From an uncultured bacterium (GTDB lineage: Bacteria > Verrucomicrobiota > Verrucomicrobiia > Verrucomicrobiales > DEV007), in contig CAXBMO010000006.1 of assembly GCA_963977015.1 (NCBI GenBank), positions 256,001-320,000 on the forward strand: 64,000 bases of DNA. Direction: 5' to 3'. Under the pieces are notes generated by a model that made no database searches, was not told the origin of the DNA, and saw only the letters and a program-made list of their open reading frames with translations. Made by a program: the position numbers and the translations under genes. Positions 1-64,000 of this stretch are shown in pieces (the stretch's first letter is position 1; each line of letters opens with the position of its first letter).

Positions 1-199
1 ATTTGTCTGCTCATCATAGAAAGATTTCTTTCAAAAAACCTGGGACAGGCCCCGAGAATACCCGGCGCTTCATTCCGCCGCAGTTTCGTGGTGGATCTAA
101 AGACCTACGCATCACTCAAGTAAGAAAAAAGAAACGGCCCCGCCTGTAAACGGGAAACTGTGCTCGTTTGCGTCCCTGCGATTCAGCCTTCGGGGCGGC

Positions 200-355
200 A
201 TGGCAGCTCGCGCATTGCGCTTCTTCCATGTGCGCGGCCAGTTTTTCGCGAGTCGTGAGCGGTTGGTCGGCGAGGCGGGAAAGCTGGGGCACGTTTGGCG
301 GTGCTGGAGGTGGAGGGTCGTTGAGCAGATGACGCAGGACTCAGGCGCCCCGGCG
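200..355 (-). pseudogene. Remnant of a DUF1588-type segment of a DUF1592-family gene
   Basis: A minus frame not in the ORF track reads RGA*VLRHLLNDPPPPAPPNVPQLSRLADQPLTTREKLAAHMEEAQCASCH, matching RGVWISEAIFGVTPTPPPPNVEPL...TIRRQIEAH...CATCH of the intact gene at 3143-5557; conserved Trp replaced by TGA (341-343). Confidence 0.8.
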
Positions 356-434
356 ATGTCCGGCTCATTTTCGGGCTCTACGAAGACGGCGGCCAAATGA
401 TGTCTCCAACCGATTCGCTCTGTCAGGTCAGCAG

Positions 435-1778
435 TCAGGCGGTGATTTCGGAAACGATTCCGGTGCTGTCGGCAAAACGCTCCGCTTCGACGTCCATTTT
501 TTGGGCGAGGGTGAGCAGCAGATTGCTGAGGTGAGCCTTCTCGTTAACCGGCCGGTGGTGGATGCCCTTGTGCTGATCGTAGCCTTGGAAATCGGCGGCT
601 TCGCGGTTGAAATCGACGTGCCGGCCGTGCTTGAGCCCCAGTTTGGAGCCGCCGGCGAGCACCAGGGGCAGGCTGGCGTTGCCGTGACTGTGCCCGTAGG
701 CCATTCCACTGCCATAGAGCGCCATCGTCGTATCGAGGAGCGGACCATCGGCGTCCTTGGTTTCCTGGAGCCGCGTCAGGAAATAGGAAAACTGTGCCAC
801 ATTGAAGGCGTCGCTCTGGGTCAGTTGGCGGAGCAGATCAGGATTCCCATTGTGGTGTGAAAGTGCGTGCCGTGACTGGTTGATCTCAAGTTCCGGAATG
901 GGCAGGCCCTGGCCCTCCTCACCCGTGCTGAAGGTCGCGACGCGAGTCAGGTCGGTCTGCAGGGCGAGAACGATGAGATCATATATGACGCGGAAATACT
1001 CGCCGGGATCTTCCTGGGCAACGTCGCGATTGACGCGTGATTTGTCCTTGGGATCGATTCCCGGTCGCGGAATGTCGAGCCAGGCATCGGCCCGCTCGGT
1101 GCGAATCTCGGTTTCGCGGACGGCGGTGAGATACTGATCGAGCCGGTCGCGGTCCTCGCTGCCGACCTTCATTCGCAGGGCTTTCGCCTCGTCGAGATTG
1201 GCGTCGAGGATGCTGCCTTTTCGGCTCAGCTCCCGGCGCTGTTGCTCGACGCCGCCTTTCGGTTCTTCGAAGAGGTACTGGAAAACGACCTTCGGCCGAC
1301 TGATCGCGGGCAGCGTGATTCCGTCGCCGTTCACGGCCAGGGCACCGCCCTTGTTGGCCAATTCCAGGGAAGAAAACCGGGTCTGCGGCGCCGTAACCCG
1401 GGCCATGAGTTGATCGATGGAGATGGTGTTCTTGGCGGTGACTCCAAGGTTGCCGCCGGAGAGCCAGATCTTGCGGCAGTTGTGATGATGACCGAGGCCA
1501 TTGGGATGATAAAGACCGCTGAACGGGGTGATGTGGGCGCGGTGTTTTTCGAGGGGCTTGAGCGGCTCGCTCAACTCGTAATCGGCCCCGGAATTCTGGA
1601 TCTGATAGTCGCGGGTGTTGACTCCGTTGGGCAGGTAAATGAACACGCTTCGTTTCGGGCGGGCGGCGGAAGTTTCGGCGGCGCGCATACAGTCGAGCAT
1701 GGGCAGGGCAATGGTCGCGCCAAGACTGCGGAGAGCATAACGGCGGCTGATGAGCCACTTTTTGGATGAAAAGTTCAT
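435..1778 (-). CDS. DUF1552 domain-containing protein
   Basis: Tat-like [51 protein letters not shown] motifs; downstream of a DUF1592 gene. Confidence 0.9.
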
Positions 1779-1791
1779 TGGCTGGAGGGGT

Positions 1792-3138
1792 TCAGGAGTT
1801 TTTGGGAGTTTGTGAGGGTGCCTGGCGAGGTTGAAAGGTGTCGGGAATGCGTTCTTCCATTCCCTTCACGCGTTCTTCCGGAGGGAGTTTCACGTTCGGC
1901 CAGTGATGGGCCCGAATGCGAATGACGCGAGTGGGGCGAAAGCCTTCCAGAACGCGCCGGACTTCGATTCGAAGCTGAATCCCGCTGCTGCCGTGAGGTG
2001 GGTTTTTCTCCACGCTGACCGACTGGATCGATCCGTCTATTCCATCGTGATCCTGCCACCAGGTGCGCAGGGTGTTCTCCGCCGAGGCGGCTTTGACGAT
2101 CTGCGTCTGGCGTTCGCCTTCGAGAAACGGCTCGTACAACGCGGGGGCCATGCCGCCGAAGAGCGTCGCGGTGACCAGTCCCCGTCCATTGCCGAGATGC
2201 TCGACTTCATCCACGTAAGCGGGGAGCCAGCGAAATTCCATGTGATGCACGTGGCGGCGGCGCTGGAGCTCGGCGGCGTTGGCGCGGCTTTCTTCATCCA
2301 GCCAGATGTCGGAAACGTGAAAGCGGCCGTATTCCCAATACTCGCTCCAGGTGAGATTCATCGTAACCTCGGGACCATCGGCGAGATTCAGGATCCGTTG
2401 CCCTTGTTGCAAATCAGACTCCCAATTTTCGGCTGGAGCGAGATCCTCCCACTCCACGTTTTCGCGCCCTCGCCAGAGCCGGGTGGAGCGATCGATGGTA
2501 AAAACCTGGTCGCCCTCCAACCCGTCCTCGGTCTCGTTGCCGGATCGAACCGCCCGCAGTTTTCCCCGCGGGAAATGGAGTTTGCGCCAGTCGCCCTGGC
2601 CTTCTTCGGCCGATGCCGGAAAATCGGGATGCTTTTTCGACCCTTTCTCCCACGACAGTTCGATCGCGCTGATTTTCCAGGTTAGTCCGCGGCTTTGGCA
2701 GTAGCTGGAATGATCCTCAAGCGCGACGCAATGGGTGTAGGGCCGGAAGTGTTTGTCCTTGCCCTGCGGCGGTCTCGGCACGGTGGTGTCGCCTTCCGGC
2801 GCGAGGAAAAACCAGCCATGCAACACGGTGCCGATCGGGACATCACGCAGTTCCGCCGGAGCGCCCTGGTAACGAATCGTTCCGTAGGGCAGCATGGCGA
2901 AGCGATGGGGCTCTGCCCGGTGATAGGGATCGCTGGTGCCATTGCCTCCCAGGCGAATTGCGCCAAGCCGATTGACGGGATCGACAAAAACCAATTCACC
3001 CATGAGGTGGTGGGCGCGTTCGATCGGCGCGAACTGACCGGGTTCGGGCACGTAGTCCGGCGACTCACTCTCCGCAGCCAGCGGAGTTGCGAAAAGAGCC
3101 AGGAAACCGAGCGTGAGAGGGGAATGGAAACGGAGCAT
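1792..3138 (-). CDS. Secreted hypothetical protein in the DUF1592/DUF1552 operon
   Basis: 448 aa ORF with signal peptide, 4 and 13 nt gaps to neighbours. Confidence 0.75.
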
Positions 3139-3142
3139 GAGG

Positions 3143-5557
3143 TTAGCGGGAAAGGAAGAGGTCAGAGAGCACCAGGTTTTCGATCAAATCGCCGATGTGG
3201 TAACCAGAGTCGGCACTCCGCTCGGTGATGGCCCGGAGTTCTTTCCGGTCATCGATCGTCATGGTGCGGCGCAACGCATACGTCGCCAGATTTTCGATCA
3301 GGGCGTCGATGAACGGTTCGGGTTCCGAAGCCAGCAACTGCTTGAATTCCTCCACTCCGGCGAATTTCCGGCCGTCGGGCATCACCCCGGACGCATCCAC
3401 CGCCGGGTTTTCCCCTTTCCCCTCGGACACAACTTCCGCGGTCCGCCACCGGCCAATCGCATCGTAGTTTTCAAACGCAAAACCTAGGGGATCGAGCTTT
3501 TTGTGACACGTCGCGCAATTCTTATCCGTCGCGTGAGCCTCAATTTGCCTTCGGATCGTCGTTTTCGGCGCATTCCGTTCGGCAGGTTCAAGCGGTTCCA
3601 CGTTGGGAGGCGGCGGCGTTGGCGTCACCCCGAAAATGGCTTCGCTGATCCAGACCCCGCGATGAATCGGCCGGTGCCGCGTGCCGTCCGAGGTCAGCGA
3701 CAGCACCGAGCCATGCGTCAGCAACCCACCCCGCCGGTGCTCCGGTCGCAGGCTCACGCGGTGAAAGCCGGATTTCTGCGGGATCGGAATGTCGTAATGG
3801 CGGGACAGCCGGGGGTTCAACATCGTCCAGTCGGAGTCGAGAAAGGCGGTCACCGGCAGGTTGTTCGCAAAGACTTCACGGAAGTAGCGGGTCGTTTCCA
3901 GCGTCATGCTTTTCTCCAGCCAGAGGTCGTAGTCGGGATAGAGTTTTGAATCCGGCGCAAACATCCCGACTTGGTGCAATTGCAGCCATTGTTTCGGAAA
4001 CGACTCCGTGAATCGCTCGATTTTCGGATCGGCCAGCATCCGTTTCAATTGCGCCCGCAAGTTCTTCGGTTCCCGCAGCGTTCCGGTTTCGGCGGCGGAA
4101 AGCAGGGTCTCATCCGGCATCGATCCCCAGAGGAAATACGACAACCGAGAGGCGAGTTCATGGTCGTTTAACTCCAGTCCTCGTCCCTCCCCGCCTTCCA
4201 CGATGTAGTAGAAATTTTTCGAGGTCAGGATGCCGAGCATGGCTGCCAGTTGAGCCCGGTGCGGCGTTTCACCCGCCTCCAGTTCAAGCTCGAACACGTG
4301 GAGATAGCGCGCGATCTCTTCTTCGCTGGCCGGCCGGCGCCAGGCCCGATCCGCCAGTTTTCGGAGCGCCGCTCGCGACTCCTCAATCAATTCCTCCCGT
4401 TGAAGTTCGGACTTCGAGTTGCGAATCTGCTCCGGCATCAGTCCCTCCCGTTTCGCCAGATCCGTTTCCGTCGTGAGAGGCCCCTCCCATTCAATCCAGT
4501 CCACCATCATGAGGGGATAGACGCCGCGCCCGTCGTCGGTCGTCAGCATGAGGCCGGTCGGGTTGAGCTGCCCCACCACTTCCTTGGAACTGGTGAACAC
4601 GCTCCCTCCGCCGCGAAGCACGTTCCTGTAATGGCCATCCGGAATTTTGCCGGCAACTTCGTTTTGCAGAACCAAAGCGGTGCCCGCATCGAGAAACGTC
4701 TCAAACTCGACGACCATTGGCGCGTCCTCCGCGGCCACGATATCCTGTTCGAACACCGATTGTCCCAGCTTCGGGTCCCAGACCGTGAGATGTGGTGCGA
4801 TCCCGTCGACGGACATCAATCCGCTGATTTGCAGGCGTGCGCGATACTGCCCCGGTTCATTCCTGGGAACGCCGCTTCGTCCATGAATCGTCTGCCCCGG
4901 CCAGATCAACACCCGCACCCGATCCGCGATTCCTCGCTCCTCCAATTCCTGGCGTTGTCCCCGGTGCTTCAGGTCGATGGCATCGGTGCGAACCACCTTG
5001 ATCTTGGGTTGGTGCTTGGGAAACGCCCGTTCCAGAATTTCCTCGCCTGCACGGAAATACCGATCCACATGCGAGGGAGACAGCGAAAGCATCGATCCGA
5101 CGCGCTCGAAACCGTGCCAACGCGGGTCCTCGTTCATCGCTCCCGGTTGATACACGTCGAAGCGCACGCCGAGCAGGTCGTAAACGGTGTTGGCATACTC
5201 TTCGCGGCTCAGCCGGTAGTGCGCGACCTCGCCGCGTTTCGCCATTCGTGCTGCCTCGCCTTCCGCGAGCCGCGCGGCAATCCAACCGGAAATTTCCTCC
5301 AGCTCGGCTCCCGACGGCTGCGGTTCGTCCTCCGGAGGCATTTCCCCCGCATTCAGCCGCCCCATGACTTCCGCCCAGATTTCGGCATTCGTGCTGACCG
5401 CGAAATCCCGTGGCAAGGTGTCGATCCGGAAATCACCTTTTTGTTTCTCCTCACCGTGACAGCGAACGCAGTGTTCGGCCAGGAACGGCTCGACGGATGA
5501 CGGTGCGGCGCAGACGGCGGCAGTGAGGCTCAATAGGATGGGGAACAGACACTTCAT
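3143..5557 (-). CDS. DUF1592-family protein (planctomycete cytochrome c, DUF1587/1595/1592/1588/1585)
   Basis: Signal peptide, CVRCHG heme motif, MPP, RLSREEYANTVYDLLG, ELASRLSYFLWGSMPD, CATCH, FENYDAIGRWR, YALRR. Confidence 0.92.
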   Translation of the reverse strand: MKCLFPILLSLTAAVCAAPSSVEPFLAEHCVRCHGEEKQKGDFRIDTLPRDFAVSTNAEIWAEVMGRLNAGEMPPEDEPQPSGAELEEISGWIAARLAEGEAARMAKRGEVAHYRLSREEYANTVYDLLGVRFDVYQPGAMNEDPRWHGFERVGSMLSLSPSHVDRYFRAGEEILERAFPKHQPKIKVVRTDAIDLKHRGQRQELEERGIADRVRVLIWPGQTIHGRSGVPRNEPGQYRARLQISGLMSVDGIAPHLTVWDPKLGQSVFEQDIVAAEDAPMVVEFETFLDAGTALVLQNEVAGKIPDGHYRNVLRGGGSVFTSSKEVVGQLNPTGLMLTTDDGRGVYPLMMVDWIEWEGPLTTETDLAKREGLMPEQIRNSKSELQREELIEESRAALRKLADRAWRRPASEEEIARYLHVFELELEAGETPHRAQLAAMLGILTSKNFYYIVEGGEGRGLELNDHELASRLSYFLWGSMPDETLLSAAETGTLREPKNLRAQLKRMLADPKIERFTESFPKQWLQLHQVGMFAPDSKLYPDYDLWLEKSMTLETTRYFREVFANNLPVTAFLDSDWTMLNPRLSRHYDIPIPQKSGFHRVSLRPEHRRGGLLTHGSVLSLTSDGTRHRPIHRGVWISEAIFGVTPTPPPPNVEPLEPAERNAPKTTIRRQIEAHATDKNCATCHKKLDPLGFAFENYDAIGRWRTAEVVSEGKGENPAVDASGVMPDGRKFAGVEEFKQLLASEPEPFIDALIENLATYALRRTMTIDDRKELRAITERSADSGYHIGDLIENLVLSDLFLSR

Positions 5558-5668
5558 GACGGGGTTTTGGGGATCATTTCCGAAAAACCCCGTCCTGTCA
5601 TGTCACGAGATCCGGGGACAAGCCCGGAATTCGCACACCTTCCCGATCACGCTATGGTAGGTGGATTC

Positions 5669-7642
5669 ATGACGTTTCAGGTCGCCATCCTCTGCGCAGT
5701 ATTCGCCGCTCTCCCGCTCCTCCAGGCGGTGGAACCGGCGCGGCTTGGCGAGATCGAACGCGAACTGGCCCAATTGCCCCAACTGATCCCTTCCCTCCAG
5801 TCCAGCCGGCGGATCGGGTTCCACGGACATTACGCCGAACCGGCTTGGGTCACGATCGATCTGGGAGCCATCGTGACGCCCGAGCGCGTCGTGATTTTCC
5901 CGGCCCGTCTTCCGGTCGTCCAAAACGGAACGCCCCCTTCCACCGGCTTTCCCGCCGCTCTCGACGTGGAAGTCGACGAGAGTGCGGAATTCGAATCACC
6001 GATCCGGATTGCCCGCTGGTCCGAGGCGCATCCCGGCGAAGGTGAGCATCTTCCCTTTCTCAGTATTCCGGGCAACGGCGCTTCGGGCCGTTTTCTCCGG
6101 GTTGTCATTCCGAACCATGGGTTTCGGGGAACCGCCGGGGACCCGGAAAGTCTCCACTTTCGTCTCGGCGAAATTGTCGTGCTGGCCGAGGGCAGAAACG
6201 TGGCCCTGAGGCGGCCGGTGACAAGCTCTGCCTCGACCGAACAATCGCGCCGCTGGGAACGCACCAACCTGACCGACGGCTATTTCTGGTGCCTGCCATT
6301 GCGCGGAAGTGAGCCATCGCCGAGCTTCGGCTACCACAGCGCCACGCATTCCCGTGCGGTTCCCGGCTCTCCTCTCTGGGTGGAGATTGATCTCGGCCAG
6401 GAAATGGCGATCGACGAGATTCACGTCACTCCCGCTCATCCCCAAAACATTCCCGACGCCGAGGGCTACGGGTTTCCATTGCAGTTTGAAATCGTCGCCG
6501 ATCCCGGCACCGGTGAAACCGTGGTGCTCGACGAAATCGAGAATCCCCGCTCCAGCGCCGCTGCCCTGCCCAATCCCGGCGCCGCCCAGGTCATGCTGGC
6601 GACCCCGGGGTTACGCGCCCGGCGCATTCGGGTGAACGCGGCCCGCCTCAACGGAATCGGGAGCAGCGGATTGATCGAGAACCACTTTCTGGCGCTTGCC
6701 GAGATCCAGATTTGGCAGGGCGAACGCAACCTCGCCCTGGGAAAGAAGGTCCGCCATGCCGATTCCATGGCCGGTGATGGCTGGTCGGCGGAGGCGCTCG
6801 TTGATGGATACGGAAGCCGATATGAACTGCTCGATTGGTCGACTTGGCTGAAGGGCATTGAAGAAGCCAGCGAGTTGCAGGCGGAAGCGGTCACGATCCG
6901 CGCCCGGATGGCCGAACGCCGCGAAATTCGACGCAACCGCTTGGTGACCGCGACGGTCGCAACCGCCTTGCTCATCGCCCTGGCGTCGGCTTGCGCCATT
7001 CTTGTGATGCGCTCGATCGCGGCTCGTTCCCGCGAAGCTCTCCGCCAACGTCTGGCCCGCGATCTCCATGATGAGATCGGCGCCAGCCTGAGTCATCTGG
7101 CCCTGCAGAGCGAGTTGGCCGGCCAGCAAATGCGACGTGGCCATTTGGAACCAGCCCGTCTCGACAACATCTCGGCGACGGCCCGCGAAACGCTCGATCA
7201 TATGCGCGATGTGATCTGGCTGCTCGCTCCCGCATCTGGTAGCTGGAGCGAATTCTCGCAACGCATGGAATCCATCGGCCACCGCCTGCTGGATGGGGTA
7301 ACCGGTGAAGTGTCCGTTCACGGAAAACCGCCCGAAGGATCGCCCCCGATCGGGTGGGCGCGGGAAGTCGTGGCTTTTTTCAAGGAAGCGCTGACCAATG
7401 CCCGGCGCCATAGCCAGGCCGAATGCGTCCGCGCCGAAATCTCGTGGACGGATCCCGTGCTGACCGTTTGCATCGATGATGACGGTTGCGGATTCGACGC
7501 GAATTCGATCACGGAAACGACAGGCTATGGTCTCGCCAACCTGCGGCAGCGCGCCACCAAGCTGAACGCCGACCTCAAACTCGACTCCGAGCCCGGCAAC
7601 GGCACCCGAATCCGCCTGAGCATCCCTTATCCCAAATCATGA
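5669..7642 (+). CDS. Membrane sensor histidine kinase (HisKA_3) with extracellular discoidin/F5-8-like domains
   Basis: Signal peptide, two WV(T/E)IDLG...NVAL/NLAL repeats, TM helix, RLARDLHDEIG H-box, EALTNARRH, DDGCGFD, GLANLRQRA; start moved to ATG 5669. Confidence 0.88.
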   Translation: MTFQVAILCAVFAALPLLQAVEPARLGEIERELAQLPQLIPSLQSSRRIGFHGHYAEPAWVTIDLGAIVTPERVVIFPARLPVVQNGTPPSTGFPAALDVEVDESAEFESPIRIARWSEAHPGEGEHLPFLSIPGNGASGRFLRVVIPNHGFRGTAGDPESLHFRLGEIVVLAEGRNVALRRPVTSSASTEQSRRWERTNLTDGYFWCLPLRGSEPSPSFGYHSATHSRAVPGSPLWVEIDLGQEMAIDEIHVTPAHPQNIPDAEGYGFPLQFEIVADPGTGETVVLDEIENPRSSAAALPNPGAAQVMLATPGLRARRIRVNAARLNGIGSSGLIENHFLALAEIQIWQGERNLALGKKVRHADSMAGDGWSAEALVDGYGSRYELLDWSTWLKGIEEASELQAEAVTIRARMAERREIRRNRLVTATVATALLIALASACAILVMRSIAARSREALRQRLARDLHDEIGASLSHLALQSELAGQQMRRGHLEPARLDNISATARETLDHMRDVIWLLAPASGSWSEFSQRMESIGHRLLDGVTGEVSVHGKPPEGSPPIGWAREVVAFFKEALTNARRHSQAECVRAEISWTDPVLTVCIDDDGCGFDANSITETTGYGLANLRQRATKLNADLKLDSEPGNGTRIRLSIPYPKS

Positions 7643-8277
7643 TCGCCATTGTCGAAGATCACGCGCTCCTTCGCGCAACCCTCCGCGAAGCCCTCGAACT
7701 GGCCGACGCCGGGCCGGTCGCGGATTTCCCGGATTGCGAAGCCGCCCTGAAAGCGATGCCCGAACTGAAGCCCAATGTCGTCATTCTCGACATCGGCCTG
7801 CCCGGCATCTCGGGCTTGGAGGGGATTCGCCAGTTGAAGACGCTCGCGCCTCTCGCGGAGATTCTGATGTTTACCGTGTTCGACGATCAGGCGCGGATTT
7901 TCGAGGCGATCCGCGCCGGGGCGTCCGGTTACCTTCTGAAGTCGGAAAAACTCAGCCGCATTGTCTCTGCCGTGGAAGAAATCCAGCGCGGCGGCGCCCC
8001 GATGAGTCCCGAGATCGCCCGGCTGGTCCTCGACCGCTTCGCACGCAGCCCGGCCGCTGCCACTTCCCAGGATGATAACCGAGAAGACGCTCTATCCGAA
8101 CAGGAACTCAACGTGATCCGGCTGCTGGCCGACGGCTTGACCCGAAAGGAAATCGCCGCCGAACTCAACCTGAGCACCCATACCATCGACACCTATATCC
8201 GGCGGATCTACGCCAAACTTCACGCCAACACCGTCGGCGGCGCGGTCGCCAAGGCGCTGAGAGAGGGGTTGCTTTAG
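7639..8277 (+). CDS. NarL/FixJ-family response regulator (REC + LuxR HTH)
   Basis: IAIVEDH, ILDIGLPGISG, GASGYLLK, LSEQELNVIRLLADGLTRKEIA; ATGA overlap with the kinase stop. Confidence 0.93.
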   Translation: MIAIVEDHALLRATLREALELADAGPVADFPDCEAALKAMPELKPNVVILDIGLPGISGLEGIRQLKTLAPLAEILMFTVFDDQARIFEAIRAGASGYLLKSEKLSRIVSAVEEIQRGGAPMSPEIARLVLDRFARSPAAATSQDDNREDALSEQELNVIRLLADGLTRKEIAAELNLSTHTIDTYIRRIYAKLHANTVGGAVAKALREGLL

Positions 8278-8317
8278 TTAGTGATGAATTCGAGGTCCCG
8301 CTTCTGACGACGTCTCC

Positions 8318-10369
8318 TCACTCGGTTTCGACTGCGATCAACGCATGCGGGATGCCGTGCCAGCCCCTGGCGTCGGTTCCGTTGTGGGGCGGAATCGTCA
8401 GTTTTCCGGCGGGCGCGAGGCGTCGATACAACTGGTCGCGGTAGGTCTTTCCGTCCGGCCCTTTCCATTGCGCCTCAACCCCGGGAACCAGCTCCCAATC
8501 CTTGGGCAACGCCGGAGTTCCGCGATCCATCACGAGGAGAAAGACCGGCCCGCCTTTCGGCAAATCCAGCTCCCAGCCCTGGCCCGGGCTTTGGCCTGAA
8601 CCGCGCCCGACCGTCCAGAGGGTTGCTTGGGGTGGAAACACGCCGTCCGGCAGCGCCGTGAACTCAAATTCCGTTGTGCACCGCGTCGCGCCGGCGCGAA
8701 GGGGCTGAGATCGCGGCTTGGAATCCACGTGGCTGAATCCCGACTCGCCTTCGTAGCTGATGTCGCGTTTGCCGTCCCAATTCGCGCCGTCGGGAATCTG
8801 AAGAATCAAGCCGTCCTCCAGCAGTCGGGTCCGAATCTTCTCATAACTCACCTCCTGAACGGCAACCTCGTCATCCACCGCCAACGCGGCAGCCGTTCCC
8901 GCAGCCTGGCCCAACATCATGAAGGTGCACAGAATCCGGATTCCGGAGTAACCGATGTAGCTGGAGCTGGGGCAGGTCGGCGTGATCAGGTTTTCTGCTT
9001 CGGCCCGCTTCGGAACCAGCGCCCGATAGCTCACCCCGAACGGCGACCAGCCGCCGTCGCCGTAGACGAACCCTTCGTTGTATGCCGCGCCGTCGCGAAC
9101 GATCCGCCGGGCGTGATGCGCGTCGGGCGGCCACCACGCCATCGTCACCGGATCCTCAACCGGCTCCGGATCCGGCCAGCCCATGTGCCGTTCGGTGTGG
9201 ACAAAGTCGGATACCATGCGCCGTGCGCTGCGGATGTAGAGCCGTCGCGGCCAATGCCCGTTGTCGGTAAATTCATCGCGGCAAAGTCCCCAGCCTTCCC
9301 ACTTCCTGCGCTGCGATTCCGGAACGGTGGGGTCGTTCTGGAGAAACCAGATCAACCCGCGGGTGAAGTCCTCGTGATGCCGCACGATGCGCTCCTGCTC
9401 CGCGTAGTCGCCCGCCGGGTAACCCACGTTTTCGCCATACAAATTGGCCGAAAGATCGTGCCAACTTCCCAGGTCCGTCTTTCCATTTGGGAGCCGCGCC
9501 CCGGGAGCGAACAGCTGGCCGCCCGCGGCAAAGTAGCGCCGGTAGATCTCGTAGGTCGCCGGGTCATAGTTCGCCGGTTTTTCGATCGGCACGACCAGGT
9601 CCGGGTTGCGGGTCAGGCAGAGGCGAAAGCAGAAGCCCATGATGTGCGGATCGGCCGCGCCGGGTGTTCCCAGCTCACCGGGTTGGATCGTCGCGATGAG
9701 CCCGCTGGCGGGATTCCCCGGTTCACGGTAAGGATCGATGCGGATCCGGAAATTGCGGTGATGGCTCTCCGCGCGAATGCCGTTGAGCGTCTCGCCGTAG
9801 GTCGCGTTGCTCTCGCGTCCCGTTGCCGTCGTCACCCCGGCGAAATGCAGCAGGTGCCCCTCGATCGACGCATCGACGAAAACCCGCCCGGTGATCTGCG
9901 TCCCGTCTTCCAGAACCACCGCAGTCAGCCGCGTTCCGTCCTTCTTCACACCGGCGGCGCCCTCGCGAATCCGGCTGCCGCGATGGATCGAGATTTGCCC
10001 GGCGTGTTCCCCTAACATGGCCTCAATCACCGCCTCCGCCGTGTGCGGCTCGTAACGCGGAACACCCTTCAGCACGGGGCCTGACCGACCGTAGTAAGCG
10101 TCAATCCTGCGGTAGAACTCCCGCGCGATGCCGGAAACCACAGCTTGGTTGCCGTGCTTGATGTCGCCCGCGATTCCCTCCACCACCATCCCGCCCGGAT
10201 GACCGTTCGGCTCGATCAGCGCGACCGATTTCCCCATTCGCGCGGCCTGGATCGCGGCAGTGAAACCCGCTTCGGAGCCCGAGAGGATCACCACGTCGGC
10301 GTCCGTCGCCGCAACTGCGGTCGAAATGGCAGATGCCAGGAAGAGGGAAATGAGAAATCGGAAGATCAT
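8318..10369 (-). CDS. Secreted FAD-dependent oxidoreductase family protein with C-terminal extension
   Basis: DVVILSGSEAGFTAAIQAARMG, FVDASIEGHL, GRES..YGE, FCFRLCLT, LYIRSARRM, GQAAGTAAALA; signal peptide from ATG 10369. Confidence 0.82.
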   Translation of the reverse strand: MIFRFLISLFLASAISTAVAATDADVVILSGSEAGFTAAIQAARMGKSVALIEPNGHPGGMVVEGIAGDIKHGNQAVVSGIAREFYRRIDAYYGRSGPVLKGVPRYEPHTAEAVIEAMLGEHAGQISIHRGSRIREGAAGVKKDGTRLTAVVLEDGTQITGRVFVDASIEGHLLHFAGVTTATGRESNATYGETLNGIRAESHHRNFRIRIDPYREPGNPASGLIATIQPGELGTPGAADPHIMGFCFRLCLTRNPDLVVPIEKPANYDPATYEIYRRYFAAGGQLFAPGARLPNGKTDLGSWHDLSANLYGENVGYPAGDYAEQERIVRHHEDFTRGLIWFLQNDPTVPESQRRKWEGWGLCRDEFTDNGHWPRRLYIRSARRMVSDFVHTERHMGWPDPEPVEDPVTMAWWPPDAHHARRIVRDGAAYNEGFVYGDGGWSPFGVSYRALVPKRAEAENLITPTCPSSSYIGYSGIRILCTFMMLGQAAGTAAALAVDDEVAVQEVSYEKIRTRLLEDGLILQIPDGANWDGKRDISYEGESGFSHVDSKPRSQPLRAGATRCTTEFEFTALPDGVFPPQATLWTVGRGSGQSPGQGWELDLPKGGPVFLLVMDRGTPALPKDWELVPGVEAQWKGPDGKTYRDQLYRRLAPAGKLTIPPHNGTDARGWHGIPHALIAVETE

Positions 10370-10559
10370 GAGGATGGTTCGAAAATTGGGGCTGTTTCTG
10401 GGCGCCGCGAAGCTGCCGTTCCGCCCGCAACCGCGCGGAGATCGGCTCGGCGGGGGATGGGATTTGGCGGAATCTTCCCCGGAAAGGGATCGTTGTCGAA
10501 AAAGAATCCGCTCGACACACGTGAAGTGACCACTTCGCTTGGAAGGCCCCTGTCCGATC

Positions 10560-12977
10560 ATGAAACATCAACTCTTCCCCACCATCGCCGCCGCCCTGAC
10601 GGTCGTCATTTTCTTTGACCCGGCCGGGTTGCCCGCTGCCGGCGGAAAATCCGACATGCCGAACCCGGATTTCACCAAGGGCGATGCGATTCCGAAAGGG
10701 GCCACGCACGATTGGACACTCGGGCCGACCGGGACTCGGGGCTGGATGTATAGCAACAAGCTGGAAACGAGCGAGGCCCGTCAGATTTACCTGACCGAGG
10801 TGGAGCTCGGCTCGCCCGCCGATGGCGTTCTCGAGGTTGGCGATGTGATCCTGGGCCTCGGCGGCGAGCCGTTTTCGCAGGATCCACGCACCGCGTTCGG
10901 CAAGGCGATCGGAAGGGCGGAAGCGACCGATGGCGCCCTCACCCTGATGCGTTGGCGGAATGGAAAGACCGAGTCGGTCGCCGTGAAACTCCCCGTGCTT
11001 GGCGCCTACAGCTCGACGGCTCCCTTCCATTGTCCGAAGTCGCAGCGCATTCTCGAACAAGGTTTCAAGGTGCTGGCGGAGCGGATGAAGGCCGACCCCG
11101 GTGCCGGAAACGGGATCGTCCGTTCGCTCAACGCGCTTGCACTTCTTGCCAGCGGCAATCCGGACTATCTCCCCCTCGTCCGGGAACAGGTCGGGAAAGC
11201 CGCCCAGTATTCCGATCCGGATCGCAAATCGCTTCATTCGTGGTTTTACGGTCCGGCCACGATCCTCGTTGCGGAATACACCCTCGCAACGGGGGACGAG
11301 AGTTTCCTTCCCGATCTAACGCGACTTGCCAGGGAGATCGTCCGCGGGCAAAGCGCCGTGGGATCGTGGGGGCACAGGTTCACGCAGCCGGGTGGAAGGC
11401 TCGCCGGCTATGGCATGATGAATTCACCCGGCATTCCCCTGACCATCTCCCTCATCCTGGCTCGCAAGGCCGGGGTCGAGGATCCTGATCTGGATCGGGC
11501 CATTGAGAACAGTCTGATGTTGATCCGTTTTTACACCGGAAAAGGAAGCGTTCCCTACGGCGATCATCATCCCTGGACTCAGACCCATGACGACAACGGC
11601 AAGAACGGCATGGCTGCCGTGATGTTCAACCTGGTGGGGGAAGCCGCGCCCACGGAGTACTTCTCTCGAATGAGCGTCGCCTCGTATGGCGCCGAGCGAG
11701 ACACGGGACACACCGGCAATTTCTTCAATATCCAGTGGGCGCTGCCAGGCGTGGCGTTGTCAGGCCCCAACGCGAGCGGGGCGTGGATCGAGGAATTCGG
11801 CTGGCACTATGATCTTGCCCGCCGCTGGGACGGAACCTTCGTCCACCAGGGACCGCCGAGCATGCGACCGGACAAGTATCGCGGCTGGGACACGACGGGT
11901 GTCTACCTGCTATCCTACGCCCAACCGCTTGGAACCATTCATCTCACGGGCAAACAACCAAGCGTCGCGCAACCGGTCACCGAAGAGACCGCGGACAGCC
12001 TGATTGAGGACGGGCGGGGATGGAGCCCGAAAGAGAAGCACGCGGCCTACCGCGGGCGCAGCAGGGACGAACTGTTTGAAGGGCTGAAGAGTTGGTCTCC
12101 GGTCGTTCGCGAACGCTCGGCCATGGAGCTGGCAACGCGGGACGGCGAGTTGGTGACTCGTCTGATTGAACTGCTCGGTGACGATCATGACAAACACGCC
12201 CGATTGGGAGCCTGTCAGGCGCTGATCGAACTGGGAAAACGCGGTGCACCCGCCGTTCCCGCACTTCGGAAAACGCTCCAGGCAGACGATCTCTGGCTGC
12301 GCGTCAAGGCCGCCGAGGCCCTGGCCGCCATCGGTGATGCGGCCATGGATGCGGTCCCAGAGTTGCTCTCGATGCTCACGGTAACCGATCCGATGAGCGA
12401 TCCCCGGGGCATGGAACAGCGCTATCTCACCTTTGCCCTCTTCCAGCAACGGGGCGGCCTGTTGAAGAATTCCCTTGAAGGGGTTGATCGCGAAGCGCTT
12501 TACGAGGCTGTGCGGACCGGGCTCCGCAATGAAGACGGCCGCGCCCGCGGTGCGCTTGGATCGGTCTATCGGAATCTCTCTTCCGAGGAGATCCAACCGT
12601 TACTTCCCGCCATTCATCGCGCCGTGATCGAGCCCGCCCCCAGCGGAGTGATGTTTGCCGACGGCATTCGTCTGAGCGGTCTCGAGGTCCTCGCCAAGCA
12701 CCGCATCGCAGAAGGTCTGCCCCTCTGTCTGGAAGTGATGGAACTCGACCGCTGGGGAAAACAGGGCCGAATCACAAAGTGCCTCAACACCCTGCAGATC
12801 TACCGGGGCGCGGCCAGATCCATGCTTCCGGAACTCGAAACGCTCGAAGAGGAACTGAAGGCGCATCGGGAAGCCAAGGGAATGAAATCCCAGATTGAGC
12901 TGGTCCGCCAAACCATCAACGTCATCAAATCGGACCAGAATCCGCCGGAACTGCGACCGTTGAAAGCAACTCGTTAG
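10560..12977 (+). CDS. DUF6288-type protein with PDZ-like and HEAT-repeat regions
   Basis: HDWTLGPTGTRGW, GSPADGVLEVGDVILG (PDZ-like), GHTGNFF, HEAT-like RVKAAEALAAIG; signal peptide. Confidence 0.75.
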   Translation: MKHQLFPTIAAALTVVIFFDPAGLPAAGGKSDMPNPDFTKGDAIPKGATHDWTLGPTGTRGWMYSNKLETSEARQIYLTEVELGSPADGVLEVGDVILGLGGEPFSQDPRTAFGKAIGRAEATDGALTLMRWRNGKTESVAVKLPVLGAYSSTAPFHCPKSQRILEQGFKVLAERMKADPGAGNGIVRSLNALALLASGNPDYLPLVREQVGKAAQYSDPDRKSLHSWFYGPATILVAEYTLATGDESFLPDLTRLAREIVRGQSAVGSWGHRFTQPGGRLAGYGMMNSPGIPLTISLILARKAGVEDPDLDRAIENSLMLIRFYTGKGSVPYGDHHPWTQTHDDNGKNGMAAVMFNLVGEAAPTEYFSRMSVASYGAERDTGHTGNFFNIQWALPGVALSGPNASGAWIEEFGWHYDLARRWDGTFVHQGPPSMRPDKYRGWDTTGVYLLSYAQPLGTIHLTGKQPSVAQPVTEETADSLIEDGRGWSPKEKHAAYRGRSRDELFEGLKSWSPVVRERSAMELATRDGELVTRLIELLGDDHDKHARLGACQALIELGKRGAPAVPALRKTLQADDLWLRVKAAEALAAIGDAAMDAVPELLSMLTVTDPMSDPRGMEQRYLTFALFQQRGGLLKNSLEGVDREALYEAVRTGLRNEDGRARGALGSVYRNLSSEEIQPLLPAIHRAVIEPAPSGVMFADGIRLSGLEVLAKHRIAEGLPLCLEVMELDRWGKQGRITKCLNTLQIYRGAARSMLPELETLEEELKAHREAKGMKSQIELVRQTINVIKSDQNPPELRPLKATR

Positions 12978-13012
12978 GGCAAAGCCGGGATCAACTCCTG
13001 TTGCGTTAAGAG

Positions 13013-13549
13013 GAATGGCGCTTGGTGAAGAGGGGCATCGTGCAATTTGCGTTGGTCCACAGGGTTCATCTTCGTGGAACCGCGATCGACAACCAGACAG
13101 TTGTCCTCGTTCGCGAAGGCATAACACGGAAGAACCGCCCTCAAGGAGTCACCGCTTCACCGGCATGAAGCCGGTGGTGGGTTTCGCGCCTTCGAATTCG
13201 ATTCTGGTCGTTAATCGTGCTTCCACCGGCGCAAGACCGGAGGAGATCAATGGTGGTTAACCAAGCGCCATTCGGGGTAAGAGGAATGGCGCTTGGATAA
13301 CGAGCTTCGTCGGCAAAGGCAAGCTGAAGGCTTCCTAGCCATTAGCCCCGGGTCGAGCGCCAGCGAACACCCGGGGTCAGGCATCGAACCCAAGATCCAT
13401 CCCGGGAGGGATGGTAGCATCGTGGCTGCGATCCCTGCCGGGATCGCCAGTTCTTGACCTTTGGTTCCCCGGGTATCGCTTCACTCAACCCGGGGCTAAT
13501 CGCTGAACAAGCCTCCGGCTTTGTTTCCCTCGTAAACCAAGCGCCATTC
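13013..13549. repeat. Two tandem MITE/REPIN-like units bounded by inverted repeats GAATGGCGCTTGG / CCAAGCGCCATTC
   Basis: Motif at 13013 and 13284, inverse ending at 13273 and 13549; internal hairpins CACCGGCATGAAGCCGGTG, TAGCCCCGGG...CCCGGGGCTA, CATCCCGGGAGGGATG. Confidence 0.75.
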
Positions 13550-13567
13550 GGGCCAAGAGCCGCGAAG

Positions 13568-13821
13568 ACCAATGAATGGCTGGATCAACAAGACGTTCCC
13601 TCGATCGCAACACCCGTGGATCAGCATTCGATATCCCGACGGCCCGAAAGGTCGACCGAAGGAGAATCCATGACTGATGGGAACCGCCCGGTGCAATGGA
13701 GCGAAGCGACATAGATAGCCGAAAGGCTACCGCAAAGCGGCAAGGGAGGAACGACCGCAGTCAAACCCGCGCGCCGGGTGGTGTGGGGGGGAGCGGGTTC
13801 AATCCCCGGTTCCTACCCAAT
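13568..13821 (+). mobile_element. 3' remnant of a group IIC (attC-type) intron: end of maturase ORF plus domains V-VI
   Basis: TNEWLDQQDVPSI / frameshift / WISIRYPDGPKG resembles IIC-attC maturase C-termini; GAACCGCCCGGTGC...ACCCGCGCGCCGGGTGGTGTGGGGG (DV) and CCTACCCAAT end. Confidence 0.8.
13695..13764 (+). repeat. About 70 bp hairpin-rich insertion in intron DV (copy 1)
   Basis: AATGGAGCGAAGCGACATAGATAGCCGAAAGGCT...TCAA; similar copy at 14613-14678. Confidence 0.65.
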
Positions 13822-14368
13822 TCGCATAGATTTTGTGGTCGACCCAATCACCATAGAGATTCTCTGCTCTCTCTTGAATCTTGATAAGGTCGAATCCTAG
13901 ATTTTCAGCGATTCGTTCGCTCGCCAGGTTTCCAATTGCAGTGCGAATCTCAAAGTTCACAATCCCATATGCACTCTCGAAATACGACATAAGTTCTCTG
14001 CAAGCGTTGGTGATGATTCCGCAACCGCGAAAGGTCGGATCTAAACTATACGACAATTCTGCGAGTCTAGGCTCCCAATCAATTCTTTTTGCTGCGAGCA
14101 TTCCGATAATAGACTCTTTGTGCAGAACAAAGAACCTTAGCGATCTACCTTCAGACTTAGATCTCGAAGATTGGTCGTAGCGCCGCGTGATGTCTTCTTC
14201 GCATTTGACATCGTCCACCCAAGAAAGCCACCTACGCAAATCGAAACGATAGCAGTCGATCATCCGGTAGAACTCTTTCGAGTCGTCCCGGCGCATGAGC
14301 CGGATACTCACTTCGCTGGTGACGCGAATAGTCAACTCATCCGGCAGTCCTGTGATTTGTTCCTGTAT
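13799..14368 (-). CDS. RimJ/RimL-family GNAT N-acetyltransferase (cassette ORF; 3' end altered by the intron)
   Basis: LRRWLSWV, AELSYSLDPTFRGCGIITNA, NLASERIAENLGF; RBS AAAGGAG precedes an in-frame ATA at 14368, so start is uncertain. Confidence 0.8.
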   Translation of the reverse strand: MQEQITGLPDELTIRVTSEVSIRLMRRDDSKEFYRMIDCYRFDLRRWLSWVDDVKCEEDITRRYDQSSRSKSEGRSLRFFVLHKESIIGMLAAKRIDWEPRLAELSYSLDPTFRGCGIITNACRELMSYFESAYGIVNFEIRTAIGNLASERIAENLGFDLIKIQERAENLYGDWVDHKIYANWVGTGD

Positions 14369-14387
14369 TCGATCTCCTTTCTTGTTT

Positions 14388-14494
14388 TGCCAACGTTTTG
14401 GTTCTGGTGCCGCCGGGTAGGCGGGCCACATTCTCCCACGCTTTGGCGGTCTCCAGCAACCGATTGTGTGTGCCCAGCATGGGCGTTGTTCTAC
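14388..14494 (-). other. attC-like recombination site (degenerate or composite)
   Basis: Minus strand GTAGAAC...GGTTGCTGGAGACCGCC...GGCGGCACCAGAACC...GTTGGCA; imperfect palindrome with an unpaired G, directly upstream of the GNAT ORF. Confidence 0.6.
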
Positions 14495-14612
14495 GGGGTG
14501 CAAGTCCCCGGTGTGAGAATCGTTGCTGAAACGATGAAAATCAGAGTAACCAGAAGCACTAGCAGAAGCCAACTGCGTCCGGGTAACCGGTCGTGGGGAG
14601 GAAGGTTATGCG

Positions 14613-14678
14613 AATGGGAGCGAAGCGGACATCGACAGCCGTTAGGCTGCCCGAAGGGTGGAGTGCCAGCGCTATCAA
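14613..14678 (+). repeat. About 66 bp hairpin-rich element (copy 2)
   Basis: AATGGGAGCGAAGCGGACATCGACAGCCGTTAGGCTGCCCGAAGGG...TCAA; same ends and core as 13695-13764. Confidence 0.65.
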
Positions 14679-15256
14679 TGGGCGCATGAGATGCAGCTTT
14701 ACAGCCAAACCTTCGGGGAATTCGCCGAACAATCAGCACGTCACTGTCTATGGGCCAAAGCTTAGCTAGCCAACCAAAAAGCGAAAGGCAAAACCCATAC
14801 AACGGTTGTTCGAGCATTAGCCTTCAAATGGCAACGAATCATGTTCGCGTGTTGGCAACGCGGGGAAACCGATGACGATCTCAAATACGAAGCAAGCTTA
14901 TCAAGGCGAGGCAGTCAATTCGCAGCTTCGCCGGGCCAAGAGGAATCGAAAAAGCGCTTCAAGAACGAAAAATATCCGCAAGGATCGCCCTTCTTTCGAA
15001 GTCGGCGTAGCCGGAACATTGTAATCGATCAAGGGGAAGAAGAATTCAATGGCGACCTGTACCAAAAAGCAAAAAACTATCGACAGACCACCTCAGATGT
15101 TCGAATCGCCGATAGCCAGCTGTCATCGTCGTGATATTCACGCCGTAAATGTGGCTTTCTCGTTTGCTGCACGCAAGAGAGATCGTCCGCAAGGGGCGAC
15201 GGTTCGCTGATCGCGGAGAATGCTGTCTCCAGTGGTGGGCCCGAAATATGCTTCCT

Positions 15257-15787
15257 TTAGGACTTTGGTGTTTTTCCTGATCCAATGATCACATCCGCGA
15301 TTCCATCACAGAGCCAATCCAGCCCCCCATTCAAAAATCGGATAGCTCCGCGCATCTGCTTCCTCCTTTTGGGTGAAGCTCTTGAATAAGTATCCTCAAG
15401 CCCAGTACCTGCATACGCGCCTCGGATGAAATGTACAAATTGGATCCACATAGGAGCTGTAATTGCTATCCCAAGCCATTTCGCTACTCCATTAAGCTTC
15501 ATTATAAGCCCTATCACTGCTAAGAGGAGACTAACTGCTCCGATAATAGAAAGTACCAGTTTGATCTGTGCGCTTAGATTTCCCTTTCTCGCTTCCTTCC
15601 AGTTCGCAGCAATTTCCTCGACTTCGTCACTCAGGGGGTCGGGCCTACTCTTTGTCTCGGTGTGCGTTTCCCATTGAAACCCACATTTGGGACATGTGAT
15701 GCGGAGTGGTTTTTGACTTACCGGAATCCGCAGCGACTGACCACATCTGACGCAATCAATGATTCTCTTCGCAGGTGGATTGTACAT
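15257..15787 (-). CDS. Cassette-borne zinc-ribbon membrane protein
   Basis: CVRCG...CPKCG, two hydrophobic helices, AT-rich; bounded by GTTCGCT (15836-15830) and AGCGAAC (15208-15202). Confidence 0.7.
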   Translation of the reverse strand: MYNPPAKRIIDCVRCGQSLRIPVSQKPLRITCPKCGFQWETHTETKSRPDPLSDEVEEIAANWKEARKGNLSAQIKLVLSIIGAVSLLLAVIGLIMKLNGVAKWLGIAITAPMWIQFVHFIRGAYAGTGLEDTYSRASPKRRKQMRGAIRFLNGGLDWLCDGIADVIIGSGKTPKS

Positions 15788-15829
15788 TTGGGTGTCGTTT
15801 CGGCGTTGAGTCTACAAACCCGGATCTTC

Positions 15830-15888
15830 AGCGAACGTCCGGCACCACCCGTACCGATCAGGCGTCGGTGTGCGTGCCATTGTTAGCC
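15830..15888 (-). other. Integron attC site (59 bp)
   Basis: Minus strand GGCTAAC AATGGCACGCACACCGA CGCCTGA TCGGT ACGG GTG GTGCC GGAC GTTCGCT; palindrome with extrahelical base, 19 nt after a stop codon. Confidence 0.8.
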
Positions 15889-15907
15889 TAGCCGTAGTGC
15901 CAAGACA

Positions 15908-16615
15908 CTACTCAAGGATTGCCCTCTTTTTCTTCAGAAACTCTTCTTCAGTCAAAACTCCCTTTTCTCTGAGTGCCCCCAACCGCTCCAATTGAACCAG
16001 TTGGTCCTCGTCGTTAGAATTCTTGATTTCCTGTAGCTTGCCAAGATATTTTATCACGGAATCAGCGATATCATCAATAGCTGCTGAAGTCGAAAACTCT
16101 CTACGGTCGGACGCTACCATTAATCTTCCCTCCTTGGTTATCATGTATTTAGTCACCTCCTGGAGTGGGATTCTCTCACTCTTCACTTCCAGTGTTGCGA
16201 TGGTAAGTGCTGTGGAGAGAATGTTTCCTAAGATACCGCCACCCATGTCTTTTTCGACTCCCTTTGACTCTATGAGAAAGATATTCTCGAACGTGCAAGC
16301 AATAATGCCGTTGCCTGTAATCCATATCTTCCTAACTTCCTCAGCAGGTTGAAGTTCTTCTCGAAGTTTGTCCGGGTATTTCTCATATACATCAATCGCA
16401 GACTTCATTCTGATTTCCTCTTCACCGGGATATGAGACAGGTTCGCCGCGATGAAGCTCGTCTATCGCTTCTCGGAAAACATTATCTACTTTGTCGCCCA
16501 GAAAGATCGCTTTACAATTGACGCATTGCACTTCGGCCCTCCGCAACACTTCGGGTATTTGGTGTTCTTGGCCACATTTGGGGCATGGCACAATCAGAGC
16601 GTTTTCGTTATTCAT
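15908..16615 (-). CDS. Cassette-borne zinc-ribbon and SHOCT domain protein
   Basis: CPKCG...CVNC N-terminus; QLERLGALREKGVLTEEEFLKKKRAIL SHOCT C-terminus; core site GTTAGCC (16636-16630) just upstream. Confidence 0.78.
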   Translation of the reverse strand: MNNENALIVPCPKCGQEHQIPEVLRRAEVQCVNCKAIFLGDKVDNVFREAIDELHRGEPVSYPGEEEIRMKSAIDVYEKYPDKLREELQPAEEVRKIWITGNGIIACTFENIFLIESKGVEKDMGGGILGNILSTALTIATLEVKSERIPLQEVTKYMITKEGRLMVASDRREFSTSAAIDDIADSVIKYLGKLQEIKNSNDEDQLVQLERLGALREKGVLTEEEFLKKKRAILE

Positions 16616-16933
16616 TTTCAAGATTGTGGGGCTAACAGTATAATATTCCACTTGAAGGGCCGATATCCAAATCATGAAATTGGGCTTAAATGATTAAGAA
16701 ATGTTGATTGGTTGCCTTTGGTATTCATGATGATTCACGAGGGTTGTGGGAATTGTCAAAATCTGGCTGCCGCTCTGAGATTGCTAGTGGACTAGCAATA
16801 CGGGATTTTGCCGATTTCGACAAGGAAGTTTCGAGACGTTTTTGAGGTGGAATATCGGAGGGAGTGGAGGAGGCGGATTGACTTTGATGATTGGGTGGAG
16901 CTTCTTGGACTTGCCATCCATCGGCTTGAGCCC

Positions 16934-17092
16934 AGCCTGAAAGGCATGGAACATGCCAGCCCCGGCCAGAGGGCGGAACGCCCGGCGGGCCGGGGAAAAT
17001 ACCGGTGGTCATGGAAAGGCCTGAAAGGCCGGGACACAGGTGGACCGCCCCTTTCAGGGGCCGATTTCCCCCTTCGGCAATCCCAGGGCCGG
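16934..17092. repeat. REP-like hairpin cluster
   Basis: GCCTGAAAGGC twice, inverse CCCTTTCAGGG, and CCCCGGCC...GGCCGGGG arms in non-coding DNA. Confidence 0.55.
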
Positions 17093-17266
17093 GGTGGTGC
17101 TCTCGCAACGGCGCGACGAGCGCGGCGGCGGGGGTTGAGTCGGCTGGAATGATTGGGGATTGCCTAACCGGTTTTGGTCTGATACGTGAGCTGGCTGCCC
17201 AAAAGATAGGGTGAAGGGCTATAACTCACGATTCTGCTTCAATCCCTTTGGAGACGGTTTCATCAA

Positions 17267-18406
17267 TCAGCGTGGTCGAAGAACTTGTGCACCGGCTCGA
17301 ATTTGGCCAGGGGTCTTGTCGAGGCGTTGTTTCAGGACGTAGCCGAGGTATTCCTGGTGGCGAAAGCCGGTTCGCGAGGCGATTTCGGCAAAGGGGAGGT
17401 CGGAACGCCGGATCAGGTCGACGGCACGTTTCAGGCGATGGTCGACGAGAAATTCGCGGATGCTCCGGCCAGTGGCGAGGCGGAAGCGTTGTTGGATGCG
17501 ACTGCGGGAGACGCCGGCGGCCCGCCCGATGGCTTCGTTGTCGATCGGCGATGCCAGGTTCTCCCGGATGAACTGCATTGCTTTGCGGACGACGGGATCG
17601 GAGATGCCGCGGCTGTCGGTGGATTCCCGGTCCACGATTCCGGTCGGCGGGACCAGAACCGTCGATGCCGGTGGGGCTTCGCCATCGAGGAGCCGGTCCA
17701 TCCACTTTGCGGCTTCGAATCCGACACGGAAGTGGCCGCCCCGAACGCTGGTGAGCGGCGGTGCGCTGATTTCGCACAACGCGAGGTCGTTATCGACTCC
17801 GGCGACGGCGGCCTGCTCGGGCACGCTGATGCCTTCGATGCGGCAGGCCTCGAGGAGGATGAGTCCGCCTTGGTCGCTGCAAACCATGATTGCCACCGGT
17901 TTCGGCAGTCCGCGCAGCCAGGCCCGCAACCTCCGGTCGTCCGGATGGCGGCCGGTTTCGAGTACGTGAAACGATTTCGCGTCTTTGCAGGATTGCCGGA
18001 AGGCGTCGCGACGGCGCTCTGACCAGTTCTCGCCCTCGATGCCGTAGAAGGCGAAATGCTGGAAGTCGCGCTGGAGAAAGTGATCGGCGATGAGCGCCGA
18101 AATTTGGTGGTCGTCGACGTGGACCAATGGGAAATTGGTTTCGTAAACACCGAGCACGTCGATGACCGGAATCTTCAATCGATTTAGGTTGTGGGCGATT
18201 TCGGCATTTTGAACCCGGGCAATCACGCCATCGCCGTCCCAATCGTCGAGCCAGTCCGGAACGGCTTCCTCAAGGCTGCGCACGGCGTGAAAAACCTCCC
18301 AATTCTCCGTTTGATGGGCAAAACTGGCGATCCCGCGCAGAATCTCCCGCCCGGAGCCGAGGGAGGTTTCCACGATCAGGGCGACTTTTTTTCGTTGTCC
18401 GTGCAT
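17267..18406 (-). CDS. xylR: XylR-type regulator (LacI-like sensor + AraC HTH)
   Basis: KKVALIVETSLGSGREILRGI, DGVIAR, LPKPVAIMVCSD, GVDND..LCE...PPLTSV, IASRTGF; divergent from exbB. Confidence 0.85.
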   Translation of the reverse strand: MHGQRKKVALIVETSLGSGREILRGIASFAHQTENWEVFHAVRSLEEAVPDWLDDWDGDGVIARVQNAEIAHNLNRLKIPVIDVLGVYETNFPLVHVDDHQISALIADHFLQRDFQHFAFYGIEGENWSERRRDAFRQSCKDAKSFHVLETGRHPDDRRLRAWLRGLPKPVAIMVCSDQGGLILLEACRIEGISVPEQAAVAGVDNDLALCEISAPPLTSVRGGHFRVGFEAAKWMDRLLDGEAPPASTVLVPPTGIVDRESTDSRGISDPVVRKAMQFIRENLASPIDNEAIGRAAGVSRSRIQQRFRLATGRSIREFLVDHRLKRAVDLIRRSDLPFAEIASRTGFRHQEYLGYVLKQRLDKTPGQIRAGAQVLRPR

Positions 18407-18513
18407 CGGTTTCGCAGTGATCCGATTTCTACAAAGTTTAAACCATTCTCTCAAGAGGAAAGCGTTGCCAGCCCGGATTCCAGCTTCTTAGGTGGAGGCT
18501 CTGTTCAAACGTT

Positions 18514-19314
18514 ATGAAACCCCTCAAACTTGCCCTCTATCTAGGCCTGGGATGGCTGTTGCTGTGCCCTTCCTTCGCTGCTGAAGAAAACGCAACGCCG
18601 CAGGAAGCCGCCGAATCGGAACTGATCGAAGATCCGCTGGGCTCCGAACTGGTGGAGGTGAACTGGCTGGAAGAGATGATGGAAGGCGGGCTGACGATGG
18701 TGGCGCTGAGCATCCTGTCCGTGGCCCTGGTCGCTTTGCTGATCGAACGTTTCCTGACACTGAAGCCGGAAAAATTCGTTCCCTCGCCGTTGATCGAGAC
18801 GGTCCGGCCGCTGTTCGCGAAGAACGATTTTGCGGGGATCCGAAGCGCCTGCGACGAGCATCCCTCAACCGCGGCGGAGGTTATCCGGCATTGCGTGGAT
18901 TACCGGGAAACGGAGTTCGATCTGCTCCAGACGAGCGCGGCGGATATCGCGGCCCGCGCCGTGGTCGATCAGGAAGAGAAGTGCAATCCGCTCAGTGTCA
19001 TCGCGGGCGTGGCGCCCTTGCTGGGACTGCTCGGAACGATGATCGGGATGATCGAGTCCTTCAAGCTGGTGGAGGTTTTCGGGGATGAAGGAGGCGCATC
19101 GTTGCTGGCGGGATCGATTTCCAAGGCGCTCATCACCACGGCCGTCGGGCTGATTCTGGCGATTCCCGCCGTGCTGGGCTACCACTGGGCGCGACGCCGG
19201 GTTCATCACATCTCCAACGCGATGGAGGTGGAGACGGAATCGCTGCTCAAGCACTGGTTTCTCCTCAAGGCCGCCGATTCCGATTCTGATTCTGAAACCG
19301 CCGTTGCGTCGTGA
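18514..19314 (+). CDS. exbB: MotA/TolQ/ExbB proton channel protein
   Basis: APLLGLLGTMIGMIESF, ISKALITTAVGLILAIPA; signal peptide. Confidence 0.9.
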   Translation: MKPLKLALYLGLGWLLLCPSFAAEENATPQEAAESELIEDPLGSELVEVNWLEEMMEGGLTMVALSILSVALVALLIERFLTLKPEKFVPSPLIETVRPLFAKNDFAGIRSACDEHPSTAAEVIRHCVDYRETEFDLLQTSAADIAARAVVDQEEKCNPLSVIAGVAPLLGLLGTMIGMIESFKLVEVFGDEGGASLLAGSISKALITTAVGLILAIPAVLGYHWARRRVHHISNAMEVETESLLKHWFLLKAADSDSDSETAVAS

Positions 19315-19784
19315 ACCTTCGCTCCCGTCGCAAGAAGCCGCCGGAATCAGGAGTGTTGCTTTCGCCCCTGATCGATTGCGTGTTTCTGCTGCTGATCTTT
19401 TTCCTGGTTACCAGCATGATTAAGCGATTCGAGCGGCAGATCCCGGTGACCCTGGCGGATGACACGTCCGCCATCACCCTCGATCCCCACGACGACTCCT
19501 TTCCCATTGGCGTAACCACGGAAGGCCGGCTCTATGGCCCGAGCCGCAAGAATGAATACGGGGTGCGCATCTTTGAGCCCCTGGATGATCCGGAAGCCTT
19601 TCTCAAGCAATTGATCGTCGATCACGGGTCCCGTTCTCCGGTCACGGTGTTGGTGGAGCGCGGCACGTCGTTCCAGAAGGTGATTCGAGTCCAGGACCAA
19701 CTGGAACTGATCGGGTTCGAGAATATCCGTTTCCGAATTCGGGATCTTCCACTCAACAACACCCGATCCGGCATTCGAAGTTAG
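19311..19784 (+). CDS. exbD: ExbD/TolR family protein
   Basis: LSPLIDCVFLLLIFFLV with conserved Asp; GTGA overlap with exbB. Confidence 0.88.
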   Translation: MNLRSRRKKPPESGVLLSPLIDCVFLLLIFFLVTSMIKRFERQIPVTLADDTSAITLDPHDDSFPIGVTTEGRLYGPSRKNEYGVRIFEPLDDPEAFLKQLIVDHGSRSPVTVLVERGTSFQKVIRVQDQLELIGFENIRFRIRDLPLNNTRSGIRS

Positions 19785-19803
19785 TTAGCCGCCTCCCACC
19801 GCC

Positions 19804-20229
19804 ATGCGAATACGCCGCCGCAGCAATCAACCCGACGCCGAGGTCTCCATGGGGCCGCTGATCGACTGCGTCTTTCTTCTGCTGATCTTCTTCCTCGTCG
19901 CGACGATGTATAAGAAGGAGGATCGCGATATCGACATCGTTCCGCCGGAATCTTCCTCCGCCGTGAGAATGCCGCCGGACGACGACCAGGTGGTTCTCGG
20001 GATCGACCGGTTTGGCGAGGTTTTTTGGCAAGGGTCCGCGGTGTCGCGCACGGACCTGCATCGCCGCCTGCGGGATCTGGCGCAGACGGAACCGGACCGG
20101 CAGATTCGGCTCGATGCGGACTCTGAGACCCCTTTTGAACTCGTCGTCGAACTGCTGGACATCTGCCAGTTTCGCGGATTGGGCAACGTGGGAATCCGAA
20201 CCTATGATGATCGCTATAACCAACGCTGA
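19804..20229 (+). CDS. exbD: ExbD/TolR family protein
   Basis: MGPLIDCVFLLLIFFLV; IRLDADSETPFELVVELLD. Confidence 0.9.
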   Translation: MRIRRRSNQPDAEVSMGPLIDCVFLLLIFFLVATMYKKEDRDIDIVPPESSSAVRMPPDDDQVVLGIDRFGEVFWQGSAVSRTDLHRRLRDLAQTEPDRQIRLDADSETPFELVVELLDICQFRGLGNVGIRTYDDRYNQR

Positions 20230-20238
20230 CTACCGCGC

Positions 20239-22677
20239 ATGAAGAGGAGATTCGTTATCATATCCGTCGGGATCCACGTGCTCTTCCTCGTGATGGTGGG
20301 GCCGTATCTCTATACGCGCATGGAGTTCGACAAGGAAGAGGAGGCCAACCGAACCGAGGAAGTCCGCAAGCGTGAACTGGAGCGTCAGGAGTATGAAAAG
20401 GCGAAGCGTGAAGAACAGCAGCTCACGGAATTGCAGGCCAGGAAACTGAAGCGCGAGGCCACCCGGAAAAAGCAGGAGGAGCTGGAGAAGGAGCTACAGC
20501 GCCTGCGCGAGTTGCGCGAGGAGATCGCGGAAAAGCGGAAGGAGGCATTGCGCAAGATCGAGCAACGCACCGAGCGGGACGTGCTGGATCTCGAACACAT
20601 TGACTTCACGCGCCTGGCGCGAAAGCTGGAAGCGGAGGTGGAGTCCGTGACCGACCTGGCCGCTCGTCGTCATTTGGTGGCCGGGGCCTATGGTAGTGGA
20701 TCGAATGGAGTCATCGGGAAACTGGACGACCTACGACTCTATGGCCAATTACTGGACGACGCGGAGATGAATGCTCCGCCGTCGGAGGGACTGCTTCGTC
20801 GCTGGCGATTCGAGGGAGATTTGCGCGACGAGGTTTCCGGCAAGGAGATCGGGATACTGAGGTATGGCGGGAAGTTGGTCGAGGGCGGTGCTGAAGGAGA
20901 CCAGGCCTTTCATGGAAACGCCAAGAATGGGCGGGCCGTGTTGGGAGACCAGGGGTTTGGCGATCAGTTCACCATCGTCGTCTGGGTCCACACGACCGCG
21001 AATCTGAAAACCCAGGTGCTGGCTACCAACAGCCATGCCACCACCTACCAAAGCGGGTTTCGGCTCTTGATCGATGAATGTGAGTCAGAGGACGCTGAGT
21101 CGGGAACGCTGAAGCTGGTAACCAGTGGCCTCGGCAGCGGCAGCAGGACCAAGACGATTGCCAGCACCGAGAACGCGCTGCCCTTTGGCGAATGGGCCCT
21201 CGTCGCGATGCGTATCGATAAGGCGACGCTGAGTGCGGACCTCTTTGTCAACGGTGCGAAGGTTACCGCGGCGGGCGGCGAGGTCGCGAAAGACGTCTTC
21301 ACCGCGGTCACGCAGATCGACGTGTCCCTGGCGCAACAGGCTCGGGAGTTCCGGGAAGCGATCGAGGCTCAACCGATCACTCCGGCGCAGGTTCCCGAGT
21401 TCAAGAAGCAGTTGGAGAAGCTCGAGGAGGAAGTGGCGTCCAAGAGCGAGAACAATCCTTCCGACATCCAGAACGCAATCCAGGAGACGATCAACGTCGC
21501 CCAGGCCCTGGCGGAGGAATTGGACGGGCTGGAGGCCAAAACCGACCTCACGGCGATGAACGACACCAGCGCGGCGACGGCTGACTTCGATCCGCCCGCA
21601 TCGTCGGAAATCGCGACACCCGCGGAGATGTACGAGCAGGCGCAGGAACTCGAGAACCAGATTGCGGAAGCGAACGCGGATATCCAGGCCGCTCAGGACG
21701 CTGCCCAAAAGAACTTGTCTTACCAGGAAGCTCGCCAACCAATCACGCCGATGACGCCTCCCCGTCCGGACCTCGCCGAAGCGCTGAGTCGCAACCCGCT
21801 GAAAACCGTGGGCGAGCTGAACGAGCTGCGCAACTCGCTCCAGGAAGCGGAGAACGAGATGAAAGACATGACCGCCCGGGCGGAAGCAGCGCTGGGCAAA
21901 ACTCCGAACGAAGCGGGCGAGGAATCCAGCCCGCAAACCCGGCCCGCCGCTGCCTTTGCCTCCACCGCCGCCCGGGTCAACGCCGCCATCGCGAGCGGCA
22001 AGGCCGGATCCGTTGTAAACATGGTAGGGACGGCCGGAGGCGACGGAATTTCCGAAGGCATGCGGGCTGACGAGTCCGGCGAAGGGGCGGGCATGGAACT
22101 GGGCGCCACCAGCCCGGCGCCCCGGTTCGACCGTAGCGAGATTTTGAAGAAAGCGCTGCCCGGGCGCCGGTTTACAGCTGATAGCCTGCGGCGCGGCTGG
22201 CTCTATGTCGATACGTGGTATGTGATTGGTCCCTGGGAGAACCATTCCCGGATCGACTATACCAATACCCATCCGCCGGAATACGACATCGACTTCGACG
22301 CGCGTTACCGGGACGGCAAATTTGCCGATGAACCGGATCATCCCAGCCAGATCCTGAAGTGGGAATTCTATCAAAGCGACCAGGTGCGGAGTCAGCCACC
22401 CCGGGTTTATGGAGCCAGCACCTACTATGCCTACACGGACCTCTGGTTCGAGCATCCGCGCACCATGCTCATCGCCGTGGCATCCGACGACGCGGCGCGC
22501 ATGTGGCTGAACGGCGAGCTGGTCTGGCAGGATGAAGGATTGTCGCCCTGGACGCTGGGCGAAGGATACCGCCGGGTCTACTTTCGCCAGGGCTTTAATG
22601 ATCTCCTCGTGCGAATCGAGAACGGCCCCGCACATTGTGTGTGGAGCGTTTTGCTTTGCCCGGCGGAGGTGGAATGA
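20239..22677 (+). CDS. TonB/TolA-like anchored coiled-coil protein with LamG-like insert and PA14-like C-terminal domain
   Basis: N-terminal TM ISVGIHVLFL (S-x3-H), E/K/R-rich coiled coil, LamG-like motifs, WYVIGPW...YAYT...SDD...WLNG...N.LLVRIENG. Confidence 0.75.
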   Translation: MKRRFVIISVGIHVLFLVMVGPYLYTRMEFDKEEEANRTEEVRKRELERQEYEKAKREEQQLTELQARKLKREATRKKQEELEKELQRLRELREEIAEKRKEALRKIEQRTERDVLDLEHIDFTRLARKLEAEVESVTDLAARRHLVAGAYGSGSNGVIGKLDDLRLYGQLLDDAEMNAPPSEGLLRRWRFEGDLRDEVSGKEIGILRYGGKLVEGGAEGDQAFHGNAKNGRAVLGDQGFGDQFTIVVWVHTTANLKTQVLATNSHATTYQSGFRLLIDECESEDAESGTLKLVTSGLGSGSRTKTIASTENALPFGEWALVAMRIDKATLSADLFVNGAKVTAAGGEVAKDVFTAVTQIDVSLAQQAREFREAIEAQPITPAQVPEFKKQLEKLEEEVASKSENNPSDIQNAIQETINVAQALAEELDGLEAKTDLTAMNDTSAATADFDPPASSEIATPAEMYEQAQELENQIAEANADIQAAQDAAQKNLSYQEARQPITPMTPPRPDLAEALSRNPLKTVGELNELRNSLQEAENEMKDMTARAEAALGKTPNEAGEESSPQTRPAAAFASTAARVNAAIASGKAGSVVNMVGTAGGDGISEGMRADESGEGAGMELGATSPAPRFDRSEILKKALPGRRFTADSLRRGWLYVDTWYVIGPWENHSRIDYTNTHPPEYDIDFDARYRDGKFADEPDHPSQILKWEFYQSDQVRSQPPRVYGASTYYAYTDLWFEHPRTMLIAVASDDAARMWLNGELVWQDEGLSPWTLGEGYRRVYFRQGFNDLLVRIENGPAHCVWSVLLCPAEVE

Positions 22678-22762
22678 ATCTGATTTCTCACAACCCATTG
22701 CGGCATTGGCGACACCTCCACTTGAAATGCTCTAACTAAACTCCCTCACGAAATACCTCATC

Positions 22763-24469
22763 ATGCATCCTCTATTGACATTGCTATCTTCGGTGATTGT
22801 AACCCTGCTGATTCCCTCGCTTTTGAAGGCGGAGAATGACATCGGCGTGTTTGGAATCGGCAGTTGCCACATCAACAATCGCTCCGTTAAAGACAACGAA
22901 AGGTGGGTTCCGCAAATGGAGGCGATCGGCCTCAAATATTATCGCTCCGGTCAGACTGGCTGGTCGGCCGTGGAACCGGAGGAAGGAAGCTGGAAGTGGG
23001 ATACGCTGGATCGGCAGATGGAATATCTTGAGGGGAGGGGATTCACGTTTGGAGGCATTCTCATTGGCAACCCCGGGTGGAATAGCAAAGACCCTCGCGG
23101 CTCTTTACCGGTCAACCACATCGAAGGTTGGTCGGCTTATGTGTCGGCCATTGTCGGTCACACCAAGGGAAAGATTAAGTACTGGGAGGTTTGGAATGAG
23201 CCCCCGAATTTCACTGGCAAGGATCAAACGCCGGCGGACTATGCAAAGATCGTGGTGAGCGCCTACAACGCTGCCAAGAAGGCCAATCCCGATTGCCTGG
23301 TCGGTCTGGCCGCAAAATCTCTCCACATCAACTATCTGGAACAAGTCATCCAGGCCGGAGCGAAAGATCATTTCGATTTTATTACCCTTCATCCCTACGA
23401 GGTTCTGGATGGTGTGGCGGGCAGCCGTGGAACCGAACCGGTTTTTATGCATATTGAGCCCACCGTCCGGAAGATGTTGGCGGCTCAGAATCCTGAGAAA
23501 GTGGATGTGCCCATCGTCTTTACGGAGTTGGGATGCAGCGTGAAAAAGGGAGCCGATGTTCAAGCGCATACCTTGGTCAAAGCCTACACCATGAGTATCG
23601 CCCAGGGCATCGCCTGCGTGCATTGGTTTGAAGGAAGGGATGGTGATAGCGGGCCACTCGGCTTGCTCGACCGCAAAGGCAATCCGCGCCCCTCCTATCA
23701 CGCGCTGGGGCATCTGATTCAGTATCTCGGTCAGGAACCGGAGTATTTGGGATGGATTCAGGAAAACGAATCTCAGATTGGCTTTGTCTTTGCAGGAAGG
23801 GAAGAACCGGTGCTCGTCATCTGGGATAAATATCAAAAGACGAGGGAGTTCGATTTTGGGGCGCCGGTGCGGATCGTGAATCTGATCACGGGAACACCGT
23901 TGACGGGAGATCGCTACCCATTGACATCAGCACCGGTGCTGGTGACGGATTTGCCCGAGCATCTCGTGAATCAAGCTCGCGAGAATCGAGCCAATCTCAT
24001 TCCGTGGGGCGGGAATTTTGCGGATCAAAAGACTGTTTCCCTGACGATGGGAGATGAACCGGTCGCAAAAGGGCTTCATACCCGTTCCGGCGAGTCGGTT
24101 GCGGAAGCGGTCACCGGCTATGGTGGTTCGGCGCGTGCCGGGGGCGTGCCGGGTGGCAATCTGTTTATCGTTGATCCAGGATTCATGACCTACACCTCCG
24201 AACCCATCGAAATCAAAGCGGTGGTGCGAAGAAACAGCGCCAACGACAATGCCGGGTTCAAGTTGGTCTATGAATCGACGGATGGTTTCAAAACCGCCGG
24301 TCACTGGTACACGATCCCTGACAACAAGAAGTGGCATACGGTCACCTGGAGGATCGATGATCCCCAATTCGTTCGCTACTGGGGATACAACTTCGCGTTG
24401 GAGTCCGATGGCAGCAAATACAACAAATACTATATCCAAAGCGTGTCGGTGACGAAACTGGGGGAATAG
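22763..24469 (+). CDS. Clan GH-A glycoside hydrolase (GH39/GH5-like)
   Basis: WSAVEPEEG, WEVWNEP (acid/base), HPY, VFTELG (nucleophile); signal peptide. Confidence 0.8.
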   Translation: MHPLLTLLSSVIVTLLIPSLLKAENDIGVFGIGSCHINNRSVKDNERWVPQMEAIGLKYYRSGQTGWSAVEPEEGSWKWDTLDRQMEYLEGRGFTFGGILIGNPGWNSKDPRGSLPVNHIEGWSAYVSAIVGHTKGKIKYWEVWNEPPNFTGKDQTPADYAKIVVSAYNAAKKANPDCLVGLAAKSLHINYLEQVIQAGAKDHFDFITLHPYEVLDGVAGSRGTEPVFMHIEPTVRKMLAAQNPEKVDVPIVFTELGCSVKKGADVQAHTLVKAYTMSIAQGIACVHWFEGRDGDSGPLGLLDRKGNPRPSYHALGHLIQYLGQEPEYLGWIQENESQIGFVFAGREEPVLVIWDKYQKTREFDFGAPVRIVNLITGTPLTGDRYPLTSAPVLVTDLPEHLVNQARENRANLIPWGGNFADQKTVSLTMGDEPVAKGLHTRSGESVAEAVTGYGGSARAGGVPGGNLFIVDPGFMTYTSEPIEIKAVVRRNSANDNAGFKLVYESTDGFKTAGHWYTIPDNKKWHTVTWRIDDPQFVRYWGYNFALESDGSKYNKYYIQSVSVTKLGE

Positions 24470-24722
24470 TTGGGCGGCAAAGGTTCCAATAAGGCTGATC
24501 CTTCCCCGACAACAACATCTCGATTTGGAATTCGCCGCACCCAGCCTACGCATGGTGACTTGGACCAATGAAGCAGAACTCAATCCACCGATTGTCCCGG
24601 TTGCCAGTCTGGTTGATGAAGGGGTGCATGCGTCCTGAAAACATCCTTTTCGCGCTTCTCACATGAACTGAAGCGGATTCAAAAATACGCGAGTCCGATT
24701 CACTGGCACCGGCCAAAATGCA

Positions 24723-24752
24723 TTGACAGGTGTGGACCGGGTTTTCTATGCT
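24723..24752 (+). promoter_or_regulatory. Sigma70-like promoter inside duplicated leader (copy 1)
   Basis: TTGACA-N18-TATGCT, conserved at 27873-27902. Confidence 0.6.
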
Positions 24753-25010
24753 CGCATTGTGCCAACCGGGAGTGAAATTCAGCCTTGGTTGGGGCAAATC
24801 AACTCGCCTGAAAGCCAAAGGGCCAGTTTCCCAATTTCAAACCGATATTTGGGAGAAGATTTTCCCCTTCCGCCTCCTGGTCCCCCTCCAACCCCAGCCA
24901 AACCGGACTCGTGGCCCACGTGTCGTGAAACGCAAATTCCTACCAGTTGATCTCGGAAAGGCGCGCTCGATAGTCTGTCGAAGGCCATCCGGCATTGATG
25001 GGATTTGCGG

Positions 25011-27824
25011 ATGAAAGACGACGAGAATTCGCCCAAGTCCGGGCAGGCCCCGGCGCAGTCAACCGGTCGGCTCCGGGCGATTCTGGACGCCGTCGTCGAA
25101 GGAATTGTCGCCACTGACGAGCAAGGAATCGTCGAGTCCGTCAACCCGGCTGCCGAACAGCTGTTTGGTTACCCGGTCGAAGAACTCATCGGCAAGAACG
25201 TCGGCATCCTGGCAGCGACGCCGGAAGGCGAGGCCTCCAGTCACTGCGACCCGGCGAAGTTCACCGACGGTGGCGGCGAGGTGACCGGTCGGCGCAAGGA
25301 CGGGTCGGAGTTTCCAATGGAGCTTTCGGTCGGCGAAGCGAACCTGGCCGCGGAGCGGGTGTTTGTCTGGGTCATTCGCGACATCACCGAGCGCAAGCTG
25401 GAGGAGGAACGGCTGCTCGCGAGCCAGACTCGGTTGAAACTGGCGCTGGACGCGGCCCAAATCGGCGATTGGGAGTTGAATCTGGAAACCCAACACACCC
25501 GGCGCTCGCTGAAGCACGACCAGGTTTTTGGCTATGAGGAACCGTTGGACGATTGGAGCTATGAGATTTTTTTGGAGCACGTTCATCCGGAAGACCGGGA
25601 GCGGGTTGACCGCAATTTCCAGGAGAGCGTCGCGGCGGGCCGGGACTGGTATTTCGAATGCCGGATCATCCACAAAAACGGCGAGGAGCGCCACATCTGG
25701 GCCCGGGGCGGCATCTACCCGGATTCGGCCGGGCGCCCGATCCAGATGTTGGGGATGGTCCGCGACATCACCGAGCGGAAACGCGCCGAGGAGCGCATCA
25801 TCCAAAGTTCGCGTGAACTGCAAGCGGTCAACCAGCAGCTGCTGGCCGCCAAAGCCGAGGCCGAGCGCGCGAACCGGGCCAAGTCGGAGTTCCTCGCCCA
25901 AATGAGCCACGAGATCCGCACCCCGATGAACGGCATCATCGGCATGACCGGCGTGGCCCTCAACACTCAGCTCACCCCCGAGCAGCGCGAATACCTCACC
26001 ATGGTCAGCTCCAGCGCCGACGCGTTGCTCGCCGTGATCAACGACATCCTCGATTTCTCCAAGATCGAAGCGGGCAAGCTCAGCCTCGATTGCGCGGATT
26101 TCAGCCTGCGCGACAGCCTCGGCGACACCATGAAATCGCTCGCCAACCGCGCCCACGAAAAGAATCTCGAACTCGCCTGCTATTTCGATCCCGGGACGCC
26201 CGACTTCCACCACGGCGACGTGGGGCGGCTCCGCCAAATCGTGGTGAACCTCGTCGGCAACGCCATCAAGTTCACCAGCAAGGGCGAGATTGTCCTCGAG
26301 GTCCGCGAAGAATCGAGGGCCGAAGACGGATCTTCCTGCCTGCACTTTTCGGTGATCGATACCGGAATCGGGATTCCGGCGGAAAAGCAGCAGTCGATTT
26401 TCGAGGCCTTCAGCCAGGCCGACAACACCACGACGCGCGAGTACGGCGGCACCGGCTTGGGCCTGACGATTTCGGCTCAGCTTGTTGAACTGATGGGCGG
26501 GCGCATTTGGGTCGAGAGCGGGCCTGGCAAGGGCAGCGCCTTCCACTTCACCGCGCGACTCGGCAAAGCGGCTCGCCCACCGGGGTCGAACCGGATTTCC
26601 GCGCGGCTGGAGATGCTGCGCGGGTTGCGGGTGCTGGTGGTGGACGACAACGCGACCAACCGCCGAATCCTCAAGGAAACCCTCACCAGTTGGCACATGG
26701 AGCCGACCCTGACCGATAGCGGTCCCGCCGCTATCGAGGCGATGCGGCGCGCCCAGTCCGAAGCGGGTTTCGGCATCGTCCTGCTCGACTTTCACATGCC
26801 GAAAATGGACGGATTCACCGCCGCCCGACAGCTCCGGGAAATCGCCACCACTCCCATCGTGATGCTGACATCCGGGCCGAGGGCGGACGACGCCGCGCAT
26901 TCGCGCGAAATCGGCATCTACGCTTGCCTGACCAAACCCGTGAAGCAGTCCGAACTGCTGGACGCGATGCTTGGCGCGTTGAATCTCGAACTCGAGGACG
27001 CCGAGCGGCCGGCCCCAGCCGAGCCCGCCGAGTCAGCACCTGAGGGCGACCGCAAATGGCGCGTTTTGCTCGCTGAAGACAACGCCGTCAATCAGAAGCT
27101 CGCGATCCTCCTGCTTGAGGAGAGGGGGCACTCCGTCGTCGTCGCCGGGAACGGCCAGCTTGCGTTGGAGGCATTCGACCGCGAGGAGCCCTTCGATGTT
27201 GTCTTGATGGACGTTCAGATGCCGGTGATGGACGGCTTTCAAACCAGCGCCGCCATCCGCGAACGCGAGAAAACAACCGGGACCCGTATCCCCATCATCG
27301 CGATGACCGCCCACGCCTTGAAAGGCGACCGCGAACGTTGCCTCGCCGCCGGAATGGACGGCTACGTCAGCAAGCCGATCCAGTCCGGCCAACTCTGGGA
27401 TGCTCTTGAAGCCGTGCTGCCTTCCAATCCAAGCGCGAGCGACGCGGACACCAACGCGAAAATTGCGCAACCCTCGGTGTCCGGGGAAGAGGAAGACGCC
27501 ATTCGGGCGCACGCGTTGGATTGCACGGACGGCAACGTCGGCTTTTTGCGCGAACTCACCCGGATCTTTCTCGAAGACGCTTCGACCCAGCTTTCCGACA
27601 TTCGCGCCGCGATCGACTCAGGCGACGCGAAAGCGCTGCAATTCCAAGCCCATTCCCTCAAGGGCGCACTCGCAATTTTTGGCGTGGAAGAAGCCACTTC
27701 GGAGGCCCAGCGACTGGAGTTCCTCGGCCGAGACGAGGATCTCGATCATGCGCCCGCCATCTACGCCAAGTTAGAGGCCGAACTCGCCCGGCTGGATCCC
27801 GTGCTCCGCCGTTTGGCGGAATGA
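25011..27824 (+). CDS. Cytoplasmic hybrid histidine kinase (2 PAS, HisKA, HATPase, 2 REC, Hpt)
   Basis: PAS motifs, SEFLAQMSHEIRTPMNG, NLVGNAIKFT, GTGLGL, VLVVDDN, VLLAEDN, AHSLKG. Confidence 0.95.
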   Translation: MKDDENSPKSGQAPAQSTGRLRAILDAVVEGIVATDEQGIVESVNPAAEQLFGYPVEELIGKNVGILAATPEGEASSHCDPAKFTDGGGEVTGRRKDGSEFPMELSVGEANLAAERVFVWVIRDITERKLEEERLLASQTRLKLALDAAQIGDWELNLETQHTRRSLKHDQVFGYEEPLDDWSYEIFLEHVHPEDRERVDRNFQESVAAGRDWYFECRIIHKNGEERHIWARGGIYPDSAGRPIQMLGMVRDITERKRAEERIIQSSRELQAVNQQLLAAKAEAERANRAKSEFLAQMSHEIRTPMNGIIGMTGVALNTQLTPEQREYLTMVSSSADALLAVINDILDFSKIEAGKLSLDCADFSLRDSLGDTMKSLANRAHEKNLELACYFDPGTPDFHHGDVGRLRQIVVNLVGNAIKFTSKGEIVLEVREESRAEDGSSCLHFSVIDTGIGIPAEKQQSIFEAFSQADNTTTREYGGTGLGLTISAQLVELMGGRIWVESGPGKGSAFHFTARLGKAARPPGSNRISARLEMLRGLRVLVVDDNATNRRILKETLTSWHMEPTLTDSGPAAIEAMRRAQSEAGFGIVLLDFHMPKMDGFTAARQLREIATTPIVMLTSGPRADDAAHSREIGIYACLTKPVKQSELLDAMLGALNLELEDAERPAPAEPAESAPEGDRKWRVLLAEDNAVNQKLAILLLEERGHSVVVAGNGQLALEAFDREEPFDVVLMDVQMPVMDGFQTSAAIREREKTTGTRIPIIAMTAHALKGDRERCLAAGMDGYVSKPIQSGQLWDALEAVLPSNPSASDADTNAKIAQPSVSGEEEDAIRAHALDCTDGNVGFLRELTRIFLEDASTQLSDIRAAIDSGDAKALQFQAHSLKGALAIFGVEEATSEAQRLEFLGRDEDLDHAPAIYAKLEAELARLDPVLRRLAE

Positions 27825-27872
27825 GCGGTGATTCACGCTAGACTAACCTGCGCCCGAAGCGGCCAAAATGCG

Positions 27873-27902
27873 TTGACAGGCGCGGACAGGAGTTTTTATG
27901 CT
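27873..27902 (+). promoter_or_regulatory. Sigma70-like promoter inside duplicated leader (copy 2)
   Basis: TTGACA-N18-TATGCT; the ORF-track ATG at 27898 lies inside the -10 box. Confidence 0.6.
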
Positions 27903-28008
27903 CGCGCCCTGCCATTCACGAGTGAGCCAAAGGACCCGTCTCCCAACCTCAAGTCGATGTTTGGGAGGAGATTTTTCTGTCCCCTCATCCAGCCTGCGCC
28001 ACCGCCTC

Positions 28009-30867
28009 GTGAAAAGCAAACTCCTACCCGTTGCCAGTCCAGTCCGTTGTTCCCTCCCGTTCTGGTTGGCCCTTTTCCTCTTCGTGACTTCGGTCCCCTG
28101 GGCTCCCGGTCAGGATCAAAAGGCGGAAGATGGTGAGCGAACTCTCGTAGGTCCCGTCGTTCCTCGACCGGCGGTGACCATCTACGTGGTCAGCGATGGG
28201 AAGGGCGGTCAGGCGCGGCTCCTGCTTCGAAAATCGCACGGAACGCCCCACGTCAAGGCCCTCGCCCGGGTGCTGGATCCCGAAGAAACGGTGATTCGGT
28301 GGAAATACCTGGAGACGGCTCCGGAATCCGTGCGGAGCGCCTGGGAACCCCGGGAGGAAATCGACCTGATTTCGGAGGAGACCAAGCCCGGCCAGGTCCT
28401 GCACGAGGAAACGTTCGACCTGTCCCGGGCCGGTATCTACCAGATCCGGGTTTCCACCGCTGCAGAAGTGGTCAAGGTGGAGTTGGAATTGCCGGATGCG
28501 ACGCCCTGGGGTGTCTCTTTTCAGAACGGCAAGGGGCGAGCGTGGACCGAGACGCTGGAGAAGGCTTACGTCTATGTTCCGCCGCATGCCGAGGTGCTCC
28601 AATGGTCAGGCGGACCTTGTGTGATTCGGGATGAGGAGGGGCGCGAATTGGTGCGGAGCGAAGCGGCAGGCAAGGGAGAGGTGGAGGTTGCCAAAACGGA
28701 CACCGTCTGGGAACTCGAGTTTCCCGATCTGAAAGGCTGGGAACTGCGGGCGGCGGGATTCCCCTTCATTCTTTGTCAAAGCGCGGAGGCGGCCCGGAAG
28801 ATTCGGGGGAGCGTGGAGCAACTCGAAGACGGGACGGTTGTCTGCCACCAGTTTCAGCGGCGCATTGCGAAGCTTCTCCCGGAACTGTTGCGTCCCGAGA
28901 ACGTGGGAATCACGGAGGAACTCCTCGTTCCGCTCAAGTCGCGGGAGGATGCCTGGCTCGCCGATCCTCTGAGGAATCTCGCTCTAAGAAACAGCTTCCT
29001 CGCGGCTGTGCCAAAGTGGCTTCAGCAGCAGAATCTCGATCCCGCCAGTCACTGGAGCGGGTCGCTCGACGGCTGGCAGGAGAAGGAGAACGCCGAGCCG
29101 CCCAACAATCGGTGGGATCGGATGAGGAAGATCGATGGACTTTACGCAGGAGCCTCGAACCACTACGGCGCGGCGGCGGAACACTTGGCGCTGGCCGCGC
29201 TGCACGACTCGCCCACCAATCCTTACTTTGGAAAAACGGAGCTGCTCTACCGCGCCGCCGCCGCCGCCCTGCGCGACCTCATGACCCTGGCCGAGGACGA
29301 AACGTTCTTCGGAATTTCGGACATGAATCCCTATCCCGGGAACATGGCCTTTGTGGTCGGACAAAAGACGCTGCCCGTTTACGGCGTCGTCGCCCCGCAC
29401 CTGCCCGAGGAAATCCGCCAGGTTTGGACAGAGGGCCTCCGTCATCTCATCGACCGTTCGTTTCCGGATGGCCTGGTAAGCGCGCGGAATCAGTCCAGCC
29501 ACTACCTGGTCGCCTTCCAGGCCTTTGCTGATGGATCGGAAGACCCGGTTTATCAAAGCCTCGCCCGGCTCTATGCCCTGCGCTGGAATCAGGGGCAGCA
29601 CCCCGCCGGTTGGCACATGGAAGCCACCGGACCGGACGCGAGCTATATCGGGATGACGCATTGGCACGAAGCTGTCTACTATCGGATGAGCGGCGATCGG
29701 ACCATCCTCGATTCGCTCGCGAAGTCCTACCGCTTTTTCAATCACACCGTCGCGCCGGAGCCGGATGGCAGGATGCTCGGAGGATTCAACTTCGGTCATC
29801 GAGTTGGGGACGGGTTTTTTAACGAGCAATGGGGTGGCGCCAAGGGAATCCTCGACGATGTCCTGCCCGAAGTCGGGATCTGGGCCGGGCCCGAGCCGTC
29901 CCCGGAATTGCGCGCTGAACAGGAGGAGGACGCCCGCCGGGAGATCCGGAAATTTCTCGAGAAGCCCACGTATCCTGGCGGCGCGGCGCTGAACAACCCG
30001 CGTTACCTGCACTATCCCGAAACGGTGGATCGCGGCGCGAAATTTCCTTGTCTCGAAGAGGGGCCTTTTATCCGCGATCTCGGCGGTGAGATGGTCGCGG
30101 TGAAGCGTCCTGCGTATTATACCTATGGGTTTACCGGGAAACCGGCTGGAGGCTTCTATATCCAGCAGAAAGAGGACTTTCGCGCTCCGTTCCCGAACGA
30201 TGCCGAAGAGAACGGGGGAGCGATTGATCTGCGCAAAATCACGCCCTTTGTCGGGGGAGGTCTCTCCGGATTCTGGACGCCGGAGTATGGTCATTTTCTG
30301 CTGGCAACGAACTGGGCTCCCACGACCCATCACGGCGTGATTGCGACCAAGGCGGATGGAACCCGATATTGGGAAGACTACCACGCGCACACGCACGAAC
30401 TGGATGAGGCGGCGGGAACGTTGATGATTGAGGGACAAATTGAGTCTCTCCCGCTTCGCTACGTTCGGCGTTATGTCTTCGGGGCGGAGAGTTTGGACGT
30501 TACCCTGACGCTGAACGCGGTGGAAGACCTTGAGCTTGCCGGTCTCGTCGAGAACCTGCCCGTGGCCCGCGGCGGATGGAAAGCCCGGGGGACGGAATGG
30601 GACGCCGGTGGTGTTGCCGAAGGGGAGGTGAAGGCGGATCGGTTTCGCGCCATCGACCAGACCGGCGCCGGGGCCGAAATCCGCTTCGACCGGGTCCGGC
30701 CCCTTCGCCTCGTTCCAGAAGGCCTCCGAGCCGGAGGTTGGCGGCTGCTCCAGATCGGGCGAGTCGAAATTCAGCTTCCTGCGATGTTGAAAGCGGGAGA
30801 ATCGATCGAAGTTGCGTATTCCATCAGGCCATTGCGGGCGGCGGATAAGGGTGAGGTGGCCCGCTAA
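28009..30867 (+). CDS. Large secreted hypothetical protein
   Basis: About 950 aa ORF with signal-like N-terminus; GTG 28009 supported by conservation in the duplicated leader. Confidence 0.75.
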   Translation: MKSKLLPVASPVRCSLPFWLALFLFVTSVPWAPGQDQKAEDGERTLVGPVVPRPAVTIYVVSDGKGGQARLLLRKSHGTPHVKALARVLDPEETVIRWKYLETAPESVRSAWEPREEIDLISEETKPGQVLHEETFDLSRAGIYQIRVSTAAEVVKVELELPDATPWGVSFQNGKGRAWTETLEKAYVYVPPHAEVLQWSGGPCVIRDEEGRELVRSEAAGKGEVEVAKTDTVWELEFPDLKGWELRAAGFPFILCQSAEAARKIRGSVEQLEDGTVVCHQFQRRIAKLLPELLRPENVGITEELLVPLKSREDAWLADPLRNLALRNSFLAAVPKWLQQQNLDPASHWSGSLDGWQEKENAEPPNNRWDRMRKIDGLYAGASNHYGAAAEHLALAALHDSPTNPYFGKTELLYRAAAAALRDLMTLAEDETFFGISDMNPYPGNMAFVVGQKTLPVYGVVAPHLPEEIRQVWTEGLRHLIDRSFPDGLVSARNQSSHYLVAFQAFADGSEDPVYQSLARLYALRWNQGQHPAGWHMEATGPDASYIGMTHWHEAVYYRMSGDRTILDSLAKSYRFFNHTVAPEPDGRMLGGFNFGHRVGDGFFNEQWGGAKGILDDVLPEVGIWAGPEPSPELRAEQEEDARREIRKFLEKPTYPGGAALNNPRYLHYPETVDRGAKFPCLEEGPFIRDLGGEMVAVKRPAYYTYGFTGKPAGGFYIQQKEDFRAPFPNDAEENGGAIDLRKITPFVGGGLSGFWTPEYGHFLLATNWAPTTHHGVIATKADGTRYWEDYHAHTHELDEAAGTLMIEGQIESLPLRYVRRYVFGAESLDVTLTLNAVEDLELAGLVENLPVARGGWKARGTEWDAGGVAEGEVKADRFRAIDQTGAGAEIRFDRVRPLRLVPEGLRAGGWRLLQIGRVEIQLPAMLKAGESIEVAYSIRPLRAADKGEVAR

Positions 30868-30870
30868 TTT

Positions 30871-30940
30871 TGTATTCCGGAGATTTCTCCGGAACAACGG
30901 AATCGACCCGCCATCCATCCGGAGAAATCTCCGGATTACA
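30871..30940. repeat. REP doublet (REPIN), left of RAYT
   Basis: TGTATTCCGGAGATTTCTCCGGA ... TCCGGAGAAATCTCCGGATTACA. Confidence 0.9.
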
Positions 30941-31631
30941 TTTCCGCGTTCTCATCCTCGAAAACCCAATCCGCCTCCCGCCACTCCGGCGCGATCCATC
31001 GTCGCCAGCCTTTCTCGTGCTCCAGCCCGGCGTGGGTGGGATTCCGCCCGAGGTATTGCAGTGCTTTATCGAGATGCGCAACATCGCGGACAATCCGGTC
31101 ATAGCTCTCCTCCATCCAAAGCTGTTGCCCGGGCGTGCCGCGCTCGTGATTCAATTTCCGTGCGATGTGCGATTTCCAATACTGCAGCAGCCGCTCCAAT
31201 TTCCGCCCCGGGAAAGGGCGAACCAACAAGTGAACGTGGTTCGGCATCACCACAGAAGCGCCCAGGTAATACCATTCATCCTGCCGATACCGCAGCGCAT
31301 CAGACAACTGATCGGCCCAGCGGCGGTCGCGGAACACGCACGACCCGTAGCCGCGATCGAGCCAACGCTCGGCCAAACTGGTGTATTCGTGGGCATACGC
31401 GTTCCACTGCTCCTCGGTGCGCGGTGGCGGATAGAGTTGCTCCCAGGTTCGGCGGAGAATGCGCAGGTTCTCCTGAGTCTGTTGATCCAACGCGTCGTCC
31501 TGGCGAAACGTGACCCAATACGTCGCCCCGTCCTGTCGCCAATGCGGGAGCCGTCGCGTGTAACGGTGAATTGGGCGTTCCCCATCCAGGCCCGTGAACC
31601 CAGGCGGCCCTTCATCGTCCTCCGGCGTCAT
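30936..31631 (-). mobile_element. REP-associated tyrosine transposase (RAYT, Y1 HUH)
   Basis: RRLPHW...TYWVTFR, VVMPNHVHLL (HUH), WK..AR.LN, LW.EESYDRIVR, Y...NP; REP doublets on both sides. Confidence 0.9.
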
Positions 31632-31668
31632 GTTCCAGAATTAGGGCAAAACGGCTGACCGCAGCAAA

Positions 31669-31737
31669 TGTATTCCGGAGATTTCTCCGGAAAAACCGCA
31701 GTAACTGAATCCAATCCGGAGAAATCTCCGGATTACA
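31669..31737. repeat. REP doublet (REPIN), right of RAYT
   Basis: Same 23-nt arms as 30871-30940 with a different spacer. Confidence 0.9.
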
Positions 31738-31853
31738 ACTCCTATCTGCGCGGTGAACCCGCGTTGGACAGGCCACTCGCAAGGAGCTCATCGGCAAGAG
31801 CCTCGGTGGCAGCGTTCACCGCATGGAGTGGGACGTGAAGTAAACCAGTCGGT

Positions 31854-32786
31854 TCAGCGCTTGGCAACGGCGTCGTGGGCGGTTTGCCGCAGGAACCGGG
31901 CGTAGTCCGGATCGAAATCTTTGGGAACGAAGCTGTTCTCCACGACGCTCTCCCCAAACAACACTTCAAACCACACGCATCCCAGCAGATACTTTCCGGC
32001 ATTGCTGGCGTGATGGCCGTCGATTCGCAGTTTCTTGGTTCCGTCGTCGCCCTTCTTCCAATACCAGCCGGCATGTAGCGAGTGATCCTGGTTGGGACGG
32101 GCGGGCGCTTCGGCATCCTCGAAATCAAAGTCTGCATCCGGTTTGTAACCCCACTTCGGATCGGTGTCGGCCATGAACATGGCGTCTCCGCTCGGGATGA
32201 TTCCGTCCAGTTCCAACTCTGCTGCCAAGGTATGGTAAGCCTCGCGCACCTGGCGATACATCTCCTCTTGGGTGGAAGGCTCCTTGCCTTTGTTCTTGGG
32301 GACGAACCGAGGATCATCCACCCGGTAGGCCCAGATTTGATGCGCCAGGATCTTGGCATCGGGCGCTCGATCCTTAATATAGTTGTAGAGATCCCGCGCA
32401 TACGGATAATAGGTGCTCAGGTCATGGCTGCGGAAGCTAACCTGTTGGATCGTCACAAAATCCCACGTCTCCCGCTTGAGATAATCATGGAGCGAGAGCG
32501 ATCCTCCGCCGTAGGGCGAACCATCCTTGCTTTCCGGGTCTTTTTCAAACGCGGCGACGTGCCGCCAATGGCGCTCGAAGGTGCAACCGCCCAGGTTCGC
32601 CCTCCCGGCGATCAACTCGTGCCCGGCCGCCTCCGCCAGATCCGGGAGGTAGGTCAGCGCGTTGACCGCGAAACTATTGCCCACCGTCAACACCCGCACC
32701 GTCTTGGATTCCGGTTCGGCGGCAAGCAGGGGAGCGAGAACGAAAGCGGTCAGGGAAAGCGCGCCGAGGAACATTCTGCGCGTCAT
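31854..32786 (-). CDS. DUF4886 / SGNH-type hydrolase
   Basis: VLTVGNSF, NLGGC, WDFVTIQQVS, HQIWAY, IIPSG, DGHHAS; export signal from ATG 32786. Confidence 0.8.
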   Translation of the reverse strand: MTRRMFLGALSLTAFVLAPLLAAEPESKTVRVLTVGNSFAVNALTYLPDLAEAAGHELIAGRANLGGCTFERHWRHVAAFEKDPESKDGSPYGGGSLSLHDYLKRETWDFVTIQQVSFRSHDLSTYYPYARDLYNYIKDRAPDAKILAHQIWAYRVDDPRFVPKNKGKEPSTQEEMYRQVREAYHTLAAELELDGIIPSGDAMFMADTDPKWGYKPDADFDFEDAEAPARPNQDHSLHAGWYWKKGDDGTKKLRIDGHHASNAGKYLLGCVWFEVLFGESVVENSFVPKDFDPDYARFLRQTAHDAVAKR

Positions 32787-32904
32787 CGTCAAGTTGGATT
32801 GAGCAGGGGTCATCCGCGATTCTAGCTTCCCTTTTGGGTTCATCAACTGTGGAGAAAATTTTTGGGACTTGCGCTCGCCGCGAATCTCCGCTTTCTCCAG
32901 AGAG

Positions 32905-34002
32905 ATGAAACCCCGATCCCTGCTTCTCCTCCTTTCACTCGTCGCGATTTCTCCGGTTTGGGCCCAGAAAAAGCACGCGCCAATTCGCGAAGACATTCCC
33001 TTCGGCGGGAACTTGAATCCCAAAATGGAGGAACCCGTTTTCGCCGTCGCCTCAAAGCAGGGAGGCCGCATTCTCGTTTCGCGCGACGATGGCAAAACGT
33101 GGGAGCAGACCTTTCTCGGGACGGATTCGCTGGAGGACGGCGGCTGGCACGGCACCTTTGCGGTCTACGGCATGGCTTACACCGAAGGGGTCATCGGGGT
33201 GTTCAGCGGCTGGGGCACGCCGGGCGTCTACATCGGCTCCGACGACGGGGTGAACTGGGCGCATCTCAACGACGAGCCGATCGAACGGTTGGGAAGCGTC
33301 TGGGGCGCGACGGGCGGTCAGGGGATCTTCCTGACGAGCGCCGACATGTGGCGCGGGATGACGAGCGCGAGCTCGAAGGACGGTTTCGCGACGTGGACGC
33401 CGCACAAAGTTCAGAAGCTGATGGGAGAAGGTGGCAAAACGCATCACATGATTGCGGGCTATGGCGACTACGAAGGTGGGCGCTTTCTGGTGATTGGCGA
33501 CAACCAGCACGTCTTCTACAGCGAGGACGGTTGTCTAACGTGGAAGCATAGCCGAATCCCCGCCGAAGCCGGGGGTGGGCAGGAAGTGTTGGTATACGGC
33601 AACGGCGTTTTCGTATGCAGCTTCAAGAACGGCATCGCGCGTTCCGAGGATGGTGGGCAGACGTGGAGCCTGCACGATCCCGGTCTGAAGGGATGGGGAA
33701 AGACGTGGCGCGGGCTCAGCTTCGTCAACGGCGAGTTCTGGCTCATGGCGCAGAAGGGAAGCCACGGTCGACGCAGCAAGGACGGCATCACTTGGGAAGA
33801 CCTGCCCAAGGGAATGCCGGGCGGCCGATTCGTCGAGTCCGACCAGGGAACCATCATCAATGTCGAGCGTCGGCGTTATGACATCAAGCGCAGCGCCGAT
33901 AGCGGCAAAACCTGGGAATCGGTCTTCATGGCCCCCAAGCAGGACGTCTCCTGGGACACCGCCTTCGCCGTTTGGGGAAAGGTGAACACGGCGAAGCCCT
34001 GA
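32905..34002 (+). CDS. Secreted BNR/Asp-box repeat beta-propeller protein
   Basis: SRDDGKTW, SDDGVNW, SEDGCLTW, SEDGGQTW, SKDGITW, SADSGKTW. Confidence 0.8.
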   Translation: MKPRSLLLLLSLVAISPVWAQKKHAPIREDIPFGGNLNPKMEEPVFAVASKQGGRILVSRDDGKTWEQTFLGTDSLEDGGWHGTFAVYGMAYTEGVIGVFSGWGTPGVYIGSDDGVNWAHLNDEPIERLGSVWGATGGQGIFLTSADMWRGMTSASSKDGFATWTPHKVQKLMGEGGKTHHMIAGYGDYEGGRFLVIGDNQHVFYSEDGCLTWKHSRIPAEAGGGQEVLVYGNGVFVCSFKNGIARSEDGGQTWSLHDPGLKGWGKTWRGLSFVNGEFWLMAQKGSHGRRSKDGITWEDLPKGMPGGRFVESDQGTIINVERRRYDIKRSADSGKTWESVFMAPKQDVSWDTAFAVWGKVNTAKP

Positions 34003-34043
34003 ATTGCGGCTGGACTGTTGCTCACGCTCTCTATCTTGGTGCC

Positions 34044-35178
34044 ATGAAACCCCTTCTCATCCTCTGTTCCGTTCTTCTGATCACGGCCGCCGCTCAGGCG
34101 AAAGACTCTCCGGAGGAAATTGCCCGGCAGGAACGATTTCGCGCCGAAATCCCGCTTGGCGGGAACTTTGAACCCGAACCGGAGGAAGGCGTTTTCATCG
34201 CCGCGGGTCATGGCATGAATGTCGTCGCCTCGCGCGATGACGGCAGGACGTGGAAGCCGGTTTTCTACGGCGCACCCTGCGGCGACCATGGTCGTTGGGC
34301 GGTCTGGAACTCGGTTGCCTACACCAACGGCGTCTTCGCGATCGCCTCAGGCTGGGGCGCCCGGAACCATCATCGCGTCCGAGGACGGCCAGAATTGGCG
34401 TCACTTGACCAATGCCGATCGAAAGCCGTCGCGCAAAGGCACCTTGCCCTACGACATGAAAACGACCATGGAGCTGCTCGGCGTCGATGGCGCGTTCATC
34501 ATGCCGCTGGAAGCGACGCCGGATTTCGGCAAGACATGGTTTCAGCACTCGGCTTACGGCTTCAAGGATGACGCCGGTGAGCGGGTCAAGATCGACATCG
34601 GTCACCCGTCTCTGGCTTGCGGCGAGTATGCTGGGAAGAAGCGCATCATTGTGATTGGAGACAACGGTCCCGGAATCTCCAGCGACGACCTCGGCGAGAC
34701 GTGGGTTCCGATGACTGGCGTGAAAGCAGAACCGTGGGGCGAGCGCGGCGCCAAGGGCATCCTGGCCAAGGGCGACGTCTTTCTCATCGTTAAAGGCGAG
34801 GGCGAGACCGTGCTTCGTTCGGTCGATGGAGGGATGACGTGGCAGGCTCATCCGCTGGGCATCAAGCGTCCGCTCAGCCGTTCGTTCGGGCTCTCGATCG
34901 TCGGCGACGAATTCTGGGTCACCGGCGAAACGTCCAAGGCAAGCGTGGACGGCGTCACGTGGCGCGATCTCCCAACTGAACTTCCCTCGGGCCGGTTTGA
35001 GCAATCCGCCACCGGCACCTTGATCAACGTGAACCGCAAACGGCACTCCATTCTGCGCAGCGAAGATGGTGGGAAGACATGGGCCGACGTCTACGCCTTC
35101 GTCCCCGACCCCAAAGCGACGGGCGGTGCGCAAGGCTTTTCCGACGTCGCCTTTGGCAAGGTGAAGCGGATTCCCTAA
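34044..35178 (+). pseudogene. BNR repeat beta-propeller paralog, frameshifted near 34360
   Basis: First frame MKPLLIL...ASGWGA continues in another frame as PGTIIASEDGQNW...; paralog reads SGWGTPGV. Confidence 0.8.
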
Positions 35179-35208
35179 CCGAGACCGTGCGCAAGTTCGT
35201 CGCCACGC

Positions 35209-35238
35209 TTGACATTCCGTTTTTCGCCGCCGTAGCAT
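35209..35238 (+). promoter_or_regulatory. Sigma70-like promoter
   Basis: TTGACA-N18-TAGCAT about 45 nt upstream of ATG 35283. Confidence 0.4.
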
Positions 35239-35282
35239 TTCCTCCTTCATCATTGGCACAGGTCCCCCTCTCAATCATCAAA

Positions 35283-35861
35283 ATGAACCTCCAATTCATC
35301 ACCGTCGTTATGTTCCTCAGTCTATTCACCTGCGTGCACGCCAAGACGTGGACGGATCAGATGGGGAGGACGTTTGAGGGAGAGTTTCAGGAAACGGACT
35401 TGGTGACCGTAAAGATCAAAAGAGCGACGGACAGGCGAGTGGTGAGTGTGGCGATCGAGAAATTGTCACTGGAGGATCAGCGTTTTGTCAGGCAAATGTC
35501 GTTGGAGGTTCCGTTTGAGGAGGCGGTGGAAAAGGCGACGGAAAGCAAGAAGCCGATCTTGTGCTTTTACTACAACGAATGTGACGACGAGGCCTTTGAT
35601 GAAGTGATCGCGGATTACATCCACCGGGAAGGATTCTTCGAGCTAACCAAGGACTGGAAGGTCATTGCGGTTCGAGAGAAGTTAGAGTTCCGGGATCCCT
35701 TTTTGGGGAAGAGCGCACCCAACCCGGCGATGGTCTTCATGGATTCGACCGGGAAGGATCTGGGGAGTTTTGAGGTGATTAACGAACGAGGTTATTCGAT
35801 GGAACGTCTGGCGGGAATGTTGCAGCGGATGGATACCAAGGCATCAAGCGGTGGCAACTGA
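35283..35861 (+). CDS. Secreted SHD1-like plus thioredoxin-like protein
   Basis: KTWTDQMGRTFEGEF...IEKLSLEDQRFV; FEEAVEKATESKKPILCFY...PAMVFMDSTGK. Confidence 0.7.
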   Translation: MNLQFITVVMFLSLFTCVHAKTWTDQMGRTFEGEFQETDLVTVKIKRATDRRVVSVAIEKLSLEDQRFVRQMSLEVPFEEAVEKATESKKPILCFYYNECDDEAFDEVIADYIHREGFFELTKDWKVIAVREKLEFRDPFLGKSAPNPAMVFMDSTGKDLGSFEVINERGYSMERLAGMLQRMDTKASSGGN

Positions 35862-35952
35862 TCGCGGCGCGTCGTTCCAAACGGAGCGGATTCGGTGATG
35901 CTTCTCGTTCGGTCCCGTCTCCCTCGGGCATGGCGCCTCTGAGGTGAGGACG

Positions 35953-37215
35953 TCACGCGGATTGGAGGCGGCGCTGTGACGGCTGCCGGAGTGGTCTGGC
36001 CCTGGCGCTGAGGTAGGCGATGACGCATTTGCCAAGATTGCCGTAGAGGTAGCCGCTGACCCAGTAGTGGATGAGGAAGCCGAGCGCCATTCCAACCCCG
36101 CCACTTGCCGAGCCGAAGAGGACGCCAATTGGGACGGCGATAATGTAGAGATTGATGCGGTCGATGAATTGAACGATGATGAAGCGGCCGTAGTTCGCGA
36201 ACACCATCTTGGCGTTGGTGCGCACATGGAAAAAGGAACTGAGTTTGCCGGTGAGGGCGTAGCGGACCGCGGCGGCGCGATAGAGTGGACCGGTGAGGAA
36301 GAAGACAAACAGGAGGACGACGATGACGGGGAGCCAGGATTTGAAGAGGGCGCGTCCCAGTTGTAAAACGGCGGTCCAGAAGATGTCGAAACTCAGGGTG
36401 AAGATGCTCTTGATGATATCGAGGAAGGCGGCCAGGGCGGAGATGACCTGGGTTGCGTCCAAAAGAATCAAGAGCGCGATGGCCGGCAGGGCGTAGAGGA
36501 GCGTCATGCACCAGAGGACCGATCCCGATGCGAGGAAGCGACCAAAGTCTTTGGCGAACGGAAAGGGATTGGCCGTGCCGTAGGCGATGCGCCGGGTGAG
36601 ATCCAACCGCCAACCCCGGAGTACGAGAAGATCGATGACGGGGAGGAGCCCGATTAGGGCCACCCACCAAAGGCGGGCAAACCATTGCGGGTGATTGAAG
36701 GGGGCTTTGAGCGCGGAAAAGTAGTTGAGGTCGCAGTAGTAGGGCTGCTTCCCAAAGGTGTCGTCGGTGAACAGGGAGAAGGTGGGGAGTTCGTTGAGCA
36801 GCGTCTCAAAGCTTTGTTTCAGCGTGGCGGTGTGAAACTGAAAGCCATCCCGCTTGGCCAGGGTCCGGATCTCCCCCGGCAGCTGTTGGGCGCGTGGAAA
36901 CGGAGTGTTGTCGATGCAAACCGGAATGACGGGAGTGGCTCCCTTGGTGAGGGCTCGTTGCAGTTCGGTTCGCACATAGTCAGGCTGATTGGTGCGCTCC
37001 GCCAGGGAATGGACCCAACGGGGACCAATCAAGGCCAGAACGATGTCGGACTCATCGACCGCCCGGTTCAGTTTTTCTTCGAAGTTCGAGCCGAGCGTTC
37101 GGCTTTCGGTATCGAAAAAGACCCGATGACCTCGTGCGCTTAGCTCTCTGTAGAGGAGTTGACCCAACTGCGCCGCCGGTTGGTCCTCCCTTCGATAGGA
37201 AATAAAGATTCTCAT
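35953..37215 (-). CDS. TIR domain fused to a DUF4013-like membrane domain
   Basis: IFISYRRED, VFFD, LALIGPRW, YVRTEL, VIPV; then several TM helices. Confidence 0.8.
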   Translation of the reverse strand: MRIFISYRREDQPAAQLGQLLYRELSARGHRVFFDTESRTLGSNFEEKLNRAVDESDIVLALIGPRWVHSLAERTNQPDYVRTELQRALTKGATPVIPVCIDNTPFPRAQQLPGEIRTLAKRDGFQFHTATLKQSFETLLNELPTFSLFTDDTFGKQPYYCDLNYFSALKAPFNHPQWFARLWWVALIGLLPVIDLLVLRGWRLDLTRRIAYGTANPFPFAKDFGRFLASGSVLWCMTLLYALPAIALLILLDATQVISALAAFLDIIKSIFTLSFDIFWTAVLQLGRALFKSWLPVIVVLLFVFFLTGPLYRAAAVRYALTGKLSSFFHVRTNAKMVFANYGRFIIVQFIDRINLYIIAVPIGVLFGSASGGVGMALGFLIHYWVSGYLYGNLGKCVIAYLSARARPLRQPSQRRLQSA

Positions 37216-37398
37216 GCCCAGAATGTTTTGATCGCTGTTAACTGCTGCTACCTGATTAGCTCATGACATCGATTTTCAATCCTGACAAGGACGAATTGAA
37301 ACCGGGATCGACAAAATGGCAGGCGACCGGAATTTGGCGGGAATCGGCGATTGAAAAGGGATTGCGCGTCGGGAAAACCGCGATTTGGATAGATCGCG

Positions 37399-39558
37399 AT
37401 GACACTTACCCCTTCACTCTTTGGTGCCCTCTTCCTTTCCGTTTTCCTGTTGGCCGTTCCGGCGCAAGCCGCTGATCCGCTGATCCCCAATCCGGACTTT
37501 GAGACCGATGCCGACGGAGATGGTTGGCCGGATCACTGGGCCGAGGTGAAGACCGGTGGAAGCTGGGAGAGGGAAGGGGAGAACCGCTTTTTGCGCCTGA
37601 GCAGCCCGGAGCCGGATTCGACGATCATGCTCTATCAGGAGGTTCGTCTTCCCGATGAGGTGAAGGCGATTGAAATGACTTGGAAACAGCGGGTTACGGG
37701 CCTGGAACGCGGCAAGAACTCGTGGTTCGACGCGCGCATCATGATGGAGTTTCTGGATGCGGACCGCAAGAAGGTGACTCCGTCGCCGCCGACTCCGAAT
37801 TCAGGGAAGGACACCGATGGTTGGGTCGAAAAACAGGTCACGTTTCTCGTTCCGGAGAACGCTCACACTCTCAAGTTCATGCCCAGCCTGTTGCAGGTCA
37901 AAGCGGGCACGTTTGATCTCGACGATCTGGTCCTGAAATCGGTCGACCCGCAACCACTGATCGAAGCTGCGGAGACGAAGAAGCGCGAGGCGCTCGCGAA
38001 AAAACATGCCAGCGGCGCGAAGCAGCTTGCGGAGCATGGCTCGTTGATTCCGGGTTGGGATCACGAAGGACGTTATGCGGGAAAGAAGCAGATCGCCGAG
38101 GAAGACGGGAACCACTATCTCAAGTTGGTGAGTTCGGAGCCGGGAAAGATGGTGACGGATTACCGGTTGGTGGATTTGCCCGCGGATGTGAAAGCCCTGG
38201 AGCTGAGCTGGAAGCAGCGGGTGACGGGGTTGAAGAAAGGCGAGAAGCCGTGGAACGACGCCCGCATCATGCTGGAGTGGAAAGATGTGTGGGGCAAAAA
38301 AGTCAGCGGCAGCCCGTCCCCGCCTTACACCCAGAAGGACACCGACGGTTGGGTGGAAAAGACCAAGAGTTTTCTCGTGCCGGAAGACGCCGCCACGCTG
38401 GTGTTCATGCCGACGCTCTTCAACGTGGCGGCAGGAACCTACGAGCTGGATGACTTCATGCTCAAGCCGGTCGATCCGGCGCCATTGCTTGCCGCCAAAT
38501 CGGAGCGGGATCGTCAGATCGAGGCGCGCCACGTTCCGGATGAGGAGCCTGACCAGAGCAAATGGCCGCAGATGCTGAAAGTTGCCGGAAACAAGGTGCT
38601 CGATGCCGATGGGAATGAGTTCTGGCTTCAAGGCGTCAACGCGGGCGGTTTGGAGACGCTGCCATTCGATCAACAAGTCGTGAAGTCCGTCGTTGTCGCG
38701 ATCGACGATTGGAACGCGAATTGCATCCGGCTGCCGGTGGTTGAATCGTTTTGGTGGGGCGAAAGCGCGTATCAGGAGGACAAGGGTGAAGGTTACCGGA
38801 AGCTCATCGACAAGATCGTGACCCTGGCCGCGAATCGCGGGGCCTATGTCGCGATCGATCTGCACCGTTATCGCGCCCCCAAGCCGATCCACGCCGATTT
38901 CTGGAAGGAATGCGCCGAAGTCTACAAGGATCACCCGGCCGTGTTGTTCGATATCTACAACGAGCCGCATGGCATCTCGTGGGAAGTCTGGCAAAAGGGC
39001 GGCTTTGTCGGGACGAAGAAGGATGCGGACGAAGCGGCGTTTCTCTCGGACGAGGAGAAGAAGAAAAACCAGGGCTTCGAATCGGTCGGCATGCAGGGGC
39101 TGGTCGATGCCGTGCGCTCGACCGGAGCGAAGAACATCATTATCGCGGGCGGCACGTTTTACTGCAACAACCTGAGCGGAATCGTGGAAGGCTACGCGCT
39201 CGATGACAAGGGCGGAAACGGCATCATGTATTCCTGGCACAACTACTGGTGGCACACGGGTTGGGAGAAGATTCTGCCAGTCGCCGAGAAGCATCCGATT
39301 TTCCTCGGTGAAGTGGGTGCGGACATCAAAAAGATGAGTTTTATCCCGGCTGAAAACCAGGAAGATCCCTACACCTGGGTGCCGGACATGCTCGGCTTTA
39401 TCCAGAAGTACCATCTCCACTGGACGGGTTGGTGTTTCCACACCAGCGCGAGCCCGCGAATGCTGCTGGACTGGGACTACACCCCCACGCCGTTCTGGGG
39501 CGCCTTTGCGAAGGAAGCGTTGAACGGTAAGCAGTTTGAACTGGAGAAAATGCGGTAA
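37399..39558 (+). CDS. GH5-type glycoside hydrolase with two tandem CBM-like domains
   Basis: [40 protein letters not shown]; duplicated WKQRVTGL..G...W.DARIM module. Confidence 0.88.
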
Positions 39559-39692
39559 TTCGCAGCTGTCCGTCCACGGTTTGACGTGGCGGGGTGAACC
39601 CTAACCGAAAAAGATTGAGCATCTTGGTCATGGGCGCTATCCAACAGGCTCCGTTGCGACCGAAATCATTCAGTCCACCGGTCCCAAATCCC

Positions 39693-41654
39693 ATGAGGCC
39701 AACCTCAAACCCCAAACTGCCGGCGTTTCTTGCGTTGGTTCCATTCGTTCTCGCGGTGTTGTGTCCATCCCTGTTTTCGGCTCAGGATGAGAAGCCGGAG
39801 CCGATTGATGGCTACCACGAGTTCAACTATGGAAAAGGAAAGGAGGGAGCGAAGAATTGGGTGCAGGCGATTCGAGTCACCGAGCCCGAGCTGCGTTCCA
39901 CGATTGAGGGAGAGGTGAAAGTCGTGTTTCAAGCGAAGTGGATGACGGAGGCGACGGCGTTTTGTTGGCAACAACCGGATGAATCCGGGGACGCGTCGAA
40001 TGCGTGGGGCCACGATGTCGAGATTACGCCCGGCGGGATCGAGCTTGATCCGGAAGGGAACGGTTCGTTCGTGTTTCCAGCGGATGAATTCCCGAATGGG
40101 CCGATCAATGTTCGCATCTTGGCGAGAAACGAGGAGGGGAAGAAGGACATCTTTGAGCTGCAGCTCTTTAACCAGGGAGGTGTCCGCTGGAATCAGGGCG
40201 CGCCCGAACGCACGCCGCCCGCTGCGAAGGGGATGGACCTGATTTTCGCCGACGACTTTGACGGCGATCTCTCGATTTCCAATGATGGACGTGGCGCGAC
40301 CTACATGGCGCACAAGCCCGGTGGCGGCGACTTCAGCGGATGGCAGTTTTCCAATGTGTTGGGCGAGGGGAAACCGTTCGATCAAACGGGAACCTGGCTG
40401 AAGATCGCCGCGCGCAAGGATGAGCAGTCGCCCAAGGGGCGTAGCGGGATCATCGCTTCCGTGGATCGGGACTTTAGCGGCGTGTGGGCGAAACCTCCCT
40501 GCTATCTGGAGTGCCGGTTCACCGCGCAATCCGCGATCGGCACCTGGCCCGCGTTTTGGACGCTGGCGTTTGGCGAGCGCGGGACCGATGAGCTGGATAT
40601 TGTGGAAGCCTACGGCGGCAAAGGCCCGGGCAATCCCAATCATCCCGGTTATTCCATCGTGAGCCATTTCTGGCGCCAATATGAAGCGGATGGAAGCAAA
40701 AAGAAGGGTTTCAGCACCAGGGCGGACATCATGAACTTGGGCGGAAAGTCCTACTGGTCGACCACGTTTCACACCTATGGCGTCTTCATTGGTCTCGAGG
40801 AAACGGTCTACTATTTTGACGACATCGAGGTTCTCCGTCATCCCACCAATGTCTCTTCGCTCAGTCCGCATTTCTTCCTGATCAATCTGGCGATTGGCGG
40901 AATCAGTGGGTGGCCGATTGATCTGGCGCGTTACGATGAAGGGTCGGACATGTGGGTCGACTACGTGAGAGTGTATGCGAAGGAGCGGGTGCCGGACGGC
41001 TTCCGTCCCGACCGCAGTCCCAAGCCGCATCTCACCTCGAAGGGCGTGGGGTTGAGCTTCGCGGTTAACGGGGATGGCAGCACGGAGCTGCAACCGGAGG
41101 ACGTTGTCGGCGCCGATGGGTTTTCGCAGCGTTTCTGGCAGAATCTCCCCGGTCCCAACGGCGCGGTCGCGGAACTCCACGACAGCGTGAACGATCCCGT
41201 TTCGGGCATGGCGGTCAAGTGGTGGGTTCCCGAAGGCGATCACGCCTGGCGCTCGAGCAAGGGCCGGGATTGGGGCTTCAAAGGCGCGAATCAAACGATG
41301 CAACTCGGCCACGTTTCGCTGGGCGGTAGCCTGGAAGTGACCGGAGTTCCCTATCCCAACTACGACGTGGTTGTCTACACCGGTGCCGGAGATAACTGGG
41401 GAGCTGGGTCGGTCACCATTTCCTCCCCGGACAAGACCGGCGTCGATCCGGACGCCACGCACTTTTACAAAATCGGCTGGTTGAAGGGCAAGTTCGTCCT
41501 GTCTGAGGCAACGTCGCTGGAATCCGCGGAGAACTCGAATGGAGTGGTCTTTCGCGGGAACACGGCGGACTCGTTTCGATTAGACTGGACCGGCGATCTC
41601 GCCAACGGACAGACGGGGGTGACGGGATTGCAAATCGTCGCCCGCCCCGAATAG
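39693..41654 (+). CDS. GH16-family glycoside hydrolase with extra domains
   Basis: IFADDFDG, GTWPAFW, ELDIVE, FHTYG, LINLAIGG, VDYVRVY. Confidence 0.85.
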   Translation: MRPTSNPKLPAFLALVPFVLAVLCPSLFSAQDEKPEPIDGYHEFNYGKGKEGAKNWVQAIRVTEPELRSTIEGEVKVVFQAKWMTEATAFCWQQPDESGDASNAWGHDVEITPGGIELDPEGNGSFVFPADEFPNGPINVRILARNEEGKKDIFELQLFNQGGVRWNQGAPERTPPAAKGMDLIFADDFDGDLSISNDGRGATYMAHKPGGGDFSGWQFSNVLGEGKPFDQTGTWLKIAARKDEQSPKGRSGIIASVDRDFSGVWAKPPCYLECRFTAQSAIGTWPAFWTLAFGERGTDELDIVEAYGGKGPGNPNHPGYSIVSHFWRQYEADGSKKKGFSTRADIMNLGGKSYWSTTFHTYGVFIGLEETVYYFDDIEVLRHPTNVSSLSPHFFLINLAIGGISGWPIDLARYDEGSDMWVDYVRVYAKERVPDGFRPDRSPKPHLTSKGVGLSFAVNGDGSTELQPEDVVGADGFSQRFWQNLPGPNGAVAELHDSVNDPVSGMAVKWWVPEGDHAWRSSKGRDWGFKGANQTMQLGHVSLGGSLEVTGVPYPNYDVVVYTGAGDNWGAGSVTISSPDKTGVDPDATHFYKIGWLKGKFVLSEATSLESAENSNGVVFRGNTADSFRLDWTGDLANGQTGVTGLQIVARPE

Positions 41655-41692
41655 TCAGTTTCTCCAATCCCCGTTTCCAACTACCAATCCCT

Positions 41693-42484
41693 ATGCACCA
41701 AATTCGTTTCCTGACGTTTCTCACCATTGCGGCGTTGCTGACCCCGATCCTCGGATTGGCTCAAGAAGACGCAACGCCTCCTCCTTCTTCCGCTGAATCG
41801 GTCACCAGTTCGCAAGAAGAAGTGACGACCGGGGGCGCGTTTTTGCTGAAGCTCAAACAAGGCGGCGGCACCATGATCATGTTGCTGCTTTGTTCGATTG
41901 TCAGTGTGGCTTGCACCGCAGAACGCGTCGCCCGGCAACGCAAGGAGCGCATCGCTCCGGACGGCGTTTCGGAACGGGTCGCGAAGCTGTGGGACGAGCA
42001 GAAATTTGCCGAGATCGAAGCATTGGGGGCGGAACAACCCAGCACGCTCACCCGGATGCTGGCTGCGGTCGCGCGCTTCCGCGAAAGTGGCGTGGAACGT
42101 GTCTCAACCATCACCGGAGACATTGCCTCGCGCGATTTGAAGCGGCATGTTCAAGCTGCGTTTCCGCTGGCGGTGGTGGCGACCCTGGCACCGTTGCTGG
42201 GACTGTTCGGAACCGTGCTCGGGATGATCGGCGCGTTCGACAAGATCGCGTTGATGGGGGAATTGGCCAATCCCTCCGCGTTTGGCGGCGACATCGGCAA
42301 AGCGCTCATCACGACCGGAGCGGGCCTCGCCGTGGCCATCGCGTCCTTGGCGCTCTATCACTTTTTCAAAAGCCGTGTCGGGATCTACAGCGTCGAACTT
42401 GAGGAACAGGTCAGCGAATTGATTTCGGATTGGTTCGACAAACCTGCGAATTCGAAGGCGAAGGGAGACCGCGATGCGAATTGA
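41693..42484 (+). CDS. exbB: MotA/TolQ/ExbB proton channel protein
   Basis: APLLGLFGTVLGMIGAF, IGKALITTGAGLAVAI. Confidence 0.9.
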   Translation: MHQIRFLTFLTIAALLTPILGLAQEDATPPPSSAESVTSSQEEVTTGGAFLLKLKQGGGTMIMLLLCSIVSVACTAERVARQRKERIAPDGVSERVAKLWDEQKFAEIEALGAEQPSTLTRMLAAVARFRESGVERVSTITGDIASRDLKRHVQAAFPLAVVATLAPLLGLFGTVLGMIGAFDKIALMGELANPSAFGGDIGKALITTGAGLAVAIASLALYHFFKSRVGIYSVELEEQVSELISDWFDKPANSKAKGDRDAN

Positions 42485-42881
42485 TCTGAACGACGACGAC
42501 GGCATTGAGGTGCAGATGGCGCCGTTGATCGATTGCGTGTTTTTGCTCCTGGTCTTTTTCCTCGTCGCAACCACGCTCAAGAAGATCGAGCAAGAGGTGC
42601 CGCTGGATCTGCCGGAAGCGGAACTGGCGGCGCGTGAAGTGCCGCAGAACGACATTCTCACGGTTTCGGTCGATGCGGAGGGGAAGTTGTATCTCGGGGC
42701 CGATCCGGTCACGAGCGGCATGGTGTTCGAGCGGTTCAAGGCGGCTGCGGCTGAGGATCCCGGGCAACCGGTTCGTCTCAACGCGGATCGCGCCGCGCCC
42801 TGGGCGTCGATTCTCGAGGTGCTGGAATTGGCGAAGTTTGAGGGACTGACGAACATCCGGCCCGGAACGAAAAATGAGTGA
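42474..42881 (+). CDS. exbD: ExbD/TolR family protein
   Basis: MAPLIDCVFLLLVFFLV; VRLNADRAAPW. Confidence 0.9.
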   Translation: MRIDLNDDDGIEVQMAPLIDCVFLLLVFFLVATTLKKIEQEVPLDLPEAELAAREVPQNDILTVSVDAEGKLYLGADPVTSGMVFERFKAAAAEDPGQPVRLNADRAAPWASILEVLELAKFEGLTNIRPGTKNE

Positions 42882-45018
42882 TTCGCCGCAGAACACGAAA
42901 GCCGGACGCCGGAATTGGTACGGATTGTCACTCCTGCTTCACGTCGTCGCCGTCCTGGCGTTGATCTTTCTCACGCCGATCCGGAAGGTGTTTCTGGAAG
43001 AATTCGAGTCCGGTGGCGGCTCGAAATCCAAACCGAGCATGAGTTCCAAAGAGCTAAGCCAACTGGCGGAGCGGCTTGAGGAAATTTCGGAGGAACACAT
43101 CGAGCGCAACGTGGAGGCAATGCAGGAGCTGCTGAAGCAGATGCAGGAACTCAACGATGCGGAGTTCGAGGAATTCGTCGTGTTCGAGCATTCACAGATC
43201 GAGCGGACTCCCGAGATCGTCGAGGACAATTTGAAGGAGGCGTTGGAGGCGATGCAGCAGGCCGAAGAGCTGCTCAAAAAGAACGATTACTCGACCGCGA
43301 TTACCCAACAGGCGTTGGCGGAATCGCATCAGAAGTCAATCCAGGACCGGCTCGAACTGGTGCAGGCATCCCAGGAAGTTCAGCAGGCGCAGGAGGAAGC
43401 GGCTGAGGTTCAAAAGCAGGCGATTGAAGCCGCCGCAGAGGCGAAGAAGGCGCGGTCCGAGATTGGGTCACTCGAATACCATTTGCGATATCCAACCAGC
43501 CAGATTCCGCTCTTGGAAGAGCGTGTTTCCAAGGCGCAGGAATCGGTCAAGAATGCGGAACAACGACACGAGGAGAGCCAGGCCAAGTTGAACGAGGTGC
43601 AGCAGGATCTCGCCAGCGTCAAAGCCGAGACGGATGATGCGAAGAAGATCAAGCGCGAGGAAACCCGGCTTGCCTACGCGACCAAAGCTGTCGAGCGAAC
43701 GGAAAAACAACTTGCCAGCAGTGAGGCCGCCTTGGAGAAATATATCGAACGGCTCACCGCCACCAAAACCAAGGTGACGGAATTGACCAAGGCGAAAGCC
43801 GAGCAGGAACAGGTTGCCAATTCTGCTCATCAAACCGCCACCGAAAAGCAGGCCAAGGCGATTGAGCTTCAATCCGGCGTCGTCGAAAAGATCCAAGAGG
43901 ACGTGGCGAAGCGGGTCGCCGAATTGCAATCCGAACTGGGCCCGGATGAAACCGTGCAGGCGGAGTTGGTCGAGGCAACCGCGGTACCCGATATCGCCGA
44001 AATGAGCGTGTTGGAATTGTACAACGCGGCGACGGCGGTGGAGCAGCAACTCGCCGAGAAGTTCCGCCAGGGGCGCGCGATGCAGTTGTCGATTTTGCAG
44101 GATGTTCCCTTCAACGCCGCGTTGGAAGCGGTCGATCTCGTCGTTCCCGTGCGTCCCGAGATTTCCGGCGACGTCATGACCTCGGACGCGCGAAATGCGG
44201 AACAATTGGAGGCCAAAAAGGAAGCCGTTCGCAAGGCGATGGCGGAAACCGGTTCCATGGTCGCGTTGGGACATTCCCTGCTCGGTCAAGCCATTCAGGC
44301 GCGTCAGGGCGACGGCGGAATCGGAGCCGGGAAGATCTCGTTGGCCGCAATTCAGGCACGATCGACGCAAATGCAACAACTCGAATCGCTCGCCAATCAG
44401 GAAACGAGCGGCAAAGCCGTCGATGTGTCCCAGGCGATGATGGCCGGACTGGATGGCGTCAACATTCCGGCTGCGGTACCGGTTGACGCGCCGGTCGTTG
44501 AAAAAACGATCCTGCCCAGCTTTGGCCGCAAAGTCGGGGCAAGCGGCGAAGGGGCGGAGTGGATGGCGGTGACGGATTGGTATCTTCTCGGACCGTTCGA
44601 CAACACCGGCCGCGCCAACATCGACCGCGTTTTTCCGCCGGAAAGCCTCGTCGACCTCAACGCCGTTTACCTTGGCAAAGGCGACCGGACGATCCGCTGG
44701 ACCTTCACCACCGCGATCGACAAGCTCGGCCAGTCGCGTCCTGCCAACTGGGAAAGTTACGGGATTTGGTATGCCTACACGGAACTGAAATTCGACAAAC
44801 CCTGCGATCTCTGGATTTCGATGGGCTCCGACGACAAAGGCCAGGTGTGGATCAACGACGTTCCCGTCTGGATTTCCGCCAGCCATCACAAAATCTGGCA
44901 TCCCGGCGAGGCGCAGCGCCGCGTCCATTTCGAGAAAGGGCGAAACCGCGTCCTTTTCCGCGTTGAGAACGGGCAGCACGGAATGGGGTTCTCGTTTTGG
45001 GTGAAGCTGGAGGAGTAG
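42874..45018 (+). CDS. TonB/TolA-like anchored coiled-coil protein with PA14-like C-terminal domain (paralog of 20239-22677)
   Basis: TM LSLLLHVVAV (S-x3-H), long A/E/Q/K coiled coil, WYLLGPF...YAYT...SDD...WIND...NRVLFRVENG. Confidence 0.75.
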   Translation: MSDSPQNTKAGRRNWYGLSLLLHVVAVLALIFLTPIRKVFLEEFESGGGSKSKPSMSSKELSQLAERLEEISEEHIERNVEAMQELLKQMQELNDAEFEEFVVFEHSQIERTPEIVEDNLKEALEAMQQAEELLKKNDYSTAITQQALAESHQKSIQDRLELVQASQEVQQAQEEAAEVQKQAIEAAAEAKKARSEIGSLEYHLRYPTSQIPLLEERVSKAQESVKNAEQRHEESQAKLNEVQQDLASVKAETDDAKKIKREETRLAYATKAVERTEKQLASSEAALEKYIERLTATKTKVTELTKAKAEQEQVANSAHQTATEKQAKAIELQSGVVEKIQEDVAKRVAELQSELGPDETVQAELVEATAVPDIAEMSVLELYNAATAVEQQLAEKFRQGRAMQLSILQDVPFNAALEAVDLVVPVRPEISGDVMTSDARNAEQLEAKKEAVRKAMAETGSMVALGHSLLGQAIQARQGDGGIGAGKISLAAIQARSTQMQQLESLANQETSGKAVDVSQAMMAGLDGVNIPAAVPVDAPVVEKTILPSFGRKVGASGEGAEWMAVTDWYLLGPFDNTGRANIDRVFPPESLVDLNAVYLGKGDRTIRWTFTTAIDKLGQSRPANWESYGIWYAYTELKFDKPCDLWISMGSDDKGQVWINDVPVWISASHHKIWHPGEAQRRVHFEKGRNRVLFRVENGQHGMGFSFWVKLEE

Positions 45019-45084
45019 GCGGCTGGCGTGACCGGTTGAAGTTTTGGTTTTGACTGCCGGTTTTCCTGCTTAGAGTCGGCGAGT

Positions 45085-45953
45085 ATGAAAACCCCATTCG
45101 TCTTGTCTTTCGTCCTGTTTTTGGTTGGCGCCATTCCGAGCGCGATGGCGCAGAACGCGCCGCGCGTGGAAAAGGACATCGAGTTCGCCAACGTCGATAA
45201 CCATAGTCTCAAGTTCGATCTCTATCTTCCGGCCGGTGTCGAAAATCCACCCTTGGTCATTTGGATTCACGGAGGTGGCTGGCGCGGAGGGAACAAGGCA
45301 AAGTGTGGGGTGAAATGGGTGACCGATCACGGATTCGCCCTGGCATCCATTTCCTATCGGTTGACCGACAAGGCGATCTTCCCAGCGCAGATTCACGACT
45401 GCAAGGGCGCGGTTCGCTGGCTCCGGGCGAATGCCGAAACGTATGGCTACAGTGTGGAGAAGATCGCGGTTGCGGGAAGCAGCGCCGGAGGCCATCTCGC
45501 GGCTTTGTTGGGGACGACGGGTGATGTGGAGATGTTGGAAGGAGACGTGGGCGGCAACCTGAACCAATCCTCCCGGGTCGATGCCATTGTGGACTACTAT
45601 GGCGCATCCGATTTCATTCAGCGGACGAAGTCTCAACCTCACAAGACGATCAAAGAAGGCTCGATCGTGAATTTGCTGCTCGGTGGTCCCGCGGATCAGC
45701 GGGTGGAATTGGCCCGGCTCGCATCATCGGCCTTTCACGTCACGCCCGACGATCCTCCATTGCTGATGATACACGGAGGGAAGGACAACAAGGTGTTCCG
45801 GCCCAATCGGAGCGCTTGCTTGCGGTTTACCAGGAGGCTGGTTTGCCGGTGGCGTTGCACGTTCTCGAGGAATCCGGCCATGGCGGAGATGAATTCTATG
45901 CAGGCGAGCCAAAGACCTGGGTGCTGGAGTTTTTGCGAACGCATTTGAAGTGA
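45085..45953 (+). pseudogene. Alpha/beta-hydrolase esterase, frameshifted near 45795
   Basis: IHGGGW, GSSAGGHL, IHGGKD; shifted frame continues VPAQSERL...ESGHGG...EFLRTHLK* to 45953. Confidence 0.82.
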
Positions 45954-46009
45954 GACTCTGAAGGAGTCGAGCGTCCTTGCCCTGTTCCCGTTCTGCCAAC
46001 CCCACAACC

Positions 46010-48094
46010 ATGTTCCCAAACTCAGGTTTTCCATTTTCCTCGCTTCGCCGCTTCCTGTTTCTTCACGTCTGCTTCATCGGGTTCCTCACACCATCGTATG
46101 CGGAATTGACCCGGTTTGAGATCGTCACGCGGGAGGATTTTGCGGAAGGACAGGAATTTGGGAAAACCGGACCCTACGAACGCATCGTGGGCCGGGCCTA
46201 CTATGAGATCGATCCGGAGGACGGGGCCAACGCGGCGGTGGTGGATCTCGATCTGGCCCCGCAGAACGAGCGCGGAAAAGTCGAGCTGAGCGCCGACCTG
46301 TTCATGCTCTCGCCGAAAGATCCCGGCAAGGGAAATGGCGCGCTGCTCTACGACGTGAACAATCGCGGAAACAAGCTGGCGCTGGGAACGTTCTGCCGGG
46401 CGGCAAGGACGAATGATCCGAAGACCGGGAAGCACGCCGGCGACGGATTCCTGTTTCGTGAGGGCTTTACGATGGTGTGGAGCGGTTGGGATGGAGAGCT
46501 TCTTCCCGGCGGGGATCGCCTGCGTTTGTTTCCACCACTGGCCAGCGAATCGGAGGAACCGGTCACGGGCTTGGTGCGCTGCGAGATCGTTCCCAACTCC
46601 GTCACCACACGAACGGTGATCAATTGGGCGAACCATGGTTCCTACCGGCCCACGCAAAAGGGACTTGAAACGGCGACCCTGACGGAGCGTCTCCTGCCGC
46701 AACATCCACGCGTGCCGATTTCGCGCGACCAATGGGAACTGATCGCCACCGAGACGCCGGGCGCGGAGCTGTCGCAACTGCCGAAGGTCGAGCTGGAGTT
46801 TCCTGCCGGACTGAAGAAGGCGCACATCTACGAGTTGATTTACGAGGCAAAGGATCCCGTGATCATGGGAACCGGGTTCCCTGCGGTGCGCGATCTGATT
46901 TCGGCCTTGCGGAACGGGACGGGCGCGGGCAATCCGGTCCCGCCAATCGAACGCACCTACGGTTTCGGCGTTTCCCAGAGTGGCCGTTTTCTCCGCGAAT
47001 TCGTTCATGGAGGCTTCAATGCTGATGAGGCGGGACGCAGGGTGTTCGACGGCATCATTCCTCATGTGTCGGGCGGAGGGATGGGCTGTTTCAACTTCCG
47101 ATTTGCCCAGCCCACTCGGCACGCCGGGCAACACGATCATCATGATTACCCTCCCGATCGCTTTCCGTTCGCCTACGAAACGCAGACCGATCCCTTGTCC
47201 GGACAAACCGACGGAATCCTGAAGCGGGCGACCGAAAGTGGTACCGCGCCGCTGGTGTTTCATACCCAGTCCAGCTCGGAATTCTGGAACCGGAGCGGCT
47301 CCCTTGTGTTCACGGATCCCCTCGGTGAACGCGATGCCGATGTGCCTGACAATGTCAGAATTTATTTCTTCGGCGGAACGCAGCATGGGCCGAGCAGTTT
47401 TCCACCGAGCAAGGGCGGCGGTCAGACGATGGGGAATCCAGCCGACTACAAACCCTTCCTTCGCGCCCTGTTGGTGGCCCTGGATCGGTGGAACGCGACG
47501 GGCGAGGAACCGCCGCCGAGTCAGTATCCAACAATCCGCGAAGGCGATCTGGTGGCCTGGACGCAGAACGCGACCGGCTTTCCCGCGATTCCCGGCATCA
47601 CCTATCCTCGCGTGATTCAGCAACCGTCGTTTCTCGATTTCGGTCCGCGTTGGTTGGACCAGCGGATTCAGGATCGACAACCGCCACTGCCTCGTGGCGA
47701 CTATCAGGTGCGGGTGCCGAGAAGTGATGCCGACGGAAACGACGTTGGTTGCCTTCGCTCTCCCGAGGTGGCGGTGCCGGTGGCCACCTACACAAGCTGG
47801 CGGCTTCGGAGCGAGGAAGCGGGGGCGGGGAATGAACTGCTGAGCCTAAGCGGATCCTACATTCCGTTTCCAAAAACGAAGGACGAACGCGAGCAGAGTG
47901 GCGACCCCCGTTTGTCGGTCGAGGAACGATATGAATCGCTCGAAGGCTACCTGGCGAAACTGGAAGCGCAATGTCGCGAATACGAGAGAGCGGGGTTCCT
48001 CCTTGGCGAGGATGTGCCGCAGATCGTGGAGACGCAGCGGAAGCGGGTGGCGACGTTGTTCGAGCCCATGGAAGTGGAGGCGGCGGGAAATTAG
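46010..48094 (+). CDS. Secreted alpha/beta hydrolase domain protein
   Basis: GPYERIVG, DVNNRG, WSGWDG, FGVSQSGRFLR, GTQH, DGNDVG. Confidence 0.8.
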   Translation: MFPNSGFPFSSLRRFLFLHVCFIGFLTPSYAELTRFEIVTREDFAEGQEFGKTGPYERIVGRAYYEIDPEDGANAAVVDLDLAPQNERGKVELSADLFMLSPKDPGKGNGALLYDVNNRGNKLALGTFCRAARTNDPKTGKHAGDGFLFREGFTMVWSGWDGELLPGGDRLRLFPPLASESEEPVTGLVRCEIVPNSVTTRTVINWANHGSYRPTQKGLETATLTERLLPQHPRVPISRDQWELIATETPGAELSQLPKVELEFPAGLKKAHIYELIYEAKDPVIMGTGFPAVRDLISALRNGTGAGNPVPPIERTYGFGVSQSGRFLREFVHGGFNADEAGRRVFDGIIPHVSGGGMGCFNFRFAQPTRHAGQHDHHDYPPDRFPFAYETQTDPLSGQTDGILKRATESGTAPLVFHTQSSSEFWNRSGSLVFTDPLGERDADVPDNVRIYFFGGTQHGPSSFPPSKGGGQTMGNPADYKPFLRALLVALDRWNATGEEPPPSQYPTIREGDLVAWTQNATGFPAIPGITYPRVIQQPSFLDFGPRWLDQRIQDRQPPLPRGDYQVRVPRSDADGNDVGCLRSPEVAVPVATYTSWRLRSEEAGAGNELLSLSGSYIPFPKTKDEREQSGDPRLSVEERYESLEGYLAKLEAQCREYERAGFLLGEDVPQIVETQRKRVATLFEPMEVEAAGN

Positions 48095-48145
48095 GACGGT
48101 CTTAGCGATCATTCCACCGGGCCAGTTGCAAAGTTAGTAGGAAGT

Positions 48146-49219
48146 ATGAAGAATCTCATCAAGAAATTTGTGATCCCGTTCAGTGGAGTGGCCCTGCTGG
48201 TCGCGTCCCCGGTATCTGCGGAACTGTATGACTTGCAACTCAACGCTGAAGTCATCGTTCCGTCGCCGGAGGAAACACGAATCCAGCATTTGTCCTGGCC
48301 GAAGATCACCCGCACGAAGAGTGGAGTCTTGGTTCTCGCCTACAGCGCGGGAATCGGCCACAACCAGGGAGGGTCAGGGTTGGCGGTATCCATTTCAAAG
48401 GACGAGGGCCAAAGTTTCTCGCCCCCGAAGGTCCTGACCTATTTCCCGGATGATGATGATCGTTATGACGATATGGGGAACCTGGCCATGGGCACCAGTG
48501 AAGATGGCAAGTCCGTTCTGATCCTGGCGATGGGATTCAACAAGGAGAGAGGCAATACCGTCCTCGGATGGCGGTCGTCCGACGATGGAGAAACCTGGGA
48601 TCGAATCGATACGAACAACCTCGCCGAAAACAAAACCGGTTCGGTGTTTGGGCATGTCTTTCCGGTGCCCGGCAAGGGACTGGCGGTGTGTGGCCATTAT
48701 CGCAACCCCAAAGGGAATGGAATCTGGATCGCCTATTCAGAAGATGAGGGAGCCTCGTGGGGATCGCCTCATACCATCAGCGAGGAACGGTTTTTCGAGC
48801 CCGTGTTCATCTTTTCGCAGGATCGACTGATCGGACTGGTGCGTGAGAACGATGCCCATGCCTATCATCAGTTTGTCAGCGATGATCTTGGAGAGTCCTG
48901 GGAGTTCACCAGAACCGCAATTCAAGGTAACGCGAAAGCGGTCCATCCCAGCCCGTTTTTGGTTTCAGATCCCCGGAATCCTGATGTCCTCTACGCGTTG
49001 ATTTCAGAACGGGAACCGTCGCACCAAATTACGCTGTGGAAATCCAAGCCAAATCCGCTGGAGTGGAAACCCGTCTGCAAGGTCACCGAAGGCGGTGGCG
49101 ACTGGACCTATCCCTGGATGACCCATTTGGGTGGCAATGAGTGGTATCTTGTCTATTACCAGGGCGACAAGAAAGCTTCATCGATCTACGGAAGACGAGT
49201 GAGCATCCCGGAGAATTAA
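48146..49219 (+). CDS. Sialidase-like BNR repeat protein
   Basis: SKDEGQSF, SDDGETW, SEDEGASW, SDDLGESW, WTYP; signal peptide. Confidence 0.8.
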   Translation: MKNLIKKFVIPFSGVALLVASPVSAELYDLQLNAEVIVPSPEETRIQHLSWPKITRTKSGVLVLAYSAGIGHNQGGSGLAVSISKDEGQSFSPPKVLTYFPDDDDRYDDMGNLAMGTSEDGKSVLILAMGFNKERGNTVLGWRSSDDGETWDRIDTNNLAENKTGSVFGHVFPVPGKGLAVCGHYRNPKGNGIWIAYSEDEGASWGSPHTISEERFFEPVFIFSQDRLIGLVRENDAHAYHQFVSDDLGESWEFTRTAIQGNAKAVHPSPFLVSDPRNPDVLYALISEREPSHQITLWKSKPNPLEWKPVCKVTEGGGDWTYPWMTHLGGNEWYLVYYQGDKKASSIYGRRVSIPEN

Positions 49220-49271
49220 CAAGTCCCGGTAGCAAGTCGGCACCGCGTCCGGAAGTCGTGAGCCGTTCTTC

Positions 49272-51467
49272 TCAGTGATTGAAGGCGAACTCGGTGCTGT
49301 TGAGCAAACTCACGAAGATGTCGACATAGGGCTTCGGGTCTTTGGGGTTGTCCCCGACCAATTCCAGCAGGCTGGCCATTTCGTCGGCTCCCGGCTTGCG
49401 TGACAGAGCGCGAATGTAGATTTCTTCGAGGACTTCCTCCGCCGTTTTTCCGGCCCCAATCAGCTTCTGAACGATGAAGCCCTGAGCGACTTTCGGCTCA
49501 ATCGTCGATCCGACCAGGAGGTGCAGGGTTTGCGACAAGGTTGGTTCCGGCTTGGATTCGCAGGCGCAGATGGAAGCGCGACCCGAGCGGCCGAAGGTTT
49601 CGAAAAAGCTGTTTCCGTAGCCGCCAAGACCGGTCCCGCCGGGCGAGCGGGGATAATACTCAATTGCCGACGTTCCATCTGGAAAGTAGCTGAACCCGTA
49701 AGTCCCGCCGGTCGCTGCGAGGACCGTGTCCAGGAAGACGTCCGCCCGGAGACGCCGCAGGTGAGCCCGGGAAAACTGGCGGTTGTCCATCTGGTTGGTC
49801 GCGTTCGGCTCGAAGGAACGTTGGTAGGTCTGCGAGGTGCAGATGTCGCGAACCAGAGCGCGGAGATCGAACCCGGAATCGATGAAGTTTTTCGCCAGCG
49901 CGTCCATCAGGGCAGGGTTGGTCGGCGGGTTGCTGATCCGCAGGTCGTCGATCGGTTCGACGAGTCCGCGGTGGAAGAATTGCGCCCAGACACGGTTGGC
50001 GAAGTTCCGGGCAAAAAGGTCGTTGTCCGGCGAGGTCAGCCATTCCGCGAGCGCGACCCGTTGGTCGCCGCCTGTGGGGGCGGGCTCCAATCCGCCCAGC
50101 ACCTTGGCCGGCATCGGGCGCTCATCGACGAGGTGCTTGGCCGGCTTGGCCTTGAGGTCGTTATAGATGTAAAACTCCCTCGGTTCGGCGCCGATCTTGC
50201 GTTCGATCCCGGTGAAGAAACTGACGAACCCATAATAATCATCGATCGTCCAGCGGTCGAAGGGATGGTTGTGGCATTCGGCGCACTGAATCTGGATCCC
50301 GGTCATGAGCTGGGAAAAATCCGCCGCGAAGTTCTTCGGGGTAAACTTCGGGGCGTGAACCAGCATGGTATACAGGTTCGCGGGACCGTAAGTGAGGTTG
50401 CTACCGGTCGCGGTGATCTGTTCCGCGACGAACTCATCGATCGGCCGGTTTTCCTGGAACTGTTTCAGGATCCACTCGTAATAGGCGTTGGCGGCCTTCA
50501 CGTCGGTGGCGGTTGGTGTATAACCACCGCCCATCAGCCGGACGGACTCGGCCCAAAGCGCGGTCCAGAGTTTCGCGAACCGGTCCGCCGCAATCAACTC
50601 GTCGACCAACGCGTCGCGATCCGGGTTTTCCATGAACGCGTGATATTCTTCCACCGTCGGCGGAGCGCCGGTCAGGTCGAGATAAGCCCGGCGCAGAAAG
50701 GTCTCGTCGTCGCAGACTTCCGACGGCTGGATGTGCAGCTTCTGAAGCCGGTCGTAGACCAGTTCGTCAATGTAATTGGCCGCTTCCGCATCCTTCCACT
50801 CGAACTTGGATTCGGTGGGCAGGACGATGACCTCGGACCCGATCGTGAACCGGTTGAACCGGGCAAAGACGAAGGTGTCGCCGCGATTGCCGGGTTTCAC
50901 GAGGCCGTTCTCGTCGATCGAGACGGTGTCCGGATTGTTGGAGTGGAACAGCGCGAGGTTGGTCACGTCGCGGGTCGATCCGTCGGAATACTGGGCCGTG
51001 ACTTTGGTGGTGGCTTCTTTCTGTGAACCGTCGAAAACCAGGTTCTCCGGCTCAAGGTGGATCGCGACGGGCTGGGCAACATCGCCTTCGTCCTCAGGCG
51101 CGCCGGCGGCGATCCAATCGTGGAGCGAGCGGTAAAATTCTGAATCCTCGGTGAAACATTCGCCGCCGGTGTGGGGAACCTTGCCGGTGGCTTTGAGGAG
51201 CAAAAGACTCTTCTCCGGAACTGCGACATTGATGCGTCGGCCAACCATTTCCTGGGTGATCCGGTAATAGTCTCCGGGAGCGTCGTAACCAAAGAGCGAC
51301 AGCATGAACCCGTCCTTACCGCGAGCCGCTCCGTGGCAGCCTCCCGCGTTACACCCGGACCGGAAGAGGACCGGCATGACGTCTTTTTGAAAACTGGGAA
51401 CTTCCTCCGCCTGAGCGTCCCAGGTTAGGGCAGCCAAACTGATGATCGAGAAAAAGAGATGTTTCAT
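49272..51467 (-). CDS. DUF1549/DUF1553 protein with Ig-like domain
   Basis: GCNAGGCHG, FLRRAYLDLTG, CAECHNHPFDRW, ANRVW, EPIDD, EFAFNH. Confidence 0.9.
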   Translation of the reverse strand: MKHLFFSIISLAALTWDAQAEEVPSFQKDVMPVLFRSGCNAGGCHGAARGKDGFMLSLFGYDAPGDYYRITQEMVGRRINVAVPEKSLLLLKATGKVPHTGGECFTEDSEFYRSLHDWIAAGAPEDEGDVAQPVAIHLEPENLVFDGSQKEATTKVTAQYSDGSTRDVTNLALFHSNNPDTVSIDENGLVKPGNRGDTFVFARFNRFTIGSEVIVLPTESKFEWKDAEAANYIDELVYDRLQKLHIQPSEVCDDETFLRRAYLDLTGAPPTVEEYHAFMENPDRDALVDELIAADRFAKLWTALWAESVRLMGGGYTPTATDVKAANAYYEWILKQFQENRPIDEFVAEQITATGSNLTYGPANLYTMLVHAPKFTPKNFAADFSQLMTGIQIQCAECHNHPFDRWTIDDYYGFVSFFTGIERKIGAEPREFYIYNDLKAKPAKHLVDERPMPAKVLGGLEPAPTGGDQRVALAEWLTSPDNDLFARNFANRVWAQFFHRGLVEPIDDLRISNPPTNPALMDALAKNFIDSGFDLRALVRDICTSQTYQRSFEPNATNQMDNRQFSRAHLRRLRADVFLDTVLAATGGTYGFSYFPDGTSAIEYYPRSPGGTGLGGYGNSFFETFGRSGRASICACESKPEPTLSQTLHLLVGSTIEPKVAQGFIVQKLIGAGKTAEEVLEEIYIRALSRKPGADEMASLLELVGDNPKDPKPYVDIFVSLLNSTEFAFNH

Positions 51468-51476
51468 GGGGAAAAA

Positions 51477-53933
51477 TTAGTTGGATTCGAGGGCGGGATC
51501 GACGCGCAGGATGCCGTTGCCGCTTCGTTGGCGAATGATTTGTTCGCCTTCATGGACGGTGATCTCGCAGCCGATCTGGCTGTATTGACCTAACAACGCT
51601 TCCTGGGAGGCCTGGATCTTGAACGTCAGTTTCTCGTCGCCGGTCCGCAGTTTGGCCGGCTCTGCGGTGACGCCCTTTGGTAAGCCAAGCAGGGTGGCCT
51701 CGGCGTCGCCCTCGAACGGGTTTTTGTGGGTCACCTCGAACGTGAACTCCCCGGAAGCCTGACGCCGGATCGCAATCGGCTGGCTCCGAAGTTCCACGTA
51801 AGGTTCGGCGATCTTCAGGTCGAAAAACGGCGAGGAAACGCGGATGTCGCCGACGCCGTTGAAATAAGTGCCCCGCAAGGTCGTCGCCTGAAGCGCCACT
51901 TTCCAGGTTTTCGGAACGGCGTGAGCGCCGGCCTGGAAACTGTATTCCAGCTCGGTCTCGCCTTCTTCAAAACGCGCCGCGGGCTGGGCGGTGACGTGCA
52001 GCGGCGCCCAATACGCGTTGACCTCGACCGGCTCGGTAAATCCGGGTTCGCGATGCAGTTTCACCTTCACCTTCAACTCGCCGTTCTTGGAAAGCGGAAT
52101 TTCGGGCGGCTCGACCTCGAGCCGGAACGGCGCCGGATCGGTCACCGCGTAGGCGTATTGGTCAACAATCACGGTATGCCAGGCACGCCCACTCGAAATG
52201 CTCAGAAACGGCATGGCCTGCTGGCACTTCGAGTCCAATTCGACGCCGGGCTCGACCGGTTCCGCGACGATCCGAAACACGCCCGCCTGCGGCTCGGTTC
52301 CCGGCAGGGCGACGAACTGAACCGGAACCTGGCTCTGATTTTGAGGGACGACCGGCGCGATCATCTCGATTCCTTCCGGCAACCCGTGGGCCACGAGTCG
52401 GACATCGCCTTTCCAGAGATTGCCTTGGCCTTCGTAAAGTCGGACGTTCATCGTCCAGCGATTGTCCTGCGGAACGGTGATCGCGGTGAACTTGGAGCAT
52501 TCCGCGTTGCCGATGACCCGGGCGTAAATCCCGGTGTGAATCGCGTTCTCGACGGGCTCAATCTCAGTGCGGTAGACAAAGTGCGGCCCGCCCAACCCGC
52601 GCATGTCGGCGATCCGTAACTCGTATTCGCCGTCGTGCTCCGGCGTCCAGACGATCGACGGATCGAGCAGGTCAGGAAGGAGGAACGAACTCGCGGTCGC
52701 CCAGAAATCGCGCTCGGGATGGGTCGCGTCGTCCCCGGTCGTCTCCACTTCGCCGGATTCCAGGTGAACGATCTCGATCTGTGGGTCGAGCGGAGTTCCC
52801 AGACTCCGCGCGTAAACTCGCACCCGGTAAGTCTGGTCCTTGCTCGCCACGATTCGGAACCGGTCGGTCTCGGCGGTTTTGGAAATGATCCCGTTTAGCG
52901 CCACGGGCAGTTTGGGCGTCCCGTCTTCTCCTTCGAGCACGTTGGGATAGGGCGAAACTCGCATGGGCAAGGCCGAGGGCGCGCCTTCGAGGTATTCGAA
53001 ATCGCCGGAACGCGCGACGCCAGGAAACGTGATCTTCCGCTCCGCCGCTCCCGCCGGATCGCCCAGCAATGTGACCTTGGTCGACTCACCCGCCGGTCCG
53101 CCCGCGGGATAAACCGCCAACGGGCGCTCGAAATCGCCGATGTGAGCCAGGTAATGCACCCAACCCGCCCGCTTGTAGAGGCTCTGGCGGATCTCGATGA
53201 AATAATCGCCGTCTTCCGGCGCGAGAATCGACAAGATCGGATCCTGAATGTGCAACGCGCTGTCGTCGACCTCGGCGATCAGCTTGTCGGCCGCATTGTA
53301 GATTCGAATCGCGAGATCGAACTCCGATTCGCCGTAGTGCTTCTCCGTCAGGCGGACCGAATCGACCTCCACTGAAATGCGCTCGCCTTTTTTCCGCGAA
53401 ACCCGGTAGCGATCGAAATCCGACATTCCCTTGGGATCCATCTTCCCGAAAACCGTGACGGTTTCCCGGGGCAGTGCTTCCGCCTTCTCGGAGGTGTCGT
53501 TCTTTCCGTTGTGGTAGTCCGGTTCCTGTTCCCGATGAAGTGGATACGGGGTGACCCAGAAGGTCGAAAGCGTCGTCAACTGATCGCCGGTCCGCATTTT
53601 GAACTGGTGCTCGCCGATCGGACAATCCTCCGCGATGATGAACTTGGCGGAAACCTGATGTTGCACAGCATCCCGGGAATGGGCCAGAGAAATGGGACGT
53701 TCGAGATCCTCAATCCGTTTGATGTCAATCGCCTGGATTCCCGGCCGATAGAAAATGATCTCTCGTGGGTCATCCAGGAAATCTCCCTGAATCAAGACAT
53801 CCACCGTCGTGCCCTGCTGTCCCACCCGTGTTGGCACGAACTCGATGTGCCGGTTCTGGTCGGCGGGCATGTTCATGACGCCGAGGAAGGTGAGGAGGAG
53901 AGAGGGAAGGAGGAGAGGAGTTTTTCGCTTCAT
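51477..53933 (-). CDS. PVC-type PPC-domain multidomain secreted protein
   Basis: QGTTVDV, DFDRYRV, APEDGDYFIEIR, YPAGG, ALNGII; position between DUF1501 and DUF1549 genes. Confidence 0.7.
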   Translation of the reverse strand: MKRKTPLLLPSLLLTFLGVMNMPADQNRHIEFVPTRVGQQGTTVDVLIQGDFLDDPREIIFYRPGIQAIDIKRIEDLERPISLAHSRDAVQHQVSAKFIIAEDCPIGEHQFKMRTGDQLTTLSTFWVTPYPLHREQEPDYHNGKNDTSEKAEALPRETVTVFGKMDPKGMSDFDRYRVSRKKGERISVEVDSVRLTEKHYGESEFDLAIRIYNAADKLIAEVDDSALHIQDPILSILAPEDGDYFIEIRQSLYKRAGWVHYLAHIGDFERPLAVYPAGGPAGESTKVTLLGDPAGAAERKITFPGVARSGDFEYLEGAPSALPMRVSPYPNVLEGEDGTPKLPVALNGIISKTAETDRFRIVASKDQTYRVRVYARSLGTPLDPQIEIVHLESGEVETTGDDATHPERDFWATASSFLLPDLLDPSIVWTPEHDGEYELRIADMRGLGGPHFVYRTEIEPVENAIHTGIYARVIGNAECSKFTAITVPQDNRWTMNVRLYEGQGNLWKGDVRLVAHGLPEGIEMIAPVVPQNQSQVPVQFVALPGTEPQAGVFRIVAEPVEPGVELDSKCQQAMPFLSISSGRAWHTVIVDQYAYAVTDPAPFRLEVEPPEIPLSKNGELKVKVKLHREPGFTEPVEVNAYWAPLHVTAQPAARFEEGETELEYSFQAGAHAVPKTWKVALQATTLRGTYFNGVGDIRVSSPFFDLKIAEPYVELRSQPIAIRRQASGEFTFEVTHKNPFEGDAEATLLGLPKGVTAEPAKLRTGDEKLTFKIQASQEALLGQYSQIGCEITVHEGEQIIRQRSGNGILRVDPALESN

Positions 53934-54298
53934 AGAGTCCATTTCTTTGAGTCGCGTGCCATTGCGACCAGCATCGCGATGATCTCGTCGTATTCTTTGT
54001 AGAGGGCGGATGCCTCAGTCCGATCTAAATATTCGCATTCAACGGCGAATTGAATCCAGGTTTGAGTCTCAGCGGCTTCGGCTTCCGAATCGGAGAGCTT
54101 GGCAACAAAAGCGGCTTCGTATTTTCGTTTCCTCCATGCCTCCGCCAGATTCGCACAAACCGATCTCGACGATCTACGGCCTTGGTCCGTTAACGAATAG
54201 ACCTCCTCTTTCGGGAATTCTTTCGACGTCCTAAAAAACGCCATCGCCGCCTTGAAGGCCCGTTGAAAGACTTGCAGATCTGTATGCCTTGTTACCAT
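53930..54298 (-). CDS. Four-helix-bundle protein (23S rRNA IVP family)
   Basis: DLQVFQ, FPKEEVYSLTDQGRRSSRSVCANLAEAWRKR, EAAETQTW; ATGA overlap with the next gene. Confidence 0.92.
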   Translation of the reverse strand: MVTRHTDLQVFQRAFKAAMAFFRTSKEFPKEEVYSLTDQGRRSSRSVCANLAEAWRKRKYEAAFVAKLSDSEAEAAETQTWIQFAVECEYLDRTEASALYKEYDEIIAMLVAMARDSKKWTL

Positions 54299-54350
54299 GT
54301 GAAACGAAACTTTTTGGTTCCTCCCATCCTCTCGCCTCTCACCTCCTCCC

Positions 54351-55679
54351 CTAACCAATCAGCCCTTCCACCAACTTCCCGTCCTTGATAATCTCAATCG
54401 GCCGGGTTCCGAAGGCCAACAGCTCCTGGTTCGCGTCAATCCCGAGCTGGTGATAAACCGTAAACAGGAAATCCTCGAGGCTGACCGGATCGCGGGCTGG
54501 TTCCGAAGCGGTGGCGTCAGACGCGCCGTAAATCTGGCCGCGGGTGATGCCGCCACCGGCGAGAATCATCGAGTAAGAGCGGGCCCAGTGGTCGCGCCCG
54601 TTGTCCTTGTTGATCTTCGGCGTCCGACCGAATTCGGTCGTGATCATGACCAAGGTCGAATCCAGCATCCCGCGATTGTCGAGATCGGTGATCAGCCCGG
54701 AAATCGCGTGATCGAGCGCCGGCGACTTGTCTTCACAGGTGCCACGCACATCGACGTGGCAATCCCATCCACCGTAGTTCACCGAGACGAAACGCACGCC
54801 GGATTCCACGAGGCGCCGGGCGAGGAGGAGCCGCTCGTTGACGCGGGCGGGTTCGTTCCGGTATTTCAGGTTGTAACCGTGGCCGTAGAGGTCGCGGACC
54901 GAATCGGGCTCGTCTTCGAGCGAAAACGCCGCCTGAGCCTGGGGCGAACTGAGCAGGGTGTAGGCCTGCTGGTAGAAATCGTCCATCGTTCCCAGGGTTT
55001 CCGCCTGCGCATCGAGGCCGCGCAACCGGCTCTCCACAATGGCGCGGGCCGACTTGCGCCGCTCGAACTGCTCCATCGAAACGTTGTCGGGAATCGTGAA
55101 ATCGTTGACCTTGAACTCGCCGCGCCCCCCCGGATCCGCGCCGGTCTTGAACGCGCCGTATTTGCTGCTGAGATACCCCGTCCCGCCGGAAAACCCGTTC
55201 GTGCTGGGAATCGCGACGTAGGGCGGCAGGTTCTTGCGCGGGCCGAAGTGCTGTGACACCACCGCGCCCATTTGCGGGTAGTCGATTACCGTGGTTGGAA
55301 GGTAGCCGGTGTGAAGATGGTAGGTGGCCTGGTTGTGATCGGGAATCCGGCAGTTGCAGCTCCGCACCACCGTCAGTTTGTCGGCGATTTTCGCGGTCCG
55401 GGCGAAGTTCTCGCTGAACAACTCCCCGGTGTTGGTCTTCACCACATTGAAGGAACCGCGGTATTCGCCCGGAGCCTCCGGCTTGGGGTCAAACGACTCC
55501 TGGGCTGGGAAACCGCCGCCGAGGTTGAGGTGAATGATGCTTTTCGCGGGGCCTTCTTTCTTCGAGGTCGATTCGGCGCGAAGCAGGTCGGCCATCGAGA
55601 GGCCCAGGGCGCTGCAGGACCCGATCCGCAATGCAGCGCGGCGGGACAGGGAGCTGGAGAAGGATTTTTTGGCGTTCAT
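54351..55679 (-). CDS. DUF1501 domain-containing protein
   Basis: SRRAAL, AKSII, GG...ESFDPKP, LLARRLVESGVRFV, EFGRTP, GRDHW, AGGGI. Confidence 0.92.
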   Translation of the reverse strand: MNAKKSFSSSLSRRAALRIGSCSALGLSMADLLRAESTSKKEGPAKSIIHLNLGGGFPAQESFDPKPEAPGEYRGSFNVVKTNTGELFSENFARTAKIADKLTVVRSCNCRIPDHNQATYHLHTGYLPTTVIDYPQMGAVVSQHFGPRKNLPPYVAIPSTNGFSGGTGYLSSKYGAFKTGADPGGRGEFKVNDFTIPDNVSMEQFERRKSARAIVESRLRGLDAQAETLGTMDDFYQQAYTLLSSPQAQAAFSLEDEPDSVRDLYGHGYNLKYRNEPARVNERLLLARRLVESGVRFVSVNYGGWDCHVDVRGTCEDKSPALDHAISGLITDLDNRGMLDSTLVMITTEFGRTPKINKDNGRDHWARSYSMILAGGGITRGQIYGASDATASEPARDPVSLEDFLFTVYHQLGIDANQELLAFGTRPIEIIKDGKLVEGLIG

Positions 55680-55717
55680 CTTGGGAATGGGATCAGCAAC
55701 AAGGAGGTTTATGCCAG

Positions 55718-55746
55718 AGGACTCCGGCGGGGGTGAAAATCTGACA
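55718..55746 (-). promoter_or_regulatory. Putative ECF-sigma promoter, copy 1
   Basis: TGTCAGATT-N12-GGAGTCCT upstream of DUF1501; same motif and spacing at 57208-57236. Confidence 0.55.
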
Positions 55747-55751
55747 AATTT

Positions 55752-57137
55752 CTAGGAATCGACTCGGAAAAACTTCAGTTGGCCGGAGGAATTCCCCACA
55801 ACCAGGGTTTTCCCTTTCTCGGTCGCAACGACGACGGATTGAATCGGGGTTCCCCCGTCAAGTTCGTGCCGCCACCAGATCGTCTTTCCGCTCGCATCCC
55901 AAAGCCGGACCGCCTGGTCCCGGCCTGCGGTGAACAGGGTCCCGTCCGGGCCGAACTTCGCCGCGAGAATGCCGTTTGGCAGCTTGCCGTAGACGCCTTT
56001 CGGCCGGTGTGGTGGATGTGCGTTCTTCTTGGTAATCGCGGGCCAGCCGTCGGTGACGTCCCACCAGACCACGAGGCCGTCTTCCCCGACCGAGGCGAGC
56101 AGCTTGCTGTCGGAGCGCCAGTCCAGTGCGCGGACCGAGGCGGTGTGTTCCGCCAAGGTCAGGAGAATCCCGCCGCTTTTCGCATCCCAAAGATGAACGG
56201 CACCGGCGCGATCCGACGTCGCCAGGATCTTACCGTCCGGGCTGAACGCAGCCGCCGTGATCCAGTCGGTGTGCTTTTCGATCTTGTATTGCAGGGTCCC
56301 GTCGGTCGTGGAGTAGACCTTGACGACCTTGCCCGAGCCGCCCAACGCGACGAGCTGCTGGTCCGGGCTGAGGTCGGCGGCAAGCACCGCGTCGATCTCG
56401 TCACCGATCGCTGCAAGCCGCGAGCCGGTTTTCACGTCGAATAAAACCACTTTGCCGGATTCGACCGGCTGTCCTCCGGCCACCATCAGCACCGCGCCAT
56501 CGCGGCTGAACCGGATCACGTGGGGTACCCCTTCAGGGAACGGCAGCTTGCCGAGTTCCTCCTCGGTTTCCGCGTGCAACAGCCGGACGTGTTCCTGACC
56601 GGCCACCGCGAGCAACGGCGCCCACGGACTCGCGTCCATCGCCAGAACAGGGAGCGGGCGCACAATCTCCGGCACCTCGATTTCCGGCAAATTCTCCGGC
56701 ATCGCGGGATTCTCCGGCTTTCCGCCGGTAGTCGCCGCCGGCTGGAAGCTCAAATCCCGTGCCGCGACCATCGAGTCGCTCCCGGCGGATTCCCGCAGTC
56801 CGGTGTCGATCCATTTCTGGATCATCGCGATTTGCTCCTCCGGCATCGGCGGCTTGTTCGGCGGCATCCGGAAGTCGTCGTCGGCATCAACAATGATCTC
56901 GTAAAGCAGGCTCTGGCTCGAACGCCCCGCGACGACCAACTCGCCACCGCTGCCGCCTTTCAGGGTTCCCGCGTAACTCTGCAGGTTCAAATCCGCCTTC
57001 TGCTTGTCGTCGCCGTGGCACTTCAGGCAGTGCTGCCGGAAAATCGGCTTGATATGGTCGTTGTAAGTCACCGCGTCCTCATCTGCGCACAGACCGGCCA
57101 AGGGAAAGAGGGAACACAGAAGGAACAATCGTCTCAT
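55752..57137 (-). CDS. Planctomycete cytochrome c plus WD40 repeat protein
   Basis: IFRQHCLKCHG, MPP, WIDTG; WD40 repeats HTDWITAAAFSPDG, HTASVRALDW. Confidence 0.9.
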   Translation of the reverse strand: MRRLFLLCSLFPLAGLCADEDAVTYNDHIKPIFRQHCLKCHGDDKQKADLNLQSYAGTLKGGSGGELVVAGRSSQSLLYEIIVDADDDFRMPPNKPPMPEEQIAMIQKWIDTGLRESAGSDSMVAARDLSFQPAATTGGKPENPAMPENLPEIEVPEIVRPLPVLAMDASPWAPLLAVAGQEHVRLLHAETEEELGKLPFPEGVPHVIRFSRDGAVLMVAGGQPVESGKVVLFDVKTGSRLAAIGDEIDAVLAADLSPDQQLVALGGSGKVVKVYSTTDGTLQYKIEKHTDWITAAAFSPDGKILATSDRAGAVHLWDAKSGGILLTLAEHTASVRALDWRSDSKLLASVGEDGLVVWWDVTDGWPAITKKNAHPPHRPKGVYGKLPNGILAAKFGPDGTLFTAGRDQAVRLWDASGKTIWWRHELDGGTPIQSVVVATEKGKTLVVGNSSGQLKFFRVDS

Positions 57138-57207
57138 CGCTGGGGGATTTGTCATGGATCGTCGAAAAATGGCTGCCGGAAGTTGAGATCGAGCACCATT
57201 CAAACAC

Positions 57208-57236
57208 AGGACTCCTCAATCTGACAGAATCTGACA
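57208..57236 (-). promoter_or_regulatory. Putative ECF-sigma promoter, copy 2
   Basis: TGTCAGATT-N12-GGAGTCCT upstream of the WD40 gene. Confidence 0.55.
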
Positions 57237-57273
57237 AGTTTTTTTGAGAAGACTGCCGACTCAGCCGCGCAAT

Positions 57274-58608
57274 TCAAGTTCCCAAACCGTCGAGCCGCGT
57301 CTCCGCGTCGCCGAATTCCTCCGCGGTCACGCCCATGCGGTCGAGGAGGGAGAGGTGGAGGCGACAGAGGCGGCGATTCTCTTTCTCCGTGAAGTCCAGA
57401 ACCTGACCGCCTTTCACCGATCCGCCGCCGCGTCCGGCGAGGAGGACCGGAAGTTGCGTCGCGTCGTGCTTGTTGCCGTCCATGAGGCTGGAAAGAAGCA
57501 CGATCATGCTGTTATCGAGCAGGCTGCGGCCGCCTTCGTCGGTGGCGGCCATCTTTTTCAGCGCCTCGGCCCAGAGTCCGACGTTGAACTCGTTCATCTT
57601 CTGATACATGGCCATGTTTTCCGGGTTTCTCCCGTGATGGGAAAGGCCGTGGGAATGGCCGCGCACGCCTTCGAGGAAACCGTAGTCCATGCTGGAAAGA
57701 TCGTTGTTGATCATGAAGGTGGCGATGCGCGTCTTATCCATCTGGTAAGCCAAAACCATGATGTCGAACATCAGCCGCATGTGTTCCTCGACCGATTTCG
57801 GGATCGCGGCGTCGGGGCGGGGCATGGTGGCCTCGGTGACGGTGGGCTGCCAGCCCTGGCCGTTGGTTTCGACCTTGCTTAGCTTTTCGGCCTGCTCAAG
57901 ACGCTGCTCGAGTTCGCGAACGCTGGTCAGATACTCGTCGAGCTTGCGCTGATCGTGACCGCTGAGGTGTTTCTGAAGCGACTGGGCTTCGGCAAGGACG
58001 GAGTCGAGGATGCTGCGATTGCGCTGGCGATGTTCGCCGCTGTTGAAGAGGCGGTCGAAGGCGAGGCGCGGGTAGACTTCCTTCGGCGTTGGCGTGGTGG
58101 GTGAACTCCACGAGATGTGGCCGGAATAGAGCTGGGCGTAGCCGGCTTCCGTGCCTCCGCCGGAACCCTCCGTGCCGAGCACGAGACTGGATAGCTCCGT
58201 GGCCTGGCCGACCGTCCGCGCCGCCAATTGATCGACGGAAATCCCCACTTCCACGTCGGTGGTGGTGCGCTTCACGGTGAGACCGGAGAGAACGTTCATC
58301 TTCCCGTAGTGGCCCTCCGCGGTCTTGTGAGCCGTCTGATTGCTCAGGCCTTGGATGAGGGTCAACTGGTCCTTGATTGATTCGAGCGGGCGAAGCGTGT
58401 TCTTCAAGGTCAGACCGTTGGCGCCCTGTGTCGCGCCCCAGTGCTCGACGTTCACGCCGTTGCCCATGAAGACGAAACCGAGGCGTCGCGGGGCTTCCGA
58501 CCCGGCGGGCGTGGCGGCGAAGGTCCTGACGGATTCCATCCAGGGCAGTGCCATGGTGATGCCGAGTCCGCGGAGAAAGGTGCGACGGTTGGTGAATTGA
58601 GACTTCAT
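57274..58608 (-). CDS. DUF1552 domain-containing protein
   Basis: RRTFLRGLGITMALPWMES, MGNGV, SVDQL, DKTRIATF, HGLSHH, LPVLLAG. Confidence 0.92.
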   Translation of the reverse strand: MKSQFTNRRTFLRGLGITMALPWMESVRTFAATPAGSEAPRRLGFVFMGNGVNVEHWGATQGANGLTLKNTLRPLESIKDQLTLIQGLSNQTAHKTAEGHYGKMNVLSGLTVKRTTTDVEVGISVDQLAARTVGQATELSSLVLGTEGSGGGTEAGYAQLYSGHISWSSPTTPTPKEVYPRLAFDRLFNSGEHRQRNRSILDSVLAEAQSLQKHLSGHDQRKLDEYLTSVRELEQRLEQAEKLSKVETNGQGWQPTVTEATMPRPDAAIPKSVEEHMRLMFDIMVLAYQMDKTRIATFMINNDLSSMDYGFLEGVRGHSHGLSHHGRNPENMAMYQKMNEFNVGLWAEALKKMAATDEGGRSLLDNSMIVLLSSLMDGNKHDATQLPVLLAGRGGGSVKGGQVLDFTEKENRRLCRLHLSLLDRMGVTAEEFGDAETRLDGLGT

Positions 58609-58624
58609 GGGGTGAGATTGTTTA

Positions 58625-58716
58625 GCACGGATGGAACACGGATGAGACTGATTTCACGGATTTTCTCTGCCAATTGACAATCCGTGCCATCCCTCTAATC
58701 CGTGTTTCATCCGTGC
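58625..58716. repeat. CACGGAT-rich hairpin downstream of the GxxExxY gene
   Basis: GCACGGATGGAACACGGAT...ATCCGTGTTTCATCCGTGC; direct repeat of 59104-59177. Confidence 0.85.
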
Positions 58717-58726
58717 CTGAAAAAAA

Positions 58727-59089
58727 TCAAAGGACGACGCGTTTGAATTCCATTTGGGTTCCTCGAAAGTTCAGGATCAGCCCGACGTTCTTTTTCGCGA
58801 TCCGCAGGTAGTTGAGCATTTGTCCAATCTCATCGTCGCCAATCTTCGGGATCGATTTGCAGTCTACAACGACTTCATCATCCACAACAAAGTCCGGCTG
58901 ACAGTCGCCGACGACCTATTCGTGGTAAAAAATGGGATAGCGAGGCTGCTGAACGTAGTCGATCAATTGTTCTTCGAAGTCGATGGCGAGGGCATTTTCG
59001 TAGGGCTTTTCGCGAAGGCCCGGACCCAGTTCGGTGTGGACCCGCATGCCGCACCCAATGATTTGATAGGTCAGGTCTCCTTCTTTCAT
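58727..59089 (-). pseudogene. GxxExxY protein (PD-(D/E)XK-like) with in-frame TAG
   Basis: VHTELGPGLREKPYE...FYHE*VVGDCQPDFVVDDEVVVDCK...QMLNYL...GLILNF; TAG at 58916-58918. Confidence 0.88.
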
Positions 59090-59103
59090 GGGTGTGTTTT
59101 TTA

Positions 59104-59177
59104 GCACGGATGGAACACGGATGAGACGGATTTCACGGATTTTCTCAGCCAATTGACAATCCGTGTTTCATCCGTGC
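59104..59177. repeat. CACGGAT-rich hairpin upstream of the GxxExxY gene
   Basis: Near-identical to 58625-58716 but lacking an 18-nt internal segment. Confidence 0.85.
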
Positions 59178-59184
59178 CCCAAAC

Positions 59185-62121
59185 TCAGTCGTTCCGCCGA
59201 TTTTGGAACTGCCGACTCTCGACTATGGTGCGAACGGCTGCGGAGAACCTGTAGTCCGACTTGGGGAGATCAAGCTCCATTTTCTCCAGCAACGGCCGGT
59301 CGGTGATGATGACTTCGCGGCCGAGGGCGTAGCCGAGGAGCTTGGTGCAGAATTGCCGCAGAAAATCGGCTTGCTGCCCGGCGAGATGTCCCTTCAAGCC
59401 CTCGGGGCCGGCAAACGTCTCGCCATTGAGCAGCGTGGCCGTCGCGTCGATCGGCTTGCCTTCGGAATCTGCGTCTCGCCAGCGGCCAATGGCGTCGAAA
59501 TTCTGGAGCGCGAAGCCGGGGGGATCGATCCGGGAGTGGCAGCCGCTGCAACTGGACGACTCGCGATGTTTTTCCAAACGCTCACGAAGCGGGAGTTTTC
59601 CGACCAGACCGTCCTCTTCCAGTTCCGGCACATCGGCAGGAACCGGGGGCATTTCATAGCCGAGCACGGTGGATAGAATCCAATCGCCGCGCCGCACGGG
59701 GCTGGCGCGATCCGGAAAGGCGGTGCTGGCGAGGATCGCGCCCATGCCGAGAATGCCACCGCGAGGCTCGTCGACTGGCCAGCGGGTAAACGCGGCGGCG
59801 GTTCCCGGCTCGAAGCTCGCAACCTGGTAATGATCCGCGAGACGCTGATCCAGGTAGGTGTAGTCCGCGTGGAGGATGTCGGTCACCGGACGGTCGTTGG
59901 CGATGAGGTCAGCGAAGAATTGGGTGATCTCGCCCTGCATGGATTTGCGCAGGGCTTCGTCGAACTCCGGGAAGAGCTCCGGGTCGATATTGGTGTCATC
60001 GCGGAAATCGCGGAAACCGAGCCACTGACCGGCGAATTCCGTCGCCAGAGACCGCGATTTCGGGTCGGCGAGGAGGCGGGCGAGCTGCTGCCGAAGCGTT
60101 TCGGCTTCGAGAATCGAGCCGTCGGCCGCAGTCGAGCGAAGTTCCGCGTCCGGGGTCGTGGACCAGAGGAAATAGCTGAGCCGCGAGGCGAGGTTCCAGG
60201 CGTCGAGCCGGGTTTCGGGTTCGGAACTTTGGGGCGGCTCGGTTTTGAAGAGAAAGGGCGAGGAAACGAGGATGCGAACGACGACTTCGCGAGCCGCTTC
60301 CTCGCGGTTCTCGGTTTCAGCAAAGGCGGCTTGGTAGGCCTCGGCAAGGGCGCTGTTCTGCGCCTCGGAAAGCGGACGGCGGTAGGCGAGCGCGGCGAAA
60401 TCCGCGAGGTGGTTCACGAGAAACTCGTCCCATAGAGCCGCCCGCTCCGTCCCCAATCTTTTTCTGGAGAGGAGCCAAAAATGATGCAGGTCGATGAGGA
60501 TTTGTTCGGGACGATGGCGTTCGGCAGCGGGCACCCGCTCCGCGAGTTGTTGGTAAGTCAGGTAGTAAACGCCGACCGGGGCGCGGTTTTGCGTCAAGTG
60601 CAGGCCGGTTTCGTTGAGCCTTGATTCCCGGCTGCCGGGGAAAATGCGGCTCTTGGCCTTGACGGCGCGGAAAAAATCGGGGCCGACCTTGCTCCTGTCC
60701 GCGAACTTGAAGCGAAGCGTCGACATCAGAGGACGCAATTTCGGTTTCTGTCCTGCCATCACCGCAGTTTGGAAGGAGGCGAACTCCGAATCTGGATGAT
60801 CCGGCTCCAGCTTTGAGGAAGCCTTCAAAACCCGCACTTCAGCGGGCAGCCAAATCTCGATGGTGGACGGCGCCTGAACCGTGAACCCATCCTCTGGCGA
60901 TTTTCCGCCCGTCGCGTGAGTTCCCCGAAGTGCCAAAGTAGAGCGGAGCTGCTTCAATTCGGATTCGGCTGCCTTGATCTCGCCCTTTTCGCGCAACGCG
61001 ATTTGCTCCCCGACGTAATCAAAAAGCGGAACCTTCTTGTCTCGGCCGATCGTGACTTCGAGATTCGTCCATTGCACCAAATCGCCCTTGTTCCCATCGC
61101 CCATGTCGGTCACGCAAAGGTAGAAATTCCCGTCGCCGTTCTCGCGCGTGGCGCCACCGATGTATTGGGACTCCGACATCCATTCCTGCATCTCCACTGC
61201 GATGGCTGAGAGGCCTTCCTTCAACGCCGACTCGTTTCCGGGCGCCGGGAGCTCCTGCCACGGAATGCGAATGCGATTGAGAACTGGATTGCTGGTTTCC
61301 TTGTTCAGGAAATTCCACCAGTTCTGGAGAAACACCGGGTCGAGATCGCCCTGCTTTCCCAGCTCAGCCAATTCTCCCTGCCCATGCCGGTGGCGCCAGC
61401 AGGCTCGCAGATAGTCCTCCACCCGCAGCTCCTCAAACGCGTCCGGAAGCATCTCGCCCAAGCGATCGAAATACCAGCCGCGAAGCCGCAGGTTCAACTC
61501 CGGCGCGATCGTCGCAGAACCACGCAAGCCGACCGGTTCCGACCGAAATTCGAGCCCCGCGCCGGGCAAAATCGAAGCACGGCTCGCGACTTCCCGCGCC
61601 GCGTCGAGATACTTCTGCATCTGCTCCGGGCTGACGAACAACACATCACCCGTGTTGGTGAACCCCTCGCCGCCGCCGGCATCCCGGGCGAACTTCCGCG
61701 AAAGCTGCAGATCGAGCCCGGTCAGATCGCGAATCGTGTTGTCGTATTCGGTGTTCGTCAGGCGCCGCATCGTGACGTGTCCCGGATCGCCCGCGCCCTT
61801 CCGCGCCACACGGTCCAACGCGCCGTCGATCCAACCCAGCAAAATCTCGCGCTCCGCGTCGGTCGGCTGCGTTTTCTTATCAGCCGGCGGCATTTCCCGG
61901 TTTTCGACGAGACGGGCGACTTTTTCCCACAGATGATGCGACGCCATCGCCTCGGCTTCGTCCGTAAAGGAGAAAAGATCGACCTCGCCCTCCTGCACCG
62001 AGTCGTCATGGCATTCCCAGCAAACCCGTTCCAGGACGGGCTCGGCCTGCTCCCAGGTCGGCTGAGAGAAGGCGGTAGCTGCCAGAAAGAGGCTGGTGAT
62101 CAGGAGCAGGCGGAGAATCAT
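59185..62121 (-). CDS. DUF1592-family protein with planctomycete cytochrome c domain
   Basis: CWECH, MPP, RRLTNTEYDNTIRDLTG, LASRLSYFLWSTTPD, SPVRRGDW, CSGCH, FDAIGRWR, YALGR. Confidence 0.92.
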   Translation of the reverse strand: MILRLLLITSLFLAATAFSQPTWEQAEPVLERVCWECHDDSVQEGEVDLFSFTDEAEAMASHHLWEKVARLVENREMPPADKKTQPTDAEREILLGWIDGALDRVARKGAGDPGHVTMRRLTNTEYDNTIRDLTGLDLQLSRKFARDAGGGEGFTNTGDVLFVSPEQMQKYLDAAREVASRASILPGAGLEFRSEPVGLRGSATIAPELNLRLRGWYFDRLGEMLPDAFEELRVEDYLRACWRHRHGQGELAELGKQGDLDPVFLQNWWNFLNKETSNPVLNRIRIPWQELPAPGNESALKEGLSAIAVEMQEWMSESQYIGGATRENGDGNFYLCVTDMGDGNKGDLVQWTNLEVTIGRDKKVPLFDYVGEQIALREKGEIKAAESELKQLRSTLALRGTHATGGKSPEDGFTVQAPSTIEIWLPAEVRVLKASSKLEPDHPDSEFASFQTAVMAGQKPKLRPLMSTLRFKFADRSKVGPDFFRAVKAKSRIFPGSRESRLNETGLHLTQNRAPVGVYYLTYQQLAERVPAAERHRPEQILIDLHHFWLLSRKRLGTERAALWDEFLVNHLADFAALAYRRPLSEAQNSALAEAYQAAFAETENREEAAREVVVRILVSSPFLFKTEPPQSSEPETRLDAWNLASRLSYFLWSTTPDAELRSTAADGSILEAETLRQQLARLLADPKSRSLATEFAGQWLGFRDFRDDTNIDPELFPEFDEALRKSMQGEITQFFADLIANDRPVTDILHADYTYLDQRLADHYQVASFEPGTAAAFTRWPVDEPRGGILGMGAILASTAFPDRASPVRRGDWILSTVLGYEMPPVPADVPELEEDGLVGKLPLRERLEKHRESSSCSGCHSRIDPPGFALQNFDAIGRWRDADSEGKPIDATATLLNGETFAGPEGLKGHLAGQQADFLRQFCTKLLGYALGREVIITDRPLLEKMELDLPKSDYRFSAAVRTIVESRQFQNRRND

Positions 62122-62380
62122 CGATTGGAATTGGGACGTTAGAAGAATGCCGCACAAGCTTTACCTCAAAATTACTTTGGAGAGCCAGAATCAGGCAAAG
62201 CGCGATATCAAAACGCCGAAACCTACCCTGCGACTTGCCCGGGAAGTTGCTTCCCACAGTCAGAAGCCCGACTCAGCGAACGGGGAAATCGCGGAAACCC
62301 AGGGGCTCTGAAATACCAGATTGTCATCCTGCTGAAACGGGATTGAAATCTTTCCGAAACGCAGGAAGCTCGAAAACATC

Positions 62381-62836
62381 ATGCGCAACATCTTGATTCT
62401 GCTGAGTTTGTTGGTTGGTCCGGTCGCAGTTGCCACGCTCTGGAAGAGTCTGACCGGAGCCGAATTGCTGGCGCTCGAGGATTAGGGTCGGCTTGGGCTG
62501 GTCTTGCTGTTCTGCTTCACGGGCATCGGTCATTTCATCCAGACTGGCCCGATGTCGCAGATGCTGCCGCCCTTCGTTCCGGCGCGGGTCGCGATCGTTT
62601 ACGTGACCGGCGTGCTCGAGATTCTCGGAGGCATCGGTCTGCTCGTTCCGATGACGAGCCGCGCCGCGGGAATCTGTCTCCTCGTCTTTTTGATCCTGAT
62701 TCTGCCTGTGAACATTTACAGCGCGATTCAGCGGGTCCCGATGGGAGGGCACGCCAGCGGTCCGGCATACCTTTTGGCACGCGTTCCGTTGCAATTGATC
62801 TTCATTGGATGGACCTGGTGGTTCGGCGTCCGCTGA
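62381..62836 (+). pseudogene. DoxX-like membrane protein with in-frame TAG
   Basis: MRNILILL...ALED*GRLGLVLLFCFTGIGHF...MLPPFVP...TGVLEILGGIGLL...RVPLQ; TAG at 62483-62485. Confidence 0.75.
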
Positions 62837-62840
62837 ATTT

Positions 62841-62899
62841 TGGGAGCGTTTGAAAATGATGACGGACGCGCAAGTTGTTCCACTTTTTCAAACGACCCA
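62841..62899. repeat. Short inverted repeat (terminator or IS-end-like scar)
   Basis: TGGGAGCGTTTGAAAA ... TTTTCAAACGACCCA. Confidence 0.45.
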
Positions 62900-62971
62900 T
62901 CATCGGGATTTGAAGCAGGGAAAATTCAACTTATGCCTCGAACTAACCGCAAACGCCTGAAAGGTAGGGTC

Positions 62972-64000
62972 ATGAAGAGAAGGTTCGAATGCACGATGAT
63001 CATCGCCGGGTTGATGCTTGTGAGCGGGTGTGAAATTGAGCAGGAGATCAACGACCGGAGCGAAGAAAAGCCAAAGCCTGAGTTCCATGTCAGGGAAGAC
63101 GGAGTGGCCGGATTGACCCGGGAACAAACGCTTCCGGATCGCAATCTCAGGGGATTCGGCAAGGTGTCCGGTGTTCTTTGGAATTCTCCGGAGGGCTCGA
63201 TCCTGCAGATCAACTGTGAGGAGACGCAGGATGCTCTTTTGACTCATGCCAAATATTTGTCGGACCTGCGGACGACGTCCTACGAATTGGAAAAAGTCAC
63301 GATCCCGGACACGAATCTGTCAGCGTGGCAGGTGGAGGGGCAGGGTGTCGTTTCGGCGCTTTGCGAAGGAACCCGGGTTTTCATCATCGCTTCGTCGGAA
63401 ATCGAGGGACTGGTGAAACTGATTCGCGATGGATTTTCCGGTGAAGTTGCGAAAGCCGAGTCCGAACCAAAGGCGGAGGTCCCGATGTGGCTGGACCGCT
63501 GGGATCAATACGGGTTCCGTTTTTACTACCGGCCCTGGGAGCGGCCAAAATCAGGAGCATTTCAGGCCGAGAATTACGATGTCAGTCAGGAATTTGAGTT
63601 TGCGGAGCAATCGGATCGCAGTGGGTTTGTCTTTTGGGCGACCACCAACCAGGTGGATACCGCGGAGGGCATGACCAACTACGGGTACTGGAATTTTGCC
63701 GCCAAAGCGGCTGCCGCGAAAAAGCTGCCCGTGGGACTGAACATCATGACCGGTGGCCCGGGCATGAGCTGGTTTCACAACCGCTATCGAGACCAGGGCA
63801 GCATGAAAATGCCGCAGTACTGCGGGACCTATCATGAGGTGGCCAACGATTACTTTGGAGGAAGTGGGTTCGTTTCGTGGAATGCGACCACGGCGAAGGA
63901 TGCCAACCTGGGAATCATTCAGGACTTTATCAATGAGTCCGCCGCGCACGGAAATTTGACCACGATCCTCGAGCCGCACGGGGAATTAAAGCACGGGGAT
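62972..64000 (+). CDS. Large lipoprotein, partial, possibly a glycoside hydrolase
   Basis: Open frame missing from the ORF track: MKRRFECTMIIAGLMLVSGC (lipobox) ...VPMWLDRWDQYGFRFYY...ILEPHGELKHGD to the window end. Confidence 0.75.
   Translation, partial: MKRRFECTMIIAGLMLVSGCEIEQEINDRSEEKPKPEFHVREDGVAGLTREQTLPDRNLRGFGKVSGVLWNSPEGSILQINCEETQDALLTHAKYLSDLRTTSYELEKVTIPDTNLSAWQVEGQGVVSALCEGTRVFIIASSEIEGLVKLIRDGFSGEVAKAESEPKAEVPMWLDRWDQYGFRFYYRPWERPKSGAFQAENYDVSQEFEFAEQSDRSGFVFWATTNQVDTAEGMTNYGYWNFAAKAAAAKKLPVGLNIMTGGPGMSWFHNRYRDQGSMKMPQYCGTYHEVANDYFGGSGFVSWNATTAKDANLGIIQDFINESAAHGNLTTILEPHGELKHGD

Follow-up and report, generated by a model that had tools for sequence, protein, structure and literature searches.

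What does an exbB-exbD gene pair do in a cluster of glycoside hydrolase genes, and which protein does it serve? ExbB-ExbD and TolQ-TolR motors drive nutrient import through TonB and stabilisation of the outer membrane through TolA. The window, the whole 64,000 nt stretch of DNA that we analysed, holds two copies of a module in which exbB and exbD genes are followed by a gene for a long membrane-anchored protein, named X in copy 2 and X' in copy 1 (Table 1). We consider it probable that ExbB-ExbD and X form one inner-membrane machine, a motor with a dedicated force transducer that carries a lectin-like head. Transducers with a vWA head were put forward as a third kind in 2025 (PMC12204202; this and the other papers are cited from parts of their texts). 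The X family would add a further kind, in which a lectin-like head follows an SHLS anchor and a spacer that is long and probably helical.

Table 1. Features of both module copies and of the adjoining genes in the window.
Feature	Coordinates	Strand	Basis
XylR/AraC-type sugar-responsive regulator, divergent from copy 1	17267..18454	-	Peripla_BP_3 3.3e-30, HTH_18, PBP1_XylR
Copy 1 motor: exbB (18514-19314) and two different exbD (19311-19784, 19804-20229)	18514..20229	+	PF01618, PF02472
Copy 1 transducer X', 812 aa: membrane helix S9-x3-H13, helical spacer, neck, shared head type	20239..22677	+	
TIM-barrel glycoside-hydrolase-like gene, directly 3' of X'	22763..24469	+	GH42/GH10/GH39, E 1e-5 to 2e-4, weak
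GH5 enzyme with signal peptide, first gene of co-directional cluster	37399..39558	+	PF00150, E 7.6e-27
GH16-like beta-glucanase, weak family call	39594..41654	+	PF00722, E 4e-4, below cut-off
exbB/tolQ-like proton-channel subunit, 263 aa, signal-peptide-like N-terminal segment	41693..42484	+	PF01618, E 2.9e-22
exbD/tolR-like subunit, 135 aa, membrane-helix Asp in PLID motif	42474..42881	+	PF02472, E 4.3e-24
X, 714 aa, TonB/TolA-like transducer with non-TonB head	42874..45018	+	
X residues 15-35: single membrane helix, SHLS-type motor-binding motif S19-x3-H23-x6-L30-x3-T34	42916..42978	+	sequence
X residues 40-370: proline-poor E/A/Q/K-rich spacer, coiled-coil-like, domain II	42991..43983	+	composition
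X residues 372-482: conserved helical neck, LY..A...E..I.E.Y...RA..LA..R ... P.RP	43987..44319	+	invariant columns, AF2
X residues 483-545: variable A/G/S/Q-rich linker	44320..44508	+	composition; length varies in family alignment
X residues 546-714: C-terminal beta-sandwich head, PA14/galactose-binding-like fold	44509..45015	+	AF2, Foldseek
Three genes downstream of X: BD-FAE esterase (45085-45948), Abhydrolase_10 (45977-48094), BNR/sialidase-like (48146-49219)	45085..49219	+	

Both motor proteins of copy 2 passed the gathering scores of their Pfam families (79.2 bits versus a cut-off of 22.9 for PF01618 and 85.4 versus 25.4 for PF02472). Among the NCBIfam models, TolQ and TolR ranked ahead of ExbB and ExbD: TolQ was the top match for ExbB (4e-18, 66 bits) and TolR for ExbD (5.7e-15, 56.1 bits), at scores far under the respective cut-offs of 221 and 127.3. 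The TM2/TM3 signature of ExbB (P167, L168, L169, G170, L171, G173 and G177, together with T208) was invariant in 32 ExbB proteins of the module. All 74 ExbD-like ORFs from the related loci and the window had the membrane Asp; 62 of them were found by pattern, and the 12 missed by the pattern were read by eye as SM(M/I)DCIFL. The frames of exbB and exbD overlap by 11 nt and those of exbD and X by 8 nt; the gene order with overlapping stops and starts given in the preliminary description was thus confirmed.

X showed no Pfam family at E ≤ 0.01, and reads as a TonB/TolA-like force transducer by its motif and domain order. The LSLLLH anchor described earlier was found at residues 18–23. It belongs to the motif S-x3-H-x6-L-x3-(S/T), which binds TolA and TonB to their motors (PMC12204202); in X, T34 replaces the final Ser of S-x3-H-x6-L-x3-S. 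The full pattern, with T or S at its last position, was seen in just 40 of 75 evaluable family anchors (first 110 residues) and S-x3-H alone in 26 more. The spacer of about 330 residues contains 1.5% Pro and about 50% E+A+Q+K; X gave SMC/PspA-type coiled-coil noise matches in NCBIfam, and the spacer is probably helical or a coiled coil. In the neck, Y383, E390, A402 and A416 were invariant and R427 nearly so in an alignment of 19 family proteins. The AF2 model of head plus neck (pLDDT 87.2, pTM 0.70) placed the neck helices mostly at pLDDT 83–93, and the first ~20 residues of the linker went down to 60–64.

The head alone (about 170 residues) was predicted by AF2 as an all-beta domain with a pLDDT of 93.0 and a pTM of 0.90. 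The top Foldseek matches in the PDB, beta-sandwiches that bind sugars, were Cea1A, GH3, GH31 and GH2 enzymes and CBM6, with a probability of about 1.0 and E-values of 2e-4 to 1e-3, yet with weak TM scores (by query) of 0.40–0.49. The PA14 carbohydrate-binding domain of Marinomonas was among the matches too, and 6x8d and other PA14 domains matched at 1e-3. The likeness to PA14 and to GH2-N/CBM6-type sandwiches concerns the predicted fold class, whereas sequence similarity was at noise level: none of 45 heads reached the gathering score of PA14 (PF07691), and three matched it at E ≤ 10 (best 0.0068). The head was assigned to no Pfam family and gave weak Pfam matches at E ≤ 10 at most. With fold matches this weak and PA14 similarity at noise level, it is the fold class that suggests sugar binding. 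Beta-sandwiches bind proteins too. Twenty columns of the head were invariant in the 45 sequences, and the invariant GSDD may be comparable to the Asp-Asp motif for calcium and sugar in PA14 lectins. A profile search with the head retrieved 6485 protein clusters (50% identity), and 617 of these reached E ≤ 1e-30; the source names that we saw in this family were all "hypothetical protein".

In the mechanism that we propose, ExbB-ExbD would be a motor of the MotA/TolQ/ExbB type driven by the proton motive force, and the membrane helix of X would dock on it through S-x3-H-x6-L-x3-(S/T). The long, probably helical spacer, similar to domain II of TolA, would span the periplasm and be followed by the helical neck, a flexible linker and the lectin-like beta-sandwich in place of the C-terminal domain of TonB or TolA. 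The motor would pull on or turn X, and the head would pass the force to a bound partner at or near the outer membrane, to judge from the modelled fold most likely a glycan or a component of the envelope that carries glycans.

X and X' aligned with an E-value of 3e-28 and 26% identity over 462 columns (BLASTP). The C-terminal domain that had been noted as common to both proteins gave 6e-26 with 34% identity over 167 columns, and the internal motif reported with it (ELYNAA..VEQQLAE / EMYEQA..LENQIAE ... P.RP) was recovered at 9e-6 over 92 columns. Since the alignments of head and neck were significant, the relationship extends outside the coiled coil, to which the preliminary description had allowed that it might be confined. 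The motors are paralogous as well (34% identity, E 1e-37, for ExbB; 38%, E 5e-30, for ExbD), and X and X' fall into two clades with an SH-aLRT of 100 for the dividing branch. Copy 2 is indeed a second, diverged copy, and its divergence from copy 1 is ancient. We concluded that the module is old and has at least two old paralogous lines, both in the window. Some genomes have several paralogues, two in the present one and two each in the bins behind loci L004/L033 and L026/L038. The anchor of copy 1 keeps just the S and H of the motif, and in some copy 1 relatives Gln replaces the His. The spacer of X' is interrupted at residues 233–348 by a Laminin_G_3 (ConA-like lectin) insert. This insert is swappable in the copy 1 line: most members have Laminin_G_3, forms of ~645 aa have none, and the relative P0286 has a canonical PA14 domain (E 8e-15) at the same position.

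In all 56 related loci with at least 2600 nt of upstream sequence, exbB and exbD were located directly upstream on the same strand. Locus L062 has anchor and head genes, yet the stretch from these to the conserved upstream gene lacks exbB-exbD. No fourth gene was conserved; the largest neighbour cluster comprised 6 of 80 loci, and its members did not keep to one position. In at least 19 loci X is encoded by two genes, one for an anchor protein and one for a secreted head protein, with the break immediately ahead of the neck. Of the 19 loci with a gap between exbD and the head ORF, 15 had an anchor ORF with an S-x3-H helix in this gap, and the head proteins of 17 had a signal-peptide-like N-terminus, 13 of these with the neck motif in view. 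Nearly all split loci belong to one clade of 22 rows (support 98). We regard the module as an ancient system of the Planctomycetota-Verrucomicrobiota-Lentisphaerota-Kiritimatiellota group.

What the machine would act on can be read in several ways. Tentatively, it may be a housekeeping envelope system, an analogue of TolQ-TolR-TolA that holds or remodels the outer membrane or the wall, for example at division; the head would then grip peptidoglycan, lipopolysaccharide or an outer-membrane protein. The gene order and domain plan are as in tolQ-tolR-tolA, and the TolQ and TolR matches of the motor point in the same direction, but at the low scores given above. The long proline-poor spacer is similar to the alpha-helical domain II of TolA from gamma-proteobacteria (PMC12204202). 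Such a role is also consistent with the strong conservation of the head and with the stand-alone three-gene unit amid housekeeping genes at most loci. An Atlas cluster from Pseudomonadota (453 aa) with the automatic name "TolA", which matched the head model at a TM score of 0.83, is a lead only. However, the head shows no relationship to TolA domain III, and no TolB, Pal/OmpA or CpoB-type Pfam match was present among the 249 neighbour proteins of 78 loci, so that tolB-pal-cpoB adjoins the module in none of them. The several paralogues per genome and the lectin-type inserts of one line also set the module apart from Tol-Pal.

More doubtful, although possible, is a module for handling polysaccharides, in which the head, in copy 1 together with the lectin insert, would bind a specific poly- or oligosaccharide. 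Powered by the motor, this sugar would be captured, threaded or released at the outer membrane or within the periplasm, in concert with the secreted hydrolases encoded nearby. Such a module would be a sub-case of the force transducer and does not contradict it. Both window copies lie among secreted glycoside hydrolases: the genes that share their direction and cluster with them are GH5, GH16-like, esterase and BNR genes in one case and a GH-like gene in the other. The nine co-directional genes at copy 2 are separated by gaps of 28–66 nt and presumably form one operon. Of the neighbours named in the preliminary description, the GH5 gene upstream and the two hydrolases and the sialidase-like gene downstream were found again, while the GH16 assignment proved weak, with an NCBIfam EglC-type match of 2.9e-19 that was far under the cut-off. 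The signal peptide of the GH5 enzyme, the signal-peptide-like stretch after an internal Met of the GH16-like protein, and the XylR/AraC-type regulator divergent from copy 1 argue for polysaccharide handling, as do the lectin-type fold classes of head and inserts. Judged from these genes, a glycan-related role in this genome is plausible. The GH5 gene is itself preceded, at a short distance, by a gene for a TIR-domain protein.

We also tabulated the two nearest genes on each side at 78 related loci (249 proteins). A CAZyme-type gene (GH/PL/CE/CBM/sulfatase Pfam) within two genes was clear at 16 of the 78 loci and borderline at 6 more, a raw count from CAZyme-rich genomes without their background density, from which enrichment can be neither claimed nor excluded. 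Examples are GH29 and GH28 at L033, GH44 and GH78 at L074, GH127 and GH172 at L078, and PL11 at L059; at L035 a BD-FAE gene follows directly 3' of X. The clear cases fit polysaccharide handling, against which stand the 56 loci where no gene of carbohydrate type was seen at this distance and where the flanks hold unrelated or housekeeping genes (for example tRNA synthetases, DnaJ/GrpE, ribosomal proteins, trigger factor). The closest relatives of X (L001–L006) are not linked to GH genes: L001 has an esterase, the others LeuRS, URO-D, photolyase, racemase or recombinase. The clustering of neighbours from 80 loci yielded no conserved outer-membrane partner gene, and the 20 invariant head columns fit one common ligand better than many substrates. 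The idea of a conserved, substrate-specific CAZyme module therefore holds in part, for the conservation of the module (56 of 56 loci), while CAZyme linkage (16 of 78) and substrate specificity are not supported as properties of the family.

Further-reaching and unlikely is an energised glycan-import device of the Planctomycetota-Verrucomicrobiota, a proton-driven analogue of TonB whose head, in one line together with the lectin insert, would grab a polysaccharide at the outer membrane and reel it into a wide periplasm. If true, it would replace TonB-dependent transport of the SusC/SusD type and explain "selfish" uptake of whole polysaccharides, and the paralogues would serve different glycan classes. 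In the parts cited here, PMC5520146 and PMC8857213 state that the mechanism of polysaccharide uptake in the host phyla of the module is unknown, and PMC8857213 urges that transporters of the outer membrane beyond SusCD be looked for in Verrucomicrobiota. For Tichowtungia aerotolerans, which belongs to these phyla, the sections used of PMC12204202 report no discernible TolA or TonB. The module may bear on polysaccharide handling in Planctomycetes/Verrucomicrobia-type bacteria, in which it is widespread.

We consider a motor for surface motility or adhesion, or a Zorya-type anti-phage motor, very improbable. The gliding machine Agl-Glt of Myxococcus is the model for a motility motor. PA14-type domains are common in adhesins, the top Foldseek match Cea1A is described as an N-acetylglucosamine complex, and the TIR-domain gene could be taken as a sign of defence. 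Against this, PADLOC gave no ZorA/ZorB match, no match for ExbB or ExbD, and coiled-coil noise at E ≥ 0.002 alone for X and X'; no motility or defence gene was conserved in the neighbourhoods of 78 loci, and no feature of X suggests that it crosses the outer membrane. For its vWA-headed transducers, PMC12204202 speculates on gliding.

That X is a divergent TonB opening TonB-dependent transporters in an ordinary Ton system is hardly credible: ExbB/ExbD families, the order exbB-exbD-tonB-like, the single N-terminal helix with its Ser/His motor-binding motif and a build in three parts (anchor, spacer across the periplasm, globular head) are shared with TonB-ExbB-ExbD, but X and X' had no TonB_C match at E ≤ 0.01, the predicted head is a beta-sandwich of about 170 residues, the spacer is long and not proline-rich, a conserved neck is added, X can be split into two genes, and neither the 42 window ORFs scanned nor the 249 neighbour proteins contained a TonB_dep_Rec or Plug match.

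As a force transducer with its own motor, the module is close to the vWA-headed transducers of Williams-Jones et al. 2025 (PMC12204202). Both have an SHLS helix and a non-TonB head beside tolQ/tolR-like genes, both have the PVC group among their hosts, and paired different tolR/exbD genes occur there as in copy 1. The head of X differs in being, by prediction, PA14/galactose-binding-like and all-beta, with no vWA Pfam match. The vWA-headed proteins have a proline-rich/disordered linker of ~100 residues in contrast to the long proline-poor spacer of X, and their upstream TPR gene is not conserved in the X module. The main text of PMC12204202 does not mention PA14, jelly, sandwich, lectin or coiled. 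Relatives of the module are present in the cultured Aeoliella mucimassa, Luteolibacter marinus and Haloferula, which makes its role directly testable.

The preliminary description had placed overlapping exbB and exbD genes in front of a gene for a 714-aa protein, and the open reading frames at 41693-45018 agreed with this. The frames of copy 2 overlapped by 11 nt (exbB/exbD) and by 8 nt (exbD/X, X being the 714-aa candidate transducer). Copy 1, further upstream in the window (G+C content 59%), encodes the corresponding 812-aa protein X'. The planctomycete-type PSCyt/PSD, DUF1501 and DUF1552 genes assign the window to a bacterium of the Planctomycetota-Verrucomicrobiota (PVC) group. The table lists the genes of both copies together with other features of the window.

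Genes of the two motor modules and other features in the window
Feature	Position	Strand	Remark
Planctomycete-type gene sets	435-5557, 49272-51467, 54351-62157		
Copy 1: exbB, two different exbD genes, X' (812 aa)	18514-22677	+	ORFs and Pfam
Hybrid PAS histidine kinase (receiver and Hpt domains), then genes for a 989-aa and a 262-aa protein	25005-31658	+	downstream of copy 1
TIR_2-DUF4013 gene	35953-37215	-	divergent from the GH5 cluster
exbB (copy 2)	41693-42484	+	clear Pfam member
exbD (copy 2)	42474-42881	+	clear Pfam member
X (714 aa)	42874-45018	+	no Pfam family at E<=0.01
Hairpin	45020-45038		just past the X stop codon
BD-FAE esterase gene	45085-45948		directly behind X
23S rRNA intervening-sequence protein gene	53930-54358		

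The order exbB-exbD-X was strongly conserved. A pattern and tblastn scan for the X line with one genome per species yielded 134 relatives, and the best 80 were kept. Planctomycetota, Verrucomicrobiota, Kiritimatiellota and Lentisphaerota supplied these loci, apart from one record labeled Sumerlaeota and one labeled Abditibacteriaceae. As judged by local profiles made from the ExbB, ExbD and head sequences of the window, exbB and exbD were located directly upstream on the same strand in all 56 loci whose head-bearing ORF was preceded by 2600 nt or more. This bore out the proposal that the module is conserved and recurrent. Where the upstream DNA was shorter (24 loci), both motor genes were present in 12 loci, exbD only in 3 and neither in 9. 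One of these nine (L062, 1-4009) had the anchor and head genes and lacked exbB-exbD; the gene located ahead of exbB in its relative L051 ran straight into the anchor gene here. It looks like a true exception to the synteny, the only apparent one, and could be due to loss or misassembly. No fourth gene was conserved when up to four neighbors per side were compared; the largest neighbor cluster comprised 6 of the 80 loci at mixed positions. In two loci labeled Kiritimatiellia or rumen (L030, 2765-9425; L031, 3904-10567), exbB, exbD and a gene for a 360-aa anchor protein were followed by a tandem pair of head genes encoding 589 and 857 aa, of which the latter starts anchor-like again.

X and X' were significantly similar over the whole length (E 3e-28). 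The similarity held outside the coiled coil, for the heads alone (E 6e-26, 34% identity) and for the neck motif region alone (E 9e-6), and thereby supported the earlier view that both proteins share an internal motif and the same C-terminal domain. The motors were also paralogous, with 34% identity between the ExbB copies and 38% between the ExbD copies. The heads were compared in an unrooted tree of 114 rows (LG+G4, short search), for which every fourth identifier was chosen from the 119 X' relatives, giving 30. A branch with an SH-aLRT value of 100 divided X' and its relatives (31 rows) from a group of 83 rows that held X and the 80 fetched loci. The neighbors nearest to X in the tree carried both Verrucomicrobiota and Planctomycetota labels. 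Nearest relatives of X and X' were records of the Opitutia, Verrucomicrobiales and Akkermansiaceae type, and also Phycisphaerae and Aeoliella; the X' line is carried by cultured strains such as Luteolibacter marinus and Aeoliella mucimassa. Copies 1 and 2 are old paralogs and did not arise by recent duplication.

X starts with a single hydrophobic helix (residues 15-35) harboring S19-x3-H23-x6-L30-x3-T34. A Ser/His/Leu/Ser motif is described in a 2025 study as the way TonB and TolA bind their motors (PMC12204202); X differs by a Thr in place of the final Ser. We surveyed 84 head-bearing ORFs for the anchor, 82 from the 80 loci and 2 from the window. In nine of them the contig stopped before any upstream exbD, which left 75. 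The full pattern was present in 40 of the 75, and S-x3-H only, inside the first 110 residues, in 26 more, one of which (L072) was clearly a chance match. No anchor motif was seen in the other 9 of the 75, mostly due to ORF-start or frame problems. For X' the annotated start matters: the database version (P0190, 794 aa) begins at Met19 and thus loses the membrane helix with S9-x3-H13 at the start of X' (20239-20293). S-x3-H was found inside the first 80 residues of 64 of 120 X' relatives, at residues 8-12 in the full-length ones. This retention of the motif supports 20239 as the start of the 812-aa protein, 10 nt past the exbD stop. Some distant X' relatives (P0264, P0272) carry Gln in place of the motor-binding His (S-x3-Q).

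The anchor of X is followed by a spacer (residues 40-370) with 1.5% Pro, rich in E, A, Q and K, for which the only matches were coiled-coil noise (SMC, PspA, JetC). Residues 372-482 form a conserved helical neck with invariant Y383, E390, A402 and A416; a variable linker and a head of about 170 residues complete the protein. With the neck alone as query, close relatives made up 2 of 270 candidates. The Atlas search with the neck gave generic helical matches and no feature match, and Foldseek with the neck-plus-head model returned beta-sandwich matches only and no analog of the neck.

In 19 loci the head-bearing ORF began 740-1700 nt past exbD. The gap contained an ORF of 204-439 aa starting with an S-x3-H helix in 15 of these loci, and the head protein had a signal-peptide-like stretch at its N-terminus in 17. 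Thirteen of these 17 head proteins carried the neck motif (..YD.AV..LE..C.DYRRIRA..) within the first 70 residues. The fission point thus lies exactly before the motif noted in the preliminary description, and nearly all split loci fell into one clade of 22 rows (support 98). The split form ties the anchor and the neck-head unit together functionally, and it points to the neck as the segment that would dock the head unit onto the anchor.

The AlphaFold2 model of the head (44-row alignment) was nearly all beta, with a pLDDT of 93.0 and a pTM of 0.90; the values for neck plus head were 87.2 and 0.70. A Foldseek search of the PDB with the head gave 14 matches at E<=1e-3. The adhesin Cea1A, a CBM6 and enzymes of families GH3, GH31 and GH2 headed the list, at TM 0.40-0.49. 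The longer neck-head model also found a PA14 carbohydrate-binding domain from Marinomonas. At the sequence level nothing was significant: at E<=10, PA14 appeared in 3 of 45 heads and BetaGal_gal-bd in 4 of 45, and the head profile matched only spurious repeat proteins among PDB sequences (designed 'Bagel' propellers). Since the fold was matched and the sequence was not, the predicted structure places the head in a new sequence family of the lectin-type fold class, and the head may bind sugars.

A profile of 45 heads recovered 6485 representatives (clusters at 50% identity) with a limit of E<=1e-3; this number fell to 2143 at 1e-10 and to 617 at 1e-30. For nearly all of the top 150, the matched segment ended no more than about 15 residues from the C-terminus, and among the matches listed, all source names were 'hypothetical protein'. 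A giant protein (P0050, 3178 aa) harbors seven head copies alternating with CarboxypepD_reg-type repeats; therefore, the head exists outside the motor context too. An Atlas cluster of 453-aa proteins (276 members, mostly Pseudomonadota), automatically named 'cell envelope integrity protein TolA', matched the head model with TM 0.83 over 172 residues. Based on this match, the head may occur on TolA-like proteins beyond the PVC group as well.

The preliminary description had also proposed a conserved, substrate-specific module linked to carbohydrate-active enzymes. Within the window its gene order was correct: copy 2 is preceded by a GH5 and a GH16-like gene, both encoding products with signal peptides, and followed by genes for a BD-FAE esterase, an Abhydrolase_10 protein and a BNR (sialidase-like) protein, the gaps measuring 28-66 nt. 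Copy 1 is flanked by a divergent regulator gene of the XylR/AraC type on one side and a GH-like TIM-barrel gene on the other. Neither the terminator-like sites (11 versus 16.5 expected) nor the hairpin behind X (z = -0.73) gave evidence for a transcript end; promoter-like sites numbered 2 versus 3.8 expected.

For 78 loci of the X line, the two closest called ORFs on either side were searched for Pfam families (249 proteins; L064 and L071 had none) with a cut-off of E<=1e-6 in one round and 1e-8 in the others. A clear carbohydrate-active or sulfatase neighbor was present in 16 of the 78 loci (L001, L013, L015, L017, L019, L023, L026, L031, L033, L035, L036, L042, L055, L059, L074 and L078) and a borderline one in six (L012, L025, L045, L052, L058 and L075); the resulting 16-22 of 78 is a raw count. 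The remaining loci had unrelated, often housekeeping neighbors (LeuRS, ArgRS, ThrRS, class II aaRS, DnaJ/GrpE, ribosomal proteins S16, L31 and L13, trigger factor, Clp, CTP synthase). The module is therefore tied to glycoside hydrolases by its position in the window but not across the family: conservation and recurrence stood, while the evidence did not show a linkage to these enzymes or substrate specificity. Besides the window, one of the 78 scanned loci (L035, 10582-11415) had a BD-FAE esterase gene directly behind the transducer gene.

X shares its overall plan with TonB and TolA but lacks the proline-rich spacer and the C-terminal domain of TonB, and the copy 2 motor matched TolQ/TolR far below the NCBIfam cut-offs. 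We consider it likely that the module is a proton-driven motor with a transducer of its own. ExbB-ExbD would energize X in a TonB/TolA-like manner, and X would pass force to a target through its lectin-like head. The force might act on a component of the envelope, in a housekeeping role like that of TolA. This is possible but rather unlikely, as X has no TolA domain III, tolB-pal synteny is missing, and none of the 249 neighbor proteins belonged to the TolB or Pal/OmpA families. There were no TonB-dependent receptors among these 249 proteins either. That the target is an imported polysaccharide appears doubtful given the lack of a family-wide GH linkage among the 78 loci, although the spacer of the X' line gives a hint of a glycan role that is independent of neighbor genes. 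Its insert is swappable: most members of roughly 810 aa carry Laminin_G_3, the forms of roughly 645 aa have none, members of roughly 1100 aa also exist, and one relative (P0286, 800 aa) has a canonical PA14 at the insert position (E 8e-15). A role as a defense system appears very unlikely, as PADLOC gave no defense-system match for the module proteins.

The closest described concept for a force transducer with a non-TonB head is that of the vWA-headed proteins (PMC12204202), and the words PA14, jelly, sandwich, lectin and coiled are absent from the main text of that study. Full-text searches of the literature found no description of a lectin-headed transducer family. In a 2026 report on a verrucomicrobial alginate degrader, clusters of TolQ/ExbB and TolR/ExbD are listed simply as TonB-dependent transport (PMC13274419).

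Behind the hybrid kinase gene, a 989-aa protein had no Pfam or NCBIfam family and a 262-aa protein had no family in the Pfam scan. The TIR_2 domain fused to a DUF4013 membrane region had a ThsB-like PADLOC match (1.4e-8) and is possibly a defense or NADase gene. The planctomycete-type sets comprised two multi-domain PSCyt/PSD proteins with DUF1552 genes next to them, together with one protein each of the DUF1549/DUF1553, DUF1501 and PSCyt1-WD40 types.
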